Below are positions 1-64,000 of a stretch of 64,000 bases of DNA, piece after piece. The stretch lies in the sequence record MF327004. One strand, written 5' to 3'. Source of the DNA: Shigella phage Sf17. The translations under genes and the position numbers were made by a program. Position 1 is the first letter of the stretch, and the number at the start of each line of letters is the position of its first letter. The notes under the pieces were generated by a model, which was given only the letters and a program-made list of their open reading frames with translations, did not search any database and was not told where the DNA came from.

Positions 1-21
1 TAAAAAACTTAGAAAATTCCC

Positions 22-50
22 TTGACGAAATCATCACAAATCTATAAAGT
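22..50 (+). promoter_or_regulatory. putative sigma70-like promoter
   Basis: TTGACG at 22-27 and TATAAA-like hexamer about 15-16 bp downstream, upstream of first early ORF. Confidence 0.3.
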
Positions 51-56
51 ACTTAT

Positions 57-112
57 CAACGGGGAGGGAGACTTCCCCACTAAAACAAAATTCCTAAACT
101 GGAGAATCTAGA
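57..112 (+). promoter_or_regulatory. conserved early-gene leader cassette (hairpin GGGGAGGGAGACTTCCCC plus cctaaactGGAGA ribosome-binding region)
   Basis: Near-identical copy at 386-441 and related copy at 655-690, each ending 7-9 nt before an ATG. Confidence 0.5.
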
Positions 113-376
113 ATGAATAATCAAGAAATCACTATCCTGTTACAAATCGGTACTGACAAAGAAGATATCCAACTTTGCAAACGTATTGAAAGTGATTGGT
201 TCAACGGTGAAATCATCGCAGAATCTTATGAAGTAGTTGGATTTATGAATGGTGCAATTGTAAGCCATTTCGGTTTAACTAAATCTGAAGCCGTTGCAAA
301 GTATGACGTTTTATCTTGTGAGATTCTTACAAAATACAATGAAAAAAGACTTGCAACTTATGCAGCAATGAATTAA
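113..376 (+). CDS. hypothetical early protein (87 aa)
   Basis: ORF with GGAGA ribosome-binding site 7 nt upstream inside conserved leader cassette. Confidence 0.5.
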   Translation: MNNQEITILLQIGTDKEDIQLCKRIESDWFNGEIIAESYEVVGFMNGAIVSHFGLTKSEAVAKYDVLSCEILTKYNEKRLATYAAMN

Positions 377-441
377 TATTACTTTCAACGGGGAGGGAGA
401 CTTCCCCACTAACCTAAATTCCTAAACTGGAGACTAGAAAG

Positions 442-618
442 ATGAATTTTGAACAGCGTATGATTAGTAAATTTGGTGCTAAACGTTGGGAAGAGATGAA
501 AAAAGAGCACGAAGAAAGAAAAAATGAAGAAACGGTAGTTATCACTGGTGTAGACTTACTAAATCACTCAGTTACTAACTATATCTTATCTGGTAACTCT
601 TATAAGAAAGTTATCTAA
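442..618 (+). CDS. hypothetical small protein (58 aa, below ORF-track cutoff)
   Basis: ATG at 442 preceded by second copy of conserved hairpin and GGAGA cassette; open to TAA at 616-618. Confidence 0.4.
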   Translation: MNFEQRMISKFGAKRWEEMKKEHEERKNEETVVITGVDLLNHSVTNYILSGNSYKKVI

Positions 619-624
619 TAAGTG

Positions 625-653
625 TTGACAAGGGGTGTAAAAGCCCCTACTAT
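625..653 (+). promoter_or_regulatory. putative sigma70-like promoter overlapping hairpin AGGGGTGTAAAAGCCCCT
   Basis: TTGACA 625-630, 17-bp spacer, TACTAT 648-653; hairpin 631-648 lies in the spacer. Confidence 0.4.
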
Positions 654-690
654 TTAGAACCTAAACAATCCTAAACTGGAGAATCTGAAA

Positions 691-942
691 ATGGCTACTA
701 TCCACGCAACTGTTAACAATTTTGGCTTCCATGTATTAGATGTTAAATTTGATATGGTTGGAACTGGCGATGTTTTTGGCATGGTTGATATGTGTCTAAA
801 AGCAACTATTCAGGACTACAATCAATCTGAGTGGTTCTGGAAAGAAGTAAAACAAGAAGTCTTAAAGGATGGCAAATCCTCTTACTATTGGGGTGATTCT
901 CTTATCACGCTTTACTATGAAGTTGACGGCTTCAATAACTAA
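691..942 (+). CDS. hypothetical early protein (83 aa)
   Basis: ORF preceded by cctaaactGGAGAatctgaaa leader. Confidence 0.5.
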   Translation: MATIHATVNNFGFHVLDVKFDMVGTGDVFGMVDMCLKATIQDYNQSEWFWKEVKQEVLKDGKSSYYWGDSLITLYYEVDGFNN

Positions 943-983
943 CAAGTCGCCGCAACGGGGCAAATAGCCCCAGACACCTTTAC

Positions 984-1007
984 AGCCCCTTAGATGGGGC
1001 TTTTTTA
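984..1007 (+). terminator. rho-independent terminator
   Basis: Hairpin GCCCC-ttagat-GGGGC followed by TTTTTT; a second hairpin GGGGCaaataGCCCC sits just upstream at 955-969. Confidence 0.6.
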
Positions 1008-1009
1008 CG

Positions 1010-2500
1010 TCTATAAAGATTCATATCAGACCTTCAGAGCAATAACTCTATAGCTTACTCTATATCCTCTTATCAAATCAACTTAAATATAAGCCCATAA
1101 CCCGAAAGGGAAGGGCAATCTCTAAAACGCTCTATAACGCTCTATACGGGCTTATCATCTCATCTTAAGCAATCATATTAACCTACTCTTAAAAGCCCTT
1201 TATAGAGCTTTCTAGAGCCTTAAAAGAATCTTATAAGGGTATAAGCTTATAAGCTGGATAGAATCTTGTGAATGGTTAAACAGGGGCTTGATAGTTACTT
1301 TAAAGTATGCTATGGAGTCTAAAAAGAGCTTAAAAGTAACGTAAAAGATGCTTAAAAGTAACGTAAAAGTTAGCCCCCTTTACATTCTCTTAACAAAATC
1401 TTAACAAATGCAACATAGTTATGCTTATTAGAGACTTGTTAGCCCCTTGTTAAATCCTTGTTAGAGGTATGTTAAGAGCTTGTTAGACTCTTTGAAGTCC
1501 CTGTATAAGCCCCTAGAAAGCCCTATAAAGAGCTATACAGGTAGTTGGGGTGTAGTTACTAGGGAGAATCTTAGAAGAGGCTATACAGAGCTACAGAGAG
1601 CTTTTAAGAGGGCTTTATAGAGAATCACTAAGAAGGGAAGGGAACTATAGACCAAGAGATAGTGACCATGTTAATAGCTTGTTAAAAAGGTTTAGAACTT
1701 GTTAGCACCTTGTTAATTATCTTAACAAAATAACTCTTAAGATTTAACTATTTAGCAACTTATAAGCAACTTGTTAGACCCTTGTTAGTAATGTTACAGA
1801 CTTGTTAAGCTCTTGTTAGTCCTGTTAAGAAACTGTTAAGAACTCTGAAGAGATGTTAAGAGCTTGTTAGAGTTGTTAAGAAATTGTTAATGATATTTTA
1901 AGATTTTGCAAAGGGGATGTTACAGGGCTGTTAAGGGCTACCAAGCAGATATACACCCTCTGTAGATATTTTTCAGATTCTCCAAAGACCCTAAAAAGTA
2001 ACCTACCTAGTCTATTTTATAAAAATTTTATAATTCTGAATAACTATCTATACACTATCTTATATAAAACAGGAATTAACAGGCTTATAAGAGACCTTGT
2101 TAGTACCGTGTTAGACCTTGTAGGATAAGCCTTAGAAGGGAATACCTGTTTAGTGTTATATAACAGTCTATATAGAGGCTTAGTAATACCTAGTGATTCT
2201 GCTATATAGGGTACTATCGTTTACCTAGAGATTAAGATGAGTATAGGGGCTTCTAAGGGGCTAGGAAGAGGTTAGGAAGGTGATTGTATAGGGTTGATTA
2301 ATGGTAGGCTTAGAAGGCTTTATAGAGGGCTATATAGAGAGCACTATTTAGGGACTAAGAGGTTATATAGATACTATATAATACTATATAGAGATGATGC
2401 TTAGAGAGGGTGTTTAGAAGGGTATAGATATTTTATCACATATCATGGTGACCCAAGATGAACGGAGTGAATCCCAAATTTTATAAAAATTATAAATTTC
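1010..2500. repeat. non-coding repeat-rich region: phased TTGTTA(A/G) repeats and CTATANAG-type repeats
   Basis: No ORF of 60 aa or more; more than 15 copies of (c)TTGTTA(a/g) at roughly 10-12 bp spacing between 1430-1900; many ctatacag/ctataaag/ctatatag units at 1060-1260 and 2140-2400. Confidence 0.7.
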
Positions 2501-2545
2501 GTAAATTTACTCAATAAAAAGCCCCAATTAAGGGGCTGTATAGTC

Positions 2546-3217
2546 TTACATCAATTCACTAAGCATGGCTTGCAATGAAGTTTTAGAAGTCTGGAAGAAG
2601 TGTGTGAACCCACTATGACGTTCTCTTACCTGAATCATTATCTGGTCACCCTTAATCGGGTGTGAACTAATATGGTATTCATTCATGTTCAGTACAACAC
2701 CCAAACCATCTATAATGTGTCTGAGTATGTCATATTCAACAAATTCTTCTTTACCTGTGACCTTGATACAAACACCTTTGTTGGTTCTCTTAGGGTTTAT
2801 ATCTTCCATAACCAGCATTTGTTGTCCACCAAGAGAAATCATAGAGAACTCTTTACGGTTCTGCTGCTTAACATACATCTCAAGTTTCTTCAAAGTATCT
2901 TCAAAGAACGGATAAGATTTCTTGACAAAGATACCTTCAAGTGGCTCTTTACCTGAATCTTCTCGTTCCATCTTAAGTCGATTAACAAGTAAGTCTAAAG
3001 ACCACTTCTCACTTTCGTCAAGATGTGTGTTGATATCATCTAGGCTAAGTACCAGATACTTTCTTTCAAGTTCAAACTTTTTCATCTCTATCAAATCCTT
3101 AAAACATTTCTTAGTAATTGCTTCCCATTCTTCGGAGTTCTTTCTCTTCCTCTTCAGATGGGGAACCATATCTGTTAAGTTCTTCCAACTCTTCTTCAGT
3201 AGGTGTCCCATAATCAC
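2546..3217 (-). CDS. hypothetical protein (223 aa)
   Basis: Long ORF in a co-directional minus-strand gene block. Confidence 0.5.
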   Translation of the reverse strand: MIMGHLLKKSWKNLTDMVPHLKRKRKNSEEWEAITKKCFKDLIEMKKFELERKYLVLSLDDINTHLDESEKWSLDLLVNRLKMEREDSGKEPLEGIFVKKSYPFFEDTLKKLEMYVKQQNRKEFSMISLGGQQMLVMEDINPKRTNKGVCIKVTGKEEFVEYDILRHIIDGLGVVLNMNEYHISSHPIKGDQIMIQVRERHSGFTHFFQTSKTSLQAMLSELM

Positions 3218-3693
3218 ACTTTAATCTGATACTTTGAACGTTGGTAATCAACTGTGATATAACCATCATAACCTACCAACCATCTTCCACCACGACTGAA
3301 TACCGTGTCTAAATCTGCACTATTAATATCACCTTCAAAACCACAATCAGGAACTTCCCTCTCAATCTTGATAGTTGCTACTACCAAATCTGTATGAGTG
3401 TCTCTAATCATGTACACAGTGTTTGTTTTAATGGCACTTTCATGCTCTTGTTCACGTAAGTCATATGGTGCTAACAAGTCTTTATCGGCTTGTAAGTGAG
3501 ATTCTGAAAAAGCTGCATGAACCATGTAAGCTTCTGAACACTCCCAGATAAAGCTATGAAGAAGAACCTTTGCAGCATGTCTTGAACAACCAAATTCTGC
3601 AACGATATCTTTGTACATATCATCTTTAGTTCCGTTGTTAAGCAAAGCTTTACGCACTATATCTTTAACATTCTTCATCTTTCCAATCCTCAT
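3214..3693 (-). CDS. hypothetical protein (start trimmed from 3729 to limit overlap with upstream gene)
   Basis: ORF 3214-3729; internal ATGs at 3693 and 3678 each follow a GAG-rich ribosome-binding site. Confidence 0.4.
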   Translation of the reverse strand: MRIGKMKNVKDIVRKALLNNGTKDDMYKDIVAEFGCSRHAAKVLLHSFIWECSEAYMVHAAFSESHLQADKDLLAPYDLREQEHESAIKTNTVYMIRDTHTDLVVATIKIEREVPDCGFEGDINSADLDTVFSRGGRWLVGYDGYITVDYQRSKYQIKV

Positions 3694-3961
3694 CTCTCTC
3701 AATTTGAAACTCGTCAGGTAACTCTGCAATAGCTTTCAAGTAATAAGCTTCTTGAATATTGCAAAGTTCTTCATAACCACCATTCATAAGCCAGTTGTAA
3801 CCAGCAGGTACACCATTATCATCGCAGAACCCTGTGTAGAACATTGCTTTATGAATCATGTTAAGTGGCTTGTAAGCAACTTCAACGATGTAGAAAGTGT
3901 TATCTTTCCAACCACCCTTTGGAGGATGGATACCTTTAACACCTCTGGATTGTGGAGTCAT
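3665..3961 (-). CDS. hypothetical protein (98 aa)
   Basis: ORF in minus-strand block. Confidence 0.5.
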   Translation of the reverse strand: MTPQSRGVKGIHPPKGGWKDNTFYIVEVAYKPLNMIHKAMFYTGFCDDNGVPAGYNWLMNGGYEELCNIQEAYYLKAIAELPDEFQIERDEDWKDEEC

Positions 3962-3977
3962 AGATTTTCCTCTAAAC

Positions 3978-4000
3978 AGGGGCTTTTACACCCCTTGACA
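3978..4000 (-). promoter_or_regulatory. intergenic hairpin AGGGGTGTAAAAGCCCCT (minus-strand copy of the element at 631-648)
   Basis: Reverse complement of 3978-3995 matches the hairpin at 631-648; lies between two minus-strand genes. Confidence 0.4.
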
Positions 4001-4002
4001 GA

Positions 4003-4212
4003 TTACTCTTCAACAGATTCTTTATCTTTCTTTGAAGAAGCCTTTTTCTCTTTCTTCTTAGGCTCAGTTGCTGCAATAGCAATGTCAACAAGCTGTGCTA
4101 AGTCAGACTTAATCACTGTTACTGGTTGTTCGTTGTAGAAACCTTTCTCAAGGTACTCTTTGAACTCTTCCAGAGTGTTAAAGCCAAAAGGCTTGACAGG
4201 TGTTCTAATCAT
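4003..4212 (-). CDS. hypothetical protein (69 aa, Lys/Glu-rich C-terminus)
   Basis: ORF in minus-strand block. Confidence 0.45.
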   Translation of the reverse strand: MIRTPVKPFGFNTLEEFKEYLEKGFYNEQPVTVIKSDLAQLVDIAIAATEPKKKEKKASSKKDKESVEE

Positions 4213-4282
4213 TTACCCTCCGAGATATCTTTTAAGATTTTCTGGTTAATCATTTCCGCAATAGCATAGCGGATACAAATTA

Positions 4283-4789
4283 CTAAAATTTTAGGTTGCA
4301 TTCTTTACTTACCTCTTCAAACTTACTCTCAAACTCTACAATCTTCTTCTTGTAAGTCGTCATTCTCAAACATGATAGGATGATACCAACTATTGGAATC
4401 ACATACAAGAACCAAATCTCAGAAATTTTCTTCTCAGCTTGGTTAAACGTCAAATCTTGCATGTACACACTTCCAAAAGAGATGATACAAATCATAGCAA
4501 GAACTACAGATAACATAATTGCTATCCCTGCCCATCCTCTGGTGTTATACTCAGCATTTCTACGCTTATTTTCCAGATTGATAAGTTCGTTATAGTCGGC
4601 TGAGAAGTCTCTGTAGAAAGCTTTCAAATACTCTCTGCTGTAACCTTCAAAGCATCCTGTACCAAACCAATTTTCACCTCCGAAGTGTGAAATAGTCCCT
4701 TTATCACCGTTTGCTTTCACAATCTTGAAAGATACATGGTGCTTAGATTGCTCATAAGAAATCTGGTCTCTTGAATCTTCGTAAATCAT
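4283..4789 (-). CDS. putative membrane protein (two predicted transmembrane helices in C-terminal half)
   Basis: Hydrophobic stretches GWAGIAIMLSVVLAMICIISFG and IWFLYVIPIVGIILSCL. Confidence 0.5.
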   Translation of the reverse strand: MIYEDSRDQISYEQSKHHVSFKIVKANGDKGTISHFGGENWFGTGCFEGYSREYLKAFYRDFSADYNELINLENKRRNAEYNTRGWAGIAIMLSVVLAMICIISFGSVYMQDLTFNQAEKKISEIWFLYVIPIVGIILSCLRMTTYKKKIVEFESKFEEVSKECNLKF

Positions 4790-5004
4790 TGTTCAATCCT
4801 CTTTAATCGTGCATTCCACTCTCTGTCAATCATTCTCTGGAATGTCTTACCTCTGGGAGTAACGTTCTTAAGTGATTCTTCAGTACATACTAAGATATCA
4901 CCTCTGGCAATTTTGCCATAACACTGTTTAGTCTTCTTAGCTCGTCTGTACTGCTCAGAAACAGAGAGCTTCCAGTATTCACCTAAAGTTGTAAACTTTT
5001 TCAT
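4786..5004 (-). CDS. hypothetical basic protein (72 aa)
   Basis: ORF with 4-nt overlap to neighbours. Confidence 0.45.
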   Translation of the reverse strand: MKKFTTLGEYWKLSVSEQYRRAKKTKQCYGKIARGDILVCTEESLKNVTPRGKTFQRMIDREWNARLKRIEQ

Positions 5005-5741
5005 TCTTTCACCATTGCGTTGTAGAATTGCCTTTGAATCTCTTCAGCAATCTGATAAGGTGTGAAACCAGCTTTTAACATCATTCTTACTGTGTACTCA
5101 ATGTCATTCTTATTAACCACATGGTCTGTGACACTGATTGCTTCTTTTAACTCTTCCACATTCTTTTTAGCATCTTCACAAGCGCTGGTCAACATGGAGT
5201 TAAATTTCTTTTGTGGTGTAGTCCAAGCATGACTATGTGGATTTGCATCACAGAAATACTTGAAGTAATCTCTGACGTTATCTACAACCAGAGTTTGATG
5301 ACCATCTTCTTTAGTTTGGTATCGAGACTCTTGCTCAGGTACATCTGCAAGTCTGTGTGTAGGAGCCTCTATAGTAACATCAATCGTTCTAACCTTTGGA
5401 GTTGCCTCTTTCTTCAGAGTCGGAGTTGCCTCAAAAGTTGCCTTTTCAGTTTCTTCTTCATCCCCTACCACAGTATCTTGTAAAGAAATACCCAGAATCT
5501 TTCTGAAGCTTCCTGTGAAGGTTAAGTTTTCAATATCAGTGGTCGAATAGACTTTACCAGCCCATAAGTGTGCTTCTGGACCAAGTGATGTTGCTGGATA
5601 AATCTTGAAATGTAATGTCTTCATAGGTCGGAAGTACACAACCCCGCTATCAGACACATACGTAACAAATGCCTTAGTTCTTTGGGCTGGTGAAGCCTTT
5701 ACATAAATGTAAATTGTGTCTGTCTCTTTAACTTTAACCAT
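5001..5741 (-). CDS. hypothetical protein (246 aa)
   Basis: ORF; GGAGAG ribosome-binding site upstream; minus-strand TTGACA promoter-like sequence at about 5775-5805. Confidence 0.5.
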   Translation of the reverse strand: MVKVKETDTIYIYVKASPAQRTKAFVTYVSDSGVVYFRPMKTLHFKIYPATSLGPEAHLWAGKVYSTTDIENLTFTGSFRKILGISLQDTVVGDEEETEKATFEATPTLKKEATPKVRTIDVTIEAPTHRLADVPEQESRYQTKEDGHQTLVVDNVRDYFKYFCDANPHSHAWTTPQKKFNSMLTSACEDAKKNVEELKEAISVTDHVVNKNDIEYTVRMMLKAGFTPYQIAEEIQRQFYNAMVKE

Positions 5742-5811
5742 TTTATCTCTCCAATAAAAAAGGGAACCACCTTTCGATAGCTCCCATCATACAAAATTCT
5801 AGATATTACTG

Positions 5812-6405
5812 TCAAGTATATTTTCTAGGCAGTAATTTACTTTTTCTGCTTCGAACATCTTCAAGGATAGCTATGAAGTCATCAGAAGCACCCTTCCAAG
5901 GGCTGAAGTTTGGGATATGTTGGCGAATAGCTTCAATAATCGTCTTCATACCTGTGTTCTTCATCCACCAATCTGAGCTTGAGGCAGTCATAACAAAGAA
6001 CTGCTCATCATCGGTTAAGATGACCTCTTTAGTGAATGGGGAGGTGTACGTGGTGATAACTGAACCACCATTCATGTAATATGTACGCTTGTGGACTTTA
6101 TCAAGCATATCATGTAGGTCACCAAACAGTTTCACAACCTCTTGGTGGTTAATGTCTTTCTCAAGGTCTAAACGGTACTTCAGAAGTGCTTCATCAACTT
6201 CTTTAGATGAGAACTTAAAGTACTGTACATCTTCAATGATACATGCAGAGATGTTGTTCACATCCATAGTCAATTTGACAACTTTTGCTGGTGAGTTAAT
6301 GTTTGGCTGGAACGCAGCAAGCACACCCTGAACATTACCGTAGTGTTGGACTAATGCAACTTGTGGAGAATCAACTCCACCCTTTTCTTTAATGTGTACA
6401 CTCAT
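5812..6405 (-). CDS. hypothetical protein (197 aa)
   Basis: ORF in minus-strand block. Confidence 0.5.
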   Translation of the reverse strand: MSVHIKEKGGVDSPQVALVQHYGNVQGVLAAFQPNINSPAKVVKLTMDVNNISACIIEDVQYFKFSSKEVDEALLKYRLDLEKDINHQEVVKLFGDLHDMLDKVHKRTYYMNGGSVITTYTSPFTKEVILTDDEQFFVMTASSSDWWMKNTGMKTIIEAIRQHIPNFSPWKGASDDFIAILEDVRSRKSKLLPRKYT

Positions 6406-6406
6406 A

Positions 6407-6757
6407 CTATAACTTCCTCACTAAATACTTTTTAAGTGGTGTCTTTGGTTTTTCAAAGACCTCAATAGAATCTATTTTGATGCCCTCACCACGCATACCT
6501 GTGGATTGGTAGATGTAGAACTCAAGCATCCCTATATTTTTAGCTGGCATATCATGCTTAACAAAGATGGTCACTGACTCTTCACTTTTAAAGATTACTG
6601 TACCATCTTTATACACAAGCTTATCAGGTTGTTTATAGTCAAGCATATCAAACATCAGAAATAGTCTTTGCTGACATTTGTCCAGCCTTGTTGACAGGGC
6701 TTCTTGTATATCTGCAAAATTCTTATAAACAACGATGTGGAGCTTAAGCATCTGCAT
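6407..6757 (-). CDS. hypothetical protein (start trimmed from 6844)
   Basis: ORF 6407-6844 overlaps upstream gene by 100 nt; internal ATG at 6757 removes most of the overlap. Confidence 0.4.
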   Translation of the reverse strand: MQMLKLHIVVYKNFADIQEALSTRLDKCQQRLFLMFDMLDYKQPDKLVYKDGTVIFKSEESVTIFVKHDMPAKNIGMLEFYIYQSTGMRGEGIKIDSIEVFEKPKTPLKKYLVRKL

Positions 6758-7037
6758 ATTCTCTGACGAAGAAGTAGTTGATTTTGTTATCAGATACCAG
6801 AAGGTCATAGCAAGTAATTTCGAACTTACTCTTTTCAGCATCATAGCTTGTGTATGGCTCGGAAACTTGCTTTGTTGACACTTTTGGGTTATTAGGGTTT
6901 AAAAGGCCACCATAAAGTTTCTTAATGGCCTTTGTCACCACACTCCAGATAACATCATCAGTGAGTTCTTCGTACAGGTCAAACTCAGCTTCATAGCTGA
7001 AGTCATTAATTGGAAAGATAACCTGTACTTTACTCAT
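6744..7037 (-). CDS. hypothetical protein (97 aa)
   Basis: ORF in minus-strand block. Confidence 0.45.
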   Translation of the reverse strand: MSKVQVIFPINDFSYEAEFDLYEELTDDVIWSVVTKAIKKLYGGLLNPNNPKVSTKQVSEPYTSYDAEKSKFEITCYDLLVSDNKINYFFVREYADA

Positions 7038-7038
7038 A

Positions 7039-7419
7039 TCAAACTACCTGTGTAACTTGCAACGCTTCTGTTACGGAGATATCACCGACTTTTTCTTCTT
7101 TGATGAAGGTGAAAGTTAGAAGGGTTGGTTCTGAAACCTCATCTTCCAAAGGTACACCATTCAGTTCATCAAAGATAGCCTGTGTAGTCCAATCTTCCTG
7201 ACCGTCTGGGTAGTGGTAAGCATATTTGTGAAAATTCAGGTCAAACCATCCAAAAATTGGACAACCATCTGCATCATCACCACGGTATGATAGTATGCTA
7301 CCTGACTCAAACTGCAATTTCAGTCTTCCATTGTCTTGGAAAATAATTGCTTTTGCAAAATCACCAGACTCATCTAAATCGTGACCGGATGTGTCAACCA
7401 ATACATCAATCTTATTCAT
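7039..7419 (-). CDS. hypothetical protein (start trimmed from 7518)
   Basis: ORF overlaps upstream gene by 107 nt; internal ATG at 7419. Confidence 0.4.
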   Translation of the reverse strand: MNKIDVLVDTSGHDLDESGDFAKAIIFQDNGRLKLQFESGSILSYRGDDADGCPIFGWFDLNFHKYAYHYPDGQEDWTTQAIFDELNGVPLEDEVSEPTLLTFTFIKEEKVGDISVTEALQVTQVV

Positions 7420-7822
7420 AATAACCTCTCTCAGCTTTCTCAATTTTATCCAGAAGTTTGATACACTCATTGTTATGGTATGTAGCCTCACTCTGGTGTA
7501 ACTTCTTCTTCTGCTCAAGTAGAAATTTATAGTAACCTGATAACTGCTCTCTTGTCAAGGGGTGTTCTGAAATAATATCAAGAGAACTTTCACCTAAAGG
7601 TGAGAACATACCATTGTCATCCACGTTGTACAGTTCACCAGCAAAGAAGCCTTTGTTAGCCATTGTGATAGGTGAGCGTTCAATGACCTCAACAACAAAC
7701 TTTGTGAACACCTTGTCACCCATAGTAATCAACTTGGTTCCTGCAATACGAACCTTCATACCACTTCTTGTGTACTTGAAAGTACCATTATCATTCGCCC
7801 AAAGCTTCATAGTTTTCTCCAT
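7412..7822 (-). CDS. hypothetical protein (136 aa)
   Basis: ORF immediately downstream of endolysin. Confidence 0.5.
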   Translation of the reverse strand: MEKTMKLWANDNGTFKYTRSGMKVRIAGTKLITMGDKVFTKFVVEVIERSPITMANKGFFAGELYNVDDNGMFSPLGESSLDIISEHPLTREQLSGYYKFLLEQKKKLHQSEATYHNNECIKLLDKIEKAERGYYE

Positions 7823-7824
7823 AG

Positions 7825-7851
7825 AAATAAAAAAGGCTCCCGAAGGAGCCT
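7825..7851 (-). terminator. rho-independent terminator (minus strand)
   Basis: Minus strand reads AGGCTCC-ttcg-GGAGCCT followed by TTTTTATTT, directly after the endolysin stop. Confidence 0.55.
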
Positions 7852-7860
7852 CTTAATCTA

Positions 7861-8331
7861 CTATTTTGGATAAACAGCGTCAAGGTAAATCTTGGCTTCC
7901 AAACTACGTCTATTTTGTAGACCCTTGGAAGTTACTTTTTGACCATTCACTGTAATCTTGTTCCACCACTGCATAGCTTCTGCACAACCAGCTTTGTTAC
8001 CAGCATTGTGACGCTTGATAAAAGTTGAATCCTGCATAGCACCGATGCCAATGTTGTAAGTCTCTACAACAAGTGCGTCAAATTCGTTCTGCGTAGTTGG
8101 AACCTTAATTGCTCTGTTTACTGCACCTACATAGTTCTCAACATCTGCAAGGAGATATTGTTCAGCTTGCTCGGCAGTAATCTTCATCCCCATCGTAACA
8201 GGTCTTCCGTTGATACGAATTGTACCATAACCAATTGTAGGGATTCCAGCAGAGTCTTTATAGGCTTCTAAACGAAGCCCTTCAAAGAACTTAATGGCTT
8301 CTAAGCCTTTACTTGAGAGTTGCATTATCAA
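7861..8331 (-). CDS. endolysin, T4-lysozyme-like (glycoside hydrolase family 24)
   Basis: N-terminal motif FEGLRLEAYKDSAGIPTIGYGT matches the Glu-Asp-Thr catalytic spacing of T4 lysozyme. Confidence 0.85.
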   Translation of the reverse strand: MIMQLSSKGLEAIKFFEGLRLEAYKDSAGIPTIGYGTIRINGRPVTMGMKITAEQAEQYLLADVENYVGAVNRAIKVPTTQNEFDALVVETYNIGIGAMQDSTFIKRHNAGNKAGCAEAMQWWNKITVNGQKVTSKGLQNRRSLEAKIYLDAVYPK

Positions 8332-9212
8332 CCTCCTACTGCGTTAATAACCACCTTGGCAGATTGGGATGTGATTGAGCCACCTACACCAGTTACAACA
8401 CAAGAGTAAGTACCTTCATCATCAGCTTTAGAAGTCGGTGTCTTTTCATATGTTGCAGATGTTGCTGAAGGGATATCTACATCATCTTTCTTCCACTGAT
8501 AACCAGTTGCACCAGTGGCTACGATGCTAAGGGTGAGTGTATCTCCCTCTGTAATCTCTTGGTTAGTAGGTTGCTGTGTAATCACAGGCAGTGCATTCAC
8601 AGTTACTGTGGCAGCGTTGGAATTAACACTTGAGCCACCTTCACCAGAAACTACACAGGTGTATGCGCCAGCATCAGTAGGGACTACGCCATTCTTAGTA
8701 TATGTTGCAGAGGTTGCTCCAGAGATGTTTGATGCACCTTTCTTCCACTGATAACCAGTTGCACCAGTAGCAACAACTGAAAGTGTAAGTGTTCCACCCT
8801 CGTTAACAGTTTGGTCAGTTGGCTGCTGTGTAATAACTGGAGGTGTGATTGCATCCTTCAACTTTGCATTAAGCATGGAGAAAGGTTTAACCCTTGCCAA
8901 CCATTCACAATAAACTGTGTCAACATCCTTCCCATTGATGATTGCATACTGCAAGTCCATGAAGAAGTCAGCAGTCCTCATCTGAGCACCAACTGAATAT
9001 AAAAGTTCTTCACTAAATGGAACTGTGTAGTCTGGTGTGTAATTGAAGTCAGTAACTTCTGGAATATCAGACTCAGGCCACGGTGAGCTATATGTCAGAG
9101 GCAGAACGGCCTCTTGATACTTTCTGAAGTCGTATCTTTTGCCAGCTTTAACATTCGCTACAAAGTCTTTAACGAACTCTTTAAAATCTGGATATGTCTT
9201 TGCTTTAATCAT
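8328..9212 (-). CDS. hypothetical protein with N-terminal domain paralogous to adjacent gene and two tandem Ig-like C-terminal repeats
   Basis: Two ~90-aa repeats (PVITQQPT.Q...TLTLS.VATGATGYQWKK...Y.CVV.G.GGS) also seen as DNA repeats; N-terminal 120 aa aligns to ORF 9209-9577. Confidence 0.55.
   Translation of the reverse strand: MIKAKTYPDFKEFVKDFVANVKAGKRYDFRKYQEAVLPLTYSSPWPESDIPEVTDFNYTPDYTVPFSEELLYSVGAQMRTADFFMDLQYAIINGKDVDTVYCEWLARVKPFSMLNAKLKDAITPPVITQQPTDQTVNEGGTLTLSVVATGATGYQWKKGASNISGATSATYTKNGVVPTDAGAYTCVVSGEGGSSVNSNAATVTVNALPVITQQPTNQEITEGDTLTLSIVATGATGYQWKKDDVDIPSATSATYEKTPTSKADDEGTYSCVVTGVGGSITSQSAKVVINAVGG
8350..8880 (-). repeat. intragenic tandem duplication (~270 bp x 2) encoding Ig-like domains
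   Basis: Exact repeat ttcttccactgataaccagttgcaccagt occurs twice with similar flanks. Confidence 0.6.
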
Positions 9213-9577
9213 TTCTTAGCCTCTAATCTTGCATTTAGTCTAAAATAACCTTTGTGCTGCGGTGAAACATCACCTACAACAACTCCGTCAATCTTATAGC
9301 CTTTACCCATCACATATTGAATATCCATCAAAAATGTACCAAGACCAACGATATGAAACATTGGGTAAAGAAGTTCTTCAGTATCTGGTAGAGGAATTTT
9401 AGGTGTGTATTCGGAATATGTTTCGGTAGGGTTGATATCCTTCTCAGGCCATTTGCTATCACGCCATGTTAAGGGTGTCGGAAGTACATCATCAAGATTA
9501 TACCTGTCACCTTCTTGAACACTTTGGACATAAGATTGTAGGAAGCAATAAAAGTCTTTTCCACTCTTTGCCTTCAT
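9209..9577 (-). CDS. hypothetical protein, paralog of N-terminal domain of 8328-9212
   Basis: Shared motifs PLTWRDSKWPEKDI/PLTYSSPWPESDI, EELLY, FLMDIQYV/FFMDLQYA, LNARLE/LNAKLK. Confidence 0.5.
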   Translation of the reverse strand: MKAKSGKDFYCFLQSYVQSVQEGDRYNLDDVLPTPLTWRDSKWPEKDINPTETYSEYTPKIPLPDTEELLYPMFHIVGLGTFLMDIQYVMGKGYKIDGVVVGDVSPQHKGYFRLNARLEAKK

Positions 9578-9587
9578 TATCTATCCT

Positions 9588-9614
9588 TAACAAATAAAAG
9601 GGGCTTTCGCCCCA
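9588..9614 (-). terminator. rho-independent terminator (minus strand)
   Basis: Minus strand GGGGCGAAAGCCCC followed by TTTTATTTG, after stop of gene 9621-10211. Confidence 0.55.
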
Positions 9615-9620
9615 TAAAAC

Positions 9621-10211
9621 TTAAGCCATAGTCTTAAGCATGTTTTTAAGTTTTTTGAGATTCATTGTCTCATCCAACTTAAATCCAAATCCATTGACGT
9701 ACTCAATGAAATCAGATTTCTTACTCAGAGATAACGCATAGTTCATGTCGAAGTCATTACTTGGAGTGGACTCTGGAGAGGTGTTCACATCGAAAGAAAT
9801 CTCTGTGGAAGTATCTTCAGACTCTCTGAGGTTATCAATCACAACACATGTGTAGTTTGCTGGAGAGAATGATGTTGAACCAGCTACATAACTGTATTTA
9901 GCATTGTGGATAAGATTTGAGAATACTTTGAAGAATGTTTCTGAATCATGACACACCAGTTTAAATTCACTATTAGCACCTAAAGCCATAAGTGAATATG
10001 GGCTTTCACCATCAATGTTATAATCTGGGTTCATTGACTGAACAGTAACACGCATCAAGTTATTTGCAATTGTTTTCTGTTTAAATGAATTAGGTACGTA
10101 GTGCATACCTCTTTCACATTGATTGACCAACTCTTTAAGAAGGTCATCAGAATATGGTGAAGTGATTGATACAGACCCATCACCATTATAATTAAAACTC
10201 ACGTTTAACAT
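9621..10211 (-). CDS. hypothetical protein (196 aa)
   Basis: ORF in minus-strand block. Confidence 0.5.
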   Translation of the reverse strand: MLNVSFNYNGDGSVSITSPYSDDLLKELVNQCERGMHYVPNSFKQKTIANNLMRVTVQSMNPDYNIDGESPYSLMALGANSEFKLVCHDSETFFKVFSNLIHNAKYSYVAGSTSFSPANYTCVVIDNLRESEDTSTEISFDVNTSPESTPSNDFDMNYALSLSKKSDFIEYVNGFGFKLDETMNLKKLKNMLKTMA

Positions 10212-10438
10212 TTATCAGTTCTCCTACGATTGATAATCTTGCTGCAATAGAGAAATGAAGCAAATTCACTGGAAGAAACCATTAGAACCTGTTCACTAGA
10301 TTGAGCTATTGCTCTGAAATACATACCAGTTAGTGCATCATAGTGCTTATTCTTTCCAATTGAAGTGATATACCCATGACTCTTTGCAGTTTGGTATAAA
10401 TCAATAATATCTGTGATTTCTAGTTGGGAGCTACACAT
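10205..10438 (-). CDS. hypothetical protein (77 aa)
   Basis: First ORF of minus-strand block, facing a divergent intergenic region. Confidence 0.4.
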   Translation of the reverse strand: MCSSQLEITDIIDLYQTAKSHGYITSIGKNKHYDALTGMYFRAIAQSSEQVLMVSSSEFASFLYCSKIINRRRTDKC

Positions 10439-10680
10439 AAATAATCCTCTTGTCGTCTATAATTTTGAAAGTATAGGTACAAACCAATTTCAGAGGATTT
10501 GTAATAGAGTAATTCTACCCGCTTTGATTCCTTACAGTGATTGGTATTATTACCTGTCTTCAATTTTGAATTGTTTCTCATTAAGTCTCCTTTGTAGATA
10601 AAGGCAGACCTACAGCTTTAGTAAGATGGTACAGTAATCCATACAACAAGTCAAGAAGTATTGCAACTAAAAAATTTACT

Positions 10681-10720
10681 TGACATTCCTCTTGACAACG
10701 TGTAGCCTAATAAATACTTA
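10681..10720 (+). promoter_or_regulatory. putative promoter region with two direct cTTGACA boxes
   Basis: ttacTTGACAttcctcTTGACAacg in the divergent intergenic region 10439-10828. Confidence 0.3.
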
Positions 10721-10828
10721 GAAGATTACTTAAAAGACTCTTCTAAAAAGGCTATTTAAACAGATATCTTTCTGGATATCTATCTCTTATCTTAAAAGCC
10801 TTTTAAGAGGTCTTAAAAGAGGTGAAGA

Positions 10829-11200
10829 ATGACGAAACGAACAAACAAAGGCCAATTCAAGAAAGGTCAATCTGGTAACCCATCAGGTAGACCCAAAGGC
10901 TCACGTAACAAGAGTTCACTGGTCAAGGCACAGTTGACTATTGATAACTCAGCAGAGTATGCTGCAAAGCTGTTTGAGGCCATTGTCACACGTAATGCTG
11001 ACAAGCTTGCAGAGTTCGGATTAAAGGCTGAAGATGTAAACTTAAAGTCCATGATGGAAGCTGGTAAAACCATCATGACTCACTCAGCAGGTGAGATGAA
11101 AGCAATTGCAGCAGATAGCAAAAAACCTTCTGAAAATGGAGGACAGGGAGCACAGGAGAACAAACCAACGTTCTCTGCTGTAGCAACTCTGAAAAAATAA
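10829..11200 (+). CDS. hypothetical basic protein with N-terminal GNPSGRPKG motif
   Basis: ORF with GAGG ribosome-binding site; basic Gly/Pro-rich N-terminus KGQSGNPSGRPKGSRNK. Confidence 0.5.
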   Translation: MTKRTNKGQFKKGQSGNPSGRPKGSRNKSSLVKAQLTIDNSAEYAAKLFEAIVTRNADKLAEFGLKAEDVNLKSMMEAGKTIMTHSAGEMKAIAADSKKPSENGGQGAQENKPTFSAVATLKK

Positions 11201-11276
11201 TAAAAAGGTGTTGACAGGTTCTAAATCAAACGTTAGAGTCTGTCTCACCAAAACATTCTAACGAGAGAGAATTAAT

Positions 11277-12692
11277 ATGAGCGAATTATTTAAGCACTCG
11301 CATTTACATGCAGGTTTAACTGAAAATGGTGCTGTTAACCACACCTCTTCAATGTCTGCACTGGTAGATTTCTACAAAGCTGCTGGTTCAAGCAGAACAA
11401 ATGTAGAGGTTCTTCCAAACTTGTTTTACAAGGCAATGCGAGAAGATATTGATGTAGCAGTTCGAATCCTGTTACATATGCGAGATGCACGAGAAGGTAT
11501 GGGTGAGCGTAAAGCGTTCCGTTATACTCTTACTAAAGCAATCTCTGACGGGATTCTTGATGAGTTCCAAGTATTACGTATCATGGACAAGATTTCTGAT
11601 TTAGGTCGTTATGATGACTTTAAAATCTTTGTTGGTACACGTTACGAAACAGATGCTTTCAAGCATTTAGAATCGGCACTGTTAGACCCTGCAACATCGG
11701 CTCTGGCAGCAAAATGGTTACCACGAGTAAAATCACGACACATGCGTTTTGTTCGTCGTTTCTGTAAGTTTGCAAATCTTTCAGAGAAGCAGTATCGAGT
11801 TCTTCTGTCAGCACTGTCTGACACTGTTGAACAAAAGATTTCAGCAAATGAGTTCGGAGAGATTGATTACAGCAAGCTTCCTTCACTGGCTGCTGCACGT
11901 TATCAAAAACTCTTCAGTCGTAAAGATGGTGAGCGTTATGCAGCATACATTGCAGCACTGACTAAAGGTGAGACAAAGATTAATGCTGGTGCAGTCTACC
12001 CTTATGACATTACAAAGTCAGTCGGTTATGGTAATGCAACCGTTGCAAATGAGCAGTGGAAAGCTTTACCAAACTGGATGAAAGAGGGTGAGAACATTCT
12101 GTGCATGGCAGATGTATCTTCATCTATGACTTGGGAGCGACATGGTTCTGTTACAGCGCTAGACATTGGTGTATCTTTAGCCCTGTACGTTTCAGAACGT
12201 AATACAGGTTGCTTTAAAGATGAATTGATGGTTTACTCTAGCAGACCTCACTTCATCACATTGAGTGGTGATTTACAGACTCGCTTACGTCAAGTGAAGA
12301 GTCATGTAGAGTATGGTTCAACTGACCTACAAGCTGCTTTTGCAAGAATCCTTGAGATTGGTGTTAAAAACAACTTGACTCAGAAAGAGATGCCTAGTAA
12401 GCTTATCATCTTCTCTGATATGCAGTTTAATCAGGTTGATGGAGCAGATGGTCGTACTAACTTTGAAGCAATTCAAGAAAAGTACAAGAAAGCTGGATAT
12501 GAGATGCCACAACTGGTATTCTGGTACTTAGCAAACCGTAACGGTACTTGCGAAGTGTCTGTAAAGGATAACGGTGTAGCGATGGTATCTGGTTTCTCTC
12601 CAGCCACTTTAAAAGCTTTGCTTGGTGGTGAGAAGTTTGACCCTATCAGCGTAATGCTCAAAGCAGTAATGGTTGAACGCTACGATTGGTAA
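11277..12692 (+). CDS. von Willebrand factor A (vWA) domain protein with MIDAS motif; N-terminal ~270 aa unassigned (possibly TROVE/Ro60-like, unverified)
   Basis: DxSxS motif in CMADVSSSMTWERHG followed by vWA-like alternation of hydrophobic strands; 471-aa ORF. Confidence 0.55.
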   Translation: MSELFKHSHLHAGLTENGAVNHTSSMSALVDFYKAAGSSRTNVEVLPNLFYKAMREDIDVAVRILLHMRDAREGMGERKAFRYTLTKAISDGILDEFQVLRIMDKISDLGRYDDFKIFVGTRYETDAFKHLESALLDPATSALAAKWLPRVKSRHMRFVRRFCKFANLSEKQYRVLLSALSDTVEQKISANEFGEIDYSKLPSLAAARYQKLFSRKDGERYAAYIAALTKGETKINAGAVYPYDITKSVGYGNATVANEQWKALPNWMKEGENILCMADVSSSMTWERHGSVTALDIGVSLALYVSERNTGCFKDELMVYSSRPHFITLSGDLQTRLRQVKSHVEYGSTDLQAAFARILEIGVKNNLTQKEMPSKLIIFSDMQFNQVDGADGRTNFEAIQEKYKKAGYEMPQLVFWYLANRNGTCEVSVKDNGVAMVSGFSPATLKALLGGEKFDPISVMLKAVMVERYDW

Positions 12693-12710
12693 AAAGTTTT
12701 AAAAAGGGTA

Positions 12711-12739
12711 TTGACAAAGTGTTTAATACCCTTTAATAT
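12711..12739 (+). promoter_or_regulatory. putative sigma70-like promoter embedded in a hairpin
   Basis: TTGACA 12711-12716, 17-bp spacer, TAATAT 12734-12739; flanked by inverted repeat AAGGGTATT/AATACCCTT. Confidence 0.45.
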
Positions 12740-12800
12740 GTTCTACATAGAAACGAAAAAGAAGTTTTCTGAAATAAATCAAATTATTTTAAAAAACCTC

Positions 12801-12830
12801 TTGACAGACACTAAAAAATAGTGTTATAGT
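12801..12830 (+). promoter_or_regulatory. putative sigma70-like promoter for the tRNA array
   Basis: TTGACA 12801-12806, 18-bp spacer, TATAGT 12825-12830, about 28 nt before first tRNA. Confidence 0.5.
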
Positions 12831-12857
12831 TGTTACATAGGTTGTTAAAAAGATTAT

Positions 12858-12937
12858 CTCCGTTTAGCTCAGTTTGGTTTAGCAGCACTTGCTTTGGGAG
12901 CAAGGGGTCGAAGGTTCAAATCCTTCAACGGAGACCA
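12858..12937 (+). tRNA. tRNA-Pro (anticodon TGG)
   Basis: Manual fold: acceptor CTCCGTT/AACGGAG, anticodon loop tt-TGG-ga, T-arm GAAGGTTCAAATCCTTC, encoded CCA. Confidence 0.55.
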
Positions 12938-12944
12938 AATTATA

Positions 12945-13020
12945 TTCCCGTAGACAAATTAGGTAAAGTCAACACCCTTTCAAGGTGTGGTTTGAGGGTT
13001 CAAGTCCCTTCGGGAATGCC
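12945..13020 (+). tRNA. tRNA-Glu (anticodon TTC)
   Basis: Acceptor ATTCCCG/CGGGAAT, anticodon stem ACACC/GGTGT with loop ct-TTC-aa, T-loop TTCAAGT, CCA. Confidence 0.6.
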
Positions 13021-13027
13021 AGTTTTG

Positions 13028-13100
13028 ACAGAAGACCAATTACAGCAAACAAACTTTTCAATTTCGCGCATAGAAATCCAAAAAAGATTTGGTCTGGTCA
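13028..13100 (+). repeat. structured repeat element R1 (candidate small RNA, not a tRNA)
   Basis: Conserved 5-prime cAGAAGACCaaTTACAGCAAACA and 3-prime tttGGTCTGGTca ends that can pair (AGACCAA/TTGGTCT); AT-rich interior. Confidence 0.45.
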
Positions 13101-13108
13101 TTAAGAAT

Positions 13109-13185
13109 TGCGGGTATAGAGAAAGGGTGTCTCACATGTCTCATTAGCATGTTATCGGTAGGTTCGACTCCTACACCCGCCTCCA
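13109..13185 (+). tRNA. tRNA-Met (anticodon CAT)
   Basis: Acceptor with 6 bp plus terminal mismatch, anticodon loop ct-CAT-ta, T-arm GTAGGTTCGACTCCTAC, CCA. Confidence 0.45.
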
Positions 13186-13190
13186 AATTT

Positions 13191-13260
13191 ACAGAAGGCC
13201 GTTTACAGCAAACACTTAAAATTTTTTATAGGCAAAAAATGAAAAGATACGGTCTGGTAA
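13191..13260 (+). repeat. structured repeat element R2
   Basis: Same conserved ends as R1 (cagaaGGCCGTttacagcaaaca ... atACGGTCTGGTaat). Confidence 0.45.
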
Positions 13261-13269
13261 TACTAACAT

Positions 13270-13346
13270 GGTTAGGAAGCACATAAGGCATGTGCGGTCG
13301 GCTGTTAACCGAATGGTACAGGGTTCGAATCCCTGACTAACCGCCA
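13270..13346 (+). tRNA. tRNA-Asn (anticodon GTT), unusual D-arm
   Basis: Anticodon loop ct-GTT-aa, T-arm CAGGGTTCGAATCCCTG, acceptor ACTAACC-G-CCA; D-region forms 5-bp hairpin GCACAtaaggcaTGTGC. Confidence 0.45.
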
Positions 13347-13410
13347 AGATTTGGGAGAGAAGCGATTGCTCACCGATTTGTAAGGTGCAAGTCCTTAGCC
13401 TGAATAGAAT
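13347..13410 (+). other. tRNA-like fragment (T-arm-like AAGGTGCAAGTCCTT without acceptor or CCA)
   Basis: Contains T-arm-like hairpin but no complementary acceptor strands were found. Confidence 0.25.
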
Positions 13411-13415
13411 AAAAT

Positions 13416-13503
13416 GCGTCGTTATCCCGTAGATGGAAGCGGTGGTGACTGTAAATCACTTGTCATTATGACTCGGGAGGTTCGACTCCTTCACGGCGCA
13501 CCA
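13416..13503 (+). tRNA. tRNA-Tyr (anticodon GTA), long variable arm
   Basis: Acceptor GCGTCGT/ACGGCGC, anticodon loop ct-GTA-aa, extra arm, T-arm GGAGGTTCGACTCCTTC, CCA. Confidence 0.5.
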
Positions 13504-13509
13504 AATAAA

Positions 13510-13586
13510 GGTTATGTAGTTTAACTGGTCAAAATACCTCCCTGTCACGGAGGATGATGAGGGTTCGAATCCCTTCGTAACCGCCA
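13510..13586 (+). tRNA. tRNA-Asp (anticodon GTC)
   Basis: Acceptor GGTTATG/CGTAACC, anticodon stem CCTCC/GGAGG with loop ct-GTC-ac, T-arm GAGGGTTCGAATCCCTT, CCA. Confidence 0.55.
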
Positions 13587-13616
13587 AATTTGAGAGGGCT
13601 TTTTAGCCCCTCCCTT

Positions 13617-13648
13617 AAAGAGTTCTTACGAGTATTCTTTAAAGGAGC
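13617..13648 (+). repeat. palindromic spacer element cttaaagaGTTCTTACGAGtattctttaaagg
   Basis: Related copies at 14541-14570 and 16778-16805. Confidence 0.4.
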
Positions 13649-13724
13649 AGAAGACCAAATACAGCAAGCAATTTTAATATTTCAAGCCAATTTAATTTGA
13701 AAAATTTAAAACTTGGTCTGGTTC
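13647..13724 (+). repeat. structured repeat element R3
   Basis: gcAGAAGACCAAatacagcaagca ... acttGGTCTGGTtcc. Confidence 0.45.
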
Positions 13725-13734
13725 CAACAATTTT

Positions 13735-13865
13735 ACAGAAGACCGTTTACAGCAAACAATAAACAATCTATTTCTCTGGTAAAGAAAAGGCGAAGGTTCG
13801 ATTCCTTCACACGTTACGGCGTGTTGGTGTAATGGAAGCACTTAAGATAAATACGGTCTGGTAAT
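13735..13865 (+). repeat. structured repeat element R4 (long variant containing a tRNA T-arm-like hairpin GAAGGTTCGATTCCTTC)
   Basis: Same conserved ends (cagaAGACCGTttacagcaaaca ... atACGGTCTGGTaat); ~110-nt interior includes a perfect T-arm mimic and hairpin ACACGttacggCGTGT. Confidence 0.45.
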
Positions 13866-13868
13866 CCT

Positions 13869-14001
13869 CTTTGCAGTGACTTATGGAGCTAACCAGTCGT
13901 CCCATGAGTGCCGAAGAGTCTCTTGAGCATGATTCTAGATTAGCTTACTAAGAGATGACTCTACAAACCCTTTAGCAAGGTTTGCGTAGGTTACTGCAAA
14001 G
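13869..14001 (+). ncRNA. candidate structured small RNA S1 (closed by 9-bp helix CTTTGCAGT/ACTGCAAAG)
   Basis: Terminal 9-bp inverted repeat about 115 nt apart plus internal hairpins (GAGTCTCTT...AAGAGAtGACTC; CAAACCctttagcaaGGTTTG); no ORF, no tRNA fold. Confidence 0.35.
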
Positions 14002-14011
14002 ATGATTTAAT

Positions 14012-14087
14012 GGAAGTGTAGCAGAATGGTGATGCGGCAGACTTTTAATCTGACAGGCGACGGGTTCGAATCCCTCCACTTCTACCA
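14012..14087 (+). tRNA. tRNA-Lys (anticodon TTT)
   Basis: Acceptor GGAAGTG/CACTTCT, anticodon loop ct-TTT-aa, T-loop TTCGAAT, CCA. Confidence 0.5.
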
Positions 14088-14092
14088 AATTC

Positions 14093-14159
14093 GCCCCTTA
14101 ACTGAAGAACACATGCGCGGCTGGAAACACCCACTCAATCATTTCTCTACAAAGGGGCA
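14093..14159 (+). other. hairpin-bounded spacer element (GCCCCTT ... AAGGGGC, ~55-nt interior)
   Basis: 7-bp inverted repeat enclosing a non-tRNA sequence. Confidence 0.3.
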
Positions 14160-14168
14160 ACTTATAAT

Positions 14169-14245
14169 GGTTCAGTCGCAGATAAGGTAATGCAAGGGTT
14201 TCATAAGCCCTATGAATGTGGGTTCGATTCCCACCTGAACCTCCA
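14169..14245 (+). tRNA. tRNA with anticodon CAT (Met, initiator or Ile2-type)
   Basis: Acceptor GGTTCAG/CTGAACC, anticodon loop tt-CAT-aa, T-arm GTGGGTTCGATTCCCAC, CCA. Confidence 0.55.
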
Positions 14246-14247
14246 AT

Positions 14248-14323
14248 GCTGGTATAGTTAAGAAGGTTATAACACTCCCCTGATAAGGGAATATCGGTGG
14301 TTCGATTCCACCTACCAGTACCA
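14248..14323 (+). tRNA. tRNA-Ile (anticodon GAT)
   Basis: Acceptor GCTGGTA/TACCAGT, anticodon loop ct-GAT-aa, T-arm GGTGGTTCGATTCCACC, CCA. Confidence 0.6.
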
Positions 14324-14337
14324 AATTTCATAAAGTT

Positions 14338-14367
14338 GTTGACATTAAGATGTGACCACTTTAAGAT
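14338..14367 (+). promoter_or_regulatory. putative internal sigma70-like promoter within the tRNA array
   Basis: TTGACA 14338-14343, 18-bp spacer, TAAGAT 14362-14367. Confidence 0.4.
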
Positions 14368-14571
14368 AACCTTAGTTTTCGTTAGCGTAGCGTCTATTTT
14401 AAAAACTTAAAAATAAATGCAAACGATAATGTTTTTCTGGCAGTAGCTTAATAGGCTAAACACCAGCAGGGTATTCCAACCCCCTGTTAAAGAATTTGGC
14501 GTACTAGCCCACGGTATGATTAATAAAGTGGGCATCTTTAAGGGTTTTCTAAGAGAGCCTTTAAAGATAAT

Positions 14572-14648
14572 GCACCCTTAGTTCAAACGGATAGAGCAAC
14601 GGTCTTCTAAACCGTCAGTTACAGGTTCGAATCCTGTAGGGTGTGCCA
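14572..14648 (+). tRNA. tRNA-Arg (anticodon TCT)
   Basis: Acceptor GCACCCT/AGGGTGT, D-arm TAGTTCAAACGGATAGAGC, anticodon loop ct-TCT-aa, T-arm CAGGTTCGAATCCTG, CCA. Confidence 0.6.
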
Positions 14649-14656
14649 ATTTTAAT

Positions 14657-14777
14657 GGTCAAGACAACACGAGTAAGTTATCTTGGATACGCGTTAAGAG
14701 ATAAACGAAAGTCGGATAGTTGCTGAAGGGTAGCTCCCTTTAATAGTAAGTAGGTTCGACTCCTACCTTGACTGCCA
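14657..14777 (+). other. tRNA-like element with T-arm and 3-prime CCA but ambiguous body (too long or missing anticodon arm)
   Basis: 3-prime GTAGGTTCGACTCCTAC-CTTGACT-G-CCA; candidate 5-prime acceptor at 14657 gives ~120 nt, at 14710 gives ~68 nt. Confidence 0.3.
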
Positions 14778-14942
14778 ATTAGTTAGCAGATTACTATGAC
14801 GACCTTTATGGGTCTCCGCATTGACTTGAAAGAGTCAATCTCATAAGGAGGTGGTCTGTATCTCATGTTTTCCAGAACATGTAAATAATCTGAGAAGAAG
14901 CTTGACAGTGTTGAGATAACAGGGTAAGCTTCGAAATATAGT

Positions 14943-15025
14943 ATGGGACGATGTTAAGACACTAAGGCATGTGCGTAAGCCTCCAAAACTTACTCAAAGG
15001 GGTTCGAATCCTCCGTCCCATGCCA
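14943..15025 (+). tRNA. tRNA, probably Trp (anticodon CCA) with mismatched closing pair
   Basis: Acceptor ATGGGAC/GTCCCAT, anticodon region GTAAGc-ctCCAaa-aCTTAC, T-loop TTCGAAT, CCA; D-region hairpin like the Asn tRNA. Confidence 0.4.
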
Positions 15026-15038
15026 AAGTCTTATTAGG

Positions 15039-15126
15039 GGTAGGTAGCGGCTAATGGAAGCCAAACTGTCTTGAAAACAGTTGCCATTGTAGAGATACGG
15101 TGAGGGTTCGACTCCTTTATCTACCG
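15039..15126 (+). tRNA. tRNA-Ser (anticodon TGA), long variable arm, no encoded CCA
   Basis: Acceptor GGTAGGT/ATCTACC, anticodon stem ACTGT/ACAGT loop ct-TGA-aa, long extra arm, T-loop TTCGACT. Confidence 0.55.
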
Positions 15127-15381
15127 CCTAATAAGATTTAAAGCTGAGACTATTTGTTCGAGCAAGTGTTTCAGGTTTCCTCTTCGTGTATTGGCGTACA
15201 CGGCACTGGTAAAGCACCTAGTAGGTGTCACGGAGAAGAGATAGTATCAAGCTCTCCAAAGGTTCTAGTCACCGGATTAAGCAAGACTATGCAAAGGCCA
15301 ATAGGTCTTTTTAGAGAATTGTTAAGGCATTTGATACCATTGTTGCTTTGGCGTCTTAGCAGTTCTCTACAAAGATTTAAT

Positions 15382-15458
15382 GCACCTATAGCCCAATTGG
15401 AAGAGGCAGCAGACTTAGAATCTGCTCAGTGTGAGTTCGAATCTCTCTAGGTGTACCA
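15382..15458 (+). tRNA. tRNA with anticodon TAG (Leu-type anticodon; short variable arm in manual fold)
   Basis: Acceptor GCACCTA/TAGGTGT, anticodon stem GCAGA/TCTGC loop ct-TAG-aa, T-loop TTCGAAT, CCA; 77 nt. Confidence 0.4.
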
Positions 15459-15465
15459 AATTAAT

Positions 15466-15541
15466 GCAGGTGTAGCAAAATGGTTATGCGGCTGACTCTT
15501 AATCAGTAAGACGATGGGTTCAATTCCCTCCACCTGTACCA
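15466..15541 (+). tRNA. tRNA, tentatively Lys (anticodon CTT)
   Basis: Acceptor GCAGGTG/CACCTGT, anticodon loop ct-CTT-aa, T-loop TTCAATT, CCA. Confidence 0.4.
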
Positions 15542-15547
15542 AACAAT

Positions 15548-15623
15548 GGGGATGTAGTTTACATGGTTAAAACATAAGTTTTGCAAACTTAAGTACAGGG
15601 TTCAATTCCCTGCTTCTCCACCA
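15548..15623 (+). tRNA. tRNA-Ala (anticodon TGC)
   Basis: Anticodon stem TAAGT/ACTTA loop tt-TGC-aa, T-arm CAGGGTTCAATTCCCTG, CCA. Confidence 0.55.
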
Positions 15624-15629
15624 ATTAGT

Positions 15630-15704
15630 GCATCCATAGTTTAAATGGGAAAATTACAGTCTTCCAAACTGAGGTTGAGGGTTCGATTCCCTCTGGATGC
15701 TCCA
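15630..15704 (+). tRNA. tRNA-Gly (anticodon TCC)
   Basis: Acceptor GCATCCA/TGGATGC, anticodon loop ct-TCC-aa, T-arm GAGGGTTCGATTCCCTC, CCA. Confidence 0.6.
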
Positions 15705-15710
15705 AATAAT

Positions 15711-15787
15711 GCTGCTTTCGTATAATTGGCTATTGCACATCCCTTGTAAGGATGGAGATGCAGGTTCGAGTCCTGTGAGCAGCACCA
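15711..15787 (+). tRNA. tRNA-Thr (anticodon TGT)
   Basis: Acceptor GCTGCTT/GAGCAGC, anticodon stem CATCC/GGATG loop ct-TGT-aa, T-loop TTCGAGT, CCA. Confidence 0.6.
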
Positions 15788-15792
15788 ATTTT

Positions 15793-15885
15793 GAGGTCAA
15801 GTGAAAGACCGCTTGAGTCAACTGAAGACCGTAACAAATTCCACGGAGTTGAGTTAGCGGCACAGCTTCAGACCTCTTCAAAGCT
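15793..15885 (+). ncRNA. candidate structured element S3 (nested inverted repeats GAGGTC...GACCTC and CTGAAG...CTTCAG)
   Basis: Non-tRNA spacer with nested helices; contains GAAGACCG word shared with R elements. Confidence 0.3.
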
Positions 15886-15892
15886 CGCTTAG

Positions 15893-15967
15893 TTTATATG
15901 GTAAAGCCCCATCCTTACAAGTTGGTGAAGAAGGTTCAAGTCCTTCAGCGAGTACCAAGTTCCAGTA
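15893..15967 (+). tRNA. tRNA-Val (anticodon TAC)
   Basis: Acceptor GCTCGCT/AGCGAGT, anticodon loop ct-TAC-aa, T-arm GAAGGTTCAAGTCCTTC, CCA. Confidence 0.55.
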
Positions 15968-15968
15968 T

Positions 15969-16046
15969 CCCAATTGGCAGAGGATGCAAGCTCAAACCTT
16001 GTATTAGTGACGGTTCGAATCCGTCTTGGAACACCAATTTTAGGAG
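15969..16046 (+). tRNA. tRNA with anticodon CAA (Leu-type anticodon; short variable arm in manual fold)
   Basis: Acceptor GTTCCAG/TTGGAAC, anticodon stem GCAAG/CTTGT loop ct-CAA-ac, T-arm GACGGTTCGAATCCGTC, CCA. Confidence 0.4.
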
Positions 16047-16052
16047 ATTCCT

Positions 16053-16265
16053 ATGAAGCCTTATGGTAGACATGGTAAAGTTGAAATTGCAAGTTGTGGC
16101 TGCTGTGCAGCACATGATGGTGAAGAAGATTATTACAAATGGCGTACAGACCATCGTAAACGCTTTCTCAGAAGAGATAAGAAGAGAGCTAGACAGGAAT
16201 CTCAAAAGGATATTGCAGAATTAGTTCAAATGGACAGAGCAGCAACCTACGAAGTTGTTAGTTAG
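16053..16265 (+). CDS. possible small basic protein (70 aa) whose 3-prime third overlaps tRNA-Arg; may be spurious
   Basis: AGGAGA ribosome-binding site 6 nt upstream of ATG; last ~17 codons lie inside tRNA-Arg(ACG). Confidence 0.25.
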   Translation: MKPYGRHGKVEIASCGCCAAHDGEEDYYKWRTDHRKRFLRRDKKRARQESQKDIAELVQMDRAATYEVVS

Positions 16266-16291
16266 GGGTTCGAATCCTCTATTCTGCACCA
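16215..16291 (+). tRNA. tRNA-Arg (anticodon ACG)
   Basis: Acceptor GCAGAAT/ATTCTGC, anticodon stem GCAAC/GTTGT loop ct-ACG-aa, T-loop TTCGAAT, CCA. Confidence 0.55.
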
Positions 16292-16309
16292 AATTTAATA
16301 GGTAACATT

Positions 16310-16537
16310 ATGTATAAACTCATAGTTGAAAAACATAAAGATGACCACAAGATTGAAACAGGTAGATTTGGAGATACTTTCTTTATAGCGGTTGGTTGGC
16401 AATGTGACCCGTTAGAAGTTAGAAAGATTGTTTATAACTTTGCTGGATTAGAACTTAAGCAAGCTATCTTCGAAACATCACTACCTGAAAATAAGGATAC
16501 TTGCAATAACGCATATATTCTTTCAAGAGTTCGTTAG
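16310..16537 (+). CDS. possible small protein (75 aa) between tRNA genes
   Basis: ORF fills the gap between two tRNAs; weak ribosome-binding site. Confidence 0.3.
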   Translation: MYKLIVEKHKDDHKIETGRFGDTFFIAVGWQCDPLEVRKIVYNFAGLELKQAIFETSLPENKDTCNNAYILSRVR

Positions 16538-16611
16538 GGGATTAGTTTACAAGGTTAAAACCTCGGTCTTTGAAATCGAAGAAGATGGTTCAATTCCATC
16601 ATCCCCCGCCA
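16536..16611 (+). tRNA. tRNA-Gln (anticodon TTG)
   Basis: Anticodon stem TCGGT/ATCGA loop ct-TTG-aa, T-arm GATGGTTCAATTCCATC, CCA; first acceptor pair mismatched. Confidence 0.5.
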
Positions 16612-16613
16612 AT

Positions 16614-16692
16614 GCTCCATTACTCCAATTGGCAGAGAGGCCAGATTTAAAATCTGTGTTATGTATCGGTTCGAATCCGATATGGAGTACCA
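16614..16692 (+). tRNA. tRNA with anticodon TAA (Leu-type anticodon; short variable arm in manual fold)
   Basis: Acceptor GCTCCAT/ATGGAGT, anticodon stem CCAGA/TCTGT loop tt-TAA-aa, T-arm ATCGGTTCGAATCCGAT, CCA. Confidence 0.4.
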
Positions 16693-16698
16693 AATATT

Positions 16699-16774
16699 AG
16701 CAGTATAGCATAACTGGCAATGCTCCAGCCTCTGAAGCTGAAAGATTAAGGTTCAAATCCTTATACTGCTGCCA
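16699..16774 (+). tRNA. tRNA-Gln (anticodon CTG)
   Basis: Acceptor AGCAGTA/TACTGCT, D-arm GCATaactggcaaTGC, anticodon loop ct-CTG-aa, T-arm TAAGGTTCAAATCCTTA, CCA. Confidence 0.55.
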
Positions 16775-16805
16775 CTTCTAAGGGTTCTTACGAGAGTCCT
16801 TAAAT

Positions 16806-16882
16806 GTGGCCTTATCATAAATGGATAATGACCCATGCTGTGAACATGGTCTATACGGGTTCGATTCCCGTAGGTCACCCCA
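16806..16882 (+). tRNA. tRNA-His (anticodon GTG)
   Basis: Acceptor GTGGCCT/AGGTCAC, anticodon stem CCATG/CATGG loop ct-GTG-aa, T-arm ACGGGTTCGATTCCCGT, CCA. Confidence 0.6.
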
Positions 16883-16888
16883 ATTTAA

Positions 16889-16966
16889 TAGCTCAATTAG
16901 CTTATATGGTTAAAGCGCGTGTCTGAAAAACATGAGAACAGGGTTCAAATCCCGATGGGCTACCAA
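16889..16966 (+). tRNA. tRNA, tentatively Phe (anticodon GAA); imperfect T-stem
   Basis: Acceptor TAGCTCA/TGGGCTA, D-stem GCTT/AAGC, anticodon loop ct-GAA-aa, T-loop TTCAAAT. Confidence 0.4.
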
Positions 16967-16981
16967 CTTTATAGGTGCATA

Positions 16982-17716
16982 ATGAAAGAGATGACAGAAC
17001 AAAGTAAAGAGATTTTTAATCTCCTTAAAGCTGGTAATGGTTTCTCAAACCCTCTTATTACTGGTGCAGCAGTTCTTGGTGGTACTATAGCTGCCTCTCA
17101 ATCATTAGTTAACTCAATTAGTTCTGTAACAGACCCAGCTACACAACAGATTTTAGTTGCTGCTGGACTGACAACAGCCTTATTAGGAAGCTTCACAACA
17201 AGCCTTGGAAGTACAACTTCAACGACAAGTACACTTACTGAGTATGGACAAAAGTCTGTAGATGAGTTTTCACAACGTATGCAAGTAGCCAAAGGTTACT
17301 CTAACGTTATGGGAGCAGCAGGTGAACAGGTTGGATGTACACCATTTAGCGGTATCATGGGCGTAGCTACCGAGTACGGTAATAAAGCGATGGATTTGAT
17401 TAATACCTCCATAGACGCTGTAAATGGCGTTCTAAGCGATTTGCAAGATGCAATCGACCAAGGACTAGATACAATCTCTGAACTCGCTACACAGGCCGTT
17501 ACAGCAATTAATGAGGGTATTGCAAAGATTACTGCATATGCTAATGAAGTAACTCAGATGATTGCAGATGAAGCAGCACTGATTGCAGAATACCTGAAAA
17601 CAAATATTAATGGTTTCCTTGCGAATGTTCTACCAAGCTGGTTTGATGATTCATGTAAAACTGGTGTGATTGATACTATCGCAACTCCAGAGATGAAAGA
17701 AGCTCTGAACAAATAA
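16982..17716 (+). CDS. hypothetical Ala/Thr/Ser-rich protein embedded in the tRNA array (start trimmed from 16919)
   Basis: ORF-track start at 16919 is a GTG inside the preceding tRNA; first ATG clear of the tRNA is 16982. Confidence 0.45.
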   Translation: MKEMTEQSKEIFNLLKAGNGFSNPLITGAAVLGGTIAASQSLVNSISSVTDPATQQILVAAGLTTALLGSFTTSLGSTTSTTSTLTEYGQKSVDEFSQRMQVAKGYSNVMGAAGEQVGCTPFSGIMGVATEYGNKAMDLINTSIDAVNGVLSDLQDAIDQGLDTISELATQAVTAINEGIAKITAYANEVTQMIADEAALIAEYLKTNINGFLANVLPSWFDDSCKTGVIDTIATPEMKEALNK

Positions 17717-17717
17717 T

Positions 17718-17810
17718 GGAAGATTAACCCTAAAAGGTAAGGGAGCAGTTTGCTAAACTGCCAGTAACCGAGAAATCGGCGTACCAGTTCAAGTCTGGTA
17801 TCTTCCTCCA
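17718..17810 (+). tRNA. tRNA-Ser (anticodon GCT), long variable arm
   Basis: Acceptor GGAAGAT/ATCTTCC, anticodon stem GCAGT/ACTGC loop tt-GCT-aa, extra arm, T-arm ACCAGTTCAAGTCTGGT, CCA. Confidence 0.6.
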
Positions 17811-17816
17811 AATTAT

Positions 17817-17892
17817 GTGTCGGTGTCAGAAATGGTTATGTGCCTGTCTGCAAAACAGGTTTATGAGGGTTCGAGTCCCTTCCGATACTCCA
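17817..17892 (+). tRNA. tRNA-Cys (anticodon GCA)
   Basis: Acceptor GTGTCGG/CCGATAC, anticodon stem CCTGT/ACAGG loop ct-GCA-aa, T-arm GAGGGTTCGAGTCCCTT, CCA. Confidence 0.6.
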
Positions 17893-17924
17893 ATTTATAT
17901 TAATATCTCTCTCAAAGTTATTAT

Positions 17925-17984
17925 GCCCTGCTATGAGTATTCTCCCTTTCGCTACCGGAGAGTATTTTTAGACAGGGCTTTTTT
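17925..17984 (+). terminator. rho-independent terminator closing the tRNA array
   Basis: Long hairpin GCCCTG...CAGGGC with inner stem, followed by TTTTTT. Confidence 0.6.
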
Positions 17985-18049
17985 ATAGAGTTATACTTTA
18001 TAGGAAGACCTATACAGTATGTCTCTGGCATACATTGTGGTTTCTCCTT

Positions 18050-18073
18050 GACGGTCTCTGCACCGTCTTTTTT
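18050..18073 (+). terminator. second rho-independent terminator before late operon
   Basis: GACGGT-ctctgc-ACCGTC followed by TTTTTT. Confidence 0.5.
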
Positions 18074-18111
18074 CAGGAGAATCACTATAACTTTAATTTT
18101 GGAGAAATACA

Positions 18112-18318
18112 ATGAACGAGACTAATGTTTACAAAGAACTATATGAAACTCAGAAACAGGCTCAGATGCTTCAAGCAACTGTAATGGCTGTGGCTGAACG
18201 TTTAATTGTTGCAACTGGTATTAACCCACAAGAAGCAACGATGGATAAACTTCTTAATTTAGTAGATGAAAAGTTTGGTGTAGAACCTAAACAGGAATCT
18301 GAAGAAGTTTCTGAATAA
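18112..18318 (+). CDS. hypothetical small protein preceding terminase (68 aa)
   Basis: GGAG ribosome-binding site 8 nt upstream; first gene of late operon. Confidence 0.45.
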   Translation: MNETNVYKELYETQKQAQMLQATVMAVAERLIVATGINPQEATMDKLLNLVDEKFGVEPKQESEEVSE

Positions 18319-18324
18319 TTCTAT

Positions 18325-19941
18325 TTGCAGAGGTGCTTAATGGACTTAAATGTTATTAAGCAGAAGCGAGTGGAAGATGTAAGGAAAGTCCTAGCAGGTG
18401 AGTTGGGGCTTTCTGAAGAAGTAAAAGATATTATCAAATCCTTTGGTAAAGACCCCTCTAAATTCCTTCCAACTCAAATTCTGACTTTATTAAGATACAC
18501 CCCAGACCAAGTAAGACTCATCTTTAAATTGATGACTGACAAGAACTATGTAGCTCCACAGCCTGGCTCTCAAGAGGTATTCTTGAACACTAATGCTGAC
18601 TTGGTACTATATGGTGGTGCTGCTGGTGCTGGTAAGACTGCTGCCCTTTTAATGGACTCACTAAGGTTTATTGAAGACCCAAACTATAACGCTGTTTATT
18701 TCCGTCGAAATACAACACAGTTACAAGGTGGTCTGTGGCCTGCGGCTAAAAAGTTATTTGGTAAGTTTGGTGGAGTTCCACATGAACAGAAAATGACTAT
18801 TACTTTCCCTTCTGGAGCAACTATCAAGTTTACTTATTTGGAACTTGAGAAACACTCAGAAGGTCACCAAGGTATCGAATACTCAGCTATTTATTTCGAC
18901 GAAGGTACACACTTCTCGGCTTCACAGATTTCATATCTTCAGACACGTTTACGTTCTGGTGCTGAAGGTGACTCATATATGAAAATCTCAATGAACCCAG
19001 ATAGAGACCACTTTATTTATGATTGGGTAGAACCTTTCCTAGATGATGCTGGATATCCAGACCCAGAGAAGTGCGGCAGGATTCGTTGGTATGTTATGAA
19101 TGATGGTGTCATGGTTTCTGATTGGGATAGAGATAAAATTCTTGAAATGTTCCCTCTTGAGATTCCTCAAACATATACCTTTATTTCCGGTACAATCGAT
19201 GACAACCCTATTCTAGATTTCCTTGAACCTAAGTATCGTGGTAAATTAGAAAACAACACACCAGTTAACGTTGCACGTTTACGTTTTGGTAACTGGAAAG
19301 CTCGTGCTGAAGGTTCAAACTACTGGCAAAGACAATGGTGTGAAATTGTTGATAGTGTTCCAGCAGACGTATTTGACGTAAGAGCATGGGACTTAGCAGC
19401 AACATTACCTTCTGAGGTTAACCCTAACCCTGACTGGACAGCAGGTGTTAAAATGGGTAAATCTAAAAAAGATGGTTGCTATTATGTGATTAACGTAGTA
19501 AGATTTAGAGATAGACCTTCTGGAGTTGAAACACAAATTAACCAAACTGCTGAAGGTGATGGTAAGCGCACAGGTATTTTTATCCCTCAAGACCCCGGCG
19601 CTGCTGGTAAATCCTACGCAACCTCCCTTATTAGAAAACTTGCTGAGAAAGGTTTCCGAGCAAGAGCTAAACCAACAAATAAAGATAAAGTCACCCGTTT
19701 TGCGGGTTTCTCTGCTGCTTCTGAAGCAGGACTTGTCAAAATTGTTAGAGGCTCTTGGAATGAAGCATATTTCCAAGAACTAGAAGGTTTTTGTGGTGAT
19801 GGTCGTACTAAGGATGACCAAGTGGATGCTACCAGTGATGCTTTCAACAGTCTAAACGAAGTTAAACTATTCAAGCCACCTTCAATGGGTGCTCATACAG
19901 ATATTATGAAGAGTAATCCATATCAGGGGCTAAGACGATAA
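18325..19941 (+). CDS. terminase large subunit
   Basis: Walker A LYGGAAGAGKT, Walker B-like AIYFDEGTH, C-terminal acidic nuclease-like region; 538 aa at head of structural operon. Confidence 0.8.
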   Translation: MQRCLMDLNVIKQKRVEDVRKVLAGELGLSEEVKDIIKSFGKDPSKFLPTQILTLLRYTPDQVRLIFKLMTDKNYVAPQPGSQEVFLNTNADLVLYGGAAGAGKTAALLMDSLRFIEDPNYNAVYFRRNTTQLQGGLWPAAKKLFGKFGGVPHEQKMTITFPSGATIKFTYLELEKHSEGHQGIEYSAIYFDEGTHFSASQISYLQTRLRSGAEGDSYMKISMNPDRDHFIYDWVEPFLDDAGYPDPEKCGRIRWYVMNDGVMVSDWDRDKILEMFPLEIPQTYTFISGTIDDNPILDFLEPKYRGKLENNTPVNVARLRFGNWKARAEGSNYWQRQWCEIVDSVPADVFDVRAWDLAATLPSEVNPNPDWTAGVKMGKSKKDGCYYVINVVRFRDRPSGVETQINQTAEGDGKRTGIFIPQDPGAAGKSYATSLIRKLAEKGFRARAKPTNKDKVTRFAGFSAASEAGLVKIVRGSWNEAYFQELEGFCGDGRTKDDQVDATSDAFNSLNEVKLFKPPSMGAHTDIMKSNPYQGLRR

Positions 19942-19953
19942 TAGGTAGAAAGA

Positions 19954-21420
19954 ATGGCAGATATCACAGAAACACAAGAAAGCCTTCCTCCATTCAGAAT
20001 GGGTGAGGTTGGGAGTCTTGGCCTTAAAGTTCGCTCAGGAAGAATCTATGAAGAACCTAGACAGGCTTTAAGATTCCCAGAAAGTATTAAGACTTTCCAA
20101 CTTATGATGAGAGACCCTTCAGTAGCAGCCTCTGTAAATATTATTAAGATGTTTGTCAGAAAGGTTAACTGGAGATTCGTACCACCGAAGGGAAAAGAGA
20201 AAGATGCCAAGATGATTGAAAGGGCTAATTTCTTTAACTCACTAATGAATGACATGGAGCACGATTGGGCTGACTTTATTAACTCTGTAATGTCATTCTG
20301 TACTTACGGTTTCTGTGTAAACGAGAAAGTTTATAAGAAACGTCAAGGTAAGAAAGGTAAGTACCCTTCAAAATATAATGATGGTTTAATTGGTTGGGCT
20401 AAATTACCAATCCGTAATCAGACTACATTAGACAAATGGTACTTTGACTCTGACTATAGAAAAGTTATTGGTGTTAGACAGAACCTGCGTAATGTTTCCC
20501 ATATTGCAGGAGCAATTAATCTTGGTGAACAACCATTGACAAGAAAGCTTCCTAGAAGTAAATTCTTATTGTTCAAGTATGACGATGAATATGGAAACCC
20601 AGAGGGACGTTCACCATTGCTTAATGCTTATGTTCCTTGGAAATACAAAGTTCAAATTGAAGAGTTTGAAGCAGTTGGTGTTTCCAGAGACTTAGTAGGT
20701 ATGCCAAAGATTGGTCTTCCACCTGATTACTTAGGTGAAGATGCAGAACCTGAAAAGAAAGCTTTTGTTAAATACTGCCAAGAAGTAGTAAATGATTTAA
20801 TTGCTAATGACAGAGCAGGTTTAATTTGGCCTAGATTTATCGACCCAGAAACTAAAGAAGATATCTTTGAGTTCTCATTAGTTTCTCGACAGGGTGCTAA
20901 AGCTTATGATACAGGTTCTATCATTGATAGATACTCTAAGCAGATTATGATGGCGTTTATGTCTGATGTTCTTGCTATGGGACAGTCAAAATATGGCTCG
21001 TTCTCTCTGGCAGATTCTAAGACAAGCTTACTGGCAATGTCAGTGGATATTCTGCTGAAGCAAGTGAAGAATGTAATTAACCGTGATTTGGTTGCTCAGA
21101 CTTATGCACTAAATATGTGGGATGATGAAGAACACGTAGAAATTGTGTACGATGATATTGAGACACCAGACCTTGAAGCTATTGCATCATTCATTCAGAA
21201 AACAGTTGCAGTTGGTGCTCTGGAAGTTGACAAGCCATTGTCTGACAAGCTTAGAGAATATCTTGACCTTGAACCTGCTGATGAGTCTAAACCAGTATCT
21301 GAGAAACTATCTCCAAACACTCAAAGTCGTTCTGGTGATGGTTATCAAACTGCTGGAGAAGGGACTGCTAATACTCCTTCAGCTAAAGACCCAAGTACAG
21401 CTAATAAGGCAAACAAATAA
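19954..21420 (+). CDS. portal protein (putative)
   Basis: 488-aa ORF directly after terminase; acidic C-terminal region; assignment by synteny and size. Confidence 0.6.
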   Translation: MADITETQESLPPFRMGEVGSLGLKVRSGRIYEEPRQALRFPESIKTFQLMMRDPSVAASVNIIKMFVRKVNWRFVPPKGKEKDAKMIERANFFNSLMNDMEHDWADFINSVMSFCTYGFCVNEKVYKKRQGKKGKYPSKYNDGLIGWAKLPIRNQTTLDKWYFDSDYRKVIGVRQNLRNVSHIAGAINLGEQPLTRKLPRSKFLLFKYDDEYGNPEGRSPLLNAYVPWKYKVQIEEFEAVGVSRDLVGMPKIGLPPDYLGEDAEPEKKAFVKYCQEVVNDLIANDRAGLIWPRFIDPETKEDIFEFSLVSRQGAKAYDTGSIIDRYSKQIMMAFMSDVLAMGQSKYGSFSLADSKTSLLAMSVDILLKQVKNVINRDLVAQTYALNMWDDEEHVEIVYDDIETPDLEAIASFIQKTVAVGALEVDKPLSDKLREYLDLEPADESKPVSEKLSPNTQSRSGDGYQTAGEGTANTPSAKDPSTANKANK

Positions 21421-21920
21421 TGGCAGAAGTTATCTCTATTTCCAATGCTACGCGAGTGCATTCTTATAGAGGTGTCTTAATTATCACTGATGAATTAACT
21501 GTAGAGGCTGGCTCAAGGGTCAGCCTTTCAGGGTATGTTAGTGATGGTGGAACCTCTGACGTTTTCACTATTTGCAGGTTACTTGATGCTCCAATGAGCG
21601 GAAAACAGTTTATTTCAAACAATTGTAACGAAATTGTTAAAATTCCATTTGACAGTTCATGCCTTTTGGGTGTAAAGTTATATAACTGTGAGAATAAACG
21701 TGTTAACGTTAATAGTGTTGAAGCTGCATTCATTACCATTGATACAGCATTTCAATCTCCAATGACAGTAAATAAAGAGTCTAACAGACTTGAGTACATT
21801 TTTTCACAAAATGATTACAAAGTACTTGTCAAAGGTAAAGTTTATGATATGATTGTAAATGTGGTAGATGAATCTGGTAACCATTCAACAATCCTTAAAC
21901 AAAAAGTAAGGTTTAATTAA
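21420..21920 (+). CDS. hypothetical head-region protein (166 aa)
   Basis: ORF with start overlapping portal stop. Confidence 0.45.
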   Translation: MAEVISISNATRVHSYRGVLIITDELTVEAGSRVSLSGYVSDGGTSDVFTICRLLDAPMSGKQFISNNCNEIVKIPFDSSCLLGVKLYNCENKRVNVNSVEAAFITIDTAFQSPMTVNKESNRLEYIFSQNDYKVLVKGKVYDMIVNVVDESGNHSTILKQKVRFN

Positions 21921-22252
21921 TGGGAACATTAACGATTGATGGTAAGAATAAAATCCTAGCCACACTAACCCCGACAACTATTGTATTACACAATGTAGAC
22001 CCAACGGCAGACCCTACAGCAAACAAGGTTACTCAGCCAGTGGCTATCTTCTTCTCAGAACCTAATAATGGATTAATTGCTTCAGAAGACACAGTTAATA
22101 TTACTGTTCCGGCTTCTGCTACAGTTTCTCATTTTAGCTTATGGGATGACAACTCTAAGTGCGTGGCAACAGGTGCTCTAAGTAGCCCTCAGTTCTTTGC
22201 TGAAGAAGGAATTTATGTTATCTCTTCAGTATCCATTGACTTAAATAAATAG
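21920..22252 (+). CDS. hypothetical head-region protein (110 aa)
   Basis: ORF with start overlapping previous stop. Confidence 0.45.
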   Translation: MGTLTIDGKNKILATLTPTTIVLHNVDPTADPTANKVTQPVAIFFSEPNNGLIASEDTVNITVPASATVSHFSLWDDNSKCVATGALSSPQFFAEEGIYVISSVSIDLNK

Positions 22253-22263
22253 GGTGAGTAAAA

Positions 22264-23610
22264 ATGAGTTCGAATATCTTCAGACTTGCTGACAGATTAT
22301 TCAACCAACCTTTACTAGCTACAGAATCATTAGCCCACTCAGCAGCGACTTATGTTAATAACCGCTTGTTAGGTGAGGTACAAGCAGCAGTAAACTTCGA
22401 TAAGCCAAAAGGTGAAGCAAGAAGTCTTTTAAAAGTTAAAGAAGACATTGCTATCATCCCTATTATGGGTGGCCTAACACATCGTATGACCTTCATGGAT
22501 GCAATGTGTACTGGTGGACTAAGTTCTTATGAAGGTTTACGCAGAGGCTTTGACGAAGCCCTAGCAGACGAGTCTATTAAGACTATCGTGCTGCACGTTG
22601 ATTCAGGTGGTGGTGAAGCGTCAGGTTGTTTTGAGTTGGCACGTCACATCATGGCTTCAAGAGGCCAAAAGAAAATTATTGCTTATGTAGATGAGTTTGC
22701 TTGCTCTGCTGCATACGCTCTTGCATCTTCCGCTGAAGAAATTATTGCATCACCAGATGCAGATGTTGGTTCAATTGGTGTGATTATGGTTCACCAAGAA
22801 TTAACTAAAGCATTTGAAAAGAATGGCGTAACTATTAACGTTATTAAAGCTGGTGAATTTAAAGGTATGGGTTCCCCATTCCAAGCATTATCAGAAGAAA
22901 GCAAGAATAGACTTCAAAAGAGAATTGATGACACTTACAAGACTTTTACTAGTTTTGTTGCAGACTCACGTAATATCTCTGAAGAAGCTGTAAAGAATAC
23001 TGAGGCGAATGTTTATTCTGCTCAGGAAGCTCTTGAACTTGGTTTAATTAACTCTATCATGTCTCAAGATGATTTCTTAAATTACTTACAAGGTTCTGAA
23101 GAAGCTCCTGTAAGTTTAAACACAAACAATTCAGGTGAAGAAATGACTGAACAAGAAAAGCAAGAACTAGAAGCTCTGCGTCTTCAGGTTGCTCAAATGA
23201 AAGCTAAGGAACAGGAAACAGTTCTTACAGATTTAACTGGTAAGATTTCTGCATCTGCTGAAGCTTTTGGGTTTGATGCAAAAGAAGCTGCAACAGCTAT
23301 TTTAGGTGCTGGTCTTGACAACCCTCTGAGTGTTCTGTTTATGAATGCTATGGAAGGTGCTAACCAGAAACTTAATGAAACTATCGCGTCCCACGCTTCT
23401 GCCATGTCTGAGAAGGATTCTGAAATCACTAAGCTGAAAGAAACTGCTGGTGCTGTTCTGGAACACTCAAACGCTATGGAAGAACTTGGCAATGACGGCG
23501 AAGCAGAAGTGGATGACGGTAAAGACACCGCTCCAGAAGCAAATGCTAATGCTAACGCTGACCAACGCAAACTGGCTCTCCAGAATGCTTTGAAAACTCT
23601 TATCAAATAA
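22264..23610 (+). CDS. prohead protease (S49/ClpP-like) fused to scaffold-like coiled-coil C-terminal region
   Basis: S49-type motif FACSAAYALASSAEEIIASPDADVGSIGVIM in N-terminal half; C-terminal half Ala/Glu-rich and predicted helical. Confidence 0.65.
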   Translation: MSSNIFRLADRLFNQPLLATESLAHSAATYVNNRLLGEVQAAVNFDKPKGEARSLLKVKEDIAIIPIMGGLTHRMTFMDAMCTGGLSSYEGLRRGFDEALADESIKTIVLHVDSGGGEASGCFELARHIMASRGQKKIIAYVDEFACSAAYALASSAEEIIASPDADVGSIGVIMVHQELTKAFEKNGVTINVIKAGEFKGMGSPFQALSEESKNRLQKRIDDTYKTFTSFVADSRNISEEAVKNTEANVYSAQEALELGLINSIMSQDDFLNYLQGSEEAPVSLNTNNSGEEMTEQEKQELEALRLQVAQMKAKEQETVLTDLTGKISASAEAFGFDAKEAATAILGAGLDNPLSVLFMNAMEGANQKLNETIASHASAMSEKDSEITKLKETAGAVLEHSNAMEELGNDGEAEVDDGKDTAPEANANANADQRKLALQNALKTLIK

Positions 23611-23622
23611 GGAACACAAATA

Positions 23623-24000
23623 ATGGCATATCAAGGTTTTACTAAATTAGGTAACAGAGAACCTCTGAACGATATCATCCTTTGGGAACAGATTACACCA
23701 ACTGGTCACTCTCGTAAAGAGTACGCTCCAGTAGCCAGCACTGAATATCGTGTAGGTGAAGTTCTGAAAGCTGATGGTACTAAAGTCGCAGCAGGTGAAG
23801 AAGCTCAGGCAGATTCTGTATGTATCGTTAACTTCTACGCAGACCTACAACTGTCTTACCACGGTCAGTTAAAAGTTGTTGGTATTTACCGTGACGCTGA
23901 ACTGAAAGACATGCTAACTCTGGCAGATAGTGTTGATGCTGCTGCTGTCAAGTCTGCTCTTAAGGCGAAAGGTATTGATTTCGTCCCAACTGGCCTGTAA
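23623..24000 (+). CDS. putative head decoration protein (lambda gpD-like position)
   Basis: 125-aa ORF between protease/scaffold and major capsid gene; assignment by synteny only. Confidence 0.4.
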   Translation: MAYQGFTKLGNREPLNDIILWEQITPTGHSRKEYAPVASTEYRVGEVLKADGTKVAAGEEAQADSVCIVNFYADLQLSYHGQLKVVGIYRDAELKDMLTLADSVDAAAVKSALKAKGIDFVPTGL

Positions 24001-24031
24001 TTAATAATAAGACATTCTGGAGAATTTTACA

Positions 24032-25135
24032 ATGTTGACTAATTCTGAAAAAAGCAGATTTTTCCTTGCTGACTTAACTGGTGAAGTCCAGTCTATTCCA
24101 AATACTTACGGATATATCTCTGGTCTGGGACTGTTCCGTTCTGCTCCACAAACACAGACTACTTTCCTGATGGACTTGACTGATTGGGATATCAGTTTAC
24201 TGGATGCGGTAGACCGTACCAGCCGTAAAGCTGAGACTAGCGCTCCTGAGCGTGTTCGTCAGATTAGCTTCCCGATGATGTACTTCAAGGAAGTTGAAAG
24301 CATCACTCCTGATGAGATTCAGGGTGTTCGTCAGCCAGGCACTGCAAATGAACTGACTACTGAAGCAGTTGTACGTGCTAAGAAGCTGATGAAGATTCGT
24401 ACCAAGTTTGATATTACTCGTGAGTTCTTGTTTATGCAAGCTCTGAAGGGTAAAGTTATCGACGCTAACGGTGTTCTGTACGCAGACCTGTACAAGCAGT
24501 TCGATGTAACTAAGAAGACTATCTACTTCGACTTGGACAACCCGAACTCTGATATCGATGCGCACATTGAAGACCTGCGTATGCACATGGAAGATGAAGC
24601 TAAGACAGGCACTGTAATCAACGGTGAAGAAATTCACATCGTTGTTGACAGAACTTTCTTCAGCAAGCTTATCAAGCATCCTAAGATTCGTGACGCATAC
24701 CTTGCACAACAGACTCCGCTGGCTTGGCAACAGATTACTGGTTCTCTGAGAACTGGTGGTACTGACGGTGTTCAGGCTCACATGAACCGTTTCTACTACG
24801 GTGGTGTTGTATTCGTACAGTACAACGGTAAGTTCAAAGACAAGCGTGGCAAGACTCATACTCTGGTTAGCATTGATGGTGTATCTGATACTAATGTTGG
24901 TGTAGGTCACGCATTCCCTAACGTAGCAATGTTGGGTGAAGCTAACAACATCTTCGAAGTTGCTTACGCTCCATGTCCTAAGATGGGTTATGCAAACACT
25001 CTGGGTCAGGAACTGTATGTGTTCGAATATGAGAAAGACCGTGACGAAGGTATTGACTTCGAAGCCCACTCTTACATGCTGCCATACTGCACACGTCCTC
25101 AACTGCTTGTTGACGTTCGTTCAGACGCTGAGTAA
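24032..25135 (+). CDS. major capsid protein (putative, lambda gpE-like position)
   Basis: 367-aa ORF after protease and decoration genes; GGAG ribosome-binding site; assignment by synteny and size. Confidence 0.6.
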   Translation: MLTNSEKSRFFLADLTGEVQSIPNTYGYISGLGLFRSAPQTQTTFLMDLTDWDISLLDAVDRTSRKAETSAPERVRQISFPMMYFKEVESITPDEIQGVRQPGTANELTTEAVVRAKKLMKIRTKFDITREFLFMQALKGKVIDANGVLYADLYKQFDVTKKTIYFDLDNPNSDIDAHIEDLRMHMEDEAKTGTVINGEEIHIVVDRTFFSKLIKHPKIRDAYLAQQTPLAWQQITGSLRTGGTDGVQAHMNRFYYGGVVFVQYNGKFKDKRGKTHTLVSIDGVSDTNVGVGHAFPNVAMLGEANNIFEVAYAPCPKMGYANTLGQELYVFEYEKDRDEGIDFEAHSYMLPYCTRPQLLVDVRSDAE

Positions 25136-25157
25136 TAACTTGAAAGGAGGGTTATAA

Positions 25158-25607
25158 ATGTGTTATACAGGCGACCCCGCTAATAACCCTCTTGATAGAG
25201 TTCGAATCCTCTGCACCGATACTGACAACAATGAAATCCTCATTGACCAATCGGTGCTAGAGTGGTTCTACCAAGAATCTGGAAAGGATGAAAAGAAAGC
25301 AGCCATCAAAGCTCTTAAATATTTACTCTTTCAAGTAGCCAAGATGGGAGATGAGAAAGTTGGTGGTGTTTATTTACGAAACTCTTCCAGATTCAAATCT
25401 CTGAAAGCTGTCTATGACGACCTAGTTAAAAGCTCTGTTAGTGGCCTCCCTTATGCGGGTGGTATTAACCAGTGTGATATTGACATGCGTCGTCAAAATC
25501 CTTGCTCTGTCAAGAAATATACTGAATATGGCGATGCTGTTAGATACTACGGTAGAGATTACTGTGAACGTGTCAATGGTGTATTTATTATCGAGCGAGA
25601 TGAATAA
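25158..25607 (+). CDS. hypothetical head-tail joining protein
   Basis: ORF between capsid and tail genes. Confidence 0.45.
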   Translation: MCYTGDPANNPLDRVRILCTDTDNNEILIDQSVLEWFYQESGKDEKKAAIKALKYLLFQVAKMGDEKVGGVYLRNSSRFKSLKAVYDDLVKSSVSGLPYAGGINQCDIDMRRQNPCSVKKYTEYGDAVRYYGRDYCERVNGVFIIERDE

Positions 25608-26089
25608 TGGTTAAAAGGGTTATTCACCCCGCTAGAGCTAAATTAGTCGGGGCTATGAAGAACTTGCATACGGCTAATGCTCAAGTTGGGTATTTTCAGG
25701 AACAAGGTCAACATAGCTCTGGTTTTTCTTACTCTGCTTTAATGTACTTGCATGAAGTTATTGGTGTACCAGCAGCTTCAGGTAAAGTATATCGTAGGTT
25801 GTTTGAAATTACTATGATGTTACACAGACAGACCTTGTTAGAGCAGACTAAGAAGAATCTCTATAAGCAATTAAACAGTCTTAATACTGACCCCTCAGAT
25901 ACTTTAGAAGCATTTGCAAAGAGTGCTCAGAAAGCAATTAAAAGAGGTTTTGGTAATACGGCTATATTACCTCCTAACGCTCCATCTACAGTTAAAAAGA
26001 AAGGCTTCAATGCCCCTCTTGTAGAAACTGGAGATTTACGAGATAACCTTGCTTATAAAATCTCTACTAAGAAAGGTATTAAAAAATGA
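25607..26089 (+). CDS. hypothetical head-tail joining protein
   Basis: ORF with overlapping start/stop. Confidence 0.45.
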   Translation: MVKRVIHPARAKLVGAMKNLHTANAQVGYFQEQGQHSSGFSYSALMYLHEVIGVPAASGKVYRRLFEITMMLHRQTLLEQTKKNLYKQLNSLNTDPSDTLEAFAKSAQKAIKRGFGNTAILPPNAPSTVKKKGFNAPLVETGDLRDNLAYKISTKKGIKK

Positions 26090-26487
26090 GACTCTTAAAT
26101 AGACACAGCTTTGTAGTTAAAAGAAAGGTATCTGAAGATGGTCATTACAATGAAGATGGTGATTGGGTAGTTTCACAGGATATTGTATCAATTAACTGCA
26201 AAGGTAATATCCAACCTTATATTAAGGGTTCTGTAAAGAATGGTACACAGATTGTTTTACCTGAAGGTATCAGACTGACAGATACAAGAATCCTTTTCAC
26301 TGTAGCTGAGTTAAGAACGTCTGATGATGTTGATTGGACTGAAGCTGATATTGTCATGATTAAGGGACACGAATACGAAGTCTTTATGACAATGGATTGG
26401 TCTGAACAATTAGCTCACACATCCCATTATGAGTATATCATTATTAGAAGGGATAAGATGAATGCAGTTAGAAACAGCAGAACTTGA
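26086..26487 (+). CDS. hypothetical head-tail joining protein
   Basis: ORF with overlapping start/stop. Confidence 0.45.
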   Translation: MRLLNRHSFVVKRKVSEDGHYNEDGDWVVSQDIVSINCKGNIQPYIKGSVKNGTQIVLPEGIRLTDTRILFTVAELRTSDDVDWTEADIVMIKGHEYEVFMTMDWSEQLAHTSHYEYIIIRRDKMNAVRNSRT

Positions 26488-27061
26488 GAAAGGTATTGTC
26501 CGAGTTTTGGTTGATGTTATTGGTCACCGTTTAGCGAGAGACAAGAATAACAGACCAAATGTTATTAGGGCTTACCCTTCAGATAATTCCAATGATAAAG
26601 GTCTGAAACCAGACCAACCTTTTATTACAGTATACTGTCAAGATGCTACCACACCTTATGGTTGGGTTCTTGATAAGTTCGTGGAAGATGATGTAGTTTG
26701 TTATAGAATTGCTTTTCAGATTCCTGTACTGATTACTGTAAATGGTAAAGGTGCTCACAGTATTATGCTTGAGCTAAAACAAAGATTAGAGATGAGTACT
26801 ACAAGAGATTATCTAGCTGACATGACAGGTGCTTCAGTACTTGATACAGGGGCTATCCCGAATGATTATACTTATCTCAACACAGATTTTGAAAATTCTG
26901 CACCTCTTGTTGTAACCCTTGTAAAAAATTCAGTATTAAAAGATGAGCGTGGAAGTATTATCGAGCGTATCATTGTGGATGGTGAATTGGTTTACGAGGA
27001 AGGACAGGAGCCACCAGAATATACTATCCATCTAGATGTAGACTCCAAAGGGGTAAAATAA
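26462..27061 (+). CDS. hypothetical tail completion protein
   Basis: ORF immediately before putative sheath gene. Confidence 0.45.
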   Translation: MQLETAELEKGIVRVLVDVIGHRLARDKNNRPNVIRAYPSDNSNDKGLKPDQPFITVYCQDATTPYGWVLDKFVEDDVVCYRIAFQIPVLITVNGKGAHSIMLELKQRLEMSTTRDYLADMTGASVLDTGAIPNDYTYLNTDFENSAPLVVTLVKNSVLKDERGSIIERIIVDGELVYEEGQEPPEYTIHLDVDSKGVK

Positions 27062-28414
27062 ATGTGGAATCCAATTGTTAATGTAGATATTACATTGAAC
27101 ACAGCAGGAACTACAAGAGAAGGTTTTGGTTTACCATTATTCCTTGCTTCAACAGATAACTTTGAAGAAAGAATCCGTGGTTATACTTCATTAACAGAAG
27201 TAGCTGAAGACTTTGATGAAAGCACTGCTGCGTATAAAGCTGCAAAACAGCTATGGAGCCAAACTCCAAAAGTAACTCAACTGTATATTGGTAGAAGAAC
27301 TATGCAATATACTGTTTCTATTCCCGACACAGTGGCTGAAGGGAGTGAATATTCATTGACAGTTGCTATTGGTGGTGGTGTTTCTCAGCCATTCCAGTAC
27401 ACTGCAAAAGAAAGCGACACAGCACTTATTGTCTTGAATGAGTTTAAATCACAGATTGAAGCAAGCCCAACAATTAAAGATGGTGTTAATGTTAGTGTAA
27501 CAGGTACTGGTGCTTCTGCGACGATGATTATTACTAAAGCTGGTGATAATGACTTCGTAAAAGTAACGTCTATTACACCTACAACATCTATTGCAGCAAC
27601 AACTGCTGACACGGCTTCCGCTGCTCTGGCATCCATTGAAACATATTCAACAGATTGGTACTTCATCTCAGCAGAAGACAGAACTCAACAGTTTGTCTTA
27701 GCAATGGCTTCAGAGATTCAGGCTCGTAAGAAGATTTTCTTCACAGCTAATGCTGACGTTAAGGCTCTGCAAGGCACTGATTTGACCTCTGCAACAGATG
27801 TTCCAGCACAGTTAGCTAAGAGCAAGTACACTCGTACAGTTTGCTTGTGGCATCACACAGCCGAGTTTGACTACCCAGAAATGGCTTACATTGCATATGG
27901 TGCTCCATACGATGCAGGTTCAATTGCTTGGGGTAACGCTCAGTTAACTGGTGTTGCAGCATCCCTACAACCTGCTAACCAGAGACCACTGACAAGCATT
28001 CAGAAGTCAGCTTTGGATACCCGTAGCTGTAACTTCATTGACCTCGATGGTGGGGTTCCTGTAGTGCGCAGAGGTATCACTTCTGGTGGTGAATGGATTG
28101 ATATTGTACGTGGTGTTGATTGGCTTGAATCTGATTTGAAAACATCTCTGAGAGACTTGCTAATTAATCAGAAGGGTGGTAAGATTACTTATGATGATAC
28201 TGGTATTACCCGTATTCGTCAGGTCATTGAAACATCTCTTCAGCGAGCAGTTAACAGAAACTTTTTGTCAACTTACACCGTTACTGTTCCTAAAGCCTCA
28301 CAAGTTGCATTGGCAGATAAGAAAGCACGTATCCTGAAAGACATTACCTTCCACGGTATTCTTGCAGGGGCTATCTTGGATGTTGACTTGAAAGGCACAG
28401 TGGCTTACGAATAA
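27062..28414 (+). CDS. putative tail sheath protein
   Basis: 450-aa ORF followed by a ~148-aa tube-sized gene, frameshifted chaperone pair and tape measure; contractile-tail gene order. Confidence 0.5.
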   Translation: MWNPIVNVDITLNTAGTTREGFGLPLFLASTDNFEERIRGYTSLTEVAEDFDESTAAYKAAKQLWSQTPKVTQLYIGRRTMQYTVSIPDTVAEGSEYSLTVAIGGGVSQPFQYTAKESDTALIVLNEFKSQIEASPTIKDGVNVSVTGTGASATMIITKAGDNDFVKVTSITPTTSIAATTADTASAALASIETYSTDWYFISAEDRTQQFVLAMASEIQARKKIFFTANADVKALQGTDLTSATDVPAQLAKSKYTRTVCLWHHTAEFDYPEMAYIAYGAPYDAGSIAWGNAQLTGVAASLQPANQRPLTSIQKSALDTRSCNFIDLDGGVPVVRRGITSGGEWIDIVRGVDWLESDLKTSLRDLLINQKGGKITYDDTGITRIRQVIETSLQRAVNRNFLSTYTVTVPKASQVALADKKARILKDITFHGILAGAILDVDLKGTVAYE

Positions 28415-28428
28415 AGGAGTAATTAGGA

Positions 28429-28875
28429 ATGGCTATGTATCAGCAATATTCCCCTAAAGATGTAGTTTGTAGCTGGAATGGCATTGCCATTGAAGGTTTT
28501 GCACCAGACTCATTCTTGCGTCTTCAGAGAAACTCTCCACTTGTTACGCAAGTTGTAGGTGCAGGTGGTCAAGTGGCTCTGACAAGAAATGCAGACAAGA
28601 CAGGTACGATTGAGATTGAGCTAATGCAGACTTCTCTATCAAACCAGATGCTTTCTGCAATTCAAGCTAAACAAGATGACATGGAACTTGAAGAAGATAT
28701 CTCATCTAACTTTGTAATTTACGACCCATCTGGTTCAGTTCTGGCAACAGGTATTAATGCTTGGTTGCAAGAGCTTCCACAGATTGAATTAGGTCGTGAC
28801 CAGAACTCGAAAACTTGGATTTTCGGTTGTGAGAAGTTAGACTACACTTCAACAATCCCTGCGTCAAGCGTTTAA
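28429..28875 (+). CDS. putative tail tube protein
   Basis: 148-aa ORF between sheath and chaperone genes. Confidence 0.45.
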   Translation: MAMYQQYSPKDVVCSWNGIAIEGFAPDSFLRLQRNSPLVTQVVGAGGQVALTRNADKTGTIEIELMQTSLSNQMLSAIQAKQDDMELEEDISSNFVIYDPSGSVLATGINAWLQELPQIELGRDQNSKTWIFGCEKLDYTSTIPASSV

Positions 28876-28951
28876 CAAATCCTAATAAGGGGGAGACTGT
28901 AAAAGGTCTTCCCCTTTTGTGTTTTTATAGCATAACTTTTAAGGAATCACA

Positions 28952-29353
28952 ATGAAGACTGAAACTAAAATGATTAACGGCAAGAAGGTAACTATTATTC
29001 TTCTTGGAGCAAGAGATGGTATCCGTATCTCTATGAAACTTGGTAAAGCAGTTGTACCAGCATTTGCACAGATGTTCTCTGGTTTAACCTCTAAAGATGG
29101 GGAAGCTAAAATCCCATTTAAAGAACTCGTTGAAGCTTGCTTTGAAAAGGTTGACGAACTAGATATTGATGCAATGGCAGAGACACTATTTCAGGGGGCA
29201 ACAGTTAACGACTTCCCACTGAAAATTGATAGTTACTTCCAAGCGAACTACGGTGAATTTATTGACTTCTTAGCTTTTGCTTTGGAGGCAAACTTCGGAA
29301 GTTTTTTCGAGGCAAGCATTTTCAAAAGCCTAACTTCTCAGCAGGAAGCTTAA
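28952..29353 (+). CDS. tail assembly chaperone (G/E-type, zero-frame product)
   Basis: 133-aa ORF immediately upstream of tape measure gene with slippery site near its 3-prime end. Confidence 0.6.
   Translation: MKTETKMINGKKVTIILLGARDGIRISMKLGKAVVPAFAQMFSGLTSKDGEAKIPFKELVEACFEKVDELDIDAMAETLFQGATVNDFPLKIDSYFQANYGEFIDFLAFALEANFGSFFEASIFKSLTSQQEA
29302..29308 (+). promoter_or_regulatory. -1 programmed ribosomal frameshift slippery heptamer T_TTT_TTC
   Basis: Zero-frame codons TTT-TTC at 29303-29308; -1 frame from 29308 is open through ORF 29362-29589. Confidence 0.6.
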
Positions 29354-29589
29354 GTTATTCTATGCAGACCCCGCTGACTGACGGGGCTGTAAAGGCAACT
29401 TATGATGAAGCAGATGAGATGAAATTTGTGCTTGCTATTTATGGTATGGATGGGTGTAAAGAAACACTCAACCAACTTTTTGATATGACCTTCGTTGATT
29501 TATTATCTCTACGTCAGTATTTAGAAATTCAGAAGTCATATAAAGAAGAAATGGCTTACAACGAACTCAGAAAAGCAGGTAAAATTTAA
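29308..29589 (+). CDS. -1 frame extension of tail assembly chaperone (GT/E-prime-type fusion segment)
   Basis: Frame entered from slippery site is uninterrupted to TAA at 29587-29589, which overlaps the tape measure start. Confidence 0.5.
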   Translation, partial: RGKHFQKPNFSAGSLSYSMQTPLTDGAVKATYDEADEMKFVLAIYGMDGCKETLNQLFDMTFVDLLSLRQYLEIQKSYKEEMAYNELRKAGKI

Positions 29590-31825
29590 TGGCACAATAT
29601 ACAGTTGATAGTTTTATTGTTGAACTTGGATTCAGTGAAAAGGTTGTTAAGGGTTTGCAAAGAGTTGAGAAAATGGCTATGCAGTCTGCTCAACGTATCG
29701 AACGTAATATCAATAAAGCCTTTGATGTGAAGCCTAATAGAAGTTCACAAGACGCTCTAAACAGACTTGTAAAAAACGCTCAGACTGCTTCAGGCAGAAT
29801 CAATAAATCCCTAAACAATGCTATGAATTTAGATTCACAAGGTGTAAAATCACTTCGTAGATTAGAAACACAGGGTAAGAAAACAGCCAAAGAAATTAAT
29901 AAGGCTCTAAGACAAGCTATGAATGTTGAAGGTAAAGTCAATGTTCGTGGTGGAGTTGGTAGAGGCCGTGGTAATACTATCCCTCCGGTTGGAGGTGGTG
30001 GTTCACCTAGAGTTAGACCTGATATTGCTCAAAGACAGATGGAAAGAATGTTTAATAACAACTTCTACTCTGGTTTGACTCGTCGTCTTGAAACAATTGG
30101 TGGACAAGGTAACCAAATGGCTACTTCCTTCAGAGGAAGCTTACAAGGAATCTATAATAAGTACAAAGGTAGTGGTAAAGTTGGTGAGTATGAGATGGAA
30201 GTCAAGAAACTCATTGACACTACCAAACGTTGGGTTATTGCAGAAAATGCTAGACTTAAGGCAGTCAGAGAGTCAGCTTGGTTACAAGACAGAGCAAACT
30301 CTTCACTAAGACAGCTTGTAGGTGGTTTTGTTTCAGCGTATGCTATGCTGGAATTAGCTCAGAAGACTATTGATGCAGGTGTAAAGAGACAGTCTGCACA
30401 GTTAGCCTCAACAGCTATCTTTGGAGGGGATACACAGCAAGCTAGAATGTTCGCTGCTACGTTCTCTCACCAGATTGGTCAGAACTACACAGACACTATG
30501 AAGCAGTACTCAAACTTCGCTGCTGGTGCTCAACCAGAGTTAGGTTTTAAAGGGACTCAAGAGTTCTATAAGAATGCTGCTATGTTCTCACGTATTCGTG
30601 GTGCTTCTGATGAAGACTTGAAAGGTATCATGGTTGCTTTCCAGCAAATGGCATCTAAAGGTAAGATTCAGGCTGAAGAACTTCGTGGACAGTTAGGTGA
30701 CCGTTTGGCAGGTGCTGTTCAGTTATTCTCTGATGCTATTGGTAAAACTCCACAAGAACTTGACAAGATGATGAAAGATGGTCAGCTTCTTGCTAAAGAC
30801 GTTCTACCAAAAGTCTCAGAAAAAATGAGAGAGCTTGTTGAAGCAGCAGGTGGTATGAATGCAGTTTCTAAGCAGACAGCCACCTCTATGGGTCAAGCAA
30901 AAGCTATGTGGGATAACACTCTTGTAGCACTTTTCAACAACTCTAGCGAAGGTATTTCACAACTCTCTAACTCAGTTGCAATGTTCTTGCAAGGTTCCCT
31001 TGGTACATCTGAAGCACTTGGTACAGGTATTGGTTACCTTTTAAAAGGTGCTAGTAACCTTCTAGACTTCGTGACAGATATCATGTACCGCATTTCTTCA
31101 TTGTACTATACCTCAATGGGCTATTTCAAGGAATTAGATGCTAGTCAACAGAAACTAATCAAGGATTCTGCTGAGTTAGTTGCTACGTTCACCGCTATTG
31201 GTGTCTCAATTGCAGCTATTACAAAAGTCGCTAAAATCTTTGGTGGTACTGTAGCATTTGTCAAGAGTATCTTTGAAGAAGGTATCTTAGCTAAGATTGC
31301 ACAGAAGTTTGGATTAACTACAGCAGCAGAAACAGCAGCTACAACGGCTGGTGTATCAGCAACCAGAATGGCTCTTGGTGTAGGTGGTTCTGCATTAATG
31401 TTATCTGGTTCAGTTGACAAGAATGCTGGAAAGAGATTTAACGAGGTTAACACACCTAATCCTTTCAATGAAGCTATCTCAGGAATCACTAATCCAAAAC
31501 GTCCAATGTTCTTTGACCAGAATGGACAACTTCAGTTTGCACAATATACCACAGACACTTCTGGAAATATTCAGAGAGTTGATAATGGTTTGTCAAATTG
31601 GGATATTATCATGAACAACCTGTCTGAGTCTCTAAATAACTTTGCAAACAAGTTTAACCAGACACCTATGATGATGACTCCTTCTGGACTACCATTGCAA
31701 ACTAAGCAGACGCTTCACGTTTCCTTTAATCTGGATGGTAAGCAGATTGCTACTAAGATGGTGGATATCACTGATAAGAGTCAGGAAGATATTCTGTTAA
31801 ACTCTAGCTACCCAGAGGATGAATA

Positions 31826-31826
<1 letters not shown>
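29589..31826 (+). CDS. tail tape measure protein
   Basis: 745-aa Ala/Gly-rich largely helical protein directly after frameshifted chaperone genes. Confidence 0.7.
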
Positions 31827-34587
<2,761 letters not shown>

Positions 34588-34588
<1 letters not shown>

Positions 34589-35004
34589 TGAAAACAGATT
34601 TTGCAATCAATCTTGGTGGTGACTACGTAGCTAAATTAGGAAATGATTCTGTATACGTTGCTCACGGAGATTTAAAAATTACGGGTAATCAGATTAGAAT
34701 TATCCCAGAAGACGATAAAGCTACTCAGGTAGCTCAAAGATTACATATTAGGTGTCTTCTAAGGGCTGGAGAAGTATTCTTTAATACATCTGCTGGATTC
34801 CCTTATTTACAGCTTGCGAAGTTCAAGCAGAAGACCTCTATTTTTGATAATTATATGAAAGGTTACCTTGTTGAAACGAGAGATGTAACAAACATCTACA
34901 ACTACTCTTCAACAATGGATAATGCAATGAGAAAAGTGTCAGTAAGATTTAATGCAACGACAACTGCTGACGATGTTGAAATTAATACAGAGGTAAACAT
35001 TTAA
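34588..35004 (+). CDS. putative baseplate wedge protein (gp25/gpW-like)
   Basis: 138-aa ORF between spike-like and J-like genes. Confidence 0.4.
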
Positions 35005-36473
35005 TGGCTGGATTAACAACTACAGGTTTACAAACAAAAAGATATCAAGAAATCTTGGATGATGTTAAAGCAAGTCTGTATAGAGATATCTCACCAAACC
35101 TTGATGTTTCTGAAGATAGCGAACTTGGGTTATTCTTAGCTTCTGTTTGCCGAGGTCTTGCAGACGTTCATGAAATCTTGTCAGAAATCTATGATGGTGG
35201 TACTATTGACAAAGCTGAAGGATTCAGTTTAGATGATGTAACAGCTTTGAATGCTGTATACAGATATGTGGCACAGGCTACAAGAGGTCAAGCTGAGTTC
35301 ACTGGTAATTCTGGTGCTCCTGTACCAGCCACTACAAGATTAAGAAGCACAGCAGGTAACATCTTTTACCCTGTGTCAACTTTCACACTGACTCCATCTT
35401 ACTGTGTAGAGGCAAACTTAGAAGTTAACTCTTTACGAACAGATGCAAACTATGTTATTATCATTGACAACATTGAGTATTCATATCAGCCGACTAGTTC
35501 TGATACCATTACAACATTGCTACAGAAACTTGCAGATGCTATTAATGGTGGTATTATTGCAAAGGCTGAAGTTACTAATGATGGTTCAGTTCTGAGAATC
35601 TATAAAGACACTGGAGATATCATTGCCAGAACTAACCCTATGGTTGTTACTGCAACGACATTCTTAACATTTACAAAGATTACTTCAATCAGTGACGTTG
35701 TAGCAGATGAAACTGGAGCTATCCAGACTCTTGCAGGAACCTTGATTGAGATTGAAACAACTGTAGATGGTCTCGATAGTGTTTTCAACAGATATGACTT
35801 GACAACAGGTCGTGATGAGGAAACTGACACAGAACTGAGACAACGTTACTTAGAATCTCTGGCTGTTACTGGTGTAGGTACTCTAGATGCTATTGTAGCT
35901 GCTGTCAAGAGAGTTCAAGGTGTGTCTGATGCTTCTGGTGTAGAAAATGATACTGAGACAACAAACTCTGATGGTCTTCCTCCGAAGTCTTTTAAGATTG
36001 TTGTAGTTGGTGGTCAGAATGATAATATTGCACAGGCAATCTGGGACACGAAACCTGCTGGTATTCGCCCATATGGTTCAATCTTTGGGACTGCATATGA
36101 CTTAGGTTCTCTCCCTCACGACGTTTACTTTAGTAGACCAATGCCTAAATACGTTTTTGTCAAGGTTACTTACTCTCTTTACGATGAAGAAACTCTTAAC
36201 ATCCCTGAGCAGGATATTCATGACAGAATTGTTCAAGGTATTAATGCCTACGGTAGAACTTTGAAAGTTGGTAACGATGTAATCCCTAACAGAATCTATG
36301 GACATATCTATGATGTGATTCAAGGTATCGAGATTAATGAGATTAAGGTTGCACTTTCAAATAACCAAGCAATTCCACCTGCTGAGGGGCAGTACACAAC
36401 CTCAAGAATCACTATTGATGGTGACCAGTACACTGTTTGGGAAAGCTCACAGTATACAATTACCAAGGAGTAA
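35004..36473 (+). CDS. putative baseplate J-like protein
   Basis: 489-aa ORF in conserved baseplate position. Confidence 0.5.
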
Positions 36474-36475
36474 CA

Positions 36476-37333
36476 ATGTTTAAAAAGATTGAAAACTTTT
36501 ATGAGAAAACATTGGACGAAAGAACTGTAACTCAATTCAAAGATAAGTTTATTTACACAAGTCTATTGAAATCTATCACAGATGAGTTACAATTATTAGA
36601 GGATATCAGTAATCAGTTATATACTGAAAGAAATATTCGTGTAGGTGTTGGCACACAACTTGATAACATCGGGGCTTTGATTAAAGTCCCTAGACCTATT
36701 GGTGCTGATGATGACACTTACAGAGCTATCCTCTACATTCAAATTTTCTTAAGACGTTCTGACACCACACCAAGCTTCTTACAAAGAGCTGTTATGACTC
36801 TTTACAACGCATCATTCAGCCAGATTTTTGAGCACATTACGCCAATGACTGGTGGAATTGTTATCCGTGTAAACACTCGTAATAACGTGTTAGATACAGC
36901 ATACACACTTTCTAAGATTGCTGCAACAACTATTGGTTCAGCAGTTATCCTTAGAGATGTTACCTTAAATGGTACTGCTTGGACTCCTGTAGAGGTTGCT
37001 GATTCATCTCTGGCAATTACTGATGAGAACAATAACTGGTTTGTAACAAACACTAACAAGGGTCTTATTACGAACAACACAGGTGGCTCTCTAGAAGCAA
37101 ATAAATTAGGTAGTTTTGCAGATGCAGGTGTAAGGGATGGTTATGTAAGAGTGGATAAAACTGGTGGAAGTACCAGTAAAGATTATTTAAAAGTCAGCAA
37201 AACAAACAATAGCAACGACTATTTCATTGCTGGTAAAGAAACAGTAGCAGGTGGTGATTATGGGATTATGGCAGAAGTCGCCCAAATCGTCAAAGGCAGA
37301 AAAGATAAATCTCAACAAGAAGGAAGTTCATAA
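36476..37333 (+). CDS. putative baseplate/tail fiber-associated protein (start trimmed from 36437)
   Basis: AAGGAG ribosome-binding site before ATG at 36476, after the upstream stop. Confidence 0.45.
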
Positions 37334-37632
37334 TGTCTCTTTCATGGTCTACAGATACAGTTGATGCTGATGGTAACCAGCTTAAAGTTTTACCACCTCC
37401 AGAAATTCAAGCCACTGGCCTATTAAGGGGTGAGCCTATGGGTCGTCAGTGGTTTAACTATATTATCAACTATTTGCTTAACAAAGTAAATGGTACGGTT
37501 GGAGAGGTTCGTTCATTTGCTACGGAGCAACCTGATTTAGTTTCCAATGGTTGGGAATTAATTGACACAGTAACAGGAACTGCACCCACTAGCACGACTA
37601 ACCTTTACACATACGAATATAAAGGGAGCTAA
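37333..37632 (+). CDS. hypothetical tail protein (99 aa)
   Basis: ORF between baseplate and tail fiber genes. Confidence 0.45.
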
Positions 37633-37634
37633 TA

Positions 37635-38810
37635 ATGCCAGTAGGTGAAATTCAAATTAGTGCATTGCCTCAAGCCTCGTTGCCTATTGATTTAAGTGAT
37701 ATCTTTCACCTTAAGCAAGGTATTGAGGATAAACGATGCACACTTGAGCAATTACTTGCTCCACACGCATCTTTAAGAAATAACCCACACGGTGTTACAA
37801 AGGTTCACGTAGAACTTGGTAATGTTGTTAACGCACTCCAATTAGTGGCTGCTAATAACTTGTCAGACGTGGTTAGTGTTGAAGAGGCTAGGCAGAACCT
37901 TAATATTCTATCAAGTGATGAAGTTAATGCTCTTATCCAGAATCACATTAATGACAAGAATAACCCTCACAACACTAACAAGATTCAAGTAGGTTTGTCT
38001 AATATTCAAAACTGGACATATTCAAACTCTTACTCTGAAGACGCTGATAAGTATGCTACTGCAAAAGCTGTGAATGCTTTATATAGAGCTATCCAGAATA
38101 GCTATCCAATCGGTACTATTCATTTGTCAGTTAACCCTGCAAACCCATCTACATATTTACTTTGTGGTGGTACTTGGGAGTTAGTTTCTAAAGGAAGGTC
38201 TCTTGTCGGTTATGACACAGATACAAGACCTGTAGAATCAGTATTTGGTTCTGCTACTGTAACACTTACACAAAATAACATTCCAAGTCACACACACTCT
38301 GTATTACTAACTGGTGGTGGACACTCCCACAATGCAACAGTAGTAATTTCTAACTTTGACTATGGGACTAAGAGCACATCAAGTTTTGATTATGGTTCTA
38401 AGGCCACAAACGACTCTGGAAGCCACGCTCATAACGTTAATGGTTCTGTAAGCAGTGCTGGTAGTCACAGCCACAGGATTCCATTGAGGGGTTCTGACAG
38501 GGGTGGTGTGAATGCTATTACGGCAACGGCTGATGCAGGTGTTGGTAATGCGTCATATACAGACTTTGATGGGGTTCACACACATACCTTCAACGTTAAT
38601 TCTTCAGTTGGTGGTAACCACTCTCACAGTGTGTATATCGGAGCACATGGACACAGTGTTGCAATTGGTTCACATGGACACTCAGGTACTGTGACAGTTC
38701 AATCTTCTGAGCACACTCACTCAGGTACAACTGGTGCATTTGGTGCTGGACAAGCATTTAATATTGAGCAACCTTCTTATGTTGTATATGTTTGGAAGAG
38801 AACTGCGTAA
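37635..38810 (+). CDS. tail fiber protein with C-terminal His-x-His repeat region
   Basis: C-terminal HTHSV, GHSHNA, SHAHNV, SHSHRI, HTHTF, NHSHSV, GAHGHSVAIGSHGHSG, EHTHSG; ends ...VWKRTA like the next gene. Confidence 0.65.
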   Translation: MPVGEIQISALPQASLPIDLSDIFHLKQGIEDKRCTLEQLLAPHASLRNNPHGVTKVHVELGNVVNALQLVAANNLSDVVSVEEARQNLNILSSDEVNALIQNHINDKNNPHNTNKIQVGLSNIQNWTYSNSYSEDADKYATAKAVNALYRAIQNSYPIGTIHLSVNPANPSTYLLCGGTWELVSKGRSLVGYDTDTRPVESVFGSATVTLTQNNIPSHTHSVLLTGGGHSHNATVVISNFDYGTKSTSSFDYGSKATNDSGSHAHNVNGSVSSAGSHSHRIPLRGSDRGGVNAITATADAGVGNASYTDFDGVHTHTFNVNSSVGGNHSHSVYIGAHGHSVAIGSHGHSGTVTVQSSEHTHSGTTGAFGAGQAFNIEQPSYVVYVWKRTA

Positions 38811-38855
38811 TTATTTTATAAGGGGCTACACAGCCCCTAGAAAGAGGATTTATAA

Positions 38856-41234
38856 ATGGCTGAATATAAGCTAAGTGAGCTAAACAGTATTGATACAGTT
38901 CGCTCAGAAGATTTACTTCACCTAAGAATTATCAAAAGGTCTGATATGCTAGGTGATGAAGACCGTAAAATGACCTATGCAAATTTCCTTGCCTCTTTCA
39001 AACTAGAAAGATTCTTACAACTAACTGGTGGGGATATGACAGGGAATCTTGGCATCGTTAAATTAAGATACGGTGGAAAAGACTTATTAGACCCAACAGG
39101 TTCTTCTGAGGTTATTCTCGGTGACACTGCCAAGACCTTTAGAATTAATGCAAGTGCTTTAAGATTAACTGTAAATGATGCCACAAGGTCTGCAACAGTT
39201 TATCACACACTTAATAAACCATCTCCTAATGAATTAGGTATGAGAACTAACACTGAAAATGATGCAAGATATGCTATGAAGGAAACTGAAAATACCTTCT
39301 TGGCAAGACAAATCATTAATATCAACGGTGTTGGTTTGACACTTAAAAGTATCTTACCAGATGGTGGAGCATATATTGAAGCAAGAGATTCAAATAATGC
39401 TTTGAGATTCACAGTTGGTAACTTGACTTCTGGTACTGATGTTACATTAGTTAACAGCAAAGGTGCTACGTTGACTCTTGGTACAAACTCTGTTAGTGTT
39501 GACAAGAACTTTGAAATCAATGGTCAGGTTCAGCCTAATAACTGGAATAACCTTGATGCAAGATTCTTTACACAGACTGCTGCTGACCAGAGATTTGCAC
39601 GACTTAATGCAAGTAATAACTTTGTTGGGGTTAACAACTTCAACGGGAAGACTTACGTTATTGCAGATAGTAATGCACTTAACTTAAGAGCGGCTACAGA
39701 GAATGCTGCATTATTTATGCGTGGTTATAACAGTGCTGGGACAGGTGCTTGGTATGTAGGTCAACCAGATGGTACGCAGTCTGAGGTTGTTTTAGCAAAC
39801 CAGATGACAAATGTTAACTTGAAAATTGCTACAGAGTTTTCATTTAACAAAGCTATCAACGTAACTGGTCAGGTAAAACCAAGTGACTTTGCAAACTTTG
39901 ATACAAGATATGTTCCAAGCTCTTTAACGAACGTTCTTGCAAGAACTAATGCTGCAAACGTTTTTACTAACCCACAAACTATTGTTACTACAGATGCGGC
40001 TTTCACATTGCAAAGTGGGACAGCTAATTCATCACTGTATATTGTTGGTGCTAATGCAGACGGCAATAGACGTTGGTATGTTGGTAACGGTGAAGGTAGC
40101 AGACCAAATTCCCTGTTCCTATACAACTATTCAAGTGGTGGTGTGCAGTTAGAAATTGCTGAGACTTTCATGTTTAATAGAAGCGTATCAGTATCTGGTC
40201 AGGTTCAGCCTACAGATTGGACAAACTTTGACTCAAGATATTACACACAATCTGCTGCAAACTCAAGATATATGTTGTCTGGTGTGTCTGGAACTGGAAC
40301 AGAAGTAGGTGATGCAACAGGTATTGCTTGGAATTCAAAAACAGGTTTGTACAGTGTTACAAATTCAACTGGTGGGTCTACTCACTTAGTTTACCAAATG
40401 CACCTTGGAGTTGGTACATCTACACCGACTGCACAGTTTAAATTTAACTACAAGAATACTGGAATCTATTATAGAACAGCAAGGGATGGATTTGGTTTTG
40501 AAGAGGTTTGGGCTAAAATCTACACAGACCAAGACAAACCTACACCCTCTGAACTTGGTGCTTACACCAAGGCTGAAGTAGACCAACGTATTGCCTCTGC
40601 GGTAACTGATTCTACAGACCTCAAGAAAGTGTATCCAGTAGGAATTGTGACGTTCTTTGCTTCTAATGTCAACCCAAATACAGCTTTCCCAGGCACTACT
40701 TGGACTTACTTGACAGAGGGTGCAAACAGAACTATTAGAATCGGTTCTGCAAATGGTTCCGATGTGAAAGGGCTTGGTGGTGCTGATACAGTTGCATTAA
40801 GTGTTGGTCATATTCCTGCACACACTCATAGCTTCTCTGGAACAACAAGTACATTTGATTATGGCACTAAGTACACAGACGCTCAAGGTGCTCACGACCA
40901 TGACAGAGGTAACATGGAAATCTCTGGTGACTTTGGTTTCTTCAGAAGTGATGCAAATAGCTTCTATACAGCAAGTGGGGCATTCGCTATCTCAGGTTCA
41001 CAAGCCTCTAGGGGTTATACTGGTTCACAATTCACTTATGGTACACCTGTCAACTTCTACGCATCAAGAACTTGGACAGGGAGAACAAGTTGGGTAGGTG
41101 CTCACGGTCACGGTGTAGGTATTGGTGCTCACAACCACACATTCAGTGGTAACACTGGTGCAACTGGTTCTGGTGCAGCATTCAGTGTTCTTAACACTTA
41201 CATTAAATTAATGGCTTGGGTAAGAACTGCATAA
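38856..41234 (+). CDS. long tail fiber protein with three internal repeats and C-terminal His-x-His region
   Basis: Three repeats GQV(Q/K)P.(D/N)(W/F).N(F/L)D.R(Y/F); C-terminal AHTHSF, GAHDHD, GAHGHGVGIGAHNHTF; ends ...MAWVRTA. Confidence 0.65.
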   Translation: MAEYKLSELNSIDTVRSEDLLHLRIIKRSDMLGDEDRKMTYANFLASFKLERFLQLTGGDMTGNLGIVKLRYGGKDLLDPTGSSEVILGDTAKTFRINASALRLTVNDATRSATVYHTLNKPSPNELGMRTNTENDARYAMKETENTFLARQIININGVGLTLKSILPDGGAYIEARDSNNALRFTVGNLTSGTDVTLVNSKGATLTLGTNSVSVDKNFEINGQVQPNNWNNLDARFFTQTAADQRFARLNASNNFVGVNNFNGKTYVIADSNALNLRAATENAALFMRGYNSAGTGAWYVGQPDGTQSEVVLANQMTNVNLKIATEFSFNKAINVTGQVKPSDFANFDTRYVPSSLTNVLARTNAANVFTNPQTIVTTDAAFTLQSGTANSSLYIVGANADGNRRWYVGNGEGSRPNSLFLYNYSSGGVQLEIAETFMFNRSVSVSGQVQPTDWTNFDSRYYTQSAANSRYMLSGVSGTGTEVGDATGIAWNSKTGLYSVTNSTGGSTHLVYQMHLGVGTSTPTAQFKFNYKNTGIYYRTARDGFGFEEVWAKIYTDQDKPTPSELGAYTKAEVDQRIASAVTDSTDLKKVYPVGIVTFFASNVNPNTAFPGTTWTYLTEGANRTIRIGSANGSDVKGLGGADTVALSVGHIPAHTHSFSGTTSTFDYGTKYTDAQGAHDHDRGNMEISGDFGFFRSDANSFYTASGAFAISGSQASRGYTGSQFTYGTPVNFYASRTWTGRTSWVGAHGHGVGIGAHNHTFSGNTGATGSGAAFSVLNTYIKLMAWVRTA

Positions 41235-41242
41235 TTACCTTG

Positions 41243-41300
41243 TTGACTAACTGTCAAGATGGTGTTAATATTTCTTAGTAGGTATTCTCACCATCTTGGC
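41243..41300 (+). promoter_or_regulatory. intergenic region with palindrome TTGAC-taact-GTCAA and 10-bp inverted repeat CAAGATGGTG...CACCATCTTG
   Basis: Operator-like dyad overlapping a TTGACT -35-like box. Confidence 0.35.
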
Positions 41301-41320
41301 TCAAGAAGTAAGGTGATTAA

Positions 41321-41515
41321 ATGCCAACCATTCTAGCAATCCTCATGAAAAACCTTGGGGCATTCTTTTGGAAGCTTCTTTTTTCTCTTCTCAGTGAATA
41401 CATGATTGAAAAAGTGTTCTTTAAGCTTGCAAGATACCTTGCGAGTAAAACAGATACACCTATTGATGATGAATTTGTAGATACCTTGGAAAAGGCTTTT
41501 AAAGGTGAGAAATAA
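41321..41515 (+). CDS. small membrane protein (holin-like candidate)
   Basis: 64 aa, one predicted transmembrane helix (ILAILMKNLGAFFWKLLFSLL), charged C-terminus. Confidence 0.4.
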   Translation: MPTILAILMKNLGAFFWKLLFSLLSEYMIEKVFFKLARYLASKTDTPIDDEFVDTLEKAFKGEK

Positions 41516-41889
41516 TGAAGTGGCTTGAAGATGCTTTTAAGAATAATATTGGTGCAATCGTTGTAGGTATTTTCAGTGTAATTGGTATGTACACTACAAT
41601 GCAGGTCTCTGATGGTAAACAGGAAGTGTCTATCACAAATAAGTTACAGCAGTTGGATGGTTACTCAAAAGGTAACTATTCAGCTATTCGTGACTTACAA
41701 TCTGATATGAAGCTCCTACAATTAGGGATGGAGAACCAGAAAGTTCAGCTAGAGAATGTTAAGGGAGAAAACGCTAAGTTGACTAAGACCCTTGATAAGT
41801 TCTCTGACAGTGTTAACAACTTAGCACAATCTGTATCAGCTTTGCAAGCAATTACAGAACAAAATACCCAAAGCACTAAAAAGAAATAA
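41515..41889 (+). CDS. membrane-anchored coiled-coil protein (i-spanin-like candidate)
   Basis: N-terminal transmembrane helix (IGAIVVGIFSVIGMY) followed by ~100 aa helical/coiled-coil region. Confidence 0.4.
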   Translation: MKWLEDAFKNNIGAIVVGIFSVIGMYTTMQVSDGKQEVSITNKLQQLDGYSKGNYSAIRDLQSDMKLLQLGMENQKVQLENVKGENAKLTKTLDKFSDSVNNLAQSVSALQAITEQNTQSTKKK

Positions 41890-41894
41890 TTCTA

Positions 41895-41925
41895 AGGCTC
41901 CTTTTTACGGGAGCCTTTTTTGTTT
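41895..41925 (+). terminator. rho-independent terminator at convergence of late operon and minus-strand block
   Basis: AGGCTCC-tttttacg-GGAGCCT followed by TTTTTTG. Confidence 0.65.
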
Positions 41926-42825
41926 CTACTTACCTACTGATAAAGGTGCTTCAATCTTACCAGCATGTTTATACCCTTTCAACCCACCTAGGAAGTCATC
42001 TGCTGTCATATGTCTCAAGTCTTCAAGAGACTTCAAATCTTGATGAATTTCAAACTTAGGTGCTGGGAACTCTTCATTACCAAGAAGCTGAAAAACCTGT
42101 GACATATGGTTCTGGTAGATTTGAGTATCACCATAAGTCCCTACCAGATATCGCGGTGTATACCCCGTCAGTTTACACAACACTTCCAAGATAAAGGCAT
42201 AGGAAGCAATGTTAAATGGTAATCCTAAGAACGTATCACAAGAGCGCTGATACCATTTCAAATCTACCTCATTAGTGTTCGAGATGTAAATCTGAAAAAG
42301 TACATGGCAAGGTGCTAATGCCATAGAGTTACTTGATATATCTGCTGCATTCCATGCGTTAACGAGCATGTAACGGTCTGTAGGAGACTTTCTCATCTTC
42401 TCTACAAGATTACTCAACTGGTCTACAACAACTCCACCATGACCTTCGTAGGCTCTCCATTGGACTCCATAGATTCTTCCTCCAGCGTCCTCCAGCCAAT
42501 CATTCTCTGTAGCATAGGTTGTTTTCAACCAACGTTTAAAATCATCTGTCCAGATAGTCCAACGCTCTCCGTCATTCTCCCCCCAAGTTCTGTAACGCAA
42601 ATGGCCTAGTTGGTTTTCACCGTTCATAAACCATAATGCTTCACCGAGGACTTGACGCATAAACGTTTGTTTTGAGGTGATTAATGGAAATCCACTACGC
42701 ATATCAAAACGGAACTCAGGTGGAGCAAAGGTAGAAATCACTGAGCCAGTTCTGGTTTTACGCAACTCACCAACTGATAAAACATGGTTTAAAATAGCTT
42801 TGTAGCTTACATCTGCTTGTGACAT
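41926..42825 (-). CDS. thyA: thymidylate synthase
   Basis: Motifs ALAPCHVLFQIY (active-site Cys) and QRSCDTFLGLPFNIASYA (Asn retained, so dUMP-specific). Confidence 0.9.
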   Translation of the reverse strand: MSQADVSYKAILNHVLSVGELRKTRTGSVISTFAPPEFRFDMRSGFPLITSKQTFMRQVLGEALWFMNGENQLGHLRYRTWGENDGERWTIWTDDFKRWLKTTYATENDWLEDAGGRIYGVQWRAYEGHGGVVVDQLSNLVEKMRKSPTDRYMLVNAWNAADISSNSMALAPCHVLFQIYISNTNEVDLKWYQRSCDTFLGLPFNIASYAFILEVLCKLTGYTPRYLVGTYGDTQIYQNHMSQVFQLLGNEEFPAPKFEIHQDLKSLEDLRHMTADDFLGGLKGYKHAGKIEAPLSVGK

Positions 42826-42826
42826 A

Positions 42827-43372
42827 TTAGAAAAGCCCTCTTACTTGTGGAACATAGGTATCAAACACCACAGACTTATCTTCTGAAGGTTTGGACTGTA
42901 CTTTAGCAAATAAATCTGTGTCATACAAGTACTGGAAGAAACCCTCATAAGGTAGCTTGACAGTAGCCTCTTCAGTAACTTCCTTAATAACACTGTGGAA
43001 AACTACGTCAGCATACGGCAAAGCTGAGATTAAGATATTGGCTCCACCGATTACTAAAACATCTTCATCAATAGAGCTATCAATATACTTCAGGAAAGCC
43101 CCAAAAGCTTCAGGCTTAACTCTTGCTTTACAATGAGAGTCATCTTTAAAATCCAGACCATAAAAGTCAAGAGAGTTTGTCAAGACAATGTTCTCACGGT
43201 TTGGCAAAGGCTTGCTCCCAAGAGTCTTCCAAGTTTCGCTACCCATCAAGACTAACTGGTTAACAGTCTGCTTCTTAAACTCTGCCATATCTTGTTTATT
43301 ACGAGGCCAAGGCATTCCAGTAGCTGTGCCAAACTCCCCGTTAATACCACTTGCAAAAATTAACTTAATCAT
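42827..43372 (-). CDS. folA: dihydrofolate reductase
   Basis: MIKLIFA...GMPWP...LVLMGSETWKTLG...PLPNRENIVLT...VIGGANI matches DHFR core motifs; adjacent to thyA. Confidence 0.85.
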   Translation of the reverse strand: MIKLIFASGINGEFGTATGMPWPRNKQDMAEFKKQTVNQLVLMGSETWKTLGSKPLPNRENIVLTNSLDFYGLDFKDDSHCKARVKPEAFGAFLKYIDSSIDEDVLVIGGANILISALPYADVVFHSVIKEVTEEATVKLPYEGFFQYLYDTDLFAKVQSKPSEDKSVVFDTYVPQVRGLF

Positions 43373-43641
43373 TTTGTAAATCCTTTGATAATGAACCAGT
43401 TCAGAACACGCTTCACAATCCTGTTTGGATGGTAAATAAGGTGGGGTTGTGGTTCATAACTTCCATAAGCCCAAAAAGATAAAATCTTTCCACATCCACA
43501 GCAACGGGTGTACTCTTCAGCGATATTGCCAGAGACAATCTCTGAAACTTCACCTTGGAAGTTCTCACCTCCACAATGGCAGCATTTAACTGGCTCACCA
43601 TCATTCATGTAACACTGTGATACTCCGCTTAAGATTTTCAT
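43369..43641 (-). CDS. zinc-ribbon-like Cys-rich small protein
   Basis: Paired Cys clusters CCHCGG and CCGCG about 30 residues apart. Confidence 0.45.
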   Translation of the reverse strand: MKILSGVSQCYMNDGEPVKCCHCGGENFQGEVSEIVSGNIAEEYTRCCGCGKILSFWAYGSYEPQPHLIYHPNRIVKRVLNWFIIKGFTK

Positions 43642-44153
43642 TTTTTGTTTACCTTAAAAGTGCGTTCAAATTTTAGTATGAAATCAAGGTCATCAACTTC
43701 ACTTGACAGGAAGTCTTCAAAGTGTTTTGGAACAAAGTCTAAGAAACTCATAGAACCAAAATCACCTGTCAGCTTGATAGTGCCTTGTTCACACTCAGCA
43801 GTTACTACATGACCACCTTCAGTTTGCTTAACAATCTCTACAATATCAGCTATGAAGATGTTTAGCAATGCTTTAAAACTTCTTGGATACTGTGTATCTG
43901 AGTACAGTTCAATACTTGGCTCAAGATTAACTTCAATAGAACGACTATCCCGTAGCTCTGGAGTAAATAAGTGAGCAGGAAGAACACACAGAGAATCAGC
44001 AGTGTCTTCATCAATGAACTCAATAGTTCCTGCATCATAGTTAGTGTCAATCAAGAATGTCTTCTCAGTATGATTTGTGGACTTCATATGCTCAGACAAC
44101 ATTGATTTCAAGAACTCTGCTTCAGGCTGGCAAAGGGTAATTCCAATTTTCAT
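43638..44153 (-). CDS. hypothetical protein (171 aa)
   Basis: ORF with 4-nt overlaps to neighbours. Confidence 0.5.
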   Translation of the reverse strand: MKIGITLCQPEAEFLKSMLSEHMKSTNHTEKTFLIDTNYDAGTIEFIDEDTADSLCVLPAHLFTPELRDSRSIEVNLEPSIELYSDTQYPRSFKALLNIFIADIVEIVKQTEGGHVVTAECEQGTIKLTGDFGSMSFLDFVPKHFEDFLSSEVDDLDFILKFERTFKVNKK

Positions 44154-44154
44154 G

Positions 44155-44658
44155 TTAAACCTCTACAAAAGTATCTTTGTCATTATCGTACTTGAAGAAT
44201 TTTATACACTTTTGTGTCTTCCAGTCAACCTTTTCATCATAAGCAAGACCTTTTGCTACACGCTTTCCAATGGTCTGTATAATGATTTCACGGAGTTTTT
44301 CATATTCCTTCCAAGCTCTTGATACAACAGTTAGGTTATATTTGCGATAACTTTCAACAGATTGTTCGTTATAGCGTATCTCCATAGGGCTTGCAGGCTT
44401 GTACAGATGGGGTAGTAAATCCCAACCCATATGCCCTTCTTCTTTGGCTAGTTCTAGTTGGTGAAGATATTCATTCAACCGTCCATCTTCCTCAAGCCAC
44501 CTGTGAAGTGTCTGCAAGCCTAAGATATTGTTGTTAAAGTGTGATGCACGTTTCACAGAACCTAAATCACAACGATAATCTGACTTTGGTAGTGATAGTA
44601 TACTGCCTTGCAATACACTGTACCCAAAGTATAAATCGAGTTTTAAGGGAAGAGACAT
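44155..44658 (-). CDS. hypothetical protein (167 aa)
   Basis: ORF in minus-strand block. Confidence 0.5.
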   Translation of the reverse strand: MSLPLKLDLYFGYSVLQGSILSLPKSDYRCDLGSVKRASHFNNNILGLQTLHRWLEEDGRLNEYLHQLELAKEEGHMGWDLLPHLYKPASPMEIRYNEQSVESYRKYNLTVVSRAWKEYEKLREIIIQTIGKRVAKGLAYDEKVDWKTQKCIKFFKYDNDKDTFVEV

Positions 44659-45002
44659 TTGATATCCTCATTTTTAAACACAAAAGTTGTATAGTTGTGA
44701 CCATCAACATCTAACCAGACAGCCTTGACTTCAACACCATCTAGGTTCTCTGACAACTCTTTGATGAAGTGGTCTCGCACCTTTTTAGCACTTGTAGTTT
44801 CAAGTTTGATGTTAGAGATTGCAGAGCCAATTGCCATATAACCTCTTACACGATTTGCTTCAGTATGCTTCATACCACCAGTTGTGTAAACCTCTTTCAA
44901 GGTCTCCAGAATTGCATTACCATAAAGCTTCTCTGCTGGAGTTGGTTTACCATAGAAGCCAATTGCAAAGTTATCGTTAAAGATTGCATTTTCACGTTTC
45001 AT
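44643..45002 (-). CDS. hypothetical protein (119 aa)
   Basis: ORF in minus-strand block. Confidence 0.45.
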   Translation of the reverse strand: MKRENAIFNDNFAIGFYGKPTPAEKLYGNAILETLKEVYTTGGMKHTEANRVRGYMAIGSAISNIKLETTSAKKVRDHFIKELSENLDGVEVKAVWLDVDGHNYTTFVFKNEDIKCLFP

Positions 45003-45003
45003 A

Positions 45004-45303
45004 TTAATCTGCCAGCCTTAAGTTAAAGTTTACACCAAGTTTTGTACAAGCATTAAGCATGTACTCTAAAGAAATCTTTTGAGGGTCGTTAATGATATTT
45101 GACACACGACTCTGTGAGATTTCACAAACAGTTGCTACTTGAGCCTGAGAAAGTTTTAGCTTCTCAATCTCTTTAGAGAATCTGAAAGATACAAAATCTT
45201 TCATCTCTTCTATATCCATTGGACAGATATAACTCTCCATTTCCGCCTCTCTATCAGCCTCCCAAGAATCTTGAGGTGCATATGGGTCAAAGACTTCATT
45301 CAT
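45004..45303 (-). CDS. putative helix-turn-helix DNA-binding protein
   Basis: C-terminal segment LSQAQVATVCEISQSRVSNIIN resembles XRE-type helix-turn-helix. Confidence 0.4.
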   Translation of the reverse strand: MNEVFDPYAPQDSWEADREAEMESYICPMDIEEMKDFVSFRFSKEIEKLKLSQAQVATVCEISQSRVSNIINDPQKISLEYMLNACTKLGVNFNLRLAD

Positions 45304-45499
45304 CTTTCTTTCTCCGTTTTCGAGAAGTGTCTATTAACGAATCAAGATTAGTTGCTCTGACGTTTTCACGAGTCCCATTGATGTAGTTATCTAAAGACTC
45401 TACAACGGTTGAATAATCACTTGCCCAAACTCTGTAAATAACTACTCCGTCATCATCGACTACTTCACCGTAGTCTACTCTACAGATGTTCTTCTTCAT
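45296..45499 (-). CDS. hypothetical protein (67 aa)
   Basis: ORF overlapping start of the HTH gene. Confidence 0.4.
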   Translation of the reverse strand: MKKNICRVDYGEVVDDDGVVIYRVWASDYSTVVESLDNYINGTRENVRATNLDSLIDTSRKRRKKDE

Positions 45500-45501
45500 G
45501 A

Positions 45502-45882
45502 TTATAAACCCATGCAGTGACGATTTTCAATAAAGTATTGAACACCTTTGAAAGACTCACGCATAAAATTATCTTTCACATCTTCTACAGTTTCGATACC
45601 TTTACTATCAAGAAGGTCAACGTTCTGAGTAACCATCTCATCTGCTAATCTGTCATAGTAATCTCCCATAAAATGGTAGTTGTAGTCAACCATCTTATCA
45701 GTCATTTCTTGAACAGTCTGAGCAGATAACGGTTTAGTTAACTCTCCAGCATTTGATGCAATTTTCTGTACAATCTTACAAGATTCTAAAGCAACACCAC
45801 TAAAGTTTGCTTCAGGCATCTTCATAGCTGCTGCACTAAAACTCATACCAAGAGCAATGATACCAACAAGTAACTTTTTCAT
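45502..45882 (-). CDS. secreted/periplasmic protein with Sec signal peptide
   Basis: N-terminus MKKLLVGIIALGMSFSAAA with predicted cleavage after AAA; two Cys in mature part. Confidence 0.55.
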   Translation of the reverse strand: MKKLLVGIIALGMSFSAAAMKMPEANFSGVALESCKIVQKIASNAGELTKPLSAQTVQEMTDKMVDYNYHFMGDYYDRLADEMVTQNVDLLDSKGIETVEDVKDNFMRESFKGVQYFIENRHCMGL

Positions 45883-46239
45883 AACTACCTCCTATATAAA
45901 ATTTTGTATACATTTGAGTATAAAAATAAGCTATAACACCTGACTTGTCAACAGATTTTATAGCTTATTTGGCAGATTTTTTATAAGGCTACTGCCATCC
46001 TTCCGCACCCGACCTGACCTCGCCCAACCTTACCTGACTGAACCACACCCGACCAAACATCACTTAAAAACCCTTTTCAAAGACTCTTAAGTGATGTAAT
46101 CGAATTTTTATGTAGCTCCGATTAACTACCCATACCTAACCCCACCTTGCCACACCGAACCAGACCAAACCCAGCCTCATTAAAAGACCCTTTTAAAGAC
46201 CTTTTAAAAAGGAGCCTCCGAAGAGGCTACCTAGTCAAC
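45883..46239. repeat. structured non-coding region A (C/A-rich tracts plus three hairpins)
   Basis: Shares with region B: 10-bp-stem hairpin CATCACTTAA...TTAAGTGATG, hairpin with conserved loop ttttaatgtagc and 3-prime AACTACCC, AT-stem hairpin TTAAAAG-acccttttaaagac-CTTTTAA, and ACC-rich tracts. Confidence 0.6.
46211..46232 (-). terminator. rho-independent terminator (minus strand) after gene 46240-46680
   Basis: Minus strand AGCCTC-ttcg-GAGGCT followed by CCTTTTT. Confidence 0.55.
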
Positions 46240-46680
46240 TTAGAAAGGTTTTCTACGTTGCTTGTTAATGTTAGCTTTCATGGCAGCTAAATGGTTTTGC
46301 TGTTCAATCAGTCGTGAACGTTCTTGATGACTAAGTACCATAGTGTTCACATTCTCAATCGCTTGAGTGGCTTGTTTTAAAGCACGACCAATCTTACTAG
46401 ACATTTTACGTTTTGCAATAGTTGCTTGATGTTTAGGTTCCACCACACGATAACCAACACCCATTGAAGTGACCAGATAAATCTTCTCTTCTTTAAGAAG
46501 CTTCTCAATAAACTTCTCAAGTCGATTTAGGCGTGTAAGTGCGTAAGCTTTCATTTCATCTTCGTACTTAACAATGTCACCTTGATAAGTCGGCTTCACA
46601 ATACCTAAGAAGGTGTCCATCTCAGAGTGTGATACAGTATCACCGTAACTGAACTTTGCTGCTAATGCTTTTGTATTCAT
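46240..46680 (-). CDS. hypothetical protein (146 aa, basic C-terminus) in repeat-bracketed cassette
   Basis: ORF; no recognisable motif. Confidence 0.5.
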   Translation of the reverse strand: MNTKALAAKFSYGDTVSHSEMDTFLGIVKPTYQGDIVKYEDEMKAYALTRLNRLEKFIEKLLKEEKIYLVTSMGVGYRVVEPKHQATIAKRKMSSKIGRALKQATQAIENVNTMVLSHQERSRLIEQQNHLAAMKANINKQRRKPF

Positions 46681-46682
46681 AA

Positions 46683-47640
<958 letters not shown>

Positions 47641-47850
47641 CCGTTGGTTTATGCTGCTCAGTATACTCACCAAATTTTCTATGTCAACAACTTTATATTA
47701 AAAATTCTCTGACTACTGCATTTACTACAAATGATAACAGAGTAAGGGCTAAGGCTGATTTGTATGTTATGCTTAACAGTTTACTTATGAAGTAAGATAA
47801 TGATAAAACAACAAAAACAAACAGGATAATTGCGCTAAACATGCTAACCT

Positions 47851-48951
47851 CTATTCATAATCTCGTATAACAAGCCCAACAGGGAACTGTAAAGACCCCT
47901 TACGAGTCATCTTCTGGAACTGAACCGTTAAAGGCTTCCCGATAAACTCTTCAGGATGTTCAGCAAGATACTTTTTCTTCTCGTGTGTAGTTTTCCATGA
48001 AACATCTACAAAGACGTTAGGAAGAGTCTCTACAACGAACTTACCATGACCACGTTTATCAGTCTTTACACCAGTTACTTTAAATTCCTGTGTGTGCATC
48101 TTCTTGTGCTTAATCAGGAAGTAAGAGCGATGACCACACTCATAGAACGAATCTGGTGAGATTGACCGATACATTGCCCCTTCAAACTTGAGTTTAACCC
48201 AGTTGTCATGAGCATTATCAAATTCTTCCCAAGAGTTAACACGGATTGTCTGAACAGGTACAACCCTGCAAGCATCACCGAGTTCAACGATTGGTGAATT
48301 ATCAATAACTTCACGACGCTCAGGCCAAGATTTAGTCTTGTCACAGATATCATACCAGTAGAATTTAAGAAGGTGACGGTCTGGATTGTCAGCATTCTTA
48401 ATCATAGATACAATATCTTCCAAGTCCCAACCATGAGCATAAATCTCCCCGTCGAAATCCTCAACATCTTTGTGCAGTTTCAGCATAAGAAGAACATCAG
48501 GAATCAACTCTACAGGAATGTTGTATACCGTGTTCTCACGAGAATATGCCGTAAAACTTTCTGAGTCAGCATCTCTTGAAATCCTGCAACGAACACCATC
48601 AAGTTTAGGTTGAGCATCGGCAGGGAATACCAGATACTTCTTGTGACTTATCTTGGAAGCATCCTGAGCAAGCTGTACACCAACCTTCTCAACATTCTCT
48701 GCTTCAGATTTTGTGTAAGCATATCCTTTACGGTCAACCTGCTTCTTGTACTTAGCAGCAACTTCAAAGAGAGCTTGCTGTTCAGCATTACGCTCATTCT
48801 TTTTACCGATGTTCTTAGGTTCTGCTGTGTACTCTTCAAACATCATCTTGCCATTTTCTTTACCATAAGTTGTGACGACTTTATCACCTACAGCAACACA
48901 TGACCAGACGTTGAAAGAACCATCTTTATTTTGTTTGTACAGAATTGTCAT
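47851..48951 (-). CDS. ATP-dependent DNA ligase
   Basis: Adenylation motif I PKLDGVRC; 366 aa, similar in size to T7-type ligases. Confidence 0.8.
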   Translation of the reverse strand: MTILYKQNKDGSFNVWSCVAVGDKVVTTYGKENGKMMFEEYTAEPKNIGKKNERNAEQQALFEVAAKYKKQVDRKGYAYTKSEAENVEKVGVQLAQDASKISHKKYLVFPADAQPKLDGVRCRISRDADSESFTAYSRENTVYNIPVELIPDVLLMLKLHKDVEDFDGEIYAHGWDLEDIVSMIKNADNPDRHLLKFYWYDICDKTKSWPERREVIDNSPIVELGDACRVVPVQTIRVNSWEEFDNAHDNWVKLKFEGAMYRSISPDSFYECGHRSYFLIKHKKMHTQEFKVTGVKTDKRGHGKFVVETLPNVFVDVSWKTTHEKKKYLAEHPEEFIGKPLTVQFQKMTRKGSLQFPVGLVIRDYE

Positions 48952-49154
48952 TTACGTTTCCCACCAATTTCTACATCAATAACTTGTGTGTCTCCACAAA
49001 CATCAAACTTATGAATGATATTCTCTACAGTGTAAGTCCAACCATCAATCCTTACCCATTCACCTTCTCGTGGCACTATTGGGTTACGTTGTGCTACAGT
49101 TGTAGTTGAGTGAACAACGTCATACTTATAGATAAAATTTACCAGAACCTGCAT
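48948..49154 (-). CDS. hypothetical protein (start trimmed from 49205)
   Basis: Internal ATG avoids 50-nt overlap with upstream lipoprotein gene. Confidence 0.35.
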   Translation of the reverse strand: MQVLVNFIYKYDVVHSTTTVAQRNPIVPREGEWVRIDGWTYTVENIIHKFDVCGDTQVIDVEIGGKRK

Positions 49155-49155
49155 A

Positions 49156-49401
49156 TCAATATCCTCCATCAAAAACTGTGGTGTGTGACTGACTATTCTT
49201 CCCATACTTGTAAGAAGTTGTAGTCTGAGAATTTGGGCAGCGAACTACAATAACATCCCTGCTAATGGCATCACCATTAAGCTTATAAATCTTGCAGTCT
49301 TGCATTTCTGGAGGAAGTCTGTAAGAGGCATCCTTATTCTCATAAGAAGGGTTGCACCCCACCAGTAAGACTACTAAAGCTGGTATCAATAATTTTAACA
49401 T
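49156..49401 (-). CDS. putative lipoprotein
   Basis: N-terminus MLKLLIPALVVLLVGCNPSY: signal peptide with lipobox-like LVGC. Confidence 0.55.
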   Translation of the reverse strand: MLKLLIPALVVLLVGCNPSYENKDASYRLPPEMQDCKIYKLNGDAISRDVIVVRCPNSQTTTSYKYGKNSQSHTTVFDGGY

Positions 49402-49411
49402 TTTAAACCTC

Positions 49412-49663
49412 TCAATAAAATAAGTCTGAAGCTTTTGAATTTACAGGATTCAAAGAACCTTCGTAATGTTCTTCATAACCCTCTTGGCAGATATTATACA
49501 GTTCTTTGAATCGGGTTTCATCAACTGGTTTAACATCTTTCTTAGCGCATAAGAAGAGATACCAATCATACCCCAAATCCCTGCACCAAGCCTCTGAGAC
49601 AAAAGCTATTGATTTGTCTTCGCTCTTGAAGATTGCTAAAGCTTCTTGCTCTTTATTGCTCAC
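49412..49663 (-). CDS. hypothetical protein (83 aa)
   Basis: ORF in small-gene island. Confidence 0.45.
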   Translation of the reverse strand: MSNKEQEALAIFKSEDKSIAFVSEAWCRDLGYDWYLFLCAKKDVKPVDETRFKELYNICQEGYEEHYEGSLNPVNSKASDLFY

Positions 49664-49874
49664 GATACTCTACCTCTCTAAAAGTTTTATGGTAATAGAT
49701 TTTGTAGTAAGCTATCTCGTTACTTTTAACATTTGTTTTAAGAAGAGTCCAGTCATAACCTTCACCAACTCTTCCCCAAATGCTATAAAGTTTCATTAAA
49801 GATACTCCATCCAGTTTTCTGCCAAGGTTCCCCCTTGTACCATGCAGCCATTGGGTAACCCATTTCACATACAA
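49653..49874 (-). CDS. hypothetical ORF (73 aa), overlaps neighbour by 92 nt; possibly shorter or spurious
   Basis: ORF-track call; 3-prime-proximal internal ATG at 49796 would remove the overlap. Confidence 0.25.
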   Translation of the reverse strand: MYVKWVTQWLHGTRGNLGRKLDGVSLMKLYSIWGRVGEGYDWTLLKTNVKSNEIAYYKIYYHKTFREVEYREQ

Positions 49875-49974
49875 CCTTTCCGTCTTTTATTTCAAAGAAC
49901 TCATCAGATGTGAAATTTTCATTTCGAACTTTCTTGCCCTGTTTCATAGCTTCGAGAGCTTCTTCGTATGTCAT
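49783..49974 (-). CDS. small protein tentatively resembling DUF2829-type phage proteins (start trimmed from 49989)
   Basis: N-terminus MTYEEALEAMKQGKKVRNENF...; resemblance to DUF2829 is from memory, not a search; ATG at 49974 gives 4-nt overlap with upstream gene. Confidence 0.35.
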   Translation of the reverse strand: MTYEEALEAMKQGKKVRNENFTSDEFFEIKDGKVVCEMGYPMAAWYKGEPWQKTGWSIFNETL

Positions 49975-50180
49975 TTTTGGTGTCTCCAAAATTCAATGTC
50001 AATAAGTTCCTGTGCAATACTCTTCAGATTCCCTTTCAAGAAAACCTTTTCAGAGTTAGGTAGGCTTGCATTATCAATGAGTCTATTCATTCTGTCAAAA
50101 AGAGTTTTCTTCCGATTCTTGATAGTCTCTTTTGAAGCACCTTGCATCATGGCAAGATGAGTTCTTCCACGGTGGCTCAT
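49971..50180 (-). CDS. hypothetical basic protein (69 aa)
   Basis: ORF in small-gene island. Confidence 0.4.
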   Translation of the reverse strand: MSHRGRTHLAMMQGASKETIKNRKKTLFDRMNRLIDNASLPNSEKVFLKGNLKSIAQELIDIEFWRHQK

Positions 50181-50377
50181 AGACGTTCACCTTTAAGGTA
50201 ACCTGTCTTATCCTTGATAATCTTACCTCCAGCAATAAAAATATCAACCTTGCGAAGATTTTCATTAGAAAGCTTGAGGTGCTTATGGCTACTGCAAATG
50301 ATGATGCACATAGTCTCAATCTCACTTTGAGAATATCCAGCACATTGCAGTTGAACTTCAATTTCTGAAATAGTCAT
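50177..50377 (-). CDS. hypothetical protein (66 aa)
   Basis: ORF immediately downstream of DNA polymerase gene. Confidence 0.4.
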   Translation of the reverse strand: MTISEIEVQLQCAGYSQSEIETMCIIICSSHKHLKLSNENLRKVDIFIAGGKIIKDKTGYLKGERL

Positions 50378-50438
50378 ACAAGTCTCCTATACAATATATA
50401 GTATAAGGTACTCTTCCATGAGCACCTTGTCAACACTA

Positions 50439-53138
50439 TTAGTGGACTTCAAGCCACGATTTACCAACTTTCCCTGCACCTGTGACCAATGTCTCTTTTC
50501 TTAGCCCAAGGTTCTTAGATGCTTGACCATAATACCAGTCAGTTACTGCTTTCACATCTGCTGTCATGCTCTCTGGACATTCCCAGCTTGTTTCATCGTG
50601 GTAAGCACAGAGTAAGCGAGCACCAATAGCTGGTTTACGACCATTCAACTTCATCAAACCTTCGTCAATCATACGACGACATGCAAGGTTGATTGCTTCA
50701 TTCTGAACTTGTGCTTCTGAACCCATCAGCAAATAGTTCAAGAGTTTGTGTGGAGACTTACACCACAGCCAAGCCCCAGCAACCTTCACAAAACCACCTT
50801 TAGAGATTGCAGCAGTTTTACCAAACACCTCTTCAAGTGCTTTCTTAGTTGCTTTGAAATCAGCTTCCAAGTTGTCTAACAGTTTCTTAATCTTCGGCAA
50901 ACGCACAAAGTAAGTCTGCTTAGTCAATGCACCTTCCTGAGTAGTTGCTGCTTTAATTGTCTTGGCAAACTTCTCATCACCTGCACCGAACAACAAAGCA
51001 TAGATACCATTCTTAGCTTTCTTACGTCCCTTGCTAATCTCATGAAGAAGATTCTCATCCTGAGTAGCACGACAAGTCAAGATATCTTGCTCATCATTAA
51101 GGCTGAAGTAGATACTGTTCAGAGTGTGAGCATCAGTCCCTGAGTAAACTACGTACAAATCGTTTTCAGAGTCGTAACGCAGATACTTGTCAATCTCTGG
51201 ATTCAGATACTGGTCAAAGTGTTTACAGTAGTATCTTCCATCCTCTTGACGGACAAACTCAATCTCTTCTTTACCCTCTGTTACCGCTTTGGTGAAGTCT
51301 TTATCACCCATGAAGTTACAGAGTAGTACAAGCTGTGCAGAGTTCATATCAACAGATACTACGTTGGTTCCCTCTTCACAAATCCACACTGCCCTCATTG
51401 GCTCACCGTACACGGCAGCACCAGAAGGTACGTTTACAATACCATACTGAGTCATACGTCCAGTAGAAGTACCAAACACCATTGCACCTGCACTCAAACG
51501 ACCATCTGGACGAATCTGGTTCAGCCAACCTTTCTCATCATCCTTTGAGTTCTCAATAGTCCTGCGTCGGTGCATCAAAGTATAGTACTTCGCAATCTTC
51601 TGTCCAAGCTCACCTTCGATTGTATCATAAGAAGACTCTGTAAGCTTTGGTGAAGTCCTAATCAAGCAAGGCTCAAGCACATCTGTGTACTTCTTAACAG
51701 ACCAGTTATGCTCAATGTAATAGACACCTTCATGCTCAATGTAATTCAATCCACAACGTTCAACCATCTCATCCCACTTAGGATGTTTGCGAATCATCTT
51801 TTTGTTGTCTTTGAATCTGCAAACCTTGATAGGACGACCATCAGAATCTTTTTTATAGTTCCAATCATCAGGAATCCAACCAACGGATTTTAAGTAATCC
51901 TTCACCACAGCTACCTGAGTCATTCGTGAAACTTCAAACTCAATTGGTGTGAATGGTGCATCAATCAAACCAGTGTAGCGACTAGACTCTAACTCAAAGT
52001 GGTTAACAACGTGAACATTGTAGTACTTCACAGTTTTCACAGTCTTAACTGGCTTCCAATCTTTACACTTCTTGCCAATCTTCTCATTCAGTTCATTACA
52101 AACTGCACGAGCATCTTTCATTGCTACAAAACCTTCAGGGTACTCTTCTTTTGTGACCGTGTTAGTTGGAGTGTAGCAGTTGCGTTTCTCAACATTAAAA
52201 ATCTTTGTAGTTGGCTTACCATACGGCTTGATAGGGTACTGCTTCAACTCGCCTTCACGCATCTGTTCACGATACTTTGTCTTAGGGTACTTGGTAATCC
52301 TTTTTAAACCGTCAACGTGACCAAATGTATCTACATACTCATTCCAAGACTTGGCAAATTCTTCACCTGTGACTTTACCTTTTGTCTTAATAGTTGGTGG
52401 AAGGTGTGGTTCAACCTCAGCAGCCAACTCATTAGTTAACTTGTCAAGCTCTTTAACGTGGAACTGCATAAGCTCTACATCAGCTTTCCAACCGTTGATA
52501 GCTTGCTGACTCATCCAGAAAGATGTTTCTTTAGCTCGCATGTAGGTTTCATAAGTGTCAACACCACACTTCTTAAGCTTGAGGTACTCATTATCAAGAG
52601 CACGTTTAGTTTTGGCGTTAATCTTAATATCTTCTACAACACGAGTAAGAATCTCTGCATTCCAGACACCCCACTCTTCAATCTCTGGTTTACGGACACC
52701 TACACGAGCACCCCATGCAGCCAAACCATGAGCACCTTTGTAACCTTTTGGTGTAGGTCTATCCATCCACTGTACGCGAGATTGGATAAGTGAATCCTGA
52801 AAGAAGTCACCCCAAGGCTTACACTTAGGATTCTCAAAGTTCCACAGGTCAGGTGCAATGTGATTAAACACCCACCAGTCATAACCAAGACCATTATGGA
52901 TACAAAGACGTTTAGCTTTCAGTGCAAACTCAACCCCTTCACGCAGACCACCTTTGATGTACTTCGTGTACTTGTGACCAAGGATAGGCTCATCAGTGAA
53001 CACCCACACAGCAGGTTCGTCACTGTCATCTTTATAGTCTGCGAAAGCCATTACGTGTGCTTTTGTAAACTCAAGGAGCAACCCATCAGTTTCTGTATCA
53101 CCAACCAAATGTAATTTTTCGAAATCTACATTGTCCAT
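50439..53138 (-). CDS. DNA polymerase, family A, with 3-prime to 5-prime exonuclease domain
   Basis: Exo I motif VGDTETDGL near N-terminus; motif B-like KAKNGIYALLFGAG; motif C LLCAYHDETSWE. Confidence 0.9.
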   Translation of the reverse strand: MDNVDFEKLHLVGDTETDGLLLEFTKAHVMAFADYKDDSDEPAVWVFTDEPILGHKYTKYIKGGLREGVEFALKAKRLCIHNGLGYDWWVFNHIAPDLWNFENPKCKPWGDFFQDSLIQSRVQWMDRPTPKGYKGAHGLAAWGARVGVRKPEIEEWGVWNAEILTRVVEDIKINAKTKRALDNEYLKLKKCGVDTYETYMRAKETSFWMSQQAINGWKADVELMQFHVKELDKLTNELAAEVEPHLPPTIKTKGKVTGEEFAKSWNEYVDTFGHVDGLKRITKYPKTKYREQMREGELKQYPIKPYGKPTTKIFNVEKRNCYTPTNTVTKEEYPEGFVAMKDARAVCNELNEKIGKKCKDWKPVKTVKTVKYYNVHVVNHFELESSRYTGLIDAPFTPIEFEVSRMTQVAVVKDYLKSVGWIPDDWNYKKDSDGRPIKVCRFKDNKKMIRKHPKWDEMVERCGLNYIEHEGVYYIEHNWSVKKYTDVLEPCLIRTSPKLTESSYDTIEGELGQKIAKYYTLMHRRRTIENSKDDEKGWLNQIRPDGRLSAGAMVFGTSTGRMTQYGIVNVPSGAAVYGEPMRAVWICEEGTNVVSVDMNSAQLVLLCNFMGDKDFTKAVTEGKEEIEFVRQEDGRYYCKHFDQYLNPEIDKYLRYDSENDLYVVYSGTDAHTLNSIYFSLNDEQDILTCRATQDENLLHEISKGRKKAKNGIYALLFGAGDEKFAKTIKAATTQEGALTKQTYFVRLPKIKKLLDNLEADFKATKKALEEVFGKTAAISKGGFVKVAGAWLWCKSPHKLLNYLLMGSEAQVQNEAINLACRRMIDEGLMKLNGRKPAIGARLLCAYHDETSWECPESMTADVKAVTDWYYGQASKNLGLRKETLVTGAGKVGKSWLEVH

Positions 53139-53397
53139 TTTTACTCCCTCTCAAATCATTCTGGGTAATACCCTACAGCAATTTTCTGCAAAAAGCAAGT
53201 TGACAAACTGCTTGACAAGGTGTTAGTCTTTTCGAAGTGGGTTTTATCTTAATAGACTCCCTTTATAGATTAACTATACAGTTTCTTTAAAAGTCTTAAA
53301 AGATTTTTAATAGCTTTTAAAAAGCTTTAAAGTTATATGTATAACATACATAAAGATAAGAGATTAAAATCTTTATAGATACTTAACAGAGGCAATC
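53139..53397. promoter_or_regulatory. divergent intergenic control region (tandem TTGACAA boxes, AT-rich palindromes)
   Basis: agTTGACAAactgcTTGACAAgg at 53198-53219; repeated cttaaaag / ctttatag words; separates minus-strand polymerase from plus-strand block. Confidence 0.35.
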
Positions 53398-53838
53398 ATG
53401 CAGAGGATGTACGTTCACCCAGATATCAATAACCTTGTCCAAGCTTTAGAAAGAGTTGAAGCACTTTACATCGAGGCTCAGAAGGAGTATGCTTATCAAC
53501 ATCGTCGAATGGTTGATGTTCAGCATGAGATAGAACTATCAAGTGGATACGACGAAGGTTTAAAGTGCTCGGTATTTGAGCACATGAAAGAGATATCTTC
53601 AGAAAGACGTAAAGCGAAAGACACAATCTTTTTGATAGATACCTTAAAAAATAAGTTGCAAAATGGAACGGACTTAGATAGTCTATCCCAACTGCTTCAG
53701 GATGCAGAGAATACATGGGACAGAAATTACTTCCCACGGTCTGAAAAAGGACTTGACTTCTCTTCACAAGAAAGCTTAAGATTGTCACGACTTACTATTA
53801 ACAAAATGAGAGAGATTAAAGATGAAAACTGTAAATGA
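53398..53838 (+). CDS. hypothetical protein (146 aa)
   Basis: First ORF of plus-strand replication block. Confidence 0.45.
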   Translation: MQRMYVHPDINNLVQALERVEALYIEAQKEYAYQHRRMVDVQHEIELSSGYDEGLKCSVFEHMKEISSERRKAKDTIFLIDTLKNKLQNGTDLDSLSQLLQDAENTWDRNYFPRSEKGLDFSSQESLRLSRLTINKMREIKDENCK

Positions 53839-54616
53839 GATTCTTGAAGAAAAAGGTATTGACGAAGCATTCATGCTGAACACTGTTGAGACTCTTGCTA
53901 TCATTATGCGTAGCAACTCACTGTCAGGAAAATTTATCCCTGAATCTCTGCGTGTTGTAGAAAACGCTGTAGAGAATGACGAAGATTTCCGTAAAGAGGT
54001 TGAATACCTGCTGGCTAATAAGACTGATGCTCTGAAAACCATCCTCATTGGTGTTGATGCCTTTGCAACATACATCTTTGATGAAATGTATTCAGGTGGA
54101 TACATCCAGATTACTGAGAAGGGTATTAAAGAGCTTGATAACATGAGTGATGAAGACCTTCTGAAAGCTATTTGTACGCCAGTTGCTGCTGTAATGGCAT
54201 CGCTAGAGAAGCGTATGAATGATAAGTCACCACGTTATGCAAAACTGGATTGGGGCTTTGATGAAGTATCTGACAAGGCAATTCAGTATGCTGATGAGAC
54301 AATGAATAAGCTGTCAGAGATTACTAATGGTCTCTCTTTAGACCCTATTCAGGTTAAGGTAACTTCACTGTTAAATGCTATCTTTAGCATCATGGGTATC
54401 CATGCTTTACTTGAAGTGTCAAAAATGTTAGAGTCTGACCCAAGCTTTGTAGAGAGCATTTCACAAGGTGCTCATACAGCAGCACTCGGGGATGTATTTA
54501 GCCAAACTGGTGCAGCAGTTCTTAGCACCAAGATTGCAATCAACTTCGGTGAAGAGTTTGTTCAGCAGTTAGAAGCAATGTCTGAGCGTGAACTCACTGG
54601 TTCTAAACTACAATAA
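53822..54616 (+). CDS. hypothetical protein (264 aa)
   Basis: ORF followed by hairpin plus T-run at about 54630-54658. Confidence 0.5.
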   Translation: MKTVNEILEEKGIDEAFMLNTVETLAIIMRSNSLSGKFIPESLRVVENAVENDEDFRKEVEYLLANKTDALKTILIGVDAFATYIFDEMYSGGYIQITEKGIKELDNMSDEDLLKAICTPVAAVMASLEKRMNDKSPRYAKLDWGFDEVSDKAIQYADETMNKLSEITNGLSLDPIQVKVTSLLNAIFSIMGIHALLEVSKMLESDPSFVESISQGAHTAALGDVFSQTGAAVLSTKIAINFGEEFVQQLEAMSERELTGSKLQ

Positions 54617-54673
54617 TTGTGGCATACCCTTAAGCCTCCTTAATTGGGGGCTTTTTATTATGGAGTGAACGAT

Positions 54674-55414
54674 ATGAAAAGTGTTATTGCATTTACTGGA
54701 AAAGCTCGTTCTGGAAAGGATACATCTTGCAGCATTGTAAAAAATCTATTGAATGAGGCTGGATACACTGTTAAAGTGTTTGCGTTTGCCGATAACTTAA
54801 AAGCAACTGCTGGATTTATCTTTGACTTGAACTGGCAAGACCTGTATGGTGATACGAAAGAAACACCTAAAAAGTTTAGCTTAGATTTTGACAATCTTAA
54901 CTCCCGTGTGGCATGGGCTTTCCAGCTAAACATGAAAAGTAAGGGCATCCATGAAGATGCAAAACTTTGTGGGGAAATCACAGACAGGCTTATCAAAGAG
55001 TTAAAGAAAGTTGGTAAACCTACATTGCTTACAAAGCTTGGTTTGAAAAATGAATATATGATTTCCTCAAGACAAATACAGCAAGTCTGGGGTAGTGAGG
55101 TTATCCGTAAAATTCTTGGAGAGCGTTTCTGGATTACAGACTTGGCAGAACGTATTGAAAAATTCTATGGTGATTGTGTTAAGAAAAGTCACATAGGTAT
55201 TGCACTGATATGTGATTTAAGGTTTGATATTGAAGCTGAGTTCCTTCAAAGCTATGATAGCCAGATAATTGAGATTACAAGAAAAGATGCTATTCAGGTG
55301 GCTTCCCATAGCTCTGAACGTGGTATTTCCACTAACTTCTCTCGTGATATTATCCAGAATAATGGAACGATGGAAGAATTAGAGAGTAAACTTAAAACCA
55401 TTATCAATCTATAA
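54674..55414 (+). CDS. deoxynucleoside monophosphate kinase (T4 gp1-like), start trimmed from 54644
   Basis: P-loop IAFTGKARSGKDT and C-terminal NNGTMEELESKLKTIINL parallel T4 dNMP kinase; GGAG ribosome-binding site before ATG 54674. Confidence 0.75.
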   Translation: MKSVIAFTGKARSGKDTSCSIVKNLLNEAGYTVKVFAFADNLKATAGFIFDLNWQDLYGDTKETPKKFSLDFDNLNSRVAWAFQLNMKSKGIHEDAKLCGEITDRLIKELKKVGKPTLLTKLGLKNEYMISSRQIQQVWGSEVIRKILGERFWITDLAERIEKFYGDCVKKSHIGIALICDLRFDIEAEFLQSYDSQIIEITRKDAIQVASHSSERGISTNFSRDIIQNNGTMEELESKLKTIINL

Positions 55415-55417
55415 AAG

Positions 55418-55618
55418 GTGTTGAAGATGAGAGAGAATAACTTTAAAGTAATTGACCACCGTACAGTGGAACTCTCATCTCTTTCCAAAGAAGTTATGAT
55501 GGAGCGACTTGAAAGGGTCGCTTCAAGAAGGAAAGAGATTGCAGAAGAAATCCATGAGCTTGATAAGATTGAAAACGGTCTTAAGGCAGAACTACAACGA
55601 AGAGGTGTGAATGGCTAA
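55418..55618 (+). CDS. hypothetical coiled-coil protein (66 aa)
   Basis: ORF between kinase and primase-helicase. Confidence 0.4.
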   Translation: MLKMRENNFKVIDHRTVELSSLSKEVMMERLERVASRRKEIAEEIHELDKIENGLKAELQRRGVNG

Positions 55619-57602
55619 ACAGAGAAAACTGAAAGATGCTGGAACATTTGTAGGTCACTGTGCATGTCCACGCCATCAATGTTTATCTTCAGATGCAGGT
55701 TCTATATATCGTCATGATGACGGTTCATATTCAATGACATGTTTCAGTTGTGGAAAAGGTTTTCCAGAGTGGGATTTTGATAAAGGGCAGATTGTGAGTA
55801 CTCATACTTCAGGTTCAGAGAATAAAAACCGTACATTTCGTGGTATGGATTTAGATGATGTGAAAGAAAACCTAGAAGCAATGGATTTAAAAGACAGGAA
55901 GATTCCTGCAAAAGTCCTTGAGCGTCTTGGTATTAAAGTTGATATTGATGATAACGGTGATATTGATGCACATTTCTATCCAACATACAAAAAGGATGAA
56001 GATGGGAAGTTGCAACATGTAGGTTATCGTGTTCGTCACAAATATCCAGATGACTATCATAAAGAGCACTTACGTGGGAAGTTGAAAGATTTTTCTGGTG
56101 GTGTCGGAGATATTAAAGGTGAACTGGCTATGTTCGGTTCATGGATTGCTCCAGAAGGTGGTAACCGTCTTTTCATCTGGGAAGGTGAGATGGAATGTGC
56201 TACAGCAATCTACATGACTTCTTTAGCAATTAAAGATAAGTCTAGACGTAAGAATTACTGCCACGTTTCTGTACCATCTGGTGCTAATGTTAAGTCTATC
56301 AAAGAGAACTATCAGTATATTACTTCCTTTGATGAAATCTACCTGTGCTTTGATAATGATGAAGCAGGGGCTAAAGCAACTAAGGAAGCTGCTGGTATCT
56401 TACCTATTGAGAAAGTAAGACTGTTCCAGTATCCTGAAGGTATTAAAGACCTTAGTGAGTGGTGGACTAAGTTCTTCAAAGACAAAGATACAGTCTTAGA
56501 AGGATTTAAACAACGAATCTACAATGCACCTCGTTACTGTCCTGCTGGTATCAAGAACTTTGCAGACGGTTTCGATGCTATGAAGAATCGTGGTCAGATT
56601 CCTTTAATTCCTTTCCCAGATTCTTTCGGGGATTTGAATAAGCTGACTTATGGCGGGTATGGTTTAGGTGAAATTACAACCCTTGCTGCACCTTCATCTG
56701 TAGGTAAATCTGCATATACTCGTGAGATGATTTACAAAGCATGGAAAGATACCGAGTACAACATTGGTGTGATTCCTGTAGAAGATACTTACGAAGAACT
56801 CATGGAAATGCTCTGTGCAATCCATCTTAGTAAGCAGATTTCAGAGATTCCTTACGATGAGCGTAATTGGGATGAGATTAAGGTTGCACATGCTGAGTTA
56901 TCAAAAGGTCGTCGTATTCACATCGTAGACCACCAAGGGGCAATTGACCAAGATAACCTGCTGGAGTTTGTTGACTATCTGGTTAACAGTCTCGATTGTA
57001 AGATTATCATCCTTGACCCTATTACATTGGCACTGTCACGCTCTGATACAGATGAAGAAGAAGTTCTGTCTGAGTTACTTCGTCGCTGTAAGCGTTATCA
57101 GTATGCTCAGGTAAACGTATGTCACGTTCGTAAGAGTGCAGGTGGTCAAAAGGCCAACTCTGAAGGTGGTGATATTTCTGAAGAAGATATCAAGGGTTCT
57201 GGTGCATACTTCCAGATTTCCATGAACAACATTTTGCTTATGCGTAACAAGGTTGACCCAGACCCTGTTAAAAAGAACTTGACAAAAATCAAGCTAACGA
57301 AGTGTCGTCGTCATGGTAAATCAACTGGTATTGCTGGTCACACTTGGTACAATCCAGATACAGGCCGTCTTGTAAAGGCTGCTGGATGCGGTGTTGATAT
57401 TGATGGTGCAGCAGAGAATATTCGTCAGCAGTTTGGTATTGGTGAGGCTGAAGACCATTACGATGACTCTATGCCACACTATGAAGATGTTGATTTTGAC
57501 CGTGAATCTGGAGAGATTTACACACAAGAGCAACGTGAAAGCTCCACCATTCCACCTGTGATTAACGAGGATAATGATGACTGTCCGTTCGAAACTGATT
57601 GA
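55611..57602 (+). CDS. bifunctional DNA primase-helicase (T7 gp4-like)
   Basis: N-terminal Cys4 zinc-binding element (CACPRHQC...CFSCG), TOPRIM motifs (IWEGEMECATAI, CFDNDEAG), helicase Walker A PSSVGKSAYT and Walker B IIILDPIT. Confidence 0.85.
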   Translation: MAKQRKLKDAGTFVGHCACPRHQCLSSDAGSIYRHDDGSYSMTCFSCGKGFPEWDFDKGQIVSTHTSGSENKNRTFRGMDLDDVKENLEAMDLKDRKIPAKVLERLGIKVDIDDNGDIDAHFYPTYKKDEDGKLQHVGYRVRHKYPDDYHKEHLRGKLKDFSGGVGDIKGELAMFGSWIAPEGGNRLFIWEGEMECATAIYMTSLAIKDKSRRKNYCHVSVPSGANVKSIKENYQYITSFDEIYLCFDNDEAGAKATKEAAGILPIEKVRLFQYPEGIKDLSEWWTKFFKDKDTVLEGFKQRIYNAPRYCPAGIKNFADGFDAMKNRGQIPLIPFPDSFGDLNKLTYGGYGLGEITTLAAPSSVGKSAYTREMIYKAWKDTEYNIGVIPVEDTYEELMEMLCAIHLSKQISEIPYDERNWDEIKVAHAELSKGRRIHIVDHQGAIDQDNLLEFVDYLVNSLDCKIIILDPITLALSRSDTDEEEVLSELLRRCKRYQYAQVNVCHVRKSAGGQKANSEGGDISEEDIKGSGAYFQISMNNILLMRNKVDPDPVKKNLTKIKLTKCRRHGKSTGIAGHTWYNPDTGRLVKAAGCGVDIDGAAENIRQQFGIGEAEDHYDDSMPHYEDVDFDRESGEIYTQEQRESSTIPPVINEDNDDCPFETD

Positions 57603-57855
57603 TAGTTATCTGAAGGAGGGTTTTGAACCCTTCTATTCAGAAGAAAGCAGAGAAAAATTTGTAAAAGAGTGCTTGACTAAGATAGAGCAGTTCGGTAAAG
57701 TACTCATCAACAAGGGACATGAAGTAAAGTTTGAACACTTATCAAAAGATAATGTTGAGCAGTTTGCATTAGCGATTGATGGTTTATCTACAGTTTACAT
57801 CTTTACCTTGACTAATAAACATTTTGAATATGAAATATATCGGAGAGATTCATGA
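57574..57855 (+). CDS. hypothetical protein (93 aa)
   Basis: ORF overlapping primase-helicase 3-prime end. Confidence 0.4.
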   Translation: MMTVRSKLIDSYLKEGFEPFYSEESREKFVKECLTKIEQFGKVLINKGHEVKFEHLSKDNVEQFALAIDGLSTVYIFTLTNKHFEYEIYRRDS

Positions 57856-58074
57856 AACATTCTAAAGCATTCGAGAAAGTATTTGGCGATTCCATGAAAG
57901 CAACTGCTGGTAAATCTGCTGAACACTATGTACAGAAGCGAGTTCGTACAGGTAAGACGGCTCGTAAAGCAGCTAAGAAATCTGCTTAAAGTGTTTGACA
58001 AGGGAGTACGAAGTCTGTAAGATTGTACTCCTTGATAGTTGAGTTGAAAGTTAATTTGAGAAAGAGGTATTAAA

Positions 58075-58938
58075 ATGTCTAAAGTTGTTAAAATGAAAGC
58101 TCCGGTAGAGAAGTACAATGGTCAAGAACGTGAGACTCTGCGTTACCTGCTGAAAGATGTTTGGTTCTATTACCTGAACACTATTCCACGCCCTCAAAAG
58201 GGTAAATCTGTGGATAAGCATTTTCCGGGCAAAGATTGTAACTACAGCGTTTCAATTCTGGCAAAAGATGGTAACAAGCTCTTTAAAGAGTTCACCAAGT
58301 CTAAAAAGAGTCCTGAAGGTTGGGATAAAGTTACTACAGAGGCTGTTGATGCAGATGACTTCGAAGAGAAGTTTGGTTGTGAGCCTCCGTTTGAAGCTGA
58401 CACCTATCACATCCTGAAGGTTAGCCGTTCAGCAGCATATAAAGATGGTGCTGTGTGGTCAGCAAAACAGAGTTTCCCTGTAATGCTGGTTGAAGAAATC
58501 AACGGTAAGCGTGTTGCAGTTAAGCAGCCTATGAAGAAAATCAAGGCAGCAAAATCTGATAAGCACGATGATGATAAGACTTACGATGTAATTCATCCAG
58601 ATATTGCAGTTGGTAACGGTTCATTTGGTAGTGTGATTCTGGCGACTCACTTCTACACATTTGAAGGTAACGTTCTGACCAAGCCAATTCAGGAACAATT
58701 TATCATTGATACTCTGGTTCCTTACACTGGTGGTACTGGTGGTGCTACTGAGACTGAACTGGATGAAGATGAACTGGCAATGCTTGGTCTTGCAGGTGTT
58801 GAAGACAACGGTGAAATCACTGAAGAAGATGCAAAAGATTCTGGTGATGAAGGTAAAGGTGGTGATGACGACGATGACGACGACCTGCCAAACCCAGATG
58901 ATGACGACGAAGATGATTTCGAAACTGACGACGAGTAA
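58075..58938 (+). CDS. putative single-stranded DNA-binding protein with acidic C-terminal tail
   Basis: C-terminus GDDDDDDDLPNPDDDDEDDFETDDE resembles acidic tails of phage SSBs; located within the replication block. Confidence 0.5.
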   Translation: MSKVVKMKAPVEKYNGQERETLRYLLKDVWFYYLNTIPRPQKGKSVDKHFPGKDCNYSVSILAKDGNKLFKEFTKSKKSPEGWDKVTTEAVDADDFEEKFGCEPPFEADTYHILKVSRSAAYKDGAVWSAKQSFPVMLVEEINGKRVAVKQPMKKIKAAKSDKHDDDKTYDVIHPDIAVGNGSFGSVILATHFYTFEGNVLTKPIQEQFIIDTLVPYTGGTGGATETELDEDELAMLGLAGVEDNGEITEEDAKDSGDEGKGGDDDDDDDLPNPDDDDEDDFETDDE

Positions 58939-58973
58939 TAGTCAGTAACTACTACAAAGCCCTGTACAGACGT

Positions 58974-60041
58974 ATGGGGCTTTTTCGTATGGAGAGTACA
59001 ATGGAACAATACACCTTAACAAAGCTCCCAGAGAGCGTTACACACGTCTTTATTGACTCTGATAGCATTGCTTACAAAGGTGCTTGTGTAGTTGAAAAAG
59101 CAAAGTACAAGTATGTGAATAAAATCACTGCTGAAGAATCCGACGCTTTTGATAGTGCAAAACTGGCAGCACAATGGCTGTCTGACCAAAGAGTTTTAAC
59201 TGAAGAGTTAGGACTTGACTTTGATGAAGATGAATGGGAAAGACAGACTTGGAAGGAGGCTAAGAGTGAAGCTGAAGCAATTATGGCTACACAGCAAGTT
59301 CTTCAGGAGTGGTTGAAAGTCGTTGGTAAAGAACGCAAATGGATGGGTTACCTTACTGAGAAAGGTGTTCACAAACACAAGGATATCAAAGGTCTTGAAC
59401 ACCAATACCAAGGTAACAGAAAAGAAGCTGTAACACCTACACACCTAGTTGCTTGTCGTGAGTATCTTCTGTCACGACCAGAGTTTAAGCTCCTAAAGGG
59501 GGGCTTCGAAGCAGACTCTATCGTTATTGCAAAAGCTGAGAAGATGGGTAAAAAAGCTGCTCTGATGAGTATTGATAAAGACCTTCGTCAAGCTGAAGGA
59601 ACTTACTGTATTGATATGACTTACGAGAAAGCTCCATTAATTTTCATTGCAGATAATAACGTTGGTGAGATTTGGGATTGCCCTATCAAATCTAAACCGA
59701 AAGCTAAGAAGACAGTCGGAGTAGGTTTTAAATTCCTCTGCTATCAAGCTGTAGCAGGTGATAATGCAGATAACTACTTCGGTTTAAAAGGTGCTGGTAA
59801 GGTTGCAGTGATGAATGCACTGGAAGGTAAAACTACCTACAAAGAGTGCTTAGACGCAATCTATGAGCTTTATGCTAAGAAAGAGTCATACACCTATGAA
59901 TCATGGGATGGTCAGATTGTGACAAGAACTCCACTAGAATTAATGGAGCAACACTTCTGGATTGCTTATCAAGAACGAAATCCTAAAGATGATTTTACGT
60001 TTAAAAAATACAATTGGGAGCCAGTTATGAATGAAGATTAA
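58974..60041 (+). CDS. 5-prime to 3-prime exonuclease / flap endonuclease (RNase H-like)
   Basis: N-terminal acidic cluster VFIDSDSIAY and H3TH-like motif GDNADNYFGLKGAGKVAV; true start may be an internal Met near 59001. Confidence 0.6.
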   Translation: MGLFRMESTMEQYTLTKLPESVTHVFIDSDSIAYKGACVVEKAKYKYVNKITAEESDAFDSAKLAAQWLSDQRVLTEELGLDFDEDEWERQTWKEAKSEAEAIMATQQVLQEWLKVVGKERKWMGYLTEKGVHKHKDIKGLEHQYQGNRKEAVTPTHLVACREYLLSRPEFKLLKGGFEADSIVIAKAEKMGKKAALMSIDKDLRQAEGTYCIDMTYEKAPLIFIADNNVGEIWDCPIKSKPKAKKTVGVGFKFLCYQAVAGDNADNYFGLKGAGKVAVMNALEGKTTYKECLDAIYELYAKKESYTYESWDGQIVTRTPLELMEQHFWIAYQERNPKDDFTFKKYNWEPVMNED

Positions 60042-60531
60042 AGGATTTGGAAATTGCCCTGTTTATGGACATTGGGTTTCACTGTGCGGGGAAATTGACC
60101 CCGCTAACTATTTTGGTTTTGTCTATTTAGTATACTGTAAGAAAACTGGACAATATTATATTGGAAAGAAACAATTTAATAACGTCACTAAGAAAAAGGT
60201 TGCTGGAAAGACCAGACGTAAAGTCGTGACAAAAGAAAGTGATTGGATGACTTATCAAACATCTTCTGAATACATTAAGAAAGATATTGAATCTTTTGGT
60301 GAAAAAGAGTTTGACTTCTACATCATCCAGACTTACTATACGCGAGGTGGCTTAGTTTATGGCGAAGCTAACCTACAACATAAGTTTGACGTCATGACAA
60401 AAAGGATTGACTCTAAGCTTCGACTCTTCTACAATGCAAACATTGCAGCAATCAAGTTTCTTACAAAAGAGACTTATGATGAAGCTGAGAAGAGAATCAC
60501 TAAAATCATGAAACTTAATGAGAGAGTTTAA
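60031..60531 (+). CDS. GIY-YIG-type nuclease domain protein
   Basis: FGFVYLVYCKKTGQYYIGKK fits GIY-(10-11 aa)-YIG spacing, followed by conserved Arg/Glu/Asn positions. Confidence 0.45.
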   Translation: MKIKGFGNCPVYGHWVSLCGEIDPANYFGFVYLVYCKKTGQYYIGKKQFNNVTKKKVAGKTRRKVVTKESDWMTYQTSSEYIKKDIESFGEKEFDFYIIQTYYTRGGLVYGEANLQHKFDVMTKRIDSKLRLFYNANIAAIKFLTKETYDEAEKRITKIMKLNERV

Positions 60532-60532
60532 A

Positions 60533-60748
60533 ATGTTTAATAAAATCAAAAATGACCATGTTTCTAAAATCCAGAGTGGTGTAGCAGCACTGAAGGAAAC
60601 TATCAGTAAAGCTAAGTCAGCTACAGAAGCTGAGATGGATGCTCTGGAATCACAAATTCAACATCTGTTAAGCAAACGTGTTGAACTCAAAGAACGAATG
60701 GACTATATTGAGTCTCAACAAAAGTTGTTTGAAGATAAGGAGGCTTAA
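60533..60748 (+). CDS. hypothetical coiled-coil protein (start trimmed from 60518)
   Basis: ATG at 60533 follows upstream stop. Confidence 0.4.
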   Translation: MFNKIKNDHVSKIQSGVAALKETISKAKSATEAEMDALESQIQHLLSKRVELKERMDYIESQQKLFEDKEA

Positions 60749-61503
60749 TGTTTAATTCCAGAGAATCCGTAAGAAATTGGAATCTACGTTGTGGCAATAA
60801 TCCAAAAGAACCATACAGCACAGAGTATTGGGAATCACTGAAAAGCCAATCTCTGTGTATGCTTGAAGAAGCTAGAGAGTTAGTCGCAGCAGTAGAAGCC
60901 AAAGACCCTGTTGAGACCCTTGATGCTCAAGCTGATTTGCAGTATGTACTTGATGGTTTAATTTTCCTGACACAACATGACCATGATGGTGCTATCAAGG
61001 CTGTTTGTGAAAACAACAACCTCAAATACACAGACGACTATCAAGAAGCTCTACAGCGAATGTTTGATATTGAGAAACGTACTGGTGATGAATGTTACCT
61101 GCGTCAATCAATCATCGAAGGTAAAGAGTGGTTTGCGATTATTCGCAAGTCTGATGGTAAGATTATGAAACAGTCTAATCTTCCAAAAGTTCAACTTGAA
61201 AGTTTTATTGCAGAAGTTGACGCAAAAGAATTATTTGTGGTAACATCTGACACATGCGTTATCTGCCAAGGACTGATTGGAAGTCTTGGTAGTCTTGGCA
61301 TTAAAAACTTTTCTAAAGTTGAACCAATCTCTTCAAAAGCAGATAAAGATTTCTGCCGTGAGAATGGATTATGGCTTGCGGATATTGTGTACTATGATGG
61401 TGAGAAGTTCCATGTAACCTCATATCCGAAATTGAATTATGATGCAATCAACCTCAAGCAGTGGTTGAAAGGAGTCGGTTATAATGGATTCACAGAACAT
61501 TAA
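60748..61503 (+). CDS. putative MazG-like NTP pyrophosphohydrolase domain fused to C-terminal CxxC redoxin-like domain
   Basis: N-terminal LEEARELVAAVEAKDPVETLDAQADLQYVLDGLIFL resembles MazG helices; C-terminal FVVTSDTCVICQGL has CxxC; just upstream of nrdA. Confidence 0.4.
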   Translation: MFNSRESVRNWNLRCGNNPKEPYSTEYWESLKSQSLCMLEEARELVAAVEAKDPVETLDAQADLQYVLDGLIFLTQHDHDGAIKAVCENNNLKYTDDYQEALQRMFDIEKRTGDECYLRQSIIEGKEWFAIIRKSDGKIMKQSNLPKVQLESFIAEVDAKELFVVTSDTCVICQGLIGSLGSLGIKNFSKVEPISSKADKDFCRENGLWLADIVYYDGEKFHVTSYPKLNYDAINLKQWLKGVGYNGFTEH

Positions 61504-61810
61504 TAAAGGTGAAGAAGTGGTGGCAAAAAGCCACTTCTCCAACTACAACCTCTCTATGACAGTGTTTATGAATGATTCACTGTTAGACAAGTACGGAGAG
61601 AAGCCAGAAACGATTCTGGATAATGAACAAGTATTAGCAGCAGTGTTGTATAAGTATGGCTTAAATATTGATAAACCGTACTCTTACGAGATTTGCCAGC
61701 ACAGAAATACTTTTGGTAAAGTTGTTGTAGCCCCCCTGTTCATGGGTGTAGAGCGCACAGATGACCAGTGGATTTACTTGAAACGAAACTTGGATAGATA
61801 TCATGTCTAA
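61484..61810 (+). CDS. hypothetical protein (108 aa)
   Basis: ORF; start may be an internal Met to avoid overlap. Confidence 0.4.
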   Translation: MDSQNINKGEEVVAKSHFSNYNLSMTVFMNDSLLDKYGEKPETILDNEQVLAAVLYKYGLNIDKPYSYEICQHRNTFGKVVVAPLFMGVERTDDQWIYLKRNLDRYHV

Positions 61811-62138
61811 AATTAAGAAGTTAACTAAAGAAGAAATCAAAGCTGGTGAAGAACTAGGCAATGATAAGTTTGGTGAGACATTACATCATGGTGACTTTGT
61901 AATGTACACTGAAGATTGCAAAGGTCGCAGCGATATCAAATTTGGACGAGTTGTCTGCAAAGTACGTGGTAACTTTTCAATTGCAAGACTTGAAGAAGAT
62001 ATTAGTGAGAAACTTGACATGGCATTCGATGAAGGTAAACGTTACTGGTACATGAATACAATGTCTAAAGGTTCACTAACAAAAGTGTCACAGAAGTTCA
62101 TTGAACTCTGGGAAAGTAAAAAGATTTTTAGCATTTAA
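61803..62138 (+). CDS. hypothetical protein (111 aa)
   Basis: ORF followed by strong terminator. Confidence 0.45.
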   Translation: MSKIKKLTKEEIKAGEELGNDKFGETLHHGDFVMYTEDCKGRSDIKFGRVVCKVRGNFSIARLEEDISEKLDMAFDEGKRYWYMNTMSKGSLTKVSQKFIELWESKKIFSI

Positions 62139-62145
62139 TCTCTAA

Positions 62146-62170
62146 GGGGTCTCTTCGGAGACCCTTTTTC
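62146..62170 (+). terminator. rho-independent terminator
   Basis: GGGGTCTC-ttcg-GAGACCC followed by TTTTT. Confidence 0.65.
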
Positions 62171-62189
62171 ACCTGTAGGATTTAATATA

Positions 62190-64000
62190 ATGATTACTAC
62201 TATTCGCAAATCAGACGGTACAATCGTACCATTCGAACCAGAACGTTTAAATAAGTGGGCTTCATGGGCTGACAAGAGAGGAATTATCTGGTCAGAAGTT
62301 GTAATGGAAGCTATGAAGCGTGTCTATGAAGGTTGCACAACAAAAGAAATGCACCAAGCTATGATTGACGTTTGTATTGATAAGCAAACTCAAGAGTACT
62401 CTGATATGGCTGGGAGACTACTTCTTGGCATTATCTACAAAGAAGCTTTTGGTGGATTTACAAAGGTTCCTCAATTACTTCCATTTGTGATGAAGATGGA
62501 GCAGATGGGGCTTTGGGAGCATATGGATTACACACCTGAAGAGATTGACTATTTACAAGGTCACATTGTACATTCAAAAGATATCTCTTATGGGTATGCA
62601 GTACTGAAGCAGTTCCGTGATAAGTATGGAATCCGTGACATTAAAAGTGGTAAGCTGTTTGAGTCTCCACAGTTTATGTTCATGGGTATGGCTATGAAAT
62701 CCTTTGAAAGACAGCCTAAACAGCGCCGTTTAGATGATGTTATTAAGCTCTACACATATCTATCTGACCTGAAGATTAATGCCCCTACACCGTATCTGAA
62801 TGGTCTGAGAGCTACAAAATCTGGCTATGCTTCATGCTGCCTAATTAAAGCAAACGATACTGCTGAATCTCTTGGCATTGCTACAAAAGTAGCTTATGAC
62901 ATGACCACTAAGCAAGCAGGTATTGGTATGCTGATGGAGACCAGAACAATTGGTGATGGAATCCGACAAAATACTATTGAGCATATGGGAAAACTCCCTT
63001 ATTATAAGCTTGTACGTGCTGCTGTAGAAGCTAATAAGCAGAAGAGTCGTGGTGGTTCAGCTAATAACTTCTTCACTGCATTAGACCCACAGATTGAGGA
63101 TTTGCTACGCTTGAAGCACCCTACAACGGTTCCTGCAAAGCGTATTAATGAAATGGATTACTCATTTGGTGCAAATGATTACTTCTGGCAATGTGTACAG
63201 TACGATACAGATTGGTTGCTATTCTCTTACAAAGACGCACCAAGACTGTATGATATGTTCTACACAGCAAGTGCTGATGAATTTGCTATGGCAGTAGGTC
63301 ACGCAGTTCATACAGGTGTTAAACATAAACGTGTAAAGGCTCGTGAGGTTGCCAAGTTGTTTATTCAGCAACGTTATGCTACAGGACGTGTTTACCCGTT
63401 CTTTACTAACAACGCAAACTATCATACACCTTTCAAAGAGCCTTTGAAAATGTCAAACCTGTGTATGGAGATTGTCTTACCAGTTCATGGTTTTGAGGAT
63501 GAAAGAGACCTGTATAGCTACACAGCCAAGAAAGAAGATGGTGAAGTTGCTCTTTGCTTCCTAGCTAGTTTGGTTGCAGGGAGAATCACAGAAGATGAAT
63601 ACGCTGACGTTGCTTATTATGCTCTTGCAATGGTTGACTCCGTTATTGACCTTATGGATTATCCGTATCCGTCAATGCGTAACCATGTTCAGAAGCGTCG
63701 TTCTGTTGGTATTGGCCTTACTAATGTGGCTCATTACCTTGCGAAGAACTATGTGAACTACTCATCAAGGGCTGGTAAAACTAAACTTCATGAGTTGGCT
63801 GAGATGCACTCTTACTTCTTGCATGAAGCATCTTTAAGACTCGCAAAAGAGCGTGGTGTACCAGAGTACATGCAGTTTACTAAGTACCCTGACGGTTGGG
63901 TTCCACCAAAGACTGCTAACAAGAAAATTGATGAAAAGCACGATGCAAAACTTCGTTATGATTGGGATGACCTGTCACATCGAATCAAAGAAAATGGAGG
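62190..64000 (+). CDS. nrdA: ribonucleotide reductase class I large subunit (partial, runs off window end)
   Basis: N-terminal ATP-cone-like IRKSDGTIVPFEPERL, catalytic motif SNLCMEIVLP, frame open from ATG 62190 to 64000. Confidence 0.9.
   Translation, partial: MITTIRKSDGTIVPFEPERLNKWASWADKRGIIWSEVVMEAMKRVYEGCTTKEMHQAMIDVCIDKQTQEYSDMAGRLLLGIIYKEAFGGFTKVPQLLPFVMKMEQMGLWEHMDYTPEEIDYLQGHIVHSKDISYGYAVLKQFRDKYGIRDIKSGKLFESPQFMFMGMAMKSFERQPKQRRLDDVIKLYTYLSDLKINAPTPYLNGLRATKSGYASCCLIKANDTAESLGIATKVAYDMTTKQAGIGMLMETRTIGDGIRQNTIEHMGKLPYYKLVRAAVEANKQKSRGGSANNFFTALDPQIEDLLRLKHPTTVPAKRINEMDYSFGANDYFWQCVQYDTDWLLFSYKDAPRLYDMFYTASADEFAMAVGHAVHTGVKHKRVKAREVAKLFIQQRYATGRVYPFFTNNANYHTPFKEPLKMSNLCMEIVLPVHGFEDERDLYSYTAKKEDGEVALCFLASLVAGRITEDEYADVAYYALAMVDSVIDLMDYPYPSMRNHVQKRRSVGIGLTNVAHYLAKNYVNYSSRAGKTKLHELAEMHSYFLHEASLRLAKERGVPEYMQFTKYPDGWVPPKTANKKIDEKHDAKLRYDWDDLSHRIKENG

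Follow-up and report, generated by a model that had tools for sequence, protein, structure and literature searches.

What is the purpose of a 1.5-kb stretch of phage DNA that encodes no protein of appreciable size and is filled with short repeats spaced by about one helical turn? The window analysed here, a 64-kb stretch of DNA, belongs to an Ounavirinae phage (Mooglevirus/Felixounavirus-like). A first-pass annotation had suggested three possible roles for its repeats: iteron-type replication origin, partition site, or DNA-injection or packaging site.

A non-coding region between convergent gene blocks

An ORF scan of 943-2545 bore out the earlier statement that no frame of 60 aa or more is present, the longest being 46 aa (1480-1620) and 36 aa (2294-2404). 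The limits first given were 1010-2500; 1006-2545 are the more useful bounds. The region had also been described as following a terminator and preceding a divergent gene block. The terminator is there (984-1001, + strand), but the flanking genes converge, with the upstream block on the + strand (last stop at 942), the downstream block on the - strand (stop codon at 2546), and each block closed by its own terminator. The array occupies the non-coding DNA between the end of the + strand early block and the end of the - strand lysis/tail block. Both terminators are annotated in AYO145A and Moogle, and the one at 984-1001 is kept in all aligned relatives. The parts of the region are listed here (DTR, direct terminal repeat; a slash marks a DTR boundary; scores in bits refer to the ArcA matrix described below).

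984..1001, + strand: intrinsic terminator, from a terminator scan, ending a small early-type gene block
1006..1372: unique non-coding flank left of the DTR, next to the inner edge of the right-end DTR copy in the linear virion genome
1046, 1058, 1130, 1140: reverse-oriented CTCTATA units of the left flank, where CTWWWWAG units also occur
1322-1370: 11-bp tandem TAAAAGTAACG, adjoining the left DTR boundary
1373..1942, + strand: predicted DTR, 570 bp, by homology to mapped DTRs
1373: predicted left DTR boundary, ...GTTA / GCCCCCTTTACATT
1942: predicted right DTR boundary, ...GTTAAGGGCTACC / AAGCAGATATACA
1379..1407, - strand: two overlapping reverse ArcA-type boxes (TTAACA at 1390 and 1401; 17.2 and 20.6 bits)
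1436..1487, + strand: cluster I, five TGTTA(A/G) in exact 11-bp steps (1437, 1448, 1459, 1470, 1481)
1488..1667: DTR centre without TGTTA units, with units of the CTATAAAG / CTATACAG / TATAGAG family
1668..1717, + strand: cluster II, pairs 1669/1680 and 1700/1711, 11 bp within a pair and 31 bp between pairs
1771..1891, + strand: cluster III, eleven units, mostly 11-bp pairs offset by 20 or 31 bp (1772, 1783, 1792, 1803, 1814, 1823, 1834, 1854, 1865, 1874, 1885)
1917..1935, + strand: last unit pair (TGTTAC at 1918, TGTTAA at 1929), with 8 nt left between its end and the right DTR boundary
1943..2519: unique non-coding flank right of the DTR, next to the inner edge of the left-end copy in the virion genome, with conserved AAGCAGATATACA at the junction
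2010-2045: A+T-rich conserved block of the right flank
2098, 2109: TGTTAG pair of the right flank
2168-2391: CTATATAG/TATAGAG units of the right flank
2520..2537, - strand: intrinsic terminator (2537-2520), ending the downstream - strand block

Relatives differ in this region by indels of 11, 12 and 23 nt, which therefore exclude a conserved reading frame, the finding that the first-pass annotation had named as one that would speak against it. With these frame-breaking indels and no ORF of 60 aa or more, a coding role was rejected; the ORFs annotated here in some GenBank records are machine-called and 30-55 aa long. A promoter cluster was likewise rejected, as a promoter scan of the region returned four promoter-like sites against 5.8 +/- 3.1 expected and hence no excess. 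No gene points away from the array, and there is no overlap with a regulated sigma-70 promoter. The sole Rfam match to the region (E up to 1) was a meaningless 14-bit scaRNA, and a structured RNA was rejected in the absence of any Rfam family there. Outside this region, the window's copies of the words CTATAAAG and CTTTATAG lie mostly within genes, so these words are not a general promoter motif of the phage.

The array lies within a predicted terminal repeat

We searched for relatives and obtained 253-282 phage records matching the window, all of them Ounavirinae but one labelled Staphylococcus phage SA1. Positions 1373-1942 are homologous, boundary to boundary, with the 570-630-bp DTRs of relatives. 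In the records of E9, CRP22 and ZX4221 the first base corresponds to 1373, and both ends have exact repeats of 579-591 bp that stop at the homologue of 1942; I14.1, SPJ41 and MET-P1-301 are opened at these boundaries too, and an Erwinia-phage-like contig (84.7 kb) has at its start TTAGCCAC, which is homologous to the left boundary. Terminal repeats have been mapped in UAB_Phi87 (608 bp, by Bal31 and run-off sequencing) and in Pr103Blw (581 bp, by PhageTerm), in papers that give length and sequence only and describe neither a phased array nor a ligand (PMC4837284, PMC11350853, PMC8303462). The printed run-off DTRs of UAB_Phi87 and UAB_69 are homologous to 1371-1944, with boundaries within 2-9 nt of ours.

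The boundary motifs, GCCCCCTT(A/T)ACAT on the left and GTTAAGGGCTACC/AAGCAGATATACA on the right, are invariant in 13 phages and occur once each in the window, at 1373 and 1930-1942. These comparisons with the ends of relatives make it very probable that 1373-1942 is the DTR of this phage, and the DTR identity of the homologous stretch is already known from those relatives. Nothing essential separates the window's copy from the short Felixounavirus DTRs of UAB_Phi87, UAB_69 and Pr103Blw, which are homologous, have the same invariant boundaries and gene position, and contain TGTTA units; the window's copy belongs to the shortest length class. No 25-mer of the DTR recurs elsewhere in the window, and the single copy points to a collapsed or permuted assembly.

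Because 1373-1942 is homologous to a mapped DTR, the array very probably fills a genome terminus, that is, a concatemer junction. The first-pass annotation had asked whether the region lies near a terminus; the array in fact falls within the homologue of the experimentally mapped Felixounavirus DTR, and this location supports the packaging/terminus role among the three proposed, with little support left for an iteron origin and none for partition.

Several further records and features were considered. The 'repeat_region' features of Danish wastewater phages under the match proved to be local repeats of 30-46 nt, not DTRs. The Felix O1 genome paper inferred 'short terminal repeats', opened the genome at rIIA and left this region undescribed, and the region lies outside the data of the PhageMaP paper on Bas63. 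An inverted repeat at the DTR ends (74% over 35 nt) was dropped as a cut-site symmetry, as it is not conserved in those relatives that read GCAAAGTACTTGTAAGG there.

Helical phasing of the repeat units

TGTTA[AG] occurs 22 times in 1010-2500 (14.8/kb), whereas its density over all other parts of the 64-kb window is 0.99/kb; first-order Markov shuffles of the region gave 1.3 +/- 1.1 copies (maximum 6). The strict form TTGTTA[AG] has 15 copies in 1010-2500, against 0.27/kb elsewhere. All but four repeat copies are on the + strand, and nowhere else in the 64-kb window do three TGTTA[AG] copies fall inside 60 bp. The predicted DTR itself contains 20 forward TGTTA(A/G), TGTTAC variants and three reverse units. 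For the 20 copies in 1373-1942 the best period is 10.4 bp (R2 = 0.63), a value reached by none of 2000 random placements, the largest of which gave 0.48. Periods of the sub-clusters are 11.0, 10.4 and 10.2 bp, and Tandem Repeats Finder together with a repeat search recovered periods of 10-11 bp and 20/31 bp. Thus, the earlier description of short repeats at roughly one-helical-turn spacing holds, and the aperiodic spacing that would have spoken against it was not seen.

The first-pass annotation had also noted flanking units of the CTATA(C/A/T)AG type, and these do form a second enriched family, CTWWWWAG/TATAGAG. CTATA.AG has 8 copies (5.4/kb, versus 0.10/kb elsewhere), the broader CTWWWWAG has 24 (15.6/kb, versus 0.94/kb), and TATAGAG/CTCTATA has 10 in the region. 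Some TGTTA pairs fall beyond the DTR boundaries, at 2098/2109 here and at further places in Felixounaviruses, and in this respect the array is no strict ruler for the DTR.

Conservation of the cores

Alignment with 12 relatives revealed that core columns are 91.7% conserved, compared to 70.9% for spacers (Mann-Whitney p = 1.6e-7), with the G and T of TGTTA at 98-99%. In 13 DTRs, neighbouring units no more than 35 bp apart (n = 263) are most often spaced by 11 bp (152 cases), followed by 20 bp (43), 33 bp (22), 9 bp (20) and 22 bp (11); a spacing of 12 bp never occurs. Spacings of 20 and 9 bp reflect the offset of one pair from the next. DTR length shifts among relatives in steps of ∼11 bp: the 45 relatives fall into classes of 569/570, 578-581, 589-592, 601-603, 612-614, 624 and 633, and the window, at 570 bp, is in the shortest.

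Particular elements are more strongly conserved still. The reverse boxes sit 6-34 nt inside the left DTR boundary and their CTTAACAA units are invariant in 13 of 13 DTRs; cluster II is almost invariant among relatives; and CTGTTAAGGGCTACC, at the last pair, is invariant in all of them. The left flank is kept in 10 aligned phages, with a varying copy number of TAAAAGTAACG (five in ESh20).

Identity to the window's region is 72-82% for Felixounavirus genomes and up to 98% for close Mooglevirus relatives (such as KPS64, whose ends are unmapped). The TGTTA core survives in Erwinia and Pectobacterium phages in which the surrounding sequence can no longer be aligned; units of the Erwinia group read TGTTAAGA/AACAT, those of the Felix/Moogle group CTTGTTAG/TGTTAAGA. 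In Pseudomonas phage phiPsa397 (TerL 40% identical), the 525-bp DTR contains no forward TGTTA and no ArcA-type box above 2.1 bits. Hosts of the array-bearing phages are all Enterobacterales. An IMG/VR scan for three TGTTAR units at 11-bp pitch gave at least 120 loci, but as these were mostly chance matches or Ounavirinae, the scan says little about how the array is distributed; dense arrays among them were otherwise limited to a giant-virus simple tandem repeat and the end of an unrelated 60-kb contig. The core-specific conservation, the exact 11-bp spacing, the ∼11-bp steps in length, the ArcA match described below and the host-range pattern all appear to be new.

Resemblance to ArcA sites

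The conserved cores and their phasing make it very likely, though a step short of the DTR assignment itself, that the array binds protein. ArcA is the oxygen-sensing (anoxic-redox) regulator of the host. Its published elements (ATGTTAAAAA, core TGTTA) are tandem direct repeats 11 bp apart centre to centre; additional ones follow after 11 or 22 bp, a pair set 12 bp apart is left unbound, and the core also occurs naturally as TGTAA or TGTCA (Park et al. 2013 PMC3798270; Park and Kiley 2014 PMC4173790). On the chromosome a site comprises 2-5 such elements, multi-element sites of consensus type bind ArcA-P even in aerobic cells, where its level is low, and ArcA acts as a repressor of carbon-oxidation pathways (PMC3798270, PMC4173790).

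To score the array, we used a matrix built from 115 ChIP-defined E. coli boxes (consensus TTGTTAATAAAATGTTAA; training scores 9.6-21.6 bits, median 15.7). The DTR contains 17 boxes of at least 10 bits (13 forward, 4 reverse), 10 of which reach at least 14 bits, whereas the shuffled DTR had 0.49 on average (maximum 5). Box density is 29.8/kb in the DTR versus 0.67/kb elsewhere, and 10 of the 16 best boxes of the 64-kb window fall within these 570 bp. Cluster I comprises four consecutive boxes of 10.5-15.0 bits, cluster II has boxes of 17.7 and 13.4 bits, and the best of all, TTGTTAAGAAATTGTTAA at 1873 in cluster III, scores 22.6 bits, more than any of the 115 training boxes (maximum 21.6). Each of 12 relatives has 13-18 boxes, Erwinia phage phiEa104 has 17 and Pectobacterium phage Arno18 has 10; the phiEa104 flank, scanned with the same matrix, has none.

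The array shares with the ArcA sites of E. coli the TGTTA core in tandem direct repeats, the 11-bp pitch (22 bp present, 12 bp absent), and scores within or above the ChIP-defined range; the T before the core, the tolerated TGTAA variant and the orientation coincide as well. The resemblance is incomplete, however. E. coli sites overlap sigma-70 promoters and have A/T-rich 3' halves, whereas here there is no promoter, and the 3' half and spacer are not A/T-rich, the DTR spacers being 51% G+C. G follows TGTTA in 8 of 20 units but in only 3% of ArcA boxes, and C stands two bases upstream (-2) in 14 of 20 units versus 5% of ArcA boxes. In contrast to the 2-5 elements of E. coli sites, the putative phage array would have ∼22 elements over ∼500 bp. 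We would expect ArcA-P to bind the best boxes in vitro, and regard this as likely.

The likeness to ArcA sites seems not to have been pointed out before; literature searches combining ArcA with Felix O1-type phages found nothing relevant, and a role for ArcA in a phage is not reported in the papers searched. Other regulators were also compared. PhoP recognizes TGTTTA, PhoB CTGTCAT and CpxR GTAAA-N5-GTAAA, and all three were rejected for mismatches of core or pitch. GTAAA words are confined to the (TAAAAGTAACG)n tandem that precedes the left DTR boundary.

Search for a phage-encoded ligand

We examined the ORFs within the 64-kb window; ∼24 kb of the genome lies outside it. Among the 61 non-structural ORFs, neither a small terminase nor an OmpR-type winged helix was found with Pfam, PHROGs and NCBIfam, and PDB sequence search and Foldseek identified no DNA-binding domain suited to tandem direct repeats. 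TerL is encoded at 18325-19941, and in front of it is only a 68-aa two-helix ORF (18112-18318), whose AlphaFold model gave no significant Foldseek match. There is a basic 123-aa DUF5681 protein at 10829-11200, and of the proteins examined only an XRE-type HTH protein (45004-45303) is a clear DNA binder. A phage protein could have arrived on its own at a 5-bp core with an 11-bp pitch, and the majority of ORFs in these phages are without known function.

The same searches bear on two of the roles first proposed. Neither ParA nor ParB was seen among the 61 non-structural ORFs (Pfam), and this phage, like all its relatives, which are myoviruses, is virulent; a partition centromere of the parS or sopC type therefore has no support. 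As for an origin, the cores are 5-7 bp on an 11-bp pitch, no DnaA box with up to one mismatch is present in 1006-2545, and no Rep-like or initiator gene adjoins the region. GC skew, which the first-pass annotation had recommended for locating an origin, simply follows gene orientation in the window.

Discussion

Our preferred reading, held with slightly more doubt than belief and built on sequence comparison, is of a genome-end junction whose phased array organizes the terminus, with ArcA-P as the leading candidate ligand. On this reading, 1006-2545 would be a concatemer junction insulated from both transcription units by convergent terminators. Its ∼22 TGTTA(A/G) half-sites, in head-to-tail pairs exactly 11 bp apart, would lie on one face of the helix, a layout that corresponds to the binding mode of dimeric winged-helix response regulators. 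ArcA-P, or else an unrecognized phage protein with the same binding mode, would polymerize cooperatively over the DTR and bend it into a defined nucleoprotein complex. This complex may mark the junction for the terminase, which would cut at the two invariant boundaries, and/or hold two DTR copies together for concatemer formation, comparable to the help given by host IHF at lambda cosB. A part in packaging or end formation is a possibility, though we incline slightly against it, and we would say much the same of ArcA-P as the biologically selected ligand. The phages plaque in ordinary aerobic culture, so ArcA-P is not strictly required, unless the small aerobic pool suffices. A broader form of the proposal is somewhat more doubtful: in Felixounavirus, Mooglevirus, Suspvirus, Kolesnikvirus and their relatives the DTR may be filled with the largest known array of ArcA sites (∼20 elements, or 4-10 times any chromosomal site), with ArcA-P coating genome ends and junctions as a host-supplied architectural subunit for end formation or synapsis, in phages lacking a recognizable small terminase, and/or being drawn off the host regulon by an amplifiable sink.

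The strongest alternative, to which we give roughly one chance in three, is that the ligand is encoded by the phage, as a hidden small terminase or end-binding protein, and that the likeness to ArcA sites is convergent. Such a protein might assemble on the one-sided array, as a ring or as a filament, and position the large terminase. There are well-established examples of terminase sites made of short phased repeats (lambda cosB R sites, P1 pac hexamers, SPP1 pacL/pacR), and since no small terminase is annotated in Felix O1-type phages, one is probably hidden among their ORFs without known function; the 68-aa protein directly upstream of TerL and the DUF5681 protein are candidates. The units have flank preferences of their own (CTTGTTAG, TGTTAAGA), which are atypical for ArcA, and the different DTR content of the Pseudomonas relative is what a lineage-specific phage binder would lead one to expect. 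However, Pfam, PHROGs, NCBIfam, PDB sequence search and Foldseek yielded no fitting DNA-binding domain, the XRE-type HTH being of a class usually found on inverted repeats, and the coincidence with ArcA extends to the core, the preceding T, the orientation, the exact 11-bp pitch and the TGTAA variant. A different view keeps ArcA-P as the binder but makes the array a titration decoy, derepressing respiratory carbon oxidation, or a read-out of oxygen or redox state. Box density and quality exceed those of any chromosomal site (2-5 elements each), each junction would offer ∼20 sites that are amplified with the replicating phage DNA, and consensus multi-element sites bind even at low ArcA-P, the form of a regulator that represses carbon oxidation. 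The phages carry both aerobic and anaerobic ribonucleotide reductases, which points to replication under both oxygen regimes, and all hosts of array-bearing phages are Enterobacterales. We nevertheless consider this unlikely, as a decoy or sensor would need neither precise placement inside a DTR with invariant boundaries, nor a single orientation, nor changes of length by whole 11-bp units, and there is no promoter excess and no regulated gene beside the array.

Two further explanations were weighed. If the array were the iteron field of a replication origin and the A+T-rich block at 2010-2045 its unwinding element, this would account for direct repeats of one orientation beside conserved A+T-rich stretches in a region that is non-coding and conserved. 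Iterons, though, are 17-22 bp long with a two-turn pitch, in contrast to the short cores and 11-bp pitch seen here; and the missing DnaA boxes and initiator-like gene, a GC skew that only follows gene orientation and the coincidence of the array with a mapped terminal repeat combine to render an origin very improbable. Slippage of an 11-bp unit, leaving curved or flexible DNA or neutral filler for end homology, would fit both the shifts in copy number by whole 11-bp units and the fact that DTR homology needs no particular sequence. Yet slippage alone would homogenize whole units rather than 5 bp of each, cores are 92% conserved against 71% for spacers, and the core persists in Erwinia and Pectobacterium phages beyond alignable sequence; we find this explanation scarcely credible.

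The preferred reading, a protein-organized terminus, has partial precedents. Lambda cosB comprises R3-R1 and the IHF site I1, and P1 pac has seven TGATC(A/G) hexamers and is stimulated by IHF/HU. In both, as proposed here, short repeats in non-coding DNA lie beside cut sites and a host architectural cofactor takes part; here the units extend to within 6 nt of the left DTR boundary and 8 nt of the right one. Those systems differ in having 3-7 elements in 100-160 bp, a known small-terminase ligand and cohesive or headful ends, whereas here the ends would be an exact 570-bp repeat. T7 has a 160-bp terminal repeat flanked by short-repeat arrays, and its processing is coupled to pausing of T7 RNA polymerase. 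The T7 concatemer junction shares with this one an exact short DTR, non-coding repeat-rich ends, one copy per junction and early genes at one end, but its short repeats are outside the terminal repeat, whereas here the main array is inside. A T7-type RNA polymerase was not seen in the window; just one ORF is of comparable size (50439-53138), and its position matches that of the gene annotated as DNA polymerase in Bas63.

ArcA itself serves as an accessory factor on mobile DNA, in Xer recombination at psi of pSC101 and at the traY promoters of F-like plasmids, of which R1 is reportedly one such case. There too a mobile element uses ArcA-P near a DNA-processing site, but with one or a few boxes only. 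Iteron origins (lambda ori, P1 oriR, pSC101) likewise place repeats of one orientation beside an A+T-rich stretch; they differ in unit length and pitch, and the array described here has no initiator gene or DnaA box and lies inside a mapped DTR.

The DTR identity itself is routine, and its main value is for annotation: of ∼250 related GenBank records, most leave these 1.5 kb blank or filled with spurious ORFs of 30-50 aa, and they are arbitrarily opened. Beyond this, the array touches on how phages with exact DTRs and no known small terminase recognize their ends. Here the DTR is a conserved, one-sided, dimer-pitched array of putative binding sites whose length evolves in whole units. Should ArcA-P prove to be the ligand, we know of no earlier case of a two-component response regulator recruited to a phage genome terminus. 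Packaging or recombination in gut phages, or else the metabolic state of the host during infection, would then be tied to oxygen supply, with a bearing on therapy and typing phages, Felix O1 among them, that are characterized aerobically but put to use in the anaerobic gut.

Identity of the non-coding region

The non-coding gap at 943–2545 is bounded by the stop of a small plus-strand gene (942) and the stop of a minus-strand gene (2546). Its longest ORFs are 46 and 36 aa, in line with the first-pass annotation, which had seen no ORF of 60 aa or more. The features needed here are as follows.

984–1001, plus strand: terminator-like hairpin closing the upstream block (terminator scan)
2537–2520, minus strand: terminator-like hairpin closing the downstream block (terminator scan)
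1006–1372: unique flank adjoining the right end of the virion genome, predicted from terminal-repeat homology
1943–2545: unique flank adjoining the left end of the virion genome, predicted likewise

Each flanking block is closed by a terminator-like hairpin, one on the plus and one on the minus strand, and hence both blocks converge on the region. The array does lie directly after a terminator (984–1001), as had been described, but the gene block beyond it, which had been called divergent, is convergent; this is the sole factual error of that annotation. An unannotated gap of 1.4–1.7 kb, flanked by the same pair of convergent blocks, is present in every relative record inspected, and the same arrangement is seen in Erwinia phage phiEa104 and Pectobacterium phage Arno18.

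The 1.5 kb has matches in 253 phage records (76–97% identity), the nearest being Shigella phage KPS64 (96.8%). All are Ounavirinae except one labelled Staphylococcus phage SA1; they represent the genera Mooglevirus, Felixounavirus and Suspvirus, with Shigella, E. coli, Salmonella and Citrobacter as hosts. Separately, an intergenic cassette recurs before each small early gene (56–112, 385–441 and 625–690), consisting of a G+C-rich hairpin, TCAACGGGGAGGGAGACTTCCCCACTAA (variant at 625–660), then CCTAAACTGGAGA and the start codon. A similar feature, long direct repeats separating early genes, is described in the Felix O1 paper.

Several relatives' records start exactly at the homologue of window position 1373. 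For E9, CRP22 and ZX4221, for which both ends were fetched, the first 579–591 bases recur at the record end with zero mismatches; these repeats start with GCCCCCTTAACAT and end with GTTAAGGGCTACC, followed by AAGCAGATATACA in unique sequence. The boundary motifs occur once each in the window, at 1373 and 1930–1942, and the I14.1, SPJ41 and MET-P1-301 records begin at one or other boundary. An 84.7-kb contig similar to phiEa104 opens with TTAGCCACTTTTACATTTCGTTAACAAC, the homologue of window 1370–1397. A direct terminal repeat (DTR) of 608 bp was determined for UAB_Phi87 by Bal31 digestion and run-off sequencing (PMC4837284), and PhageTerm yielded DTRs for Pr103Blw (581 bp) and for Philippine isolates including E9. 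The printed DTR sequences of UAB_Phi87 and UAB_69 (PMC11350853) are homologous to window 1371–1944. Given the record-end repeats and wet-lab DTRs of relatives, we assign 1373–1942, for the window's own phage by homology, as the single assembled copy of a ~570-bp DTR. This identity is secure and settles whether the region lies near a genome terminus, a check that the first-pass annotation had proposed. DTR status is already known for the genus and, as annotation, is ordinary.

A phased array of TGTTA units

The motif TGTTA[AG] occurs 22 times in 1010–2500, compared to ∼1/kb in the other 62.5 kb of the window, and the stricter TTGTTA[AG] occurs 15 times, compared to 0.27/kb elsewhere. Only four TGTTA[AG] copies lie on the opposite strand. 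First-order shuffles of the region gave 1.3 copies (maximum 6), and nowhere else in the 64-kb window are three copies found within 60 bp. For the 20 copies in 1373–1942, the best common period is 10.4 bp (R2 = 0.63), a fit reached by 0 of 2000 random placements (largest 0.48); the periods of the three clusters (1436–1487, 1668–1717 and 1771–1891) are 11.0, 10.4 and 10.2 bp. These data bear out the helically phased TTGTTA(A/G) array reported at first pass, and its companion CTATANAG units are likewise enriched (8 copies, 5.4/kb versus 0.10/kb elsewhere). The latter are part of a broader A/T-cored family, with 24 copies of CTWWWWAG (15.6/kb versus 0.94/kb elsewhere) and 10 of TATAGAG/CTCTATA, which occupies both flanks and the array centre in positions complementary to the TGTTA clusters. 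Within 1006–2545, units of this family are reverse-oriented left of ∼1150 and forward from 1198 on.

To assess conservation, we aligned 13 DTRs and counted identity against the window. TGTTA positions 1 to 5 are 94, 99, 98, 81 and 99% identical, compared to 59–75% for positions between cores; within clusters, cores average 91.7% and spacers 70.9% (p = 1.6e-7). Neighbouring units in the 13 DTRs lie mostly 11 bp (152/263 distances of ≤35 bp) or 20 bp (43/263) apart, with 33 bp (22/263), 9 bp (20/263), 22 bp (11/263) and 10 bp (8/263) less frequent and 12 bp absent (0/263), although these counts are non-independent because the sequences are related. The layout is one of pairs at 11 bp, themselves spaced 20 or 31 bp. 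Across 45 relatives, DTR lengths fall into discrete classes (569/570, 578–581, 589–592, 601–603, 612–614, 624 and 633 bp), implying gains and losses of whole ∼11-bp units, and the alignment shows length changes as clean 11-bp indels. The TGTTA core is kept even in phiEa104 and Arno18, where the remaining sequence is no longer alignable. Their presumed repeat carries reverse AACA units in its left half and forward TGTTAAG units in its right half, and the flank has a different second motif, TTCTAA(A/G). The phiEa104 left flank (1760–2060) holds ∼15 such units in place of CTWWWWAG/TATAGAG.

Slippage accounts for the unit-wise length changes but not for the retention of only five bases per unit, and we regard an array with no ligand as extremely improbable. 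On this pattern of conservation, the TGTTA array appears to behave like a set of protein-binding sites.

Several smaller elements were seen in and around the repeat. The DTRs of VpaE1, JLBYU32 and the printed UAB_Phi87 sequence contain an inserted palindrome of 23 nt (TAATTGGTATTGTTACCAATCCC, or the reverse complement), at two different positions depending on the phage; it has the appearance of a very small mobile palindrome. Inserts of ∼25–27 nt with GATTCGATAGAATC / GTAGATTCTACCGAATC, absent from the window, lie in the upstream terminator loop of mio, JLBYU32 and Bas63 (943–2545 alignment), in the downstream terminator of Moogle, and, in Moogle and VpaE1, immediately to the right of the DTR end; they might represent a miniature insertion element or the footprint of a homing endonuclease. 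An 11-bp tandem array of TAAAAGTAACG (1322–1370; 2–3 copies in the window, 5 in ESh20) lies immediately outside the left DTR boundary. Its units read CGTTAC on the other strand, which makes them weak versions of the TGTTA core, and the run of reverse-oriented sites may therefore extend past the cut site. Finally, an unrelated viral contig (IMG/VR 3300046374_000002; 60,208 bp) has 11 TGTTAG units at 11–13-bp spacing right at its end, within ∼250 bp of the start, and may represent an independent TGTTA lattice at a phage terminus.

Resemblance to ArcA sites

The phosphorylated E. coli response regulator ArcA (ArcA-P) binds tandem direct repeats of a 10-bp element, ATGTTAAAAA, whose best-conserved part is TGTTA (PMC3798270, PMC4173790). 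An ArcA box comprises two elements whose centres are 11 bp apart; most sites have extra elements at 11 or 22 bp, 12-bp spacing is unbound, and TGTAA and TGTCA are natural weaker variants. Binding is cooperative and bends DNA, and sites improved to consensus are occupied even in air (PMC3798270, PMC4173790).

We built a weight matrix from 115 ChIP-defined boxes (Table S3 of the published ArcA study; PMC3798270 / PMC4173790), with consensus TTGTTAATAAAATGTTAA and training-box scores of 9.6–21.6 bits (median 15.7). The window DTR contains 13 forward and 4 reverse boxes of ≥10 bits and 10 boxes of ≥14 bits, whereas shuffled DTRs gave 0.49 (maximum 5). Box density is 29.8/kb in the DTR compared to 0.67/kb in the rest of the window, and these 570 bp account for 10 of the 16 top-scoring boxes of the 64 kb. 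The top box (TTGTTAAGAAATTGTTAA, at 1873) scores 22.6 bits, above every training box. Each of 12 relatives' DTRs has 13–18 boxes; phiEa104 has 17, with none in its flank, and Arno18 has 10. ArcA-P would likely bind the best boxes in vitro. Elsewhere in the window, a strong box (TTGTAACGAAATTGTTAA, 19.6 bits) stands isolated in a head-module gene (21623–21640, plus strand), and a box of 15.4 bits is found on the opposite strand at 21803; both are probably chance matches.

The phage units also differ from ArcA boxes. G follows the core in 8/20 units (3% of ArcA boxes), C lies two bases upstream in 14/20 (5% of ArcA boxes), spacers are 51% G+C (genome 39%) rather than A/T-rich, and, in contrast to chromosomal ArcA sites, no promoter is involved. 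A further misfit is that these phages grow in aerated culture. Bas63 is annotated (42523–49516) with an aerobic (NrdAB) as well as an anaerobic (NrdD) ribonucleotide reductase, which equips these phages for replication with and without oxygen; this fits an ArcA link thematically and proves nothing.

Pseudomonas phage phiPsa397 (Otagovirus), with a large terminase (TerL) 40% identical, has the same layout: an annotated 525-bp terminal repeat, then minus-strand genes. That repeat contains no forward TGTTA and no ArcA-type box above 2.1 bits, and has three copies of CTATATAGTGCAACGGTAAT instead. Each copy (phiPsa397 1–525) is preceded by CCCTTGTG-like words and has a promoter-like look; the window's right flank contains the CTATATAG word four times. 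To our knowledge, Pseudomonas has no Arc system, and the hosts of array-bearing phages are all Enterobacterales.

Candidate ligands

Because of the misfits in flanking G/C, spacer composition, promoter context and aerated growth, together with the Pseudomonas contrast, we hold only tentatively, at somewhat under even chances, that ArcA-P is the ligand for which the array evolved. The absence of the array from phiPsa397 would also be expected for a lineage-specific phage protein, and a phage-encoded ligand is a serious, if rather doubtful, possibility. No OmpR-type winged helix was found by Pfam among the 61 non-structural ORFs of the window, and an XRE-type HTH protein (45004–45303) is the sole clear DNA-binding protein there. 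No small terminase was recognised among the window ORFs, with ∼24 kb of the genome lying outside; the Felix O1 paper and Bas63 annotation likewise list none. The relevant genes are as follows.

10829–11200, plus strand: basic 123-aa DUF5681 protein, N-terminus KRTNKGQFKKGQSGNPSGRPKGSRNK
18112–18318, plus strand: 68-aa two-helix protein directly upstream of TerL (pLDDT 86, no fold match)
18325–19941: TerL
19954–21420: portal gene

The 68-aa and DUF5681 proteins are possible small-terminase-like candidates. If ArcA does bind, the purpose of the sites could be titration or sensing instead of end formation, which we consider unlikely. An iteron origin, one of the functions suggested at first pass for the phased repeats, is very unlikely for what is now identified as a terminal repeat.

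Proposed role of the array

We propose that the dimer sites of the array form a one-sided lattice across the repeat, beginning 6 nt inside the left cut and stopping 8 nt short of the right one, with reverse-oriented sites along the left edge. A ligand that binds cooperatively and bends DNA would fold the repeat into a defined nucleoprotein body, with one such body at every concatemer junction and one at each end of injected DNA. This body may position terminase on the two invariant boundaries, with the repeat presumably duplicated by strand displacement, as it is in T7-type phages; it may also, or instead, bring the two copies of the repeat together for concatemer formation. Early genes occupy the right genome end and point outward, from which we infer that this end is probably packaged last and ejected first. 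Such an order would be consistent with all forward units pointing along the packaging direction.

In the open-access literature, papers on Felix O1, UAB_Phi87, Pr103Blw, Bas63 and other phages describe neither the phased TGTTA lattice nor the core-specific conservation and quantised repeat length, and searches pairing ArcA with Felix O1, like the phage papers, returned nothing on the ArcA match. Judged from sequence, the region appears to be a terminal-repeat or packaging region built as an array of response-regulator-type sites, and the ArcA-type lattice, while unproven, offers a specific and surprising mechanistic lead.

What the first reader, a model, noticed from the sequence alone, without database searches (positions are those of the whole stretch)
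11277..12692. vWA/MIDAS protein encoded immediately upstream of the tRNA and structured-RNA array
The 471-aa protein has a clear MIDAS motif (DVSSS) in a C-terminal vWA-like domain and an unassigned ~270-aa N-terminal domain. A vWA domain preceded by an RNA-binding TROVE domain is the architecture of Ro60/Rsr proteins, which bind tRNA-like Y RNAs; here the gene sits next to an array containing non-tRNA structured elements, some with T-arm mimics. The Ro60-like assignment is a hypothesis, not something established from the sequence.
Basis: partly seen in the sequence, partly recalled or inferred. Interest (0 to 1): 0.7.

Follow-up and report, generated by a model that had tools for sequence, protein, structure and literature searches.

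The report
Phage Ro60-like protein with Y-like RNAs
A Shigella phage gene beside its tRNA cluster encodes a distant relative of the Ro60 RNA-surveillance ring, and four unannotated small RNAs hidden between the tRNAs look like its Y-RNA partners, a protein-RNA pairing that recurs in many unrelated phages.

The parts
11211..11239 (+). sigma-70-like promoter (TTGACA-17-TAGAGT) 38 nt upstream of the Ro60-like gene
   Evidence: 10 of 12 consensus matches. This is a consensus match only, not shown to be functional.
11277..12692 (+). Ro60-like ring protein gene, 471 aa: a divergent TROVE-like alpha-helical N-terminal part (about aa 1-270) followed by a vWA/MIDAS domain (about aa 275-455). Pfam DUF2828+DUF7788, PHROG 850.
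   Evidence: Orthologue of Bas63 gp130.
12111..12125 (+). codons for the MIDAS motif DVSSS (aa 279-283)
   Evidence: Coordinates derived from the ORF start.
12711..12830 (+). two near-consensus sigma-70-like promoters (12711-12739, and 12801-12830 with a TG-extended -10) between the gene and the array
   Evidence: 10/12 and 11/12 matches
12858..17892 (+). array of 26 tRNA genes on the same strand as the gene, with non-tRNA spacers
13026..13100 (+). E1, short Y-like RNA between tRNA-Glu and tRNA-Met: outer 4-bp helix, AGA/G internal loop, 7-bp helix AGACCAA/UUGGUCU, UUACAGCAA (core 13042-13048), variable hairpin
   Evidence: (R1 53.0 bits). Weak RF01414 match at 21.3 bits.
13189..13260 (+). E2, short Y-like RNA between tRNA-Met and tRNA-Asn: helix AGGCCGU/ACGGUCU, core ACAGCAA 13205-13211
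   Evidence: (R1 56.2 bits). Weak RF01414 match at 22.2 bits.
13645..13724 (+). E3, short Y-like RNA after tRNA-Asp: helix AGACCAA/UUGGUCU, core 13661-13667
   Evidence: (R1 52.3 bits)
13733..13864 (+). E4, long YrlA-like RNA: helix AGACCGU/ACGGUCU, core 13749-13755, T-arm 13792-13808, middle stem-loop 13809-13824, D-arm-like 13827-13841
   Evidence: sub-threshold tRNA hit 13742-13816, 28.8 bits; R1 17.9 bits, cut short by the long insert; consensus structure, 19 of 24 pairs compensatory

Best explanation
The gene encodes a divergent member of the Ro60/TROVE superfamily: an alpha-helical repeat ring closed by a vWA/MIDAS domain. This is the DUF2828/DUF7788 branch, which is widespread in large phages. 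The adjacent tRNA array also encodes four Y-RNA-like partners in its spacers, three short (E1-E3) and one long (E4). They share a terminal helix whose second pair is an invariant G-C, a single-stranded UUACAGCAA directly after the 5' strand, and an N-G after the 3' strand. E4 adds a permuted tRNA-like module (T-arm, stem-loop, D-arm) like bacterial YrlA. The proposed mechanism has three steps. First, the RNAs are transcribed with the tRNAs from the promoters at about 12711 and 12801 and are cut out by the tRNA-processing enzymes. Second, the helix plus UUACAGCAA module docks on the protein, taking the place of the GNCGAA bulged helix that canonical Ro60 recognises. Third, as with Ro60-Y RNA particles, the RNA gates or tethers the ring to other RNA enzymes or substrates, giving the phage an RNA or tRNA surveillance and counter-defence module. 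Shown here: protein homology and fold; existence, covariation, strand bias and gene linkage of the RNA element. Shown by others for the orthologue: the protein counters the Ppl defence. Inferred: RNA release from the array, direct binding, and the downstream mechanism.
Against: No binding or expression data exist for E1-E4. Pfam TROVE does not match. Rfam YrlA does not match E4 even at E<=10, and the related long forms stay below the gathering score of 69. The canonical Ro60-binding motif GNCGAAN0-1G is absent. Single-sequence folding energies of E1-E4 are unremarkable (z -0.25 to -1.56). The elements in the covariation alignment were selected for having a stem, so the 99.4% figure is partly circular. 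About half of the distant loci show no element within the flanks examined. KVP40-like loci have only weak upstream copies and no R1 hit. Bas63 gp130 alone rescues T7 from Ppl, and T7 has no such RNAs, so the RNAs are not strictly required for that activity.
Confidence: 0.72

Rival explanations
1. The ACAGCAA hairpins are cis-acting mRNA or precursor elements rather than free-standing Y-like RNAs. They could be translational operators for autoregulation of the gene, 3'-UTR stabilisers, or processing signals in the tRNA precursor. The protein might still bind them.
For: In several lineages a copy sits 15-75 nt upstream of the start codon (L023, L026, L037, L077, L082). In others a copy lies 28-64 nt after the stop codon, where a 3' UTR would be. 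In the window they occupy tRNA spacers, where processing signals are expected.
Against: In the window they are separated from the gene by two promoter-like sites and two tRNAs, and there are four copies. Tandem arrays of 2-3 copies are common. The long forms carry a complete tRNA-like module that matches Rfam YrlA in two lineages, which an operator would not need.
Confidence: 0.15
2. The protein works on its own as a direct protein-level inhibitor of a host defence, for example through its vWA/MIDAS face binding Ppl. The neighbouring RNA elements would then serve another factor or have no role in its activity.
For: gp130 of Bas63, expressed alone from a plasmid or from the T7 genome, restores T7 plaquing on a Ppl host. 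vWA/MIDAS domains are classic protein-protein interaction modules (one search hit list).
Against: The gene-RNA linkage persists across phages of Proteobacteria, Firmicutes, Actinobacteria and Campylobacter at 30-45% protein identity. That is hard to explain without a functional coupling. Overexpressed protein may use host RNAs, and Y RNAs in known systems act as regulators rather than obligatory cofactors.
Confidence: 0.15
3. It is a generic vWA protein of unrelated function, and both the Ro60 resemblance and the position next to tRNAs are coincidental.
For: Pfam lists only domains of unknown function, and phmmer against PDB sequences finds nothing.
Confidence: 0.02

Closest known systems
Bas63 (Escherichia phage JohannRWettstein) gp130, PhageMaP preprint, PMC11482910
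   Same: Syntenic orthologue, 83% identical, same flanking genes and tRNA order. The authors note structural similarity to Ro60 and its position upstream of the tRNAs, and suggest Y RNAs may be present. They show it counters the Ppl defence and can be transferred to T7.
   Different: They guessed that some annotated tRNA genes might be Y RNAs. Here the candidates are four unannotated elements in the spacers, two of them under spurious minus-strand ORFs bas63_0137/0138. The preprint reports no RNA motif, no family-wide linkage and no sequence-level homology to TROVE.
Bacterial Rsr (Ro60) with YrlA/YrlB Y RNAs, and mycobacteriophage YrlA (Chen et al. 2014, PMC4201824)
   Same: A ring protein with vWA/MIDAS. 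The partner RNA is encoded within a few kb on the same strand. The long RNA has a terminal protein-binding helix plus a tRNA-like T-arm, stem-loop and D-arm domain, and shorter RNAs without the tRNA-like part can sit alongside. There is a link to tRNAs and RtcB repair.
   Different: The protein does not reach Pfam TROVE. The RNA lacks the GNCGAAN0-1G motif and has UUACAGCAA instead. Rfam YrlA scores only 38-39 bits for the best relatives and nothing for E4. The RNAs are interleaved with tRNA genes. R1 finds nothing in canonical TROVE loci.
Thermus phage phiLo phiRo60 with Yrl1/Yrl2 (PMC12135203; PDB 9KOP, 9L5Y)
   Different: phiRo60 is a true TROVE-family protein. Its Yrl RNAs carry the CGAA motif, and its locus has no R1 hit.
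Dictyostelium Class I RNAs (Rfam RF01414; Kjellin et al. 2021, PMC7919456)
   Same: Small RNAs (42-65 nt there, 53-70 nt for the phage short forms). A short terminal helix joins the 5' and 3' ends, with a conserved G-C pair at the end. A conserved single-stranded motif lies directly after the 5' strand (Rfam consensus C-CUUACAGCAA; phage UUACAGCAA). The 3' tail is ..C-U-G and the rest is variable. It is the only Rfam family these elements touch, five times, always exactly on an element.
   Different: All hits are below the gathering score (17.6-28.8 bits against 41.5). The G-to-motif spacing differs by one nucleotide. Class I RNAs are eukaryotic, have their own DUSE promoter, and are reported as unique to Dictyostelia, with Rnp1A as the only named binding protein. 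Whether Dictyostelium has a DUF2828 protein could not be tested here.
Phage T4 stable RNAs species 1 and 2 (RNA C and D) in its tRNA cluster (from my own knowledge, not tested here)
   Same: Small stable non-tRNA RNAs of unknown function, encoded among phage tRNA genes and matured by the tRNA-processing machinery.
   Different: No known protein partner, and no sequence comparison was made here.

Membership tests
Ro60/TROVE superfamily (protein) | Matches the Pfam TROVE domain model PF05731 | tested here: not met
   No PF05731 hit for the window protein at E<=1, nor for any of 42 family members. The control phiLo Ro60 does hit it.
Ro60/TROVE superfamily (protein) | Sequence-profile homology to TROVE proteins over both domains | tested here: met
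   HHalign A1 against A4: probability 99.06%, E 1.7e-18, 411 columns, query 11-460 against template 34-495.
Ro60/TROVE superfamily (protein) | Alpha-helical repeat domain plus vWA forming the Ro60 fold | tested here: met
Ro60/TROVE superfamily (protein) | vWA domain with MIDAS DxSxS...T...D | tested here: met
   D279, S281, S283, T349 and D381 are invariant and align to the Ro60 MIDAS.
Ro60/TROVE superfamily (protein) | Binds Y RNA and misfolded RNA | not testable with these tools
   Only indirect evidence: conserved linkage to a structured RNA element.
Pfam DUF2828 + DUF7788 / PHROG 850 | Scores above the curated cut-offs | tested here: met
   PF25043 150.4 bits (cut-off 27.1), PF11443 95.2 bits (cut-off 29). 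phrog_850 E 2.7e-178, full length.
YrlA Y RNA (Rfam RF02553), for element E4 | Reaches the Rfam gathering score (69 bits) | tested here: not met
   No RF02553 hit on 13000-13900 at E<=10. The only window hit (21.6 bits) lies over tRNA-His/Phe. Homologous long forms score 39.3 (Snenia) and 38.2 (L017).
YrlA Y RNA (Rfam RF02553), for element E4 | tRNA-like domain in the order T-arm, stem-loop, D-arm, enclosed by a terminal helix | tested here: met
   RNAalifold consensus of 9 long forms, 19 of 24 pairs with compensatory changes. Window coordinates.
YrlA Y RNA (Rfam RF02553), for element E4 | GNCGAAN0-1G Ro60-binding motif in the terminal helix (Chen 2014) | tested here: not met
   The position is occupied by UUACAGCAA in all elements. 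Motif definition taken.
YrlA Y RNA (Rfam RF02553), for element E4 | Encoded within 4 kb of the Ro60 gene on the same strand | tested here: met
   E1-E4 lie 334-1172 nt downstream on the same strand.
Dictyostelium Class I RNA (Rfam RF01414), for E1-E3 | Reaches the Rfam gathering score (41.5 bits) | tested here: not met
   22.2, 21.3 and 17.6 bits in the window; 28.8 and 28.2 bits in L030 and L020.
Dictyostelium Class I RNA (Rfam RF01414), for E1-E3 | Short terminal stem plus a conserved 11-nt motif adjacent to the 5' strand | tested here: inconclusive
   Stem and position are met. Nine to ten of the motif letters are shared (CUUACAGCAA in L030, UUACAGCAA in the window). The spacing differs by 1 nt.
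Dictyostelium Class I RNA (Rfam RF01414), for E1-E3 | Dictyostelid gene with a DUSE promoter about 60 nt upstream | tested here: not met
   These are phage genes inside a bacterial-type tRNA operon. Definition taken.

The most novel reading that the evidence does not exclude
The stem-UUACAGCAA element defines an ancient partner-RNA class for the DUF2828 branch of Ro60-like proteins, and Dictyostelium Class I RNAs are its eukaryotic members. Class I RNAs are abundant, developmentally regulated RNAs of unknown mechanism that are currently thought to be unique to social amoebae. On this reading Class I RNAs would act as Y-RNA-like partners of a DUF2828-type ring protein. DUF2828 proteins exist in plants and in mimivirus-like sequences, and three of the four proteins pulled down with Class I RNA DdR-21 are not named in the texts I could read.
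Probability: 0.3. Interest if true: 0.9.

Novelty: new variant of a known kind. Interest (0 to 1): 0.74.

Why it matters
Ro60-Y RNA particles are a classic RNA-surveillance system and a human autoantigen. Their bacterial and phage versions are only starting to be understood. This work places a very large 'domain of unknown function' family (more than 2,400 protein clusters and 703 phage genomes, including Felix O1, KVP40, P100/A511-like, CP81 and SEP9 relatives used in biocontrol and therapy) in that superfamily, and gives it a specific, testable RNA partner with a recognition motif different from canonical Y RNAs. The orthologue is already known to defeat the uncharacterised Ppl defence, so the RNAs and the recurring link to tRNA arrays and RtcB suggest that Ppl and its counter-defence may act through RNA. 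It also corrects annotation, because small ORFs are called over these RNAs in Bas63 and Listeria WIL-1. Finally, it offers the first lead on a protein partner class for Dictyostelium Class I RNAs.

Tried and rejected
- Plain sequence searches failed to show the Ro60 link. Pfam TROVE gave no hit, NCBIfam gave nothing, and phmmer against PDB gave only noise. A family profile against PDB sequences gave only sub-significant Ro60 hits at the MIDAS segment (E 0.36-2).
- Rfam did not identify E1-E4 at gathering or permissive thresholds. The weak YrlA hit at 16828-16951 lies over tRNA-His/Phe and was rejected. Weak tmRNA-like hits at 14263-14505 are far below threshold and were not pursued.
- The first MAFFT alignment of the elements (A2) put the Felix-like 3' strands one column out of register (64% paired; 79.5% when slid by +1). 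It was replaced by end-anchored cuts (A3).
- Single-sequence folding z-scores of E1-E4 are not significant, so the case rests on comparative evidence.
- KVP40-like loci (L016, L018) have ACAGCAA about 30-70 nt upstream of the start but only weak stems and no R1 hit. They were not counted as positives.
- The AFDB50 fold library was unavailable, so the taxonomic spread in cellular organisms, including Dictyostelium, could not be read off.
- Avesson et al. 2011 (the Class I RNA pull-down) and the Sim et al. 2020 review were not held.
- Literature searches for DUF2828 and for the motif string returned nothing relevant.
- Neighbouring ORFs (PHROGs 4114, 4034, 5064) have no known function.

Full report
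**Observation**

The ORF is exactly as described: 11277-12692 on the + strand, 471 aa. Its stop codon is 166 nt upstream of the first of 26 co-oriented tRNA genes, which run from 12858 to 17892. The window is 100% identical to Shigella phage Sf15, a Felix O1-like myovirus (Ounavirinae), and the gene is conserved across about 265 close relatives. DVSSS lies at aa 279-283. Together with T349 and D381 it forms a complete MIDAS motif that is invariant in 42 homologues down to 41% identity.

**What the protein is**

Pfam assigns DUF2828 (best stretch aa 171-269) and DUF7788 (aa 275-455). It does not assign TROVE, either for this protein or for any of 42 relatives. Ten of those relatives weakly touch the Ro60-specific vWA model PF25045. 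PHROGs places it full-length in phrog_850, 'RNA-binding protein', and RefSeq uses that name.

The family is large: more than 2,440 clusters at 90% identity and 703 phage records. These include KVP40-like Vibrio phages, Campylobacter CP81, Listeria P100-like phages, Staphylococcus SEP9, Enterococcus and Bacillus phages. They also include mycobacteriophages, where the 34%-identical full-length homologue is annotated 'Ro-like RNA binding protein'.

Two independent tests settle the homology.

- **Sequence profiles.** I recovered phiLo Ro60 from its genome (it does match Pfam TROVE) and collected 26 diverse TROVE proteins. HHalign of the two family profiles gives probability 99.1%, E 1.7e-18, over 411 columns covering residues 11-460. 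The alignment includes an N-terminal TENGA/THEGA motif and the MIDAS site.

The protein therefore belongs to a divergent branch of the Ro60/TROVE superfamily.

**The RNAs in the window**

The spacers of the array contain a four-fold repeat. Each copy has an outer 4-bp helix, an AGA/G internal loop and a 7-bp helix (AGACCAA/UUGGUCU or AGRCCGU/ACGGUCU). A single-stranded UUACAGCAA(A/G)CA follows directly after the 5' strand, and a G directly after the 3' strand.

- E1 (13026-13100), E2 (13189-13260) and E3 (13645-13724) enclose a simple variable hairpin.
- E4 (13733-13864) encloses a T-arm (GAAGGUUCGAUUCCUUC), a stem-loop and a D-arm-like hairpin (GUGUAAUGGAAGCAC). That is the module order of bacterial YrlA.

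Each lies between tRNA genes, so tRNA processing would be expected to release it. This step is inferred. Near-consensus sigma-70-like promoters precede the gene (11211) and the array (12711, 12801).

**Comparative evidence that the element is real and goes with the gene**

I fetched 80 loci encoding relatives, 13 Felix-like and 67 at 38-45% identity.

- **Motif and strand.** ACAGCAA occurs 162 times on the gene strand and 49 times on the other strand. Strict elements (at least a 7-bp flanking stem, span up to 150 nt) in the 68 distant loci number 41 on the gene strand, 4 on the opposite strand, and 8.3+-2.9 in shuffled sequence.
- **Covariation.** The helix sequence differs completely between lineages (AGGUUCC/GGAACCU, GGGAUAG/CUAUCCC, UGGACACA/UGUGUCCA and others), while ACAGCAA, a G at -8, its partner C and a following N-G stay fixed. 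In an end-anchored alignment of 27 short forms, the 7-bp helix is 99.4% paired, against 23-44% in slid registers. Six of seven pairs show double-sided changes and one G-C pair is invariant. The elements were chosen for having a stem, so this figure alone is partly circular; the strand, shuffle and position controls are the independent evidence.
- **Covariance model R1.** In the 64-kb window it finds only E1-E4. In the 68 distant loci all 61 hits at E<=1 are on the gene strand. Thirty-five loci have E<0.01, and 18 of those were not used for training. Thirty-three of 43 such hits lie within 600 nt of the CDS (P about 1e-24, with the caveat that some loci are related). Most positive loci have no tRNA nearby, so the element tracks the gene, not the tRNAs.
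- **Cultured phages.** R1 finds tandem copies beside the gene in Listeria WIL-1, Staphylococcus SEP9, Campylobacter CP81 and Bacillus Skywalker. In Skywalker there are also copies inside gaps of its 21-tRNA array, as in this window.
- **Negative control.** R1 finds nothing in five canonical TROVE-type Ro60 loci, with filters off.

**Link to YrlA**

In mycobacteriophage Snenia three elements follow the gene. The middle, long one encloses a full-length match to Rfam YrlA (39.3 bits, E 3e-6). A long form in an unrelated metagenomic phage (L017) matches YrlA at 38.2 bits. RNAalifold on nine long forms from four lineages independently predicts terminal helix + T-arm + stem-loop + D-arm, with 19 of 24 pairs supported by compensatory changes.

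Canonical YrlA uses a GNCGAAN0-1G motif for Ro60 binding and was catalogued in genomes annotated with TROVE proteins. The RNAs here carry UUACAGCAA instead, and E4 itself is invisible to the Rfam model. They are best described as a new Y-like RNA variant matched to a divergent Ro60 branch.

**Prior art and function**

A 2024 preprint (PMC11482910) reports several things about Bas63 gp130, which is the syntenic, 83%-identical orthologue:

- It is structurally similar to Ro60.
- It sits upstream of the tRNA genes, some of which 'are possibly Y RNAs'.
- It is needed for normal plaques on hosts carrying the Ppl defence (ATPase + PHP domain).
- Alone it rescues T7 from Ppl.

The RNAs were not identified there. 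R1 finds E1-E4 in Bas63 in the spacers, partly under minus-strand 'hypothetical' ORFs bas63_0137/0138. That gp130 works alone in T7 means the RNAs are not strictly required for anti-Ppl activity. In known systems Y RNAs gate or tether Ro60 rather than being obligatory.

The recurring same-strand tRNA arrays and the RtcB-type ligase and HD protein next to the Listeria homologue point to RNA or tRNA damage as the natural arena. This is inference.

**An unexpected resemblance**

The only Rfam family these elements touch is RF01414, Dictyostelium Class I RNA. It hits three times in the window (17.6-22.2 bits) and twice in distant loci (28.2 and 28.8 bits), always exactly on an element and always below the gathering score of 41.5. 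The shared features are a short terminal helix with a conserved terminal G-C, CUUACAGCAA directly after the 5' strand, a ..CUG 3' end, a variable remainder and a similar size.

Class I RNAs are reported as unique to Dictyostelia, and only one of four pulled-down proteins is named in the texts I could read. DUF2828 proteins exist in plants and in mimivirus-like sequences. I could not test whether Dictyostelium has one, because the AFDB50 library was unavailable and the pull-down paper is not held. This remains a lead, not a finding.

**Verdict**

The protein-level claim is essentially known from annotation and the preprint. The new contribution is a specific, conserved, strand-specific and gene-linked Y-like RNA family with a distinct recognition motif. 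Four copies of it, one of them YrlA-like, lie in this window's tRNA array.

Noticed in passing
window 13873-13997: A ~125-nt spacer between E4 and tRNA-Lys folds with a 13-bp closing helix (GCAGUGACUUAUG.../...CGUAGGUUACUGC). MFE -41.1 kcal/mol, z -3.33, 1 of 200 shuffles as stable. It has no ACAGCAA motif and no Rfam match.
   Followed up: partly
window 14093-14158: The spacer between tRNA-Lys and tRNA-Met is closed by a 7-bp GC-rich helix (GCCCCUU/AAGGGGC). z -3.69, 0 of 200 shuffles as stable. Unassigned.
   Followed up: partly
window 14657-14779 and 14941-15026: Two tRNA-like sequences with a 7-10 bp acceptor-type helix, a canonical T-arm (GGUUCGAMUCC) and an encoded CCA, but aberrant or oversized middle parts. 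ARAGORN and Rfam tRNA do not call them. They could be degenerate tRNAs or further tRNA mimics.
   Followed up: partly
window 13347-13415: The spacer between tRNA-Asn and tRNA-Tyr contains a T-arm-like hairpin (AAGGUGCAAGUCCUU) in a weakly stable fold (z -1.2).
   Followed up: partly
window 14263-14505: Weak sub-threshold matches to permuted tmRNA (30.4 bits, gathering 47) and alpha-tmRNA (20.2 bits). They begin in tRNA-Ile and run into a 250-nt spacer that starts with a promoter-like site (14339-14367). Probably driven by the tRNA-like part.
   Followed up: no
window 16919-17716: A 265-aa ORF sits inside the tRNA array between tRNA-Phe and tRNA-Ser. Its Sf13 counterpart is annotated 'predicted receptor recognition protein', which is an odd place for such a gene.
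   Followed up: no
L088 (Bas63) 4030-4304; L085 (Listeria WIL-1) 2639-2911; L084 (CP81) 2861-2998: Small annotated 'hypothetical protein' ORFs overlap the R1 RNA elements, often on the opposite strand. They are probably mis-annotations over non-coding RNA genes.
   Followed up: partly
L085 (Listeria phage WIL-1) 2953-7455: The Ro60-like gene is followed within 3 kb by an HD-domain protein, an annotated 'tRNA splicing ligase' (RtcB-type) and a NADAR protein. This is an RNA-repair neighbourhood reminiscent of the bacterial rsr-yrlA-rtcBA arrangement.
   Followed up: no
L023, L026, L037, L077, L082 (15-75 nt upstream of the gene start): In several lineages a copy of the element sits in the presumed 5' UTR of the Ro60-like gene itself, which would fit autoregulation by the protein.
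   Followed up: no
GU169904.1 Staphylococcus phage SA1, 145270-146682 (hit H34): A record labelled as a Staphylococcus phage carries an 84.5%-identical copy of this enterobacterial Felix O1-type gene. This suggests a chimeric or contaminated assembly.
   Followed up: no
window 8328-9577 (- strand): Two adjacent minus-strand ORFs (294 aa and 122 aa) share a similar N-terminal segment (MxKAK..DF..F...V..V..G.RY...). The longer one continues into two Ig-like repeats. They look like paralogous tail or decoration proteins.
   Followed up: no

What the first reader, a model, noticed from the sequence alone, without database searches (positions are those of the whole stretch)
12830..17900. Large tRNA array (about 29 genes) with its own promoters and terminator
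About 29 cloverleaf-compatible genes were found by hand covering most amino acids, with promoters at 12801 and 14338 and tandem terminators at 17925-18073. Large phage tRNA arrays can compensate codon usage and can also counter host anticodon-nuclease defences, so the exact isoacceptor set matters.
Basis: partly seen in the sequence, partly recalled or inferred. Interest (0 to 1): 0.5.

Follow-up and report, generated by a model that had tools for sequence, protein, structure and literature searches.

The report
Phage tRNA array hiding Y-like RNAs
The large tRNA gene array is real but is an ordinary, already annotated feature of Felix-O1-like phages; the new point is that four small structured RNAs between its first tRNAs belong to an apparently undescribed RNA family that sits next to a Ro60-like protein gene in very different phages.

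Summary
The window comes from a Mooglevirus (Ounavirinae), 99% identical to Shigella phage ESh20 and E. coli phage 3HA14. ARAGORN finds 26 tRNA genes on the + strand (12858-17892), and 25 reach Rfam's tRNA threshold. The 3HA14 record annotates the same 26, so the array is already known.

- 14943-15025 is a conserved, unannotated, non-canonical tRNA-Trp(CCA)-like gene. If it works, all 20 amino acids are covered.
- 14699-14777 is a degenerate tRNA-like remnant.
- 13792-13841 is not a tRNA. It is the permuted tRNA-like domain of a YrlA-type Y RNA.

The gene just upstream (11277-12692; DUF2828 plus vWA) folds like Ro60. Four conserved RNAs lie between the first tRNAs (13026-13100, 13189-13260, 13644-13725, 13733-13864). 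Each has a 7-bp stem, the motif UUACAGCAA, and CUG at the 3' side. A covariance model trained only on unrelated phages finds exactly these four in 64 kb.

The same RNA flanks DUF2828 genes, always on the gene strand, in IMG/VR, GTDB and GenBank phages. It is absent from an Ounavirinae phage that keeps the tRNA array but lacks the gene.

The promoters, the terminators and the codon-usage fit are all confirmed.

The parts
11277..12692 (+). Ro60-like protein gene (471 aa; DUF2828 helical domain plus vWA/DUF7788 with a DxSxS MIDAS motif)
   Evidence: Pfam PF11443 and PF25043. PHROG 850 'RNA-binding protein'. AF2 model pLDDT 88, pTM 0.89. The top 8 Foldseek PDB hits are all Ro60/TROVE over the full length, E 1e-8 to 4e-7. 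It is the ortholog of Bas63 gp130 (bioRxiv 10.1101/2024.10.10.617714).
12703..12734 (+). 12-bp hairpin just after the Ro60-like gene, overlapping a second promoter-like site (12711-12739)
   Evidence: -13.5 kcal/mol, z -3.5
12801..12830 (+). sigma-70-like promoter P1 (TTGACA-18-TATAGT, with TG extension)
12858..12937 (+). tRNA-Pro(UGG)
   Evidence: CCA encoded
12944..13021 (+). tRNA-Glu(UUC)
13026..13100 (+). Y-like small RNA copy 1: lower stem TGAC/GTCA, AGA/G internal loop, upper stem AGACCAA/TTGGTCT, motif TTACAGCAA
   Evidence: R1 model 31.0 bits, E 1.8e-5; fold; covariation
13109..13185 (+). tRNA-Met(CAU), with a 1-72 mismatch
   Evidence: (31.7 bits)
13189..13260 (+). Y-like small RNA copy 2: TTAC/GTAA, AGGCCGT/ACGGTCT, TTACAGCAA
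   Evidence: R1 35.2 bits, E 1.4e-6
13270..13346 (+). tRNA-Asn(GUU)
13416..13503 (+). tRNA-Tyr(GUA), long variable arm, phage-type
   Evidence: Rfam only 22.3 bits; about 84% identical to the tRNA-Tyr of T2, RB14 and T5-like phages
13510..13586 (+). tRNA-Asp(GUC)
13644..13725 (+). Y-like small RNA copy 3: GGAGC/GTTCC, AGACCAA/TTGGTCT, ATACAGCAA
   Evidence: R1 32.5 bits, E 7.4e-6
13733..13864 (+). Y-like small RNA copy 4 (YrlA-type). Same basal helix and TTACAGCAA motif, with an insert: T arm 13792-13808, closed acceptor-like helix 13809-13824, 2 nt, D-like arm 13827-13841
   Evidence: R1 27.8 bits, E 1.2e-4, with a 79-nt insert. Consensus fold shows 3-4 compensatory pairs in the acceptor-like helix. 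The insert scores 28.8 bits as tRNA.
14012..14087 (+). tRNA-Lys(UUU)
14169..14245 (+). tRNA-Met(CAU), second copy
14248..14323 (+). tRNA-Ile(GAU)
14339..14367 (+). sigma-70-like promoter P2 (TTGACA-17-TAAGAT)
   Evidence: -35 hexamer conserved in Bas63, and an equivalent TTGACA-17-TAATCT in Hena2
14373..14530 (+). conserved structured leader or small RNA of unknown function downstream of P2
   Evidence: 90% identical in Felixounavirus and 79% in Kolesnikvirus Hena2; compensatory changes in two hairpins
14572..14648 (+). tRNA-Arg(UCU)
14699..14777 (+). degenerate tRNA-like element: acceptor-like stem, T arm and CCA, but no proper anticodon arm
   Evidence: ARAGORN only at relaxed threshold; present only in some Mooglevirus; fold
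14943..15025 (+). non-canonical tRNA-Trp(CCA)-like gene: 7-bp acceptor stem, G73, CCA, loop CU-CCA-AA, T arm, and an aberrant D region
   Evidence: Anticodon stem GTAAG/CTTAC against AACGG/CCGTT, and D hairpin CAC/GTG against CTC/GAG, both compensatory. Not annotated in 3HA14 or Bas63.
15039..15128 (+). tRNA-Ser(UGA); the only tRNA without an encoded CCA
15382..15458 (+). tRNA-Leu(UAG), short variable loop
15466..15541 (+). tRNA-Lys(CUU)
15548..15623 (+). tRNA-Ala(UGC)
15630..15704 (+). tRNA-Gly(UCC)
15711..15787 (+). tRNA-Thr(UGU)
15883..15957 (+). tRNA-Val(UAC)
15959..16036 (+). tRNA-Leu(CAA), short variable loop
16053..16265 (+). small ORF (70 aa, PHROG 10765) that runs into tRNA-Arg
16215..16291 (+). 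tRNA-Arg(ACG)
16310..16537 (+). small ORF (75 aa, PHROG 14202)
16536..16611 (+). tRNA-Gln(UUG)
16614..16692 (+). tRNA-Leu(UAA), short variable loop
16699..16774 (+). tRNA-Gln(CUG)
16806..16882 (+). tRNA-His(GUG), with G-1 and C73
16890..16965 (+). tRNA-Phe(GAA)
16979..17716 (+). DUF7217 protein gene (245 aa) inside the array
   Evidence: Pfam PF23854, E 4e-84; PHROG 2114; annotated in relatives
17718..17810 (+). tRNA-Ser(GCU)
17817..17892 (+). tRNA-Cys(GCA)
17925..17985 (+). intrinsic terminator 1: long hairpin followed by a U tract
   Evidence: -28.1 kcal/mol, z -5.1
18050..18073 (+). intrinsic terminator 2

Best explanation
Region 12801-18073 is the tRNA and small-RNA transcription cluster of a Mooglevirus, a Felix-O1-like myovirus. 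Two sigma-70-type promoters drive polycistronic transcripts that end at two intrinsic terminators.

The cluster holds 26 canonical tRNA genes covering 19 amino acids, 25 of them with an encoded CCA. It also holds one conserved non-canonical tRNA-Trp-like gene, one decayed tRNA-like remnant, three small protein genes and a conserved leader RNA.

The tRNAs mostly carry U34 anticodons for A-ending codons, which this 39% G+C phage uses far more than its 51% G+C host. The simplest role (inferred) is to top up decoding and keep translation going when host tRNAs are limiting or attacked.

Four small RNAs of about 70-130 nt are interleaved with the first seven tRNAs, and they are not spacers. Each has a terminal 7-bp helix starting with A-G on the 5' strand and closing with C-U on the 3' strand, then a G. 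The single-stranded motif (U)UACAGCAA follows the 5' strand directly, and the apical part is variable. The fourth copy carries a permuted tRNA-like domain in the order T arm, closed acceptor helix, D arm, as in bacterial YrlA.

These RNAs belong to a family that is encoded beside DUF2828-type Ro60-like genes, on the same strand, in many unrelated phages. Here that gene lies immediately upstream (11277-12692).

The proposed mechanism is inferred, not shown. RNase P and the 3'-end tRNA processing enzymes would release the four RNAs from the tRNA precursor. The RNAs would then bind the Ro60-like ring through the stem and UUACAGCAA module, as Y RNAs bind Ro60/Rsr. The resulting particle would act in RNA surveillance or in countering host defence; the Bas63 ortholog gp130 counters the Ppl system.
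For: The tRNAs:
- ARAGORN finds 26, and 25 reach Rfam's threshold.
- The same 26 are annotated in phage 3HA14, which is 99% identical.
- 25 of 26 encode CCA.
- The codon-usage contrast with E. coli fits the anticodon set.
- Promoters and terminators are confirmed.

The Ro60-like protein:
- The AF2 model has pLDDT 88.
- The 8 best PDB matches are all Ro60/TROVE over the full length, including the Thermus phage phiLo Ro60.

The small RNAs in this window:
- Four copies fold the same way.
- The Ounavirinae-specific lower helix was not imposed by my search. It is 100% paired in 57 distinct sequences, and 3 of its 4 pairs covary.
- G-U pairs occur only in the + strand reading.
- Model R1 was built from 30 elements next to DUF2828 genes in non-Ounavirinae phages. 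With filters off it finds exactly these four in the whole 64-kb window on both strands: 27.8-35.2 bits, E 1e-4 to 1e-6. The next best hit scores 18.9 bits.

Linkage of the RNA to the gene:
- IMG/VR loci: 61 hits in 45 of 75 loci, all on the gene strand, about 90% within 700 nt of the gene.
- An independent GTDB set: 46 hits in 31 of 80 loci, all 46 on the gene strand.
- GenBank phages: tandem triplets beside the gene in Listeria A511, Staphylococcus S-CoN_Ph8 and mycobacteriophage Rumpelstiltskin.
- Control: none in about 90 unrelated viral loci.
- Control: Erwinia phage Hena2 has the homologous tRNA array but no Ro60-like gene (tblastn best E 3) and no R1 element anywhere in its genome.

Y-RNA character:
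- The consensus fold of copy 4 has an invariant T arm stacked directly on a covarying closed helix, then 2 nt, then a D-like arm with GG.
- Long members in other phages give sub-threshold but significant YrlA hits: 39.2 bits, E 4e-5; 38.9 bits, E 5e-5.
- Rumpelstiltskin matches the YrlA model core, positions 30-81.

A preprint reports that Bas63 gp130 is Ro60-like, counters Ppl, and might have Y RNAs among the 'tRNA genes'.
Against: - There is no expression, processing or binding data. The link between RNA and protein rests on genomic association and analogy alone.
- Rfam's YrlA model does not hit copy 4.
- The motif GNCGAAN0-1G, proposed as the Ro-binding site of bacterial Y RNAs (PMC4201824), is absent. 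The partner module here is different.
- The protein has no sequence-level match to TROVE or to any PDB chain, so 'Ro60-like' rests on a predicted fold.
- The 6 inner pairs of the 7-bp stem were imposed by the descriptor that collected R1's training set, so covariation in those pairs is not independent evidence.
- Only 31-45 of 75-80 DUF2828 loci show a hit with default filters.
- PhageMaP scored Bas63 tRNA-region genes as mostly non-essential.
Confidence: 0.7

Rival explanations
1. This is a plain tRNA array. The conserved hairpins between the first tRNAs are only precursor-processing or spacer structures, such as RNase E or RNase III entry sites or folding insulators. They would have no life of their own and no link to the upstream protein.
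For: Each element sits 4-8 nt after a CCA end and 8-10 nt before the next tRNA. Spacer hairpins are common in phage tRNA clusters. Other spacer hairpins of unknown role exist in this same array.
Against: The same RNA occurs beside DUF2828 genes in phages that have no tRNA within 4 kb, for example L159, L167, L169, L171 and L173-L176. It is missing from Hena2, which keeps the homologous tRNA array but lacks the gene. An 11-bp bulged helix is too short for RNase III (own knowledge). An invariant 9-nt single-stranded motif and a YrlA-like domain are not needed for a spacer.
Confidence: 0.12
2. The stem and UUACAGCAA elements are cis-regulatory sites, such as operators, attenuators or stability elements, through which the Ro60-like protein or another factor controls expression of its own gene or operon. 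They would not be trans-acting Y-type RNAs.
For: They lie within a few hundred nt of the gene and always on its strand, either upstream or downstream. That is also the pattern expected for leaders or 3' UTR elements.
Against: They come in tandem sets of 2-5 with variable apical parts. Some carry whole tRNA-like or YrlA-like inserts. In this phage they lie up to 1.2 kb downstream of the gene, separated from it by tRNAs and a strong promoter. All of this fits separate small RNA genes better.
Confidence: 0.1
3. The Trp-like element at 14943-15025 is a decaying tRNA-Trp pseudogene or a non-charged tRNA mimic, so the phage does not supply tRNA-Trp.
For: ARAGORN and Rfam do not call it. It has a 10-nt connector and only a 3-bp D hairpin. 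TGG is used no more in the phage than in the host.
Against: It is conserved across Felixounavirus and Mooglevirus. Its anticodon loop CU-CCA-AA, G73 and CCA end are invariant, and both stems that vary show fully compensatory changes. A diverged homolog with the same loop exists in L158. Pseudogenes do not keep compensatory pairing.
Confidence: 0.35

Closest known systems
tRNA gene clusters of Felix-O1-like phages (Ounavirinae), as annotated in GenBank for 3HA14, Sf13-Sf19, Moogle, Michonne and Bas63/JohannRWettstein
   Same: Same genes in the same order at 92-99% identity. The 26 ARAGORN tRNAs are identical to the 3HA14 annotation.
   Different: Nothing differs for the tRNAs themselves. The records do not annotate the Trp-like gene or the four small RNAs, and they call the Ro60-like gene 'hypothetical'.
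Bacterial and phage Y RNAs with Ro60/Rsr: YrlA and YrlB of Salmonella (Rfam RF02553; Chen et al. 2014, PMC4201824), and Yrl1/Yrl2 of Thermus phage phiLo (PMC12135203)
   Same: Small RNAs encoded next to a Ro60-fold gene on the same strand, often several per locus. The 5' and 3' ends pair in a stem with a conserved protein-binding-type module and a variable remainder. One member per locus carries a permuted tRNA-like domain: T arm, closed acceptor helix, D arm.
   Different: The protein belongs to the DUF2828 family, not Pfam TROVE, and has no detectable sequence similarity to solved Ro60 structures. The conserved RNA module is a stem plus UUACAGCAA plus CUG, not GNCGAA. The YrlA model stays far below its threshold. 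In this phage the RNAs are embedded in a tRNA operon rather than standing alone.
Class I RNAs of dictyostelid amoebae (Rfam RF01414; Kjellin et al. 2021, PMC7919456)
   Same: A 6-bp terminal stem whose structure is conserved but not its sequence. The stem opens with an invariant G that pairs with the C of a 3' CUG(U). The motif (CC)UUACAGCAA directly follows the 5' strand. The rest is variable and A/U-rich. The RNAs are about 60 nt and there are many paralogs. RF01414 turns up among the weak non-tRNA matches for most elements tested: 17.6-28.9 bits against a threshold of 41.5.
   Different: All scores are below threshold. The organisms (eukaryote against phage), the polymerase and the promoters all differ. 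The only direct binder reported in Dictyostelium is an RRM protein, Rnp1A. Whether Dictyostelia have a DUF2828 protein could not be checked.
T4 tRNA cluster with its stable 'species 1 and 2' RNAs (own knowledge, not tested)
   Same: Small stable non-tRNA RNAs co-transcribed with phage tRNAs and released by tRNA processing enzymes.
   Different: No Ro60-like gene is known next to the T4 cluster, and no sequence relation was tested.

Membership tests
tRNA genes (Rfam RF00005) | Cloverleaf with T loop, called by an automated finder | tested here: met
   26 by ARAGORN. 25 of the 26 score at or above 29 bits in Rfam. Tyr scores 22.3 bits.
   13742-13816 scores 28.8 bits and lies inside a Y-like RNA. 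14699-14777 and 14938-15025 are called only at relaxed ARAGORN thresholds.
tRNA genes (Rfam RF00005) | Expression, processing and aminoacylation | not testable with these tools
   Needs tRNA-seq or acid-urea northern blots.
Ro60/TROVE proteins | Ring of helical repeats plus a C-terminal vWA domain with MIDAS | tested here: met
   The AF2 model matches 1yvr, 2i91, 2nvo, 9kop and 9l5y over 514-557 columns, with TM 0.45-0.64. DVSSS lies at residues 279-283.
Ro60/TROVE proteins | Sequence match to Pfam TROVE or to solved Ro60 | tested here: not met
   Pfam gives only DUF2828 and DUF7788. phmmer and a profile search find no PDB hit.
Ro60/TROVE proteins | Binds Y RNA or misfolded RNA | not testable with these tools
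   Needs EMSA or RIP.
Y RNAs (YrlA type, RF02553) | Encoded within a few kb of the Ro60 gene on the same strand | tested here: met
   In the window the elements lie 334-1172 nt downstream of the gene on the same strand. The same holds across phages.
Y RNAs (YrlA type, RF02553) | tRNA-like domain with T arm, acceptor-like stem and D arm | tested here: met
   Copy 4. Related loci and Rumpelstiltskin match the YrlA model core.
Y RNAs (YrlA type, RF02553) | GNCGAAN0-1G motif near the 5' end, and the Rfam gathering score | tested here: not met
   The motif is absent from the four copies. There is no YrlA hit in the window at E up to 10. The best hit in relatives is 39 bits against a threshold of 69.
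Dictyostelid Class I RNAs (RF01414) | Short terminal stem with a 5' G, the 11-nt motif CCUUACAGCAA, and a 3' CUGU | tested here: inconclusive
   The features are present by inspection, but scores are 17.6-28.9 bits against a threshold of 41.5.
Dictyostelid Class I RNAs (RF01414) | DUSE promoter and dictyostelid genome context | tested here: not met
   These are phage loci, read here from a sigma-70-type operon.

The most novel reading that the evidence does not exclude
The stem-UUACAGCAA-CUG RNAs are the cognate 'Y RNAs' of the DUF2828 branch of the Ro60 superfamily wherever that protein occurs. On this reading, the enigmatic Class I RNAs of Dictyostelium, reported as unique to dictyostelids, are the eukaryotic members of the same RNA family and work as partners of a DUF2828-type protein. 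One candidate is DDB_G0281243, the protein of unknown function pulled down with Class I RNA DdR-21 (bioRxiv 10.1101/2020.04.05.026054). A phage tRNA array would then give the first functional handle on Class I RNAs.
Probability: 0.25. Interest if true: 0.85.

Novelty: new variant of a known kind. Interest (0 to 1): 0.6.

Why it matters
The tRNA array itself adds nothing new. The small RNAs do matter, for four reasons.

- They give a concrete, testable identity to the Y RNAs that the PhageMaP authors only guessed at for Bas63 gp130, a protein shown to counter the Ppl defence system.
- They define an RNA partner family for a widespread protein family with no assigned RNA. It occurs in 708 phage records, including Listeria A511/P100, KVP40, cluster L mycobacteriophages, and staphylococcal and enterococcal phages.
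- They show that a Ro60-type particle can be wired directly into a tRNA operon. This suggests a role in tRNA quality control, or in protecting or repairing tRNA during infection.
- The shared signature with Dictyostelium Class I RNAs, if it is more than coincidence, would connect two fields.

The unannotated Trp-like gene and the short-armed Leu tRNAs also matter for anyone tabulating phage isoacceptor sets against anticodon nucleases.

Tried and rejected
- **Rfam YrlA on the window.** No hit, even on copy 4 alone at E up to 10. The elements are therefore not filed as YrlA members.
- **Sequence searches of the protein against PDB.** Neither the single sequence nor the profile found anything. 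Only the fold search revealed Ro60.
- **Scan of IMG/VR for GAAGRCCNNNTACAGCAA.** Most of the 120 loci were single chance matches. They later served as a negative control.
- **The Ounavirinae-specific sequence AGAAGRCC...GGYCTGG in distant DUF2828 loci.** Nothing was found. A looser descriptor based on stem and motif was needed.
- **Rfam at gathering thresholds on 15 DUF2828 loci.** Nothing was found, so no curated family covers these RNAs.
- **Weak tmRNA_permuted and alpha_tmRNA hits at 14263-14505.** These were set aside. They start in the T arm of tRNA-Ile, and ARAGORN finds no tmRNA.
- **Hairpins read as terminators.** Rejected, because no U tract follows them.
- **Hairpins read as DNA-level repeats or MITEs.** Rejected because of their strict strand bias and G-U pairs.
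- **AlphaFold-database fold libraries.** They were unavailable, so I could not check for eukaryotic or Dictyostelium DUF2828 proteins.
- **Literature.** The two Wolin-lab reviews are not held. The supplements of Chen 2014 are not held. Text searches for the motif returned only siRNA noise.

Full report
**What the window is.** The 5.4 kb around the finding is 99% identical to Shigella phage ESh20 and Escherichia phage vB_EcoM_3HA14. It is 92-98% identical to many other Mooglevirus genomes, and 80-90% identical to about 245 Felix-O1-like phages. The 3HA14 record annotates 26 tRNAs here, made with ARAGORN, at positions that correspond exactly to those I obtain.

**The observation.**
- ARAGORN finds 26 tRNA genes, all on the + strand, from 12858 to 17892.
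- Rfam's tRNA model passes its threshold for 23 in the whole-window run. His and the first Met also pass in a narrower run. Only tRNA-Tyr stays below, at 22.3 bits.
- 25 of the 26 encode their CCA end, usually followed by AAT or ATT. tRNA-Ser(UGA) ends GCC-U.
- The T-loop pattern GTTCRANTC occurs 29 times on the + strand inside the array, against about 5 expected in the whole window.
- The promoter-like sites at 12801 (11 of 12, TG extension) and 14339 (10 of 12) are the best + strand matches. The second keeps its -35 hexamer in Bas63, and an equivalent site exists in Erwinia phage Hena2.
- The array ends at two intrinsic terminators: a 54-nt hairpin at 17925-17978 (-28.1 kcal/mol, z -5.1) followed by U6, and 18050-18067 followed by U6.

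**The anticodon set.**
- The 26 genes cover 19 amino acids. Two are CAU tRNAs, and there is no Trp.
- I compared 69 long ORFs of the window (50 kb, 39% G+C) with 41 annotated E. coli K-12 genes (52% G+C).
- The codons read directly by the phage tRNAs are those the phage over-uses: AGA 13.5-fold, ACA 5.1, TCA 3.6, AAG 2.8, TTA 2.0, GGA 1.95, CTA 1.7, CCA 1.7.
- This fits the usual codon-compensation reading. A role against anticodon nucleases cannot be tested from sequence.

**The three extra elements.**

(a) 14943-15025, a Trp-like gene.
- It has a perfect 7-bp acceptor stem (ATGGGAC/GTCCCAT), G73, a CCA end and a T arm.
- Its anticodon arm has the loop C[CUCCAAA]A, which is the canonical CU-CCA-AA loop of tRNA-Trp.
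- Between Mooglevirus and Felixounavirus the anticodon stem changes from GTAAG/CTTAC to AACGG/CCGTT. A 3-bp D hairpin changes from CAC/GTG to CTC/GAG. Both changes are fully compensatory. The loop, G73 and the acceptor stem stay fixed across 13 distinct Ounavirinae variants.
- RNAfold gives a cloverleaf for both versions.
- The oddity is a 10-nt connector before the D hairpin, which is why the finders miss it.
- A diverged phage (L158) has a homolog with the same loop and a different D region. Hena2 has a canonical tRNA-Trp instead.
- I read it as a probably functional non-canonical tRNA-Trp, at about 0.5-0.6 confidence. It is not annotated in 3HA14 or Bas63.

(b) 14699-14777, a degenerate remnant.
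- It has an acceptor-like stem, a T arm and CCA, but no anticodon arm.
- It occurs only in some Mooglevirus.

(c) The T arm at 13792-13808 belongs to a larger RNA, described below.

**The upstream gene.**
- ORF 11277-12692 (471 aa) matches Pfam DUF2828 and DUF7788 and has a DVSSS MIDAS motif.
- It has no sequence-level match in the PDB.
- An AlphaFold model built from 35 homologs has pLDDT 88 and pTM 0.89.
- The model's eight best Foldseek matches in the PDB are all Ro60/TROVE over the full length. They include Xenopus Ro, Deinococcus Rsr and the Thermus phage phiLo Ro60, with E 1e-8 to 4e-7 and TM up to 0.64.
- This is already in the literature for the ortholog Bas63 gp130. The PhageMaP preprint reports its Ro60-like fold and shows that it counters the Ppl defence. 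[quoted passage not shown]
- The family occurs in 708 phage records. Some are annotated 'Ro-like RNA binding protein'.

**Four conserved small RNAs.**
- A four-member repeat family lies between tRNA-Glu and tRNA-Lys, at 13026-13100, 13189-13260, 13644-13725 and 13733-13864.
- All four fold alike. There is a 4-5-bp lower helix, then an AGA/G internal loop, then a 7-bp upper helix (AGRCCNN/NNGGTCT). The single-stranded motif (T/A)TACAGCAA follows, and the apical part is variable and A/U-rich.
- In 57 distinct copies from Felixounavirus and Mooglevirus genomes the lower helix, which my search did not impose, is paired in every case. Three of its four pairs covary (UA/GC; UA/AU/GC/GU; AU/GC/GU). 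Sliding the partner columns destroys the pairing.
- The G-U pairs fit only an RNA read from the + strand.
- Each element starts 4-8 nt after a CCA end. Copies 1 and 2 end 8-10 nt before the next tRNA. Ordinary tRNA processing would therefore release them (inferred).

**Copy 4 is a YrlA-type RNA.**
- Across ten distinct Ounavirinae versions the consensus fold keeps the basal helix.
- An invariant T arm (GAAGG-TTCGATT-CCTTC) stacks directly on a closed 7-bp helix. That helix covaries: ACACG/CGTGT, ACTCG/CGAGT, ACCCTTC/GAAGGGT.
- Two nucleotides follow, then a D-like arm (GTGT-AATGGNA-GCAC).
- The order T arm, closed acceptor stem, 2 nt, D arm is the permuted tRNA-like domain described for bacterial YrlA (PMC4201824).
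- Rfam's YrlA model does not reach this copy.

**The RNA family follows the gene, not the tRNAs.**
- A diverged 88-kb phage (L158, protein 46% identical) has four analogous elements in its tRNA array. Their stems differ (AGAGCAC/GTGCTCT, AGAGCAG/CTGCTCT, AGGACAC/GTGTCCT) but the motif is the same (TTCAGCAA). One has a T-arm insert.
- I then ran a descriptor search: a 6-bp stem directly 5' of N-T-N-CAGCAA, closed 8-160 nt downstream. I applied it to 75 IMG/VR loci that encode 40-46%-identical homologs. It gave about 100 hits against 15.6 in shuffles. Nearly all were on the gene strand, with stems opening with G and followed by TG.
- From 30 short members I built covariance model R1. None of the 30 comes from Ounavirinae.
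- The outer A-U pair was not imposed by the descriptor. It is present in 28 of 30 members (AU 23, UA 5).
- With filters off, R1 finds exactly four significant matches in the whole 64-kb window on both strands. These are the four copies: 35.2, 32.5, 31.0 and 27.8 bits. The next hit scores 18.9 bits.

Tests of the linkage:

| Test set | Result |
|---|---|
| 910 kb of other viral loci | 16 hits, all in Felixounavirus-type contigs |
| 75 IMG/VR DUF2828 loci | 61 hits in 45 loci, all on the gene strand, about 90% within 700 nt of the gene |
| 80 GTDB contigs with homologs (independent set) | 46 hits in 31 loci, all 46 on the gene strand, mostly under 500 nt upstream |
| Listeria phage A511 | three in tandem just upstream of gp57 |
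| Staphylococcus phage S-CoN_Ph8 | three just downstream of the gene |
| Mycobacteriophage Rumpelstiltskin | three just downstream of gp54 'Ro-like RNA binding protein' |
| Vibrio phage KVP40 | one weak hit |

- The natural control is Erwinia phage Hena2, a Kolesnikvirus. It has a homologous 26-tRNA array, the DUF7217 gene and the conserved leader. It has no Ro60-like homolog anywhere in its 84-kb genome (best tblastn E 3) and no R1 element.
- Many DUF2828 loci with R1 elements have no tRNA within 4 kb.
- Long R1 members in other phages overlap sub-threshold but significant YrlA hits: 39.2 bits at E 4e-5, 38.9 bits at E 5e-5, and 31.4 and 28.7 bits.
- The Rumpelstiltskin middle element aligns to the YrlA core (T arm, helix, UA, D arm).
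- Some R1 stems enclose an insert that scores as a full tRNA (L185 and L222).

**Interpretation.**
- Shown: the tRNA genes; a Ro60-fold protein gene; a conserved, covarying RNA family genomically locked to that gene family; and a YrlA-like domain in one copy.
- Inferred: that the RNAs are released from the tRNA precursor, bind the protein through the stem and UUACAGCAA module, and act as Y RNAs do, by gating or tethering the ring to substrates or nucleases.
- Also inferred: that this underlies the anti-Ppl effect of gp130.
- The protein is not a Pfam TROVE member and the RNA is not an Rfam YrlA member. I therefore file the pair as a new variant of the Ro60/Y RNA kind, not as a member of those families.
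- I found no paper or Rfam family that describes these RNAs. The library is incomplete.

**An unexpected resemblance.**
- For these elements Rfam repeatedly returns Dicty_Class_I_RNA (RF01414) among its weak non-tRNA matches. It is the top such match for copy 4 and the only one listed for L169. Scores are 22.2, 21.3 and 17.6 bits in the window, 28.9 in L169 and 18.9 in Rumpelstiltskin, against a threshold of 41.5.
- Class I RNAs are described as having a 6-bp terminal stem conserved in structure only. They have an invariant 5' G paired to the C of a 3' CUGU. The 11-nt motif CCUUACAGCAA lies next to the 5' strand, and the rest is variable. They are about 60 nt, and were reported to be unique to Dictyostelia (PMC7919456).
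- The R1 consensus is aaAGGuUgcuUACAGCAA...gcAaCCUGau. It shares all three conserved features.
- One of four proteins pulled down with Class I RNA DdR-21 is DDB_G0281243, of unknown function. I could not obtain its sequence or check whether dictyostelids have a DUF2828 protein.
- This remains a lead, not a finding.

**Verdict.**
- The locus is better described as a tRNA operon fused to a Ro60-like/Y-like RNA module.
- The RNA component of that module appears to be undescribed and is widely distributed.

Noticed in passing
15382-15458, 15959-16036, 16614-16692: All three tRNA-Leu genes are 77-79 nt with 4-7-nt variable loops, so they lack the long variable arm of bacterial tRNA-Leu. They keep A73, a 3-bp D stem and an 11-nt D loop. 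Hena2 and L158 have the same short Leu tRNAs.
   Followed up: partly
13416-13503: tRNA-Tyr scores only 22 bits in Rfam and is flagged 'pseudo' in the Henu11 and HP1 records. It is nevertheless about 84% identical to the tRNA-Tyr of T2, RB14, T5-like and rV5-like phages. This looks like a pan-phage tRNA-Tyr type.
   Followed up: partly
15039-15128: tRNA-Ser(UGA) is the only one of the 26 without an encoded CCA; it ends GCC-T. The relative Hena2 encodes its own tRNA nucleotidyltransferase.
   Followed up: no
14373-14530: A conserved RNA-like leader of about 160 nt lies directly downstream of promoter P2. It is 90% identical in Felixounavirus and 79% in Erwinia phage Hena2. Two hairpins show compensatory changes (CAGGG/CCCTG, TGAGG/CCTCA, TAGGG/CCCTA; GCCCAC/GTGGGC against TCCCG/CGGGG). 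Only weak tmRNA-type Rfam hits were found, and its function is unknown.
   Followed up: partly
13618-13642 and 16780-16804: Two copies of a small hairpin with the conserved loop TTCTTACGAG sit in tRNA spacers (family D15).
   Followed up: no
13863-13883 with 13987-14007: A 21-nt inverted repeat, 86% complementary, encloses 103 nt between Y-like copy 4 and tRNA-Lys. This spacer is present only in Mooglevirus.
   Followed up: no
16053-16265, 16310-16537, 16979-17716: Three protein genes interrupt the array. A 70-aa ORF (PHROG 10765) has its 3' end overlapping tRNA-Arg. There is also a 75-aa ORF (PHROG 14202) and a DUF7217 protein, which also closes the Hena2 array. Relatives carry HNH endonuclease genes at other array positions.
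   Followed up: partly
L185 3729-3833; L222 6518-6611: In other phages the same stem and UUCAGCAA module encloses an insert that scores as a complete tRNA (52.9 and 55.2 bits). The module can therefore flank tRNA-like, YrlA-like or simple hairpin inserts.
   Followed up: partly
L234 (Listeria phage A511) 2652-2920; L236 4494-4706; L235 4446-4707: Well-studied phages carry unannotated tandem triplets of this RNA beside their DUF2828 gene: A511, a staphylococcal Sextaecvirus, and mycobacteriophage Rumpelstiltskin. In S-CoN_Ph8 small 'hypothetical protein' CDSs are annotated over them.
   Followed up: partly
13109-13185 and 14169-14245: There are two CAU-anticodon tRNAs. The first has a mismatched 1-72 pair and a low Rfam score. 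The second has a GGG/CCC anticodon stem. Which of them is the initiator, the elongator or a lysidine-type tRNA-Ile was not resolved.
   Followed up: no
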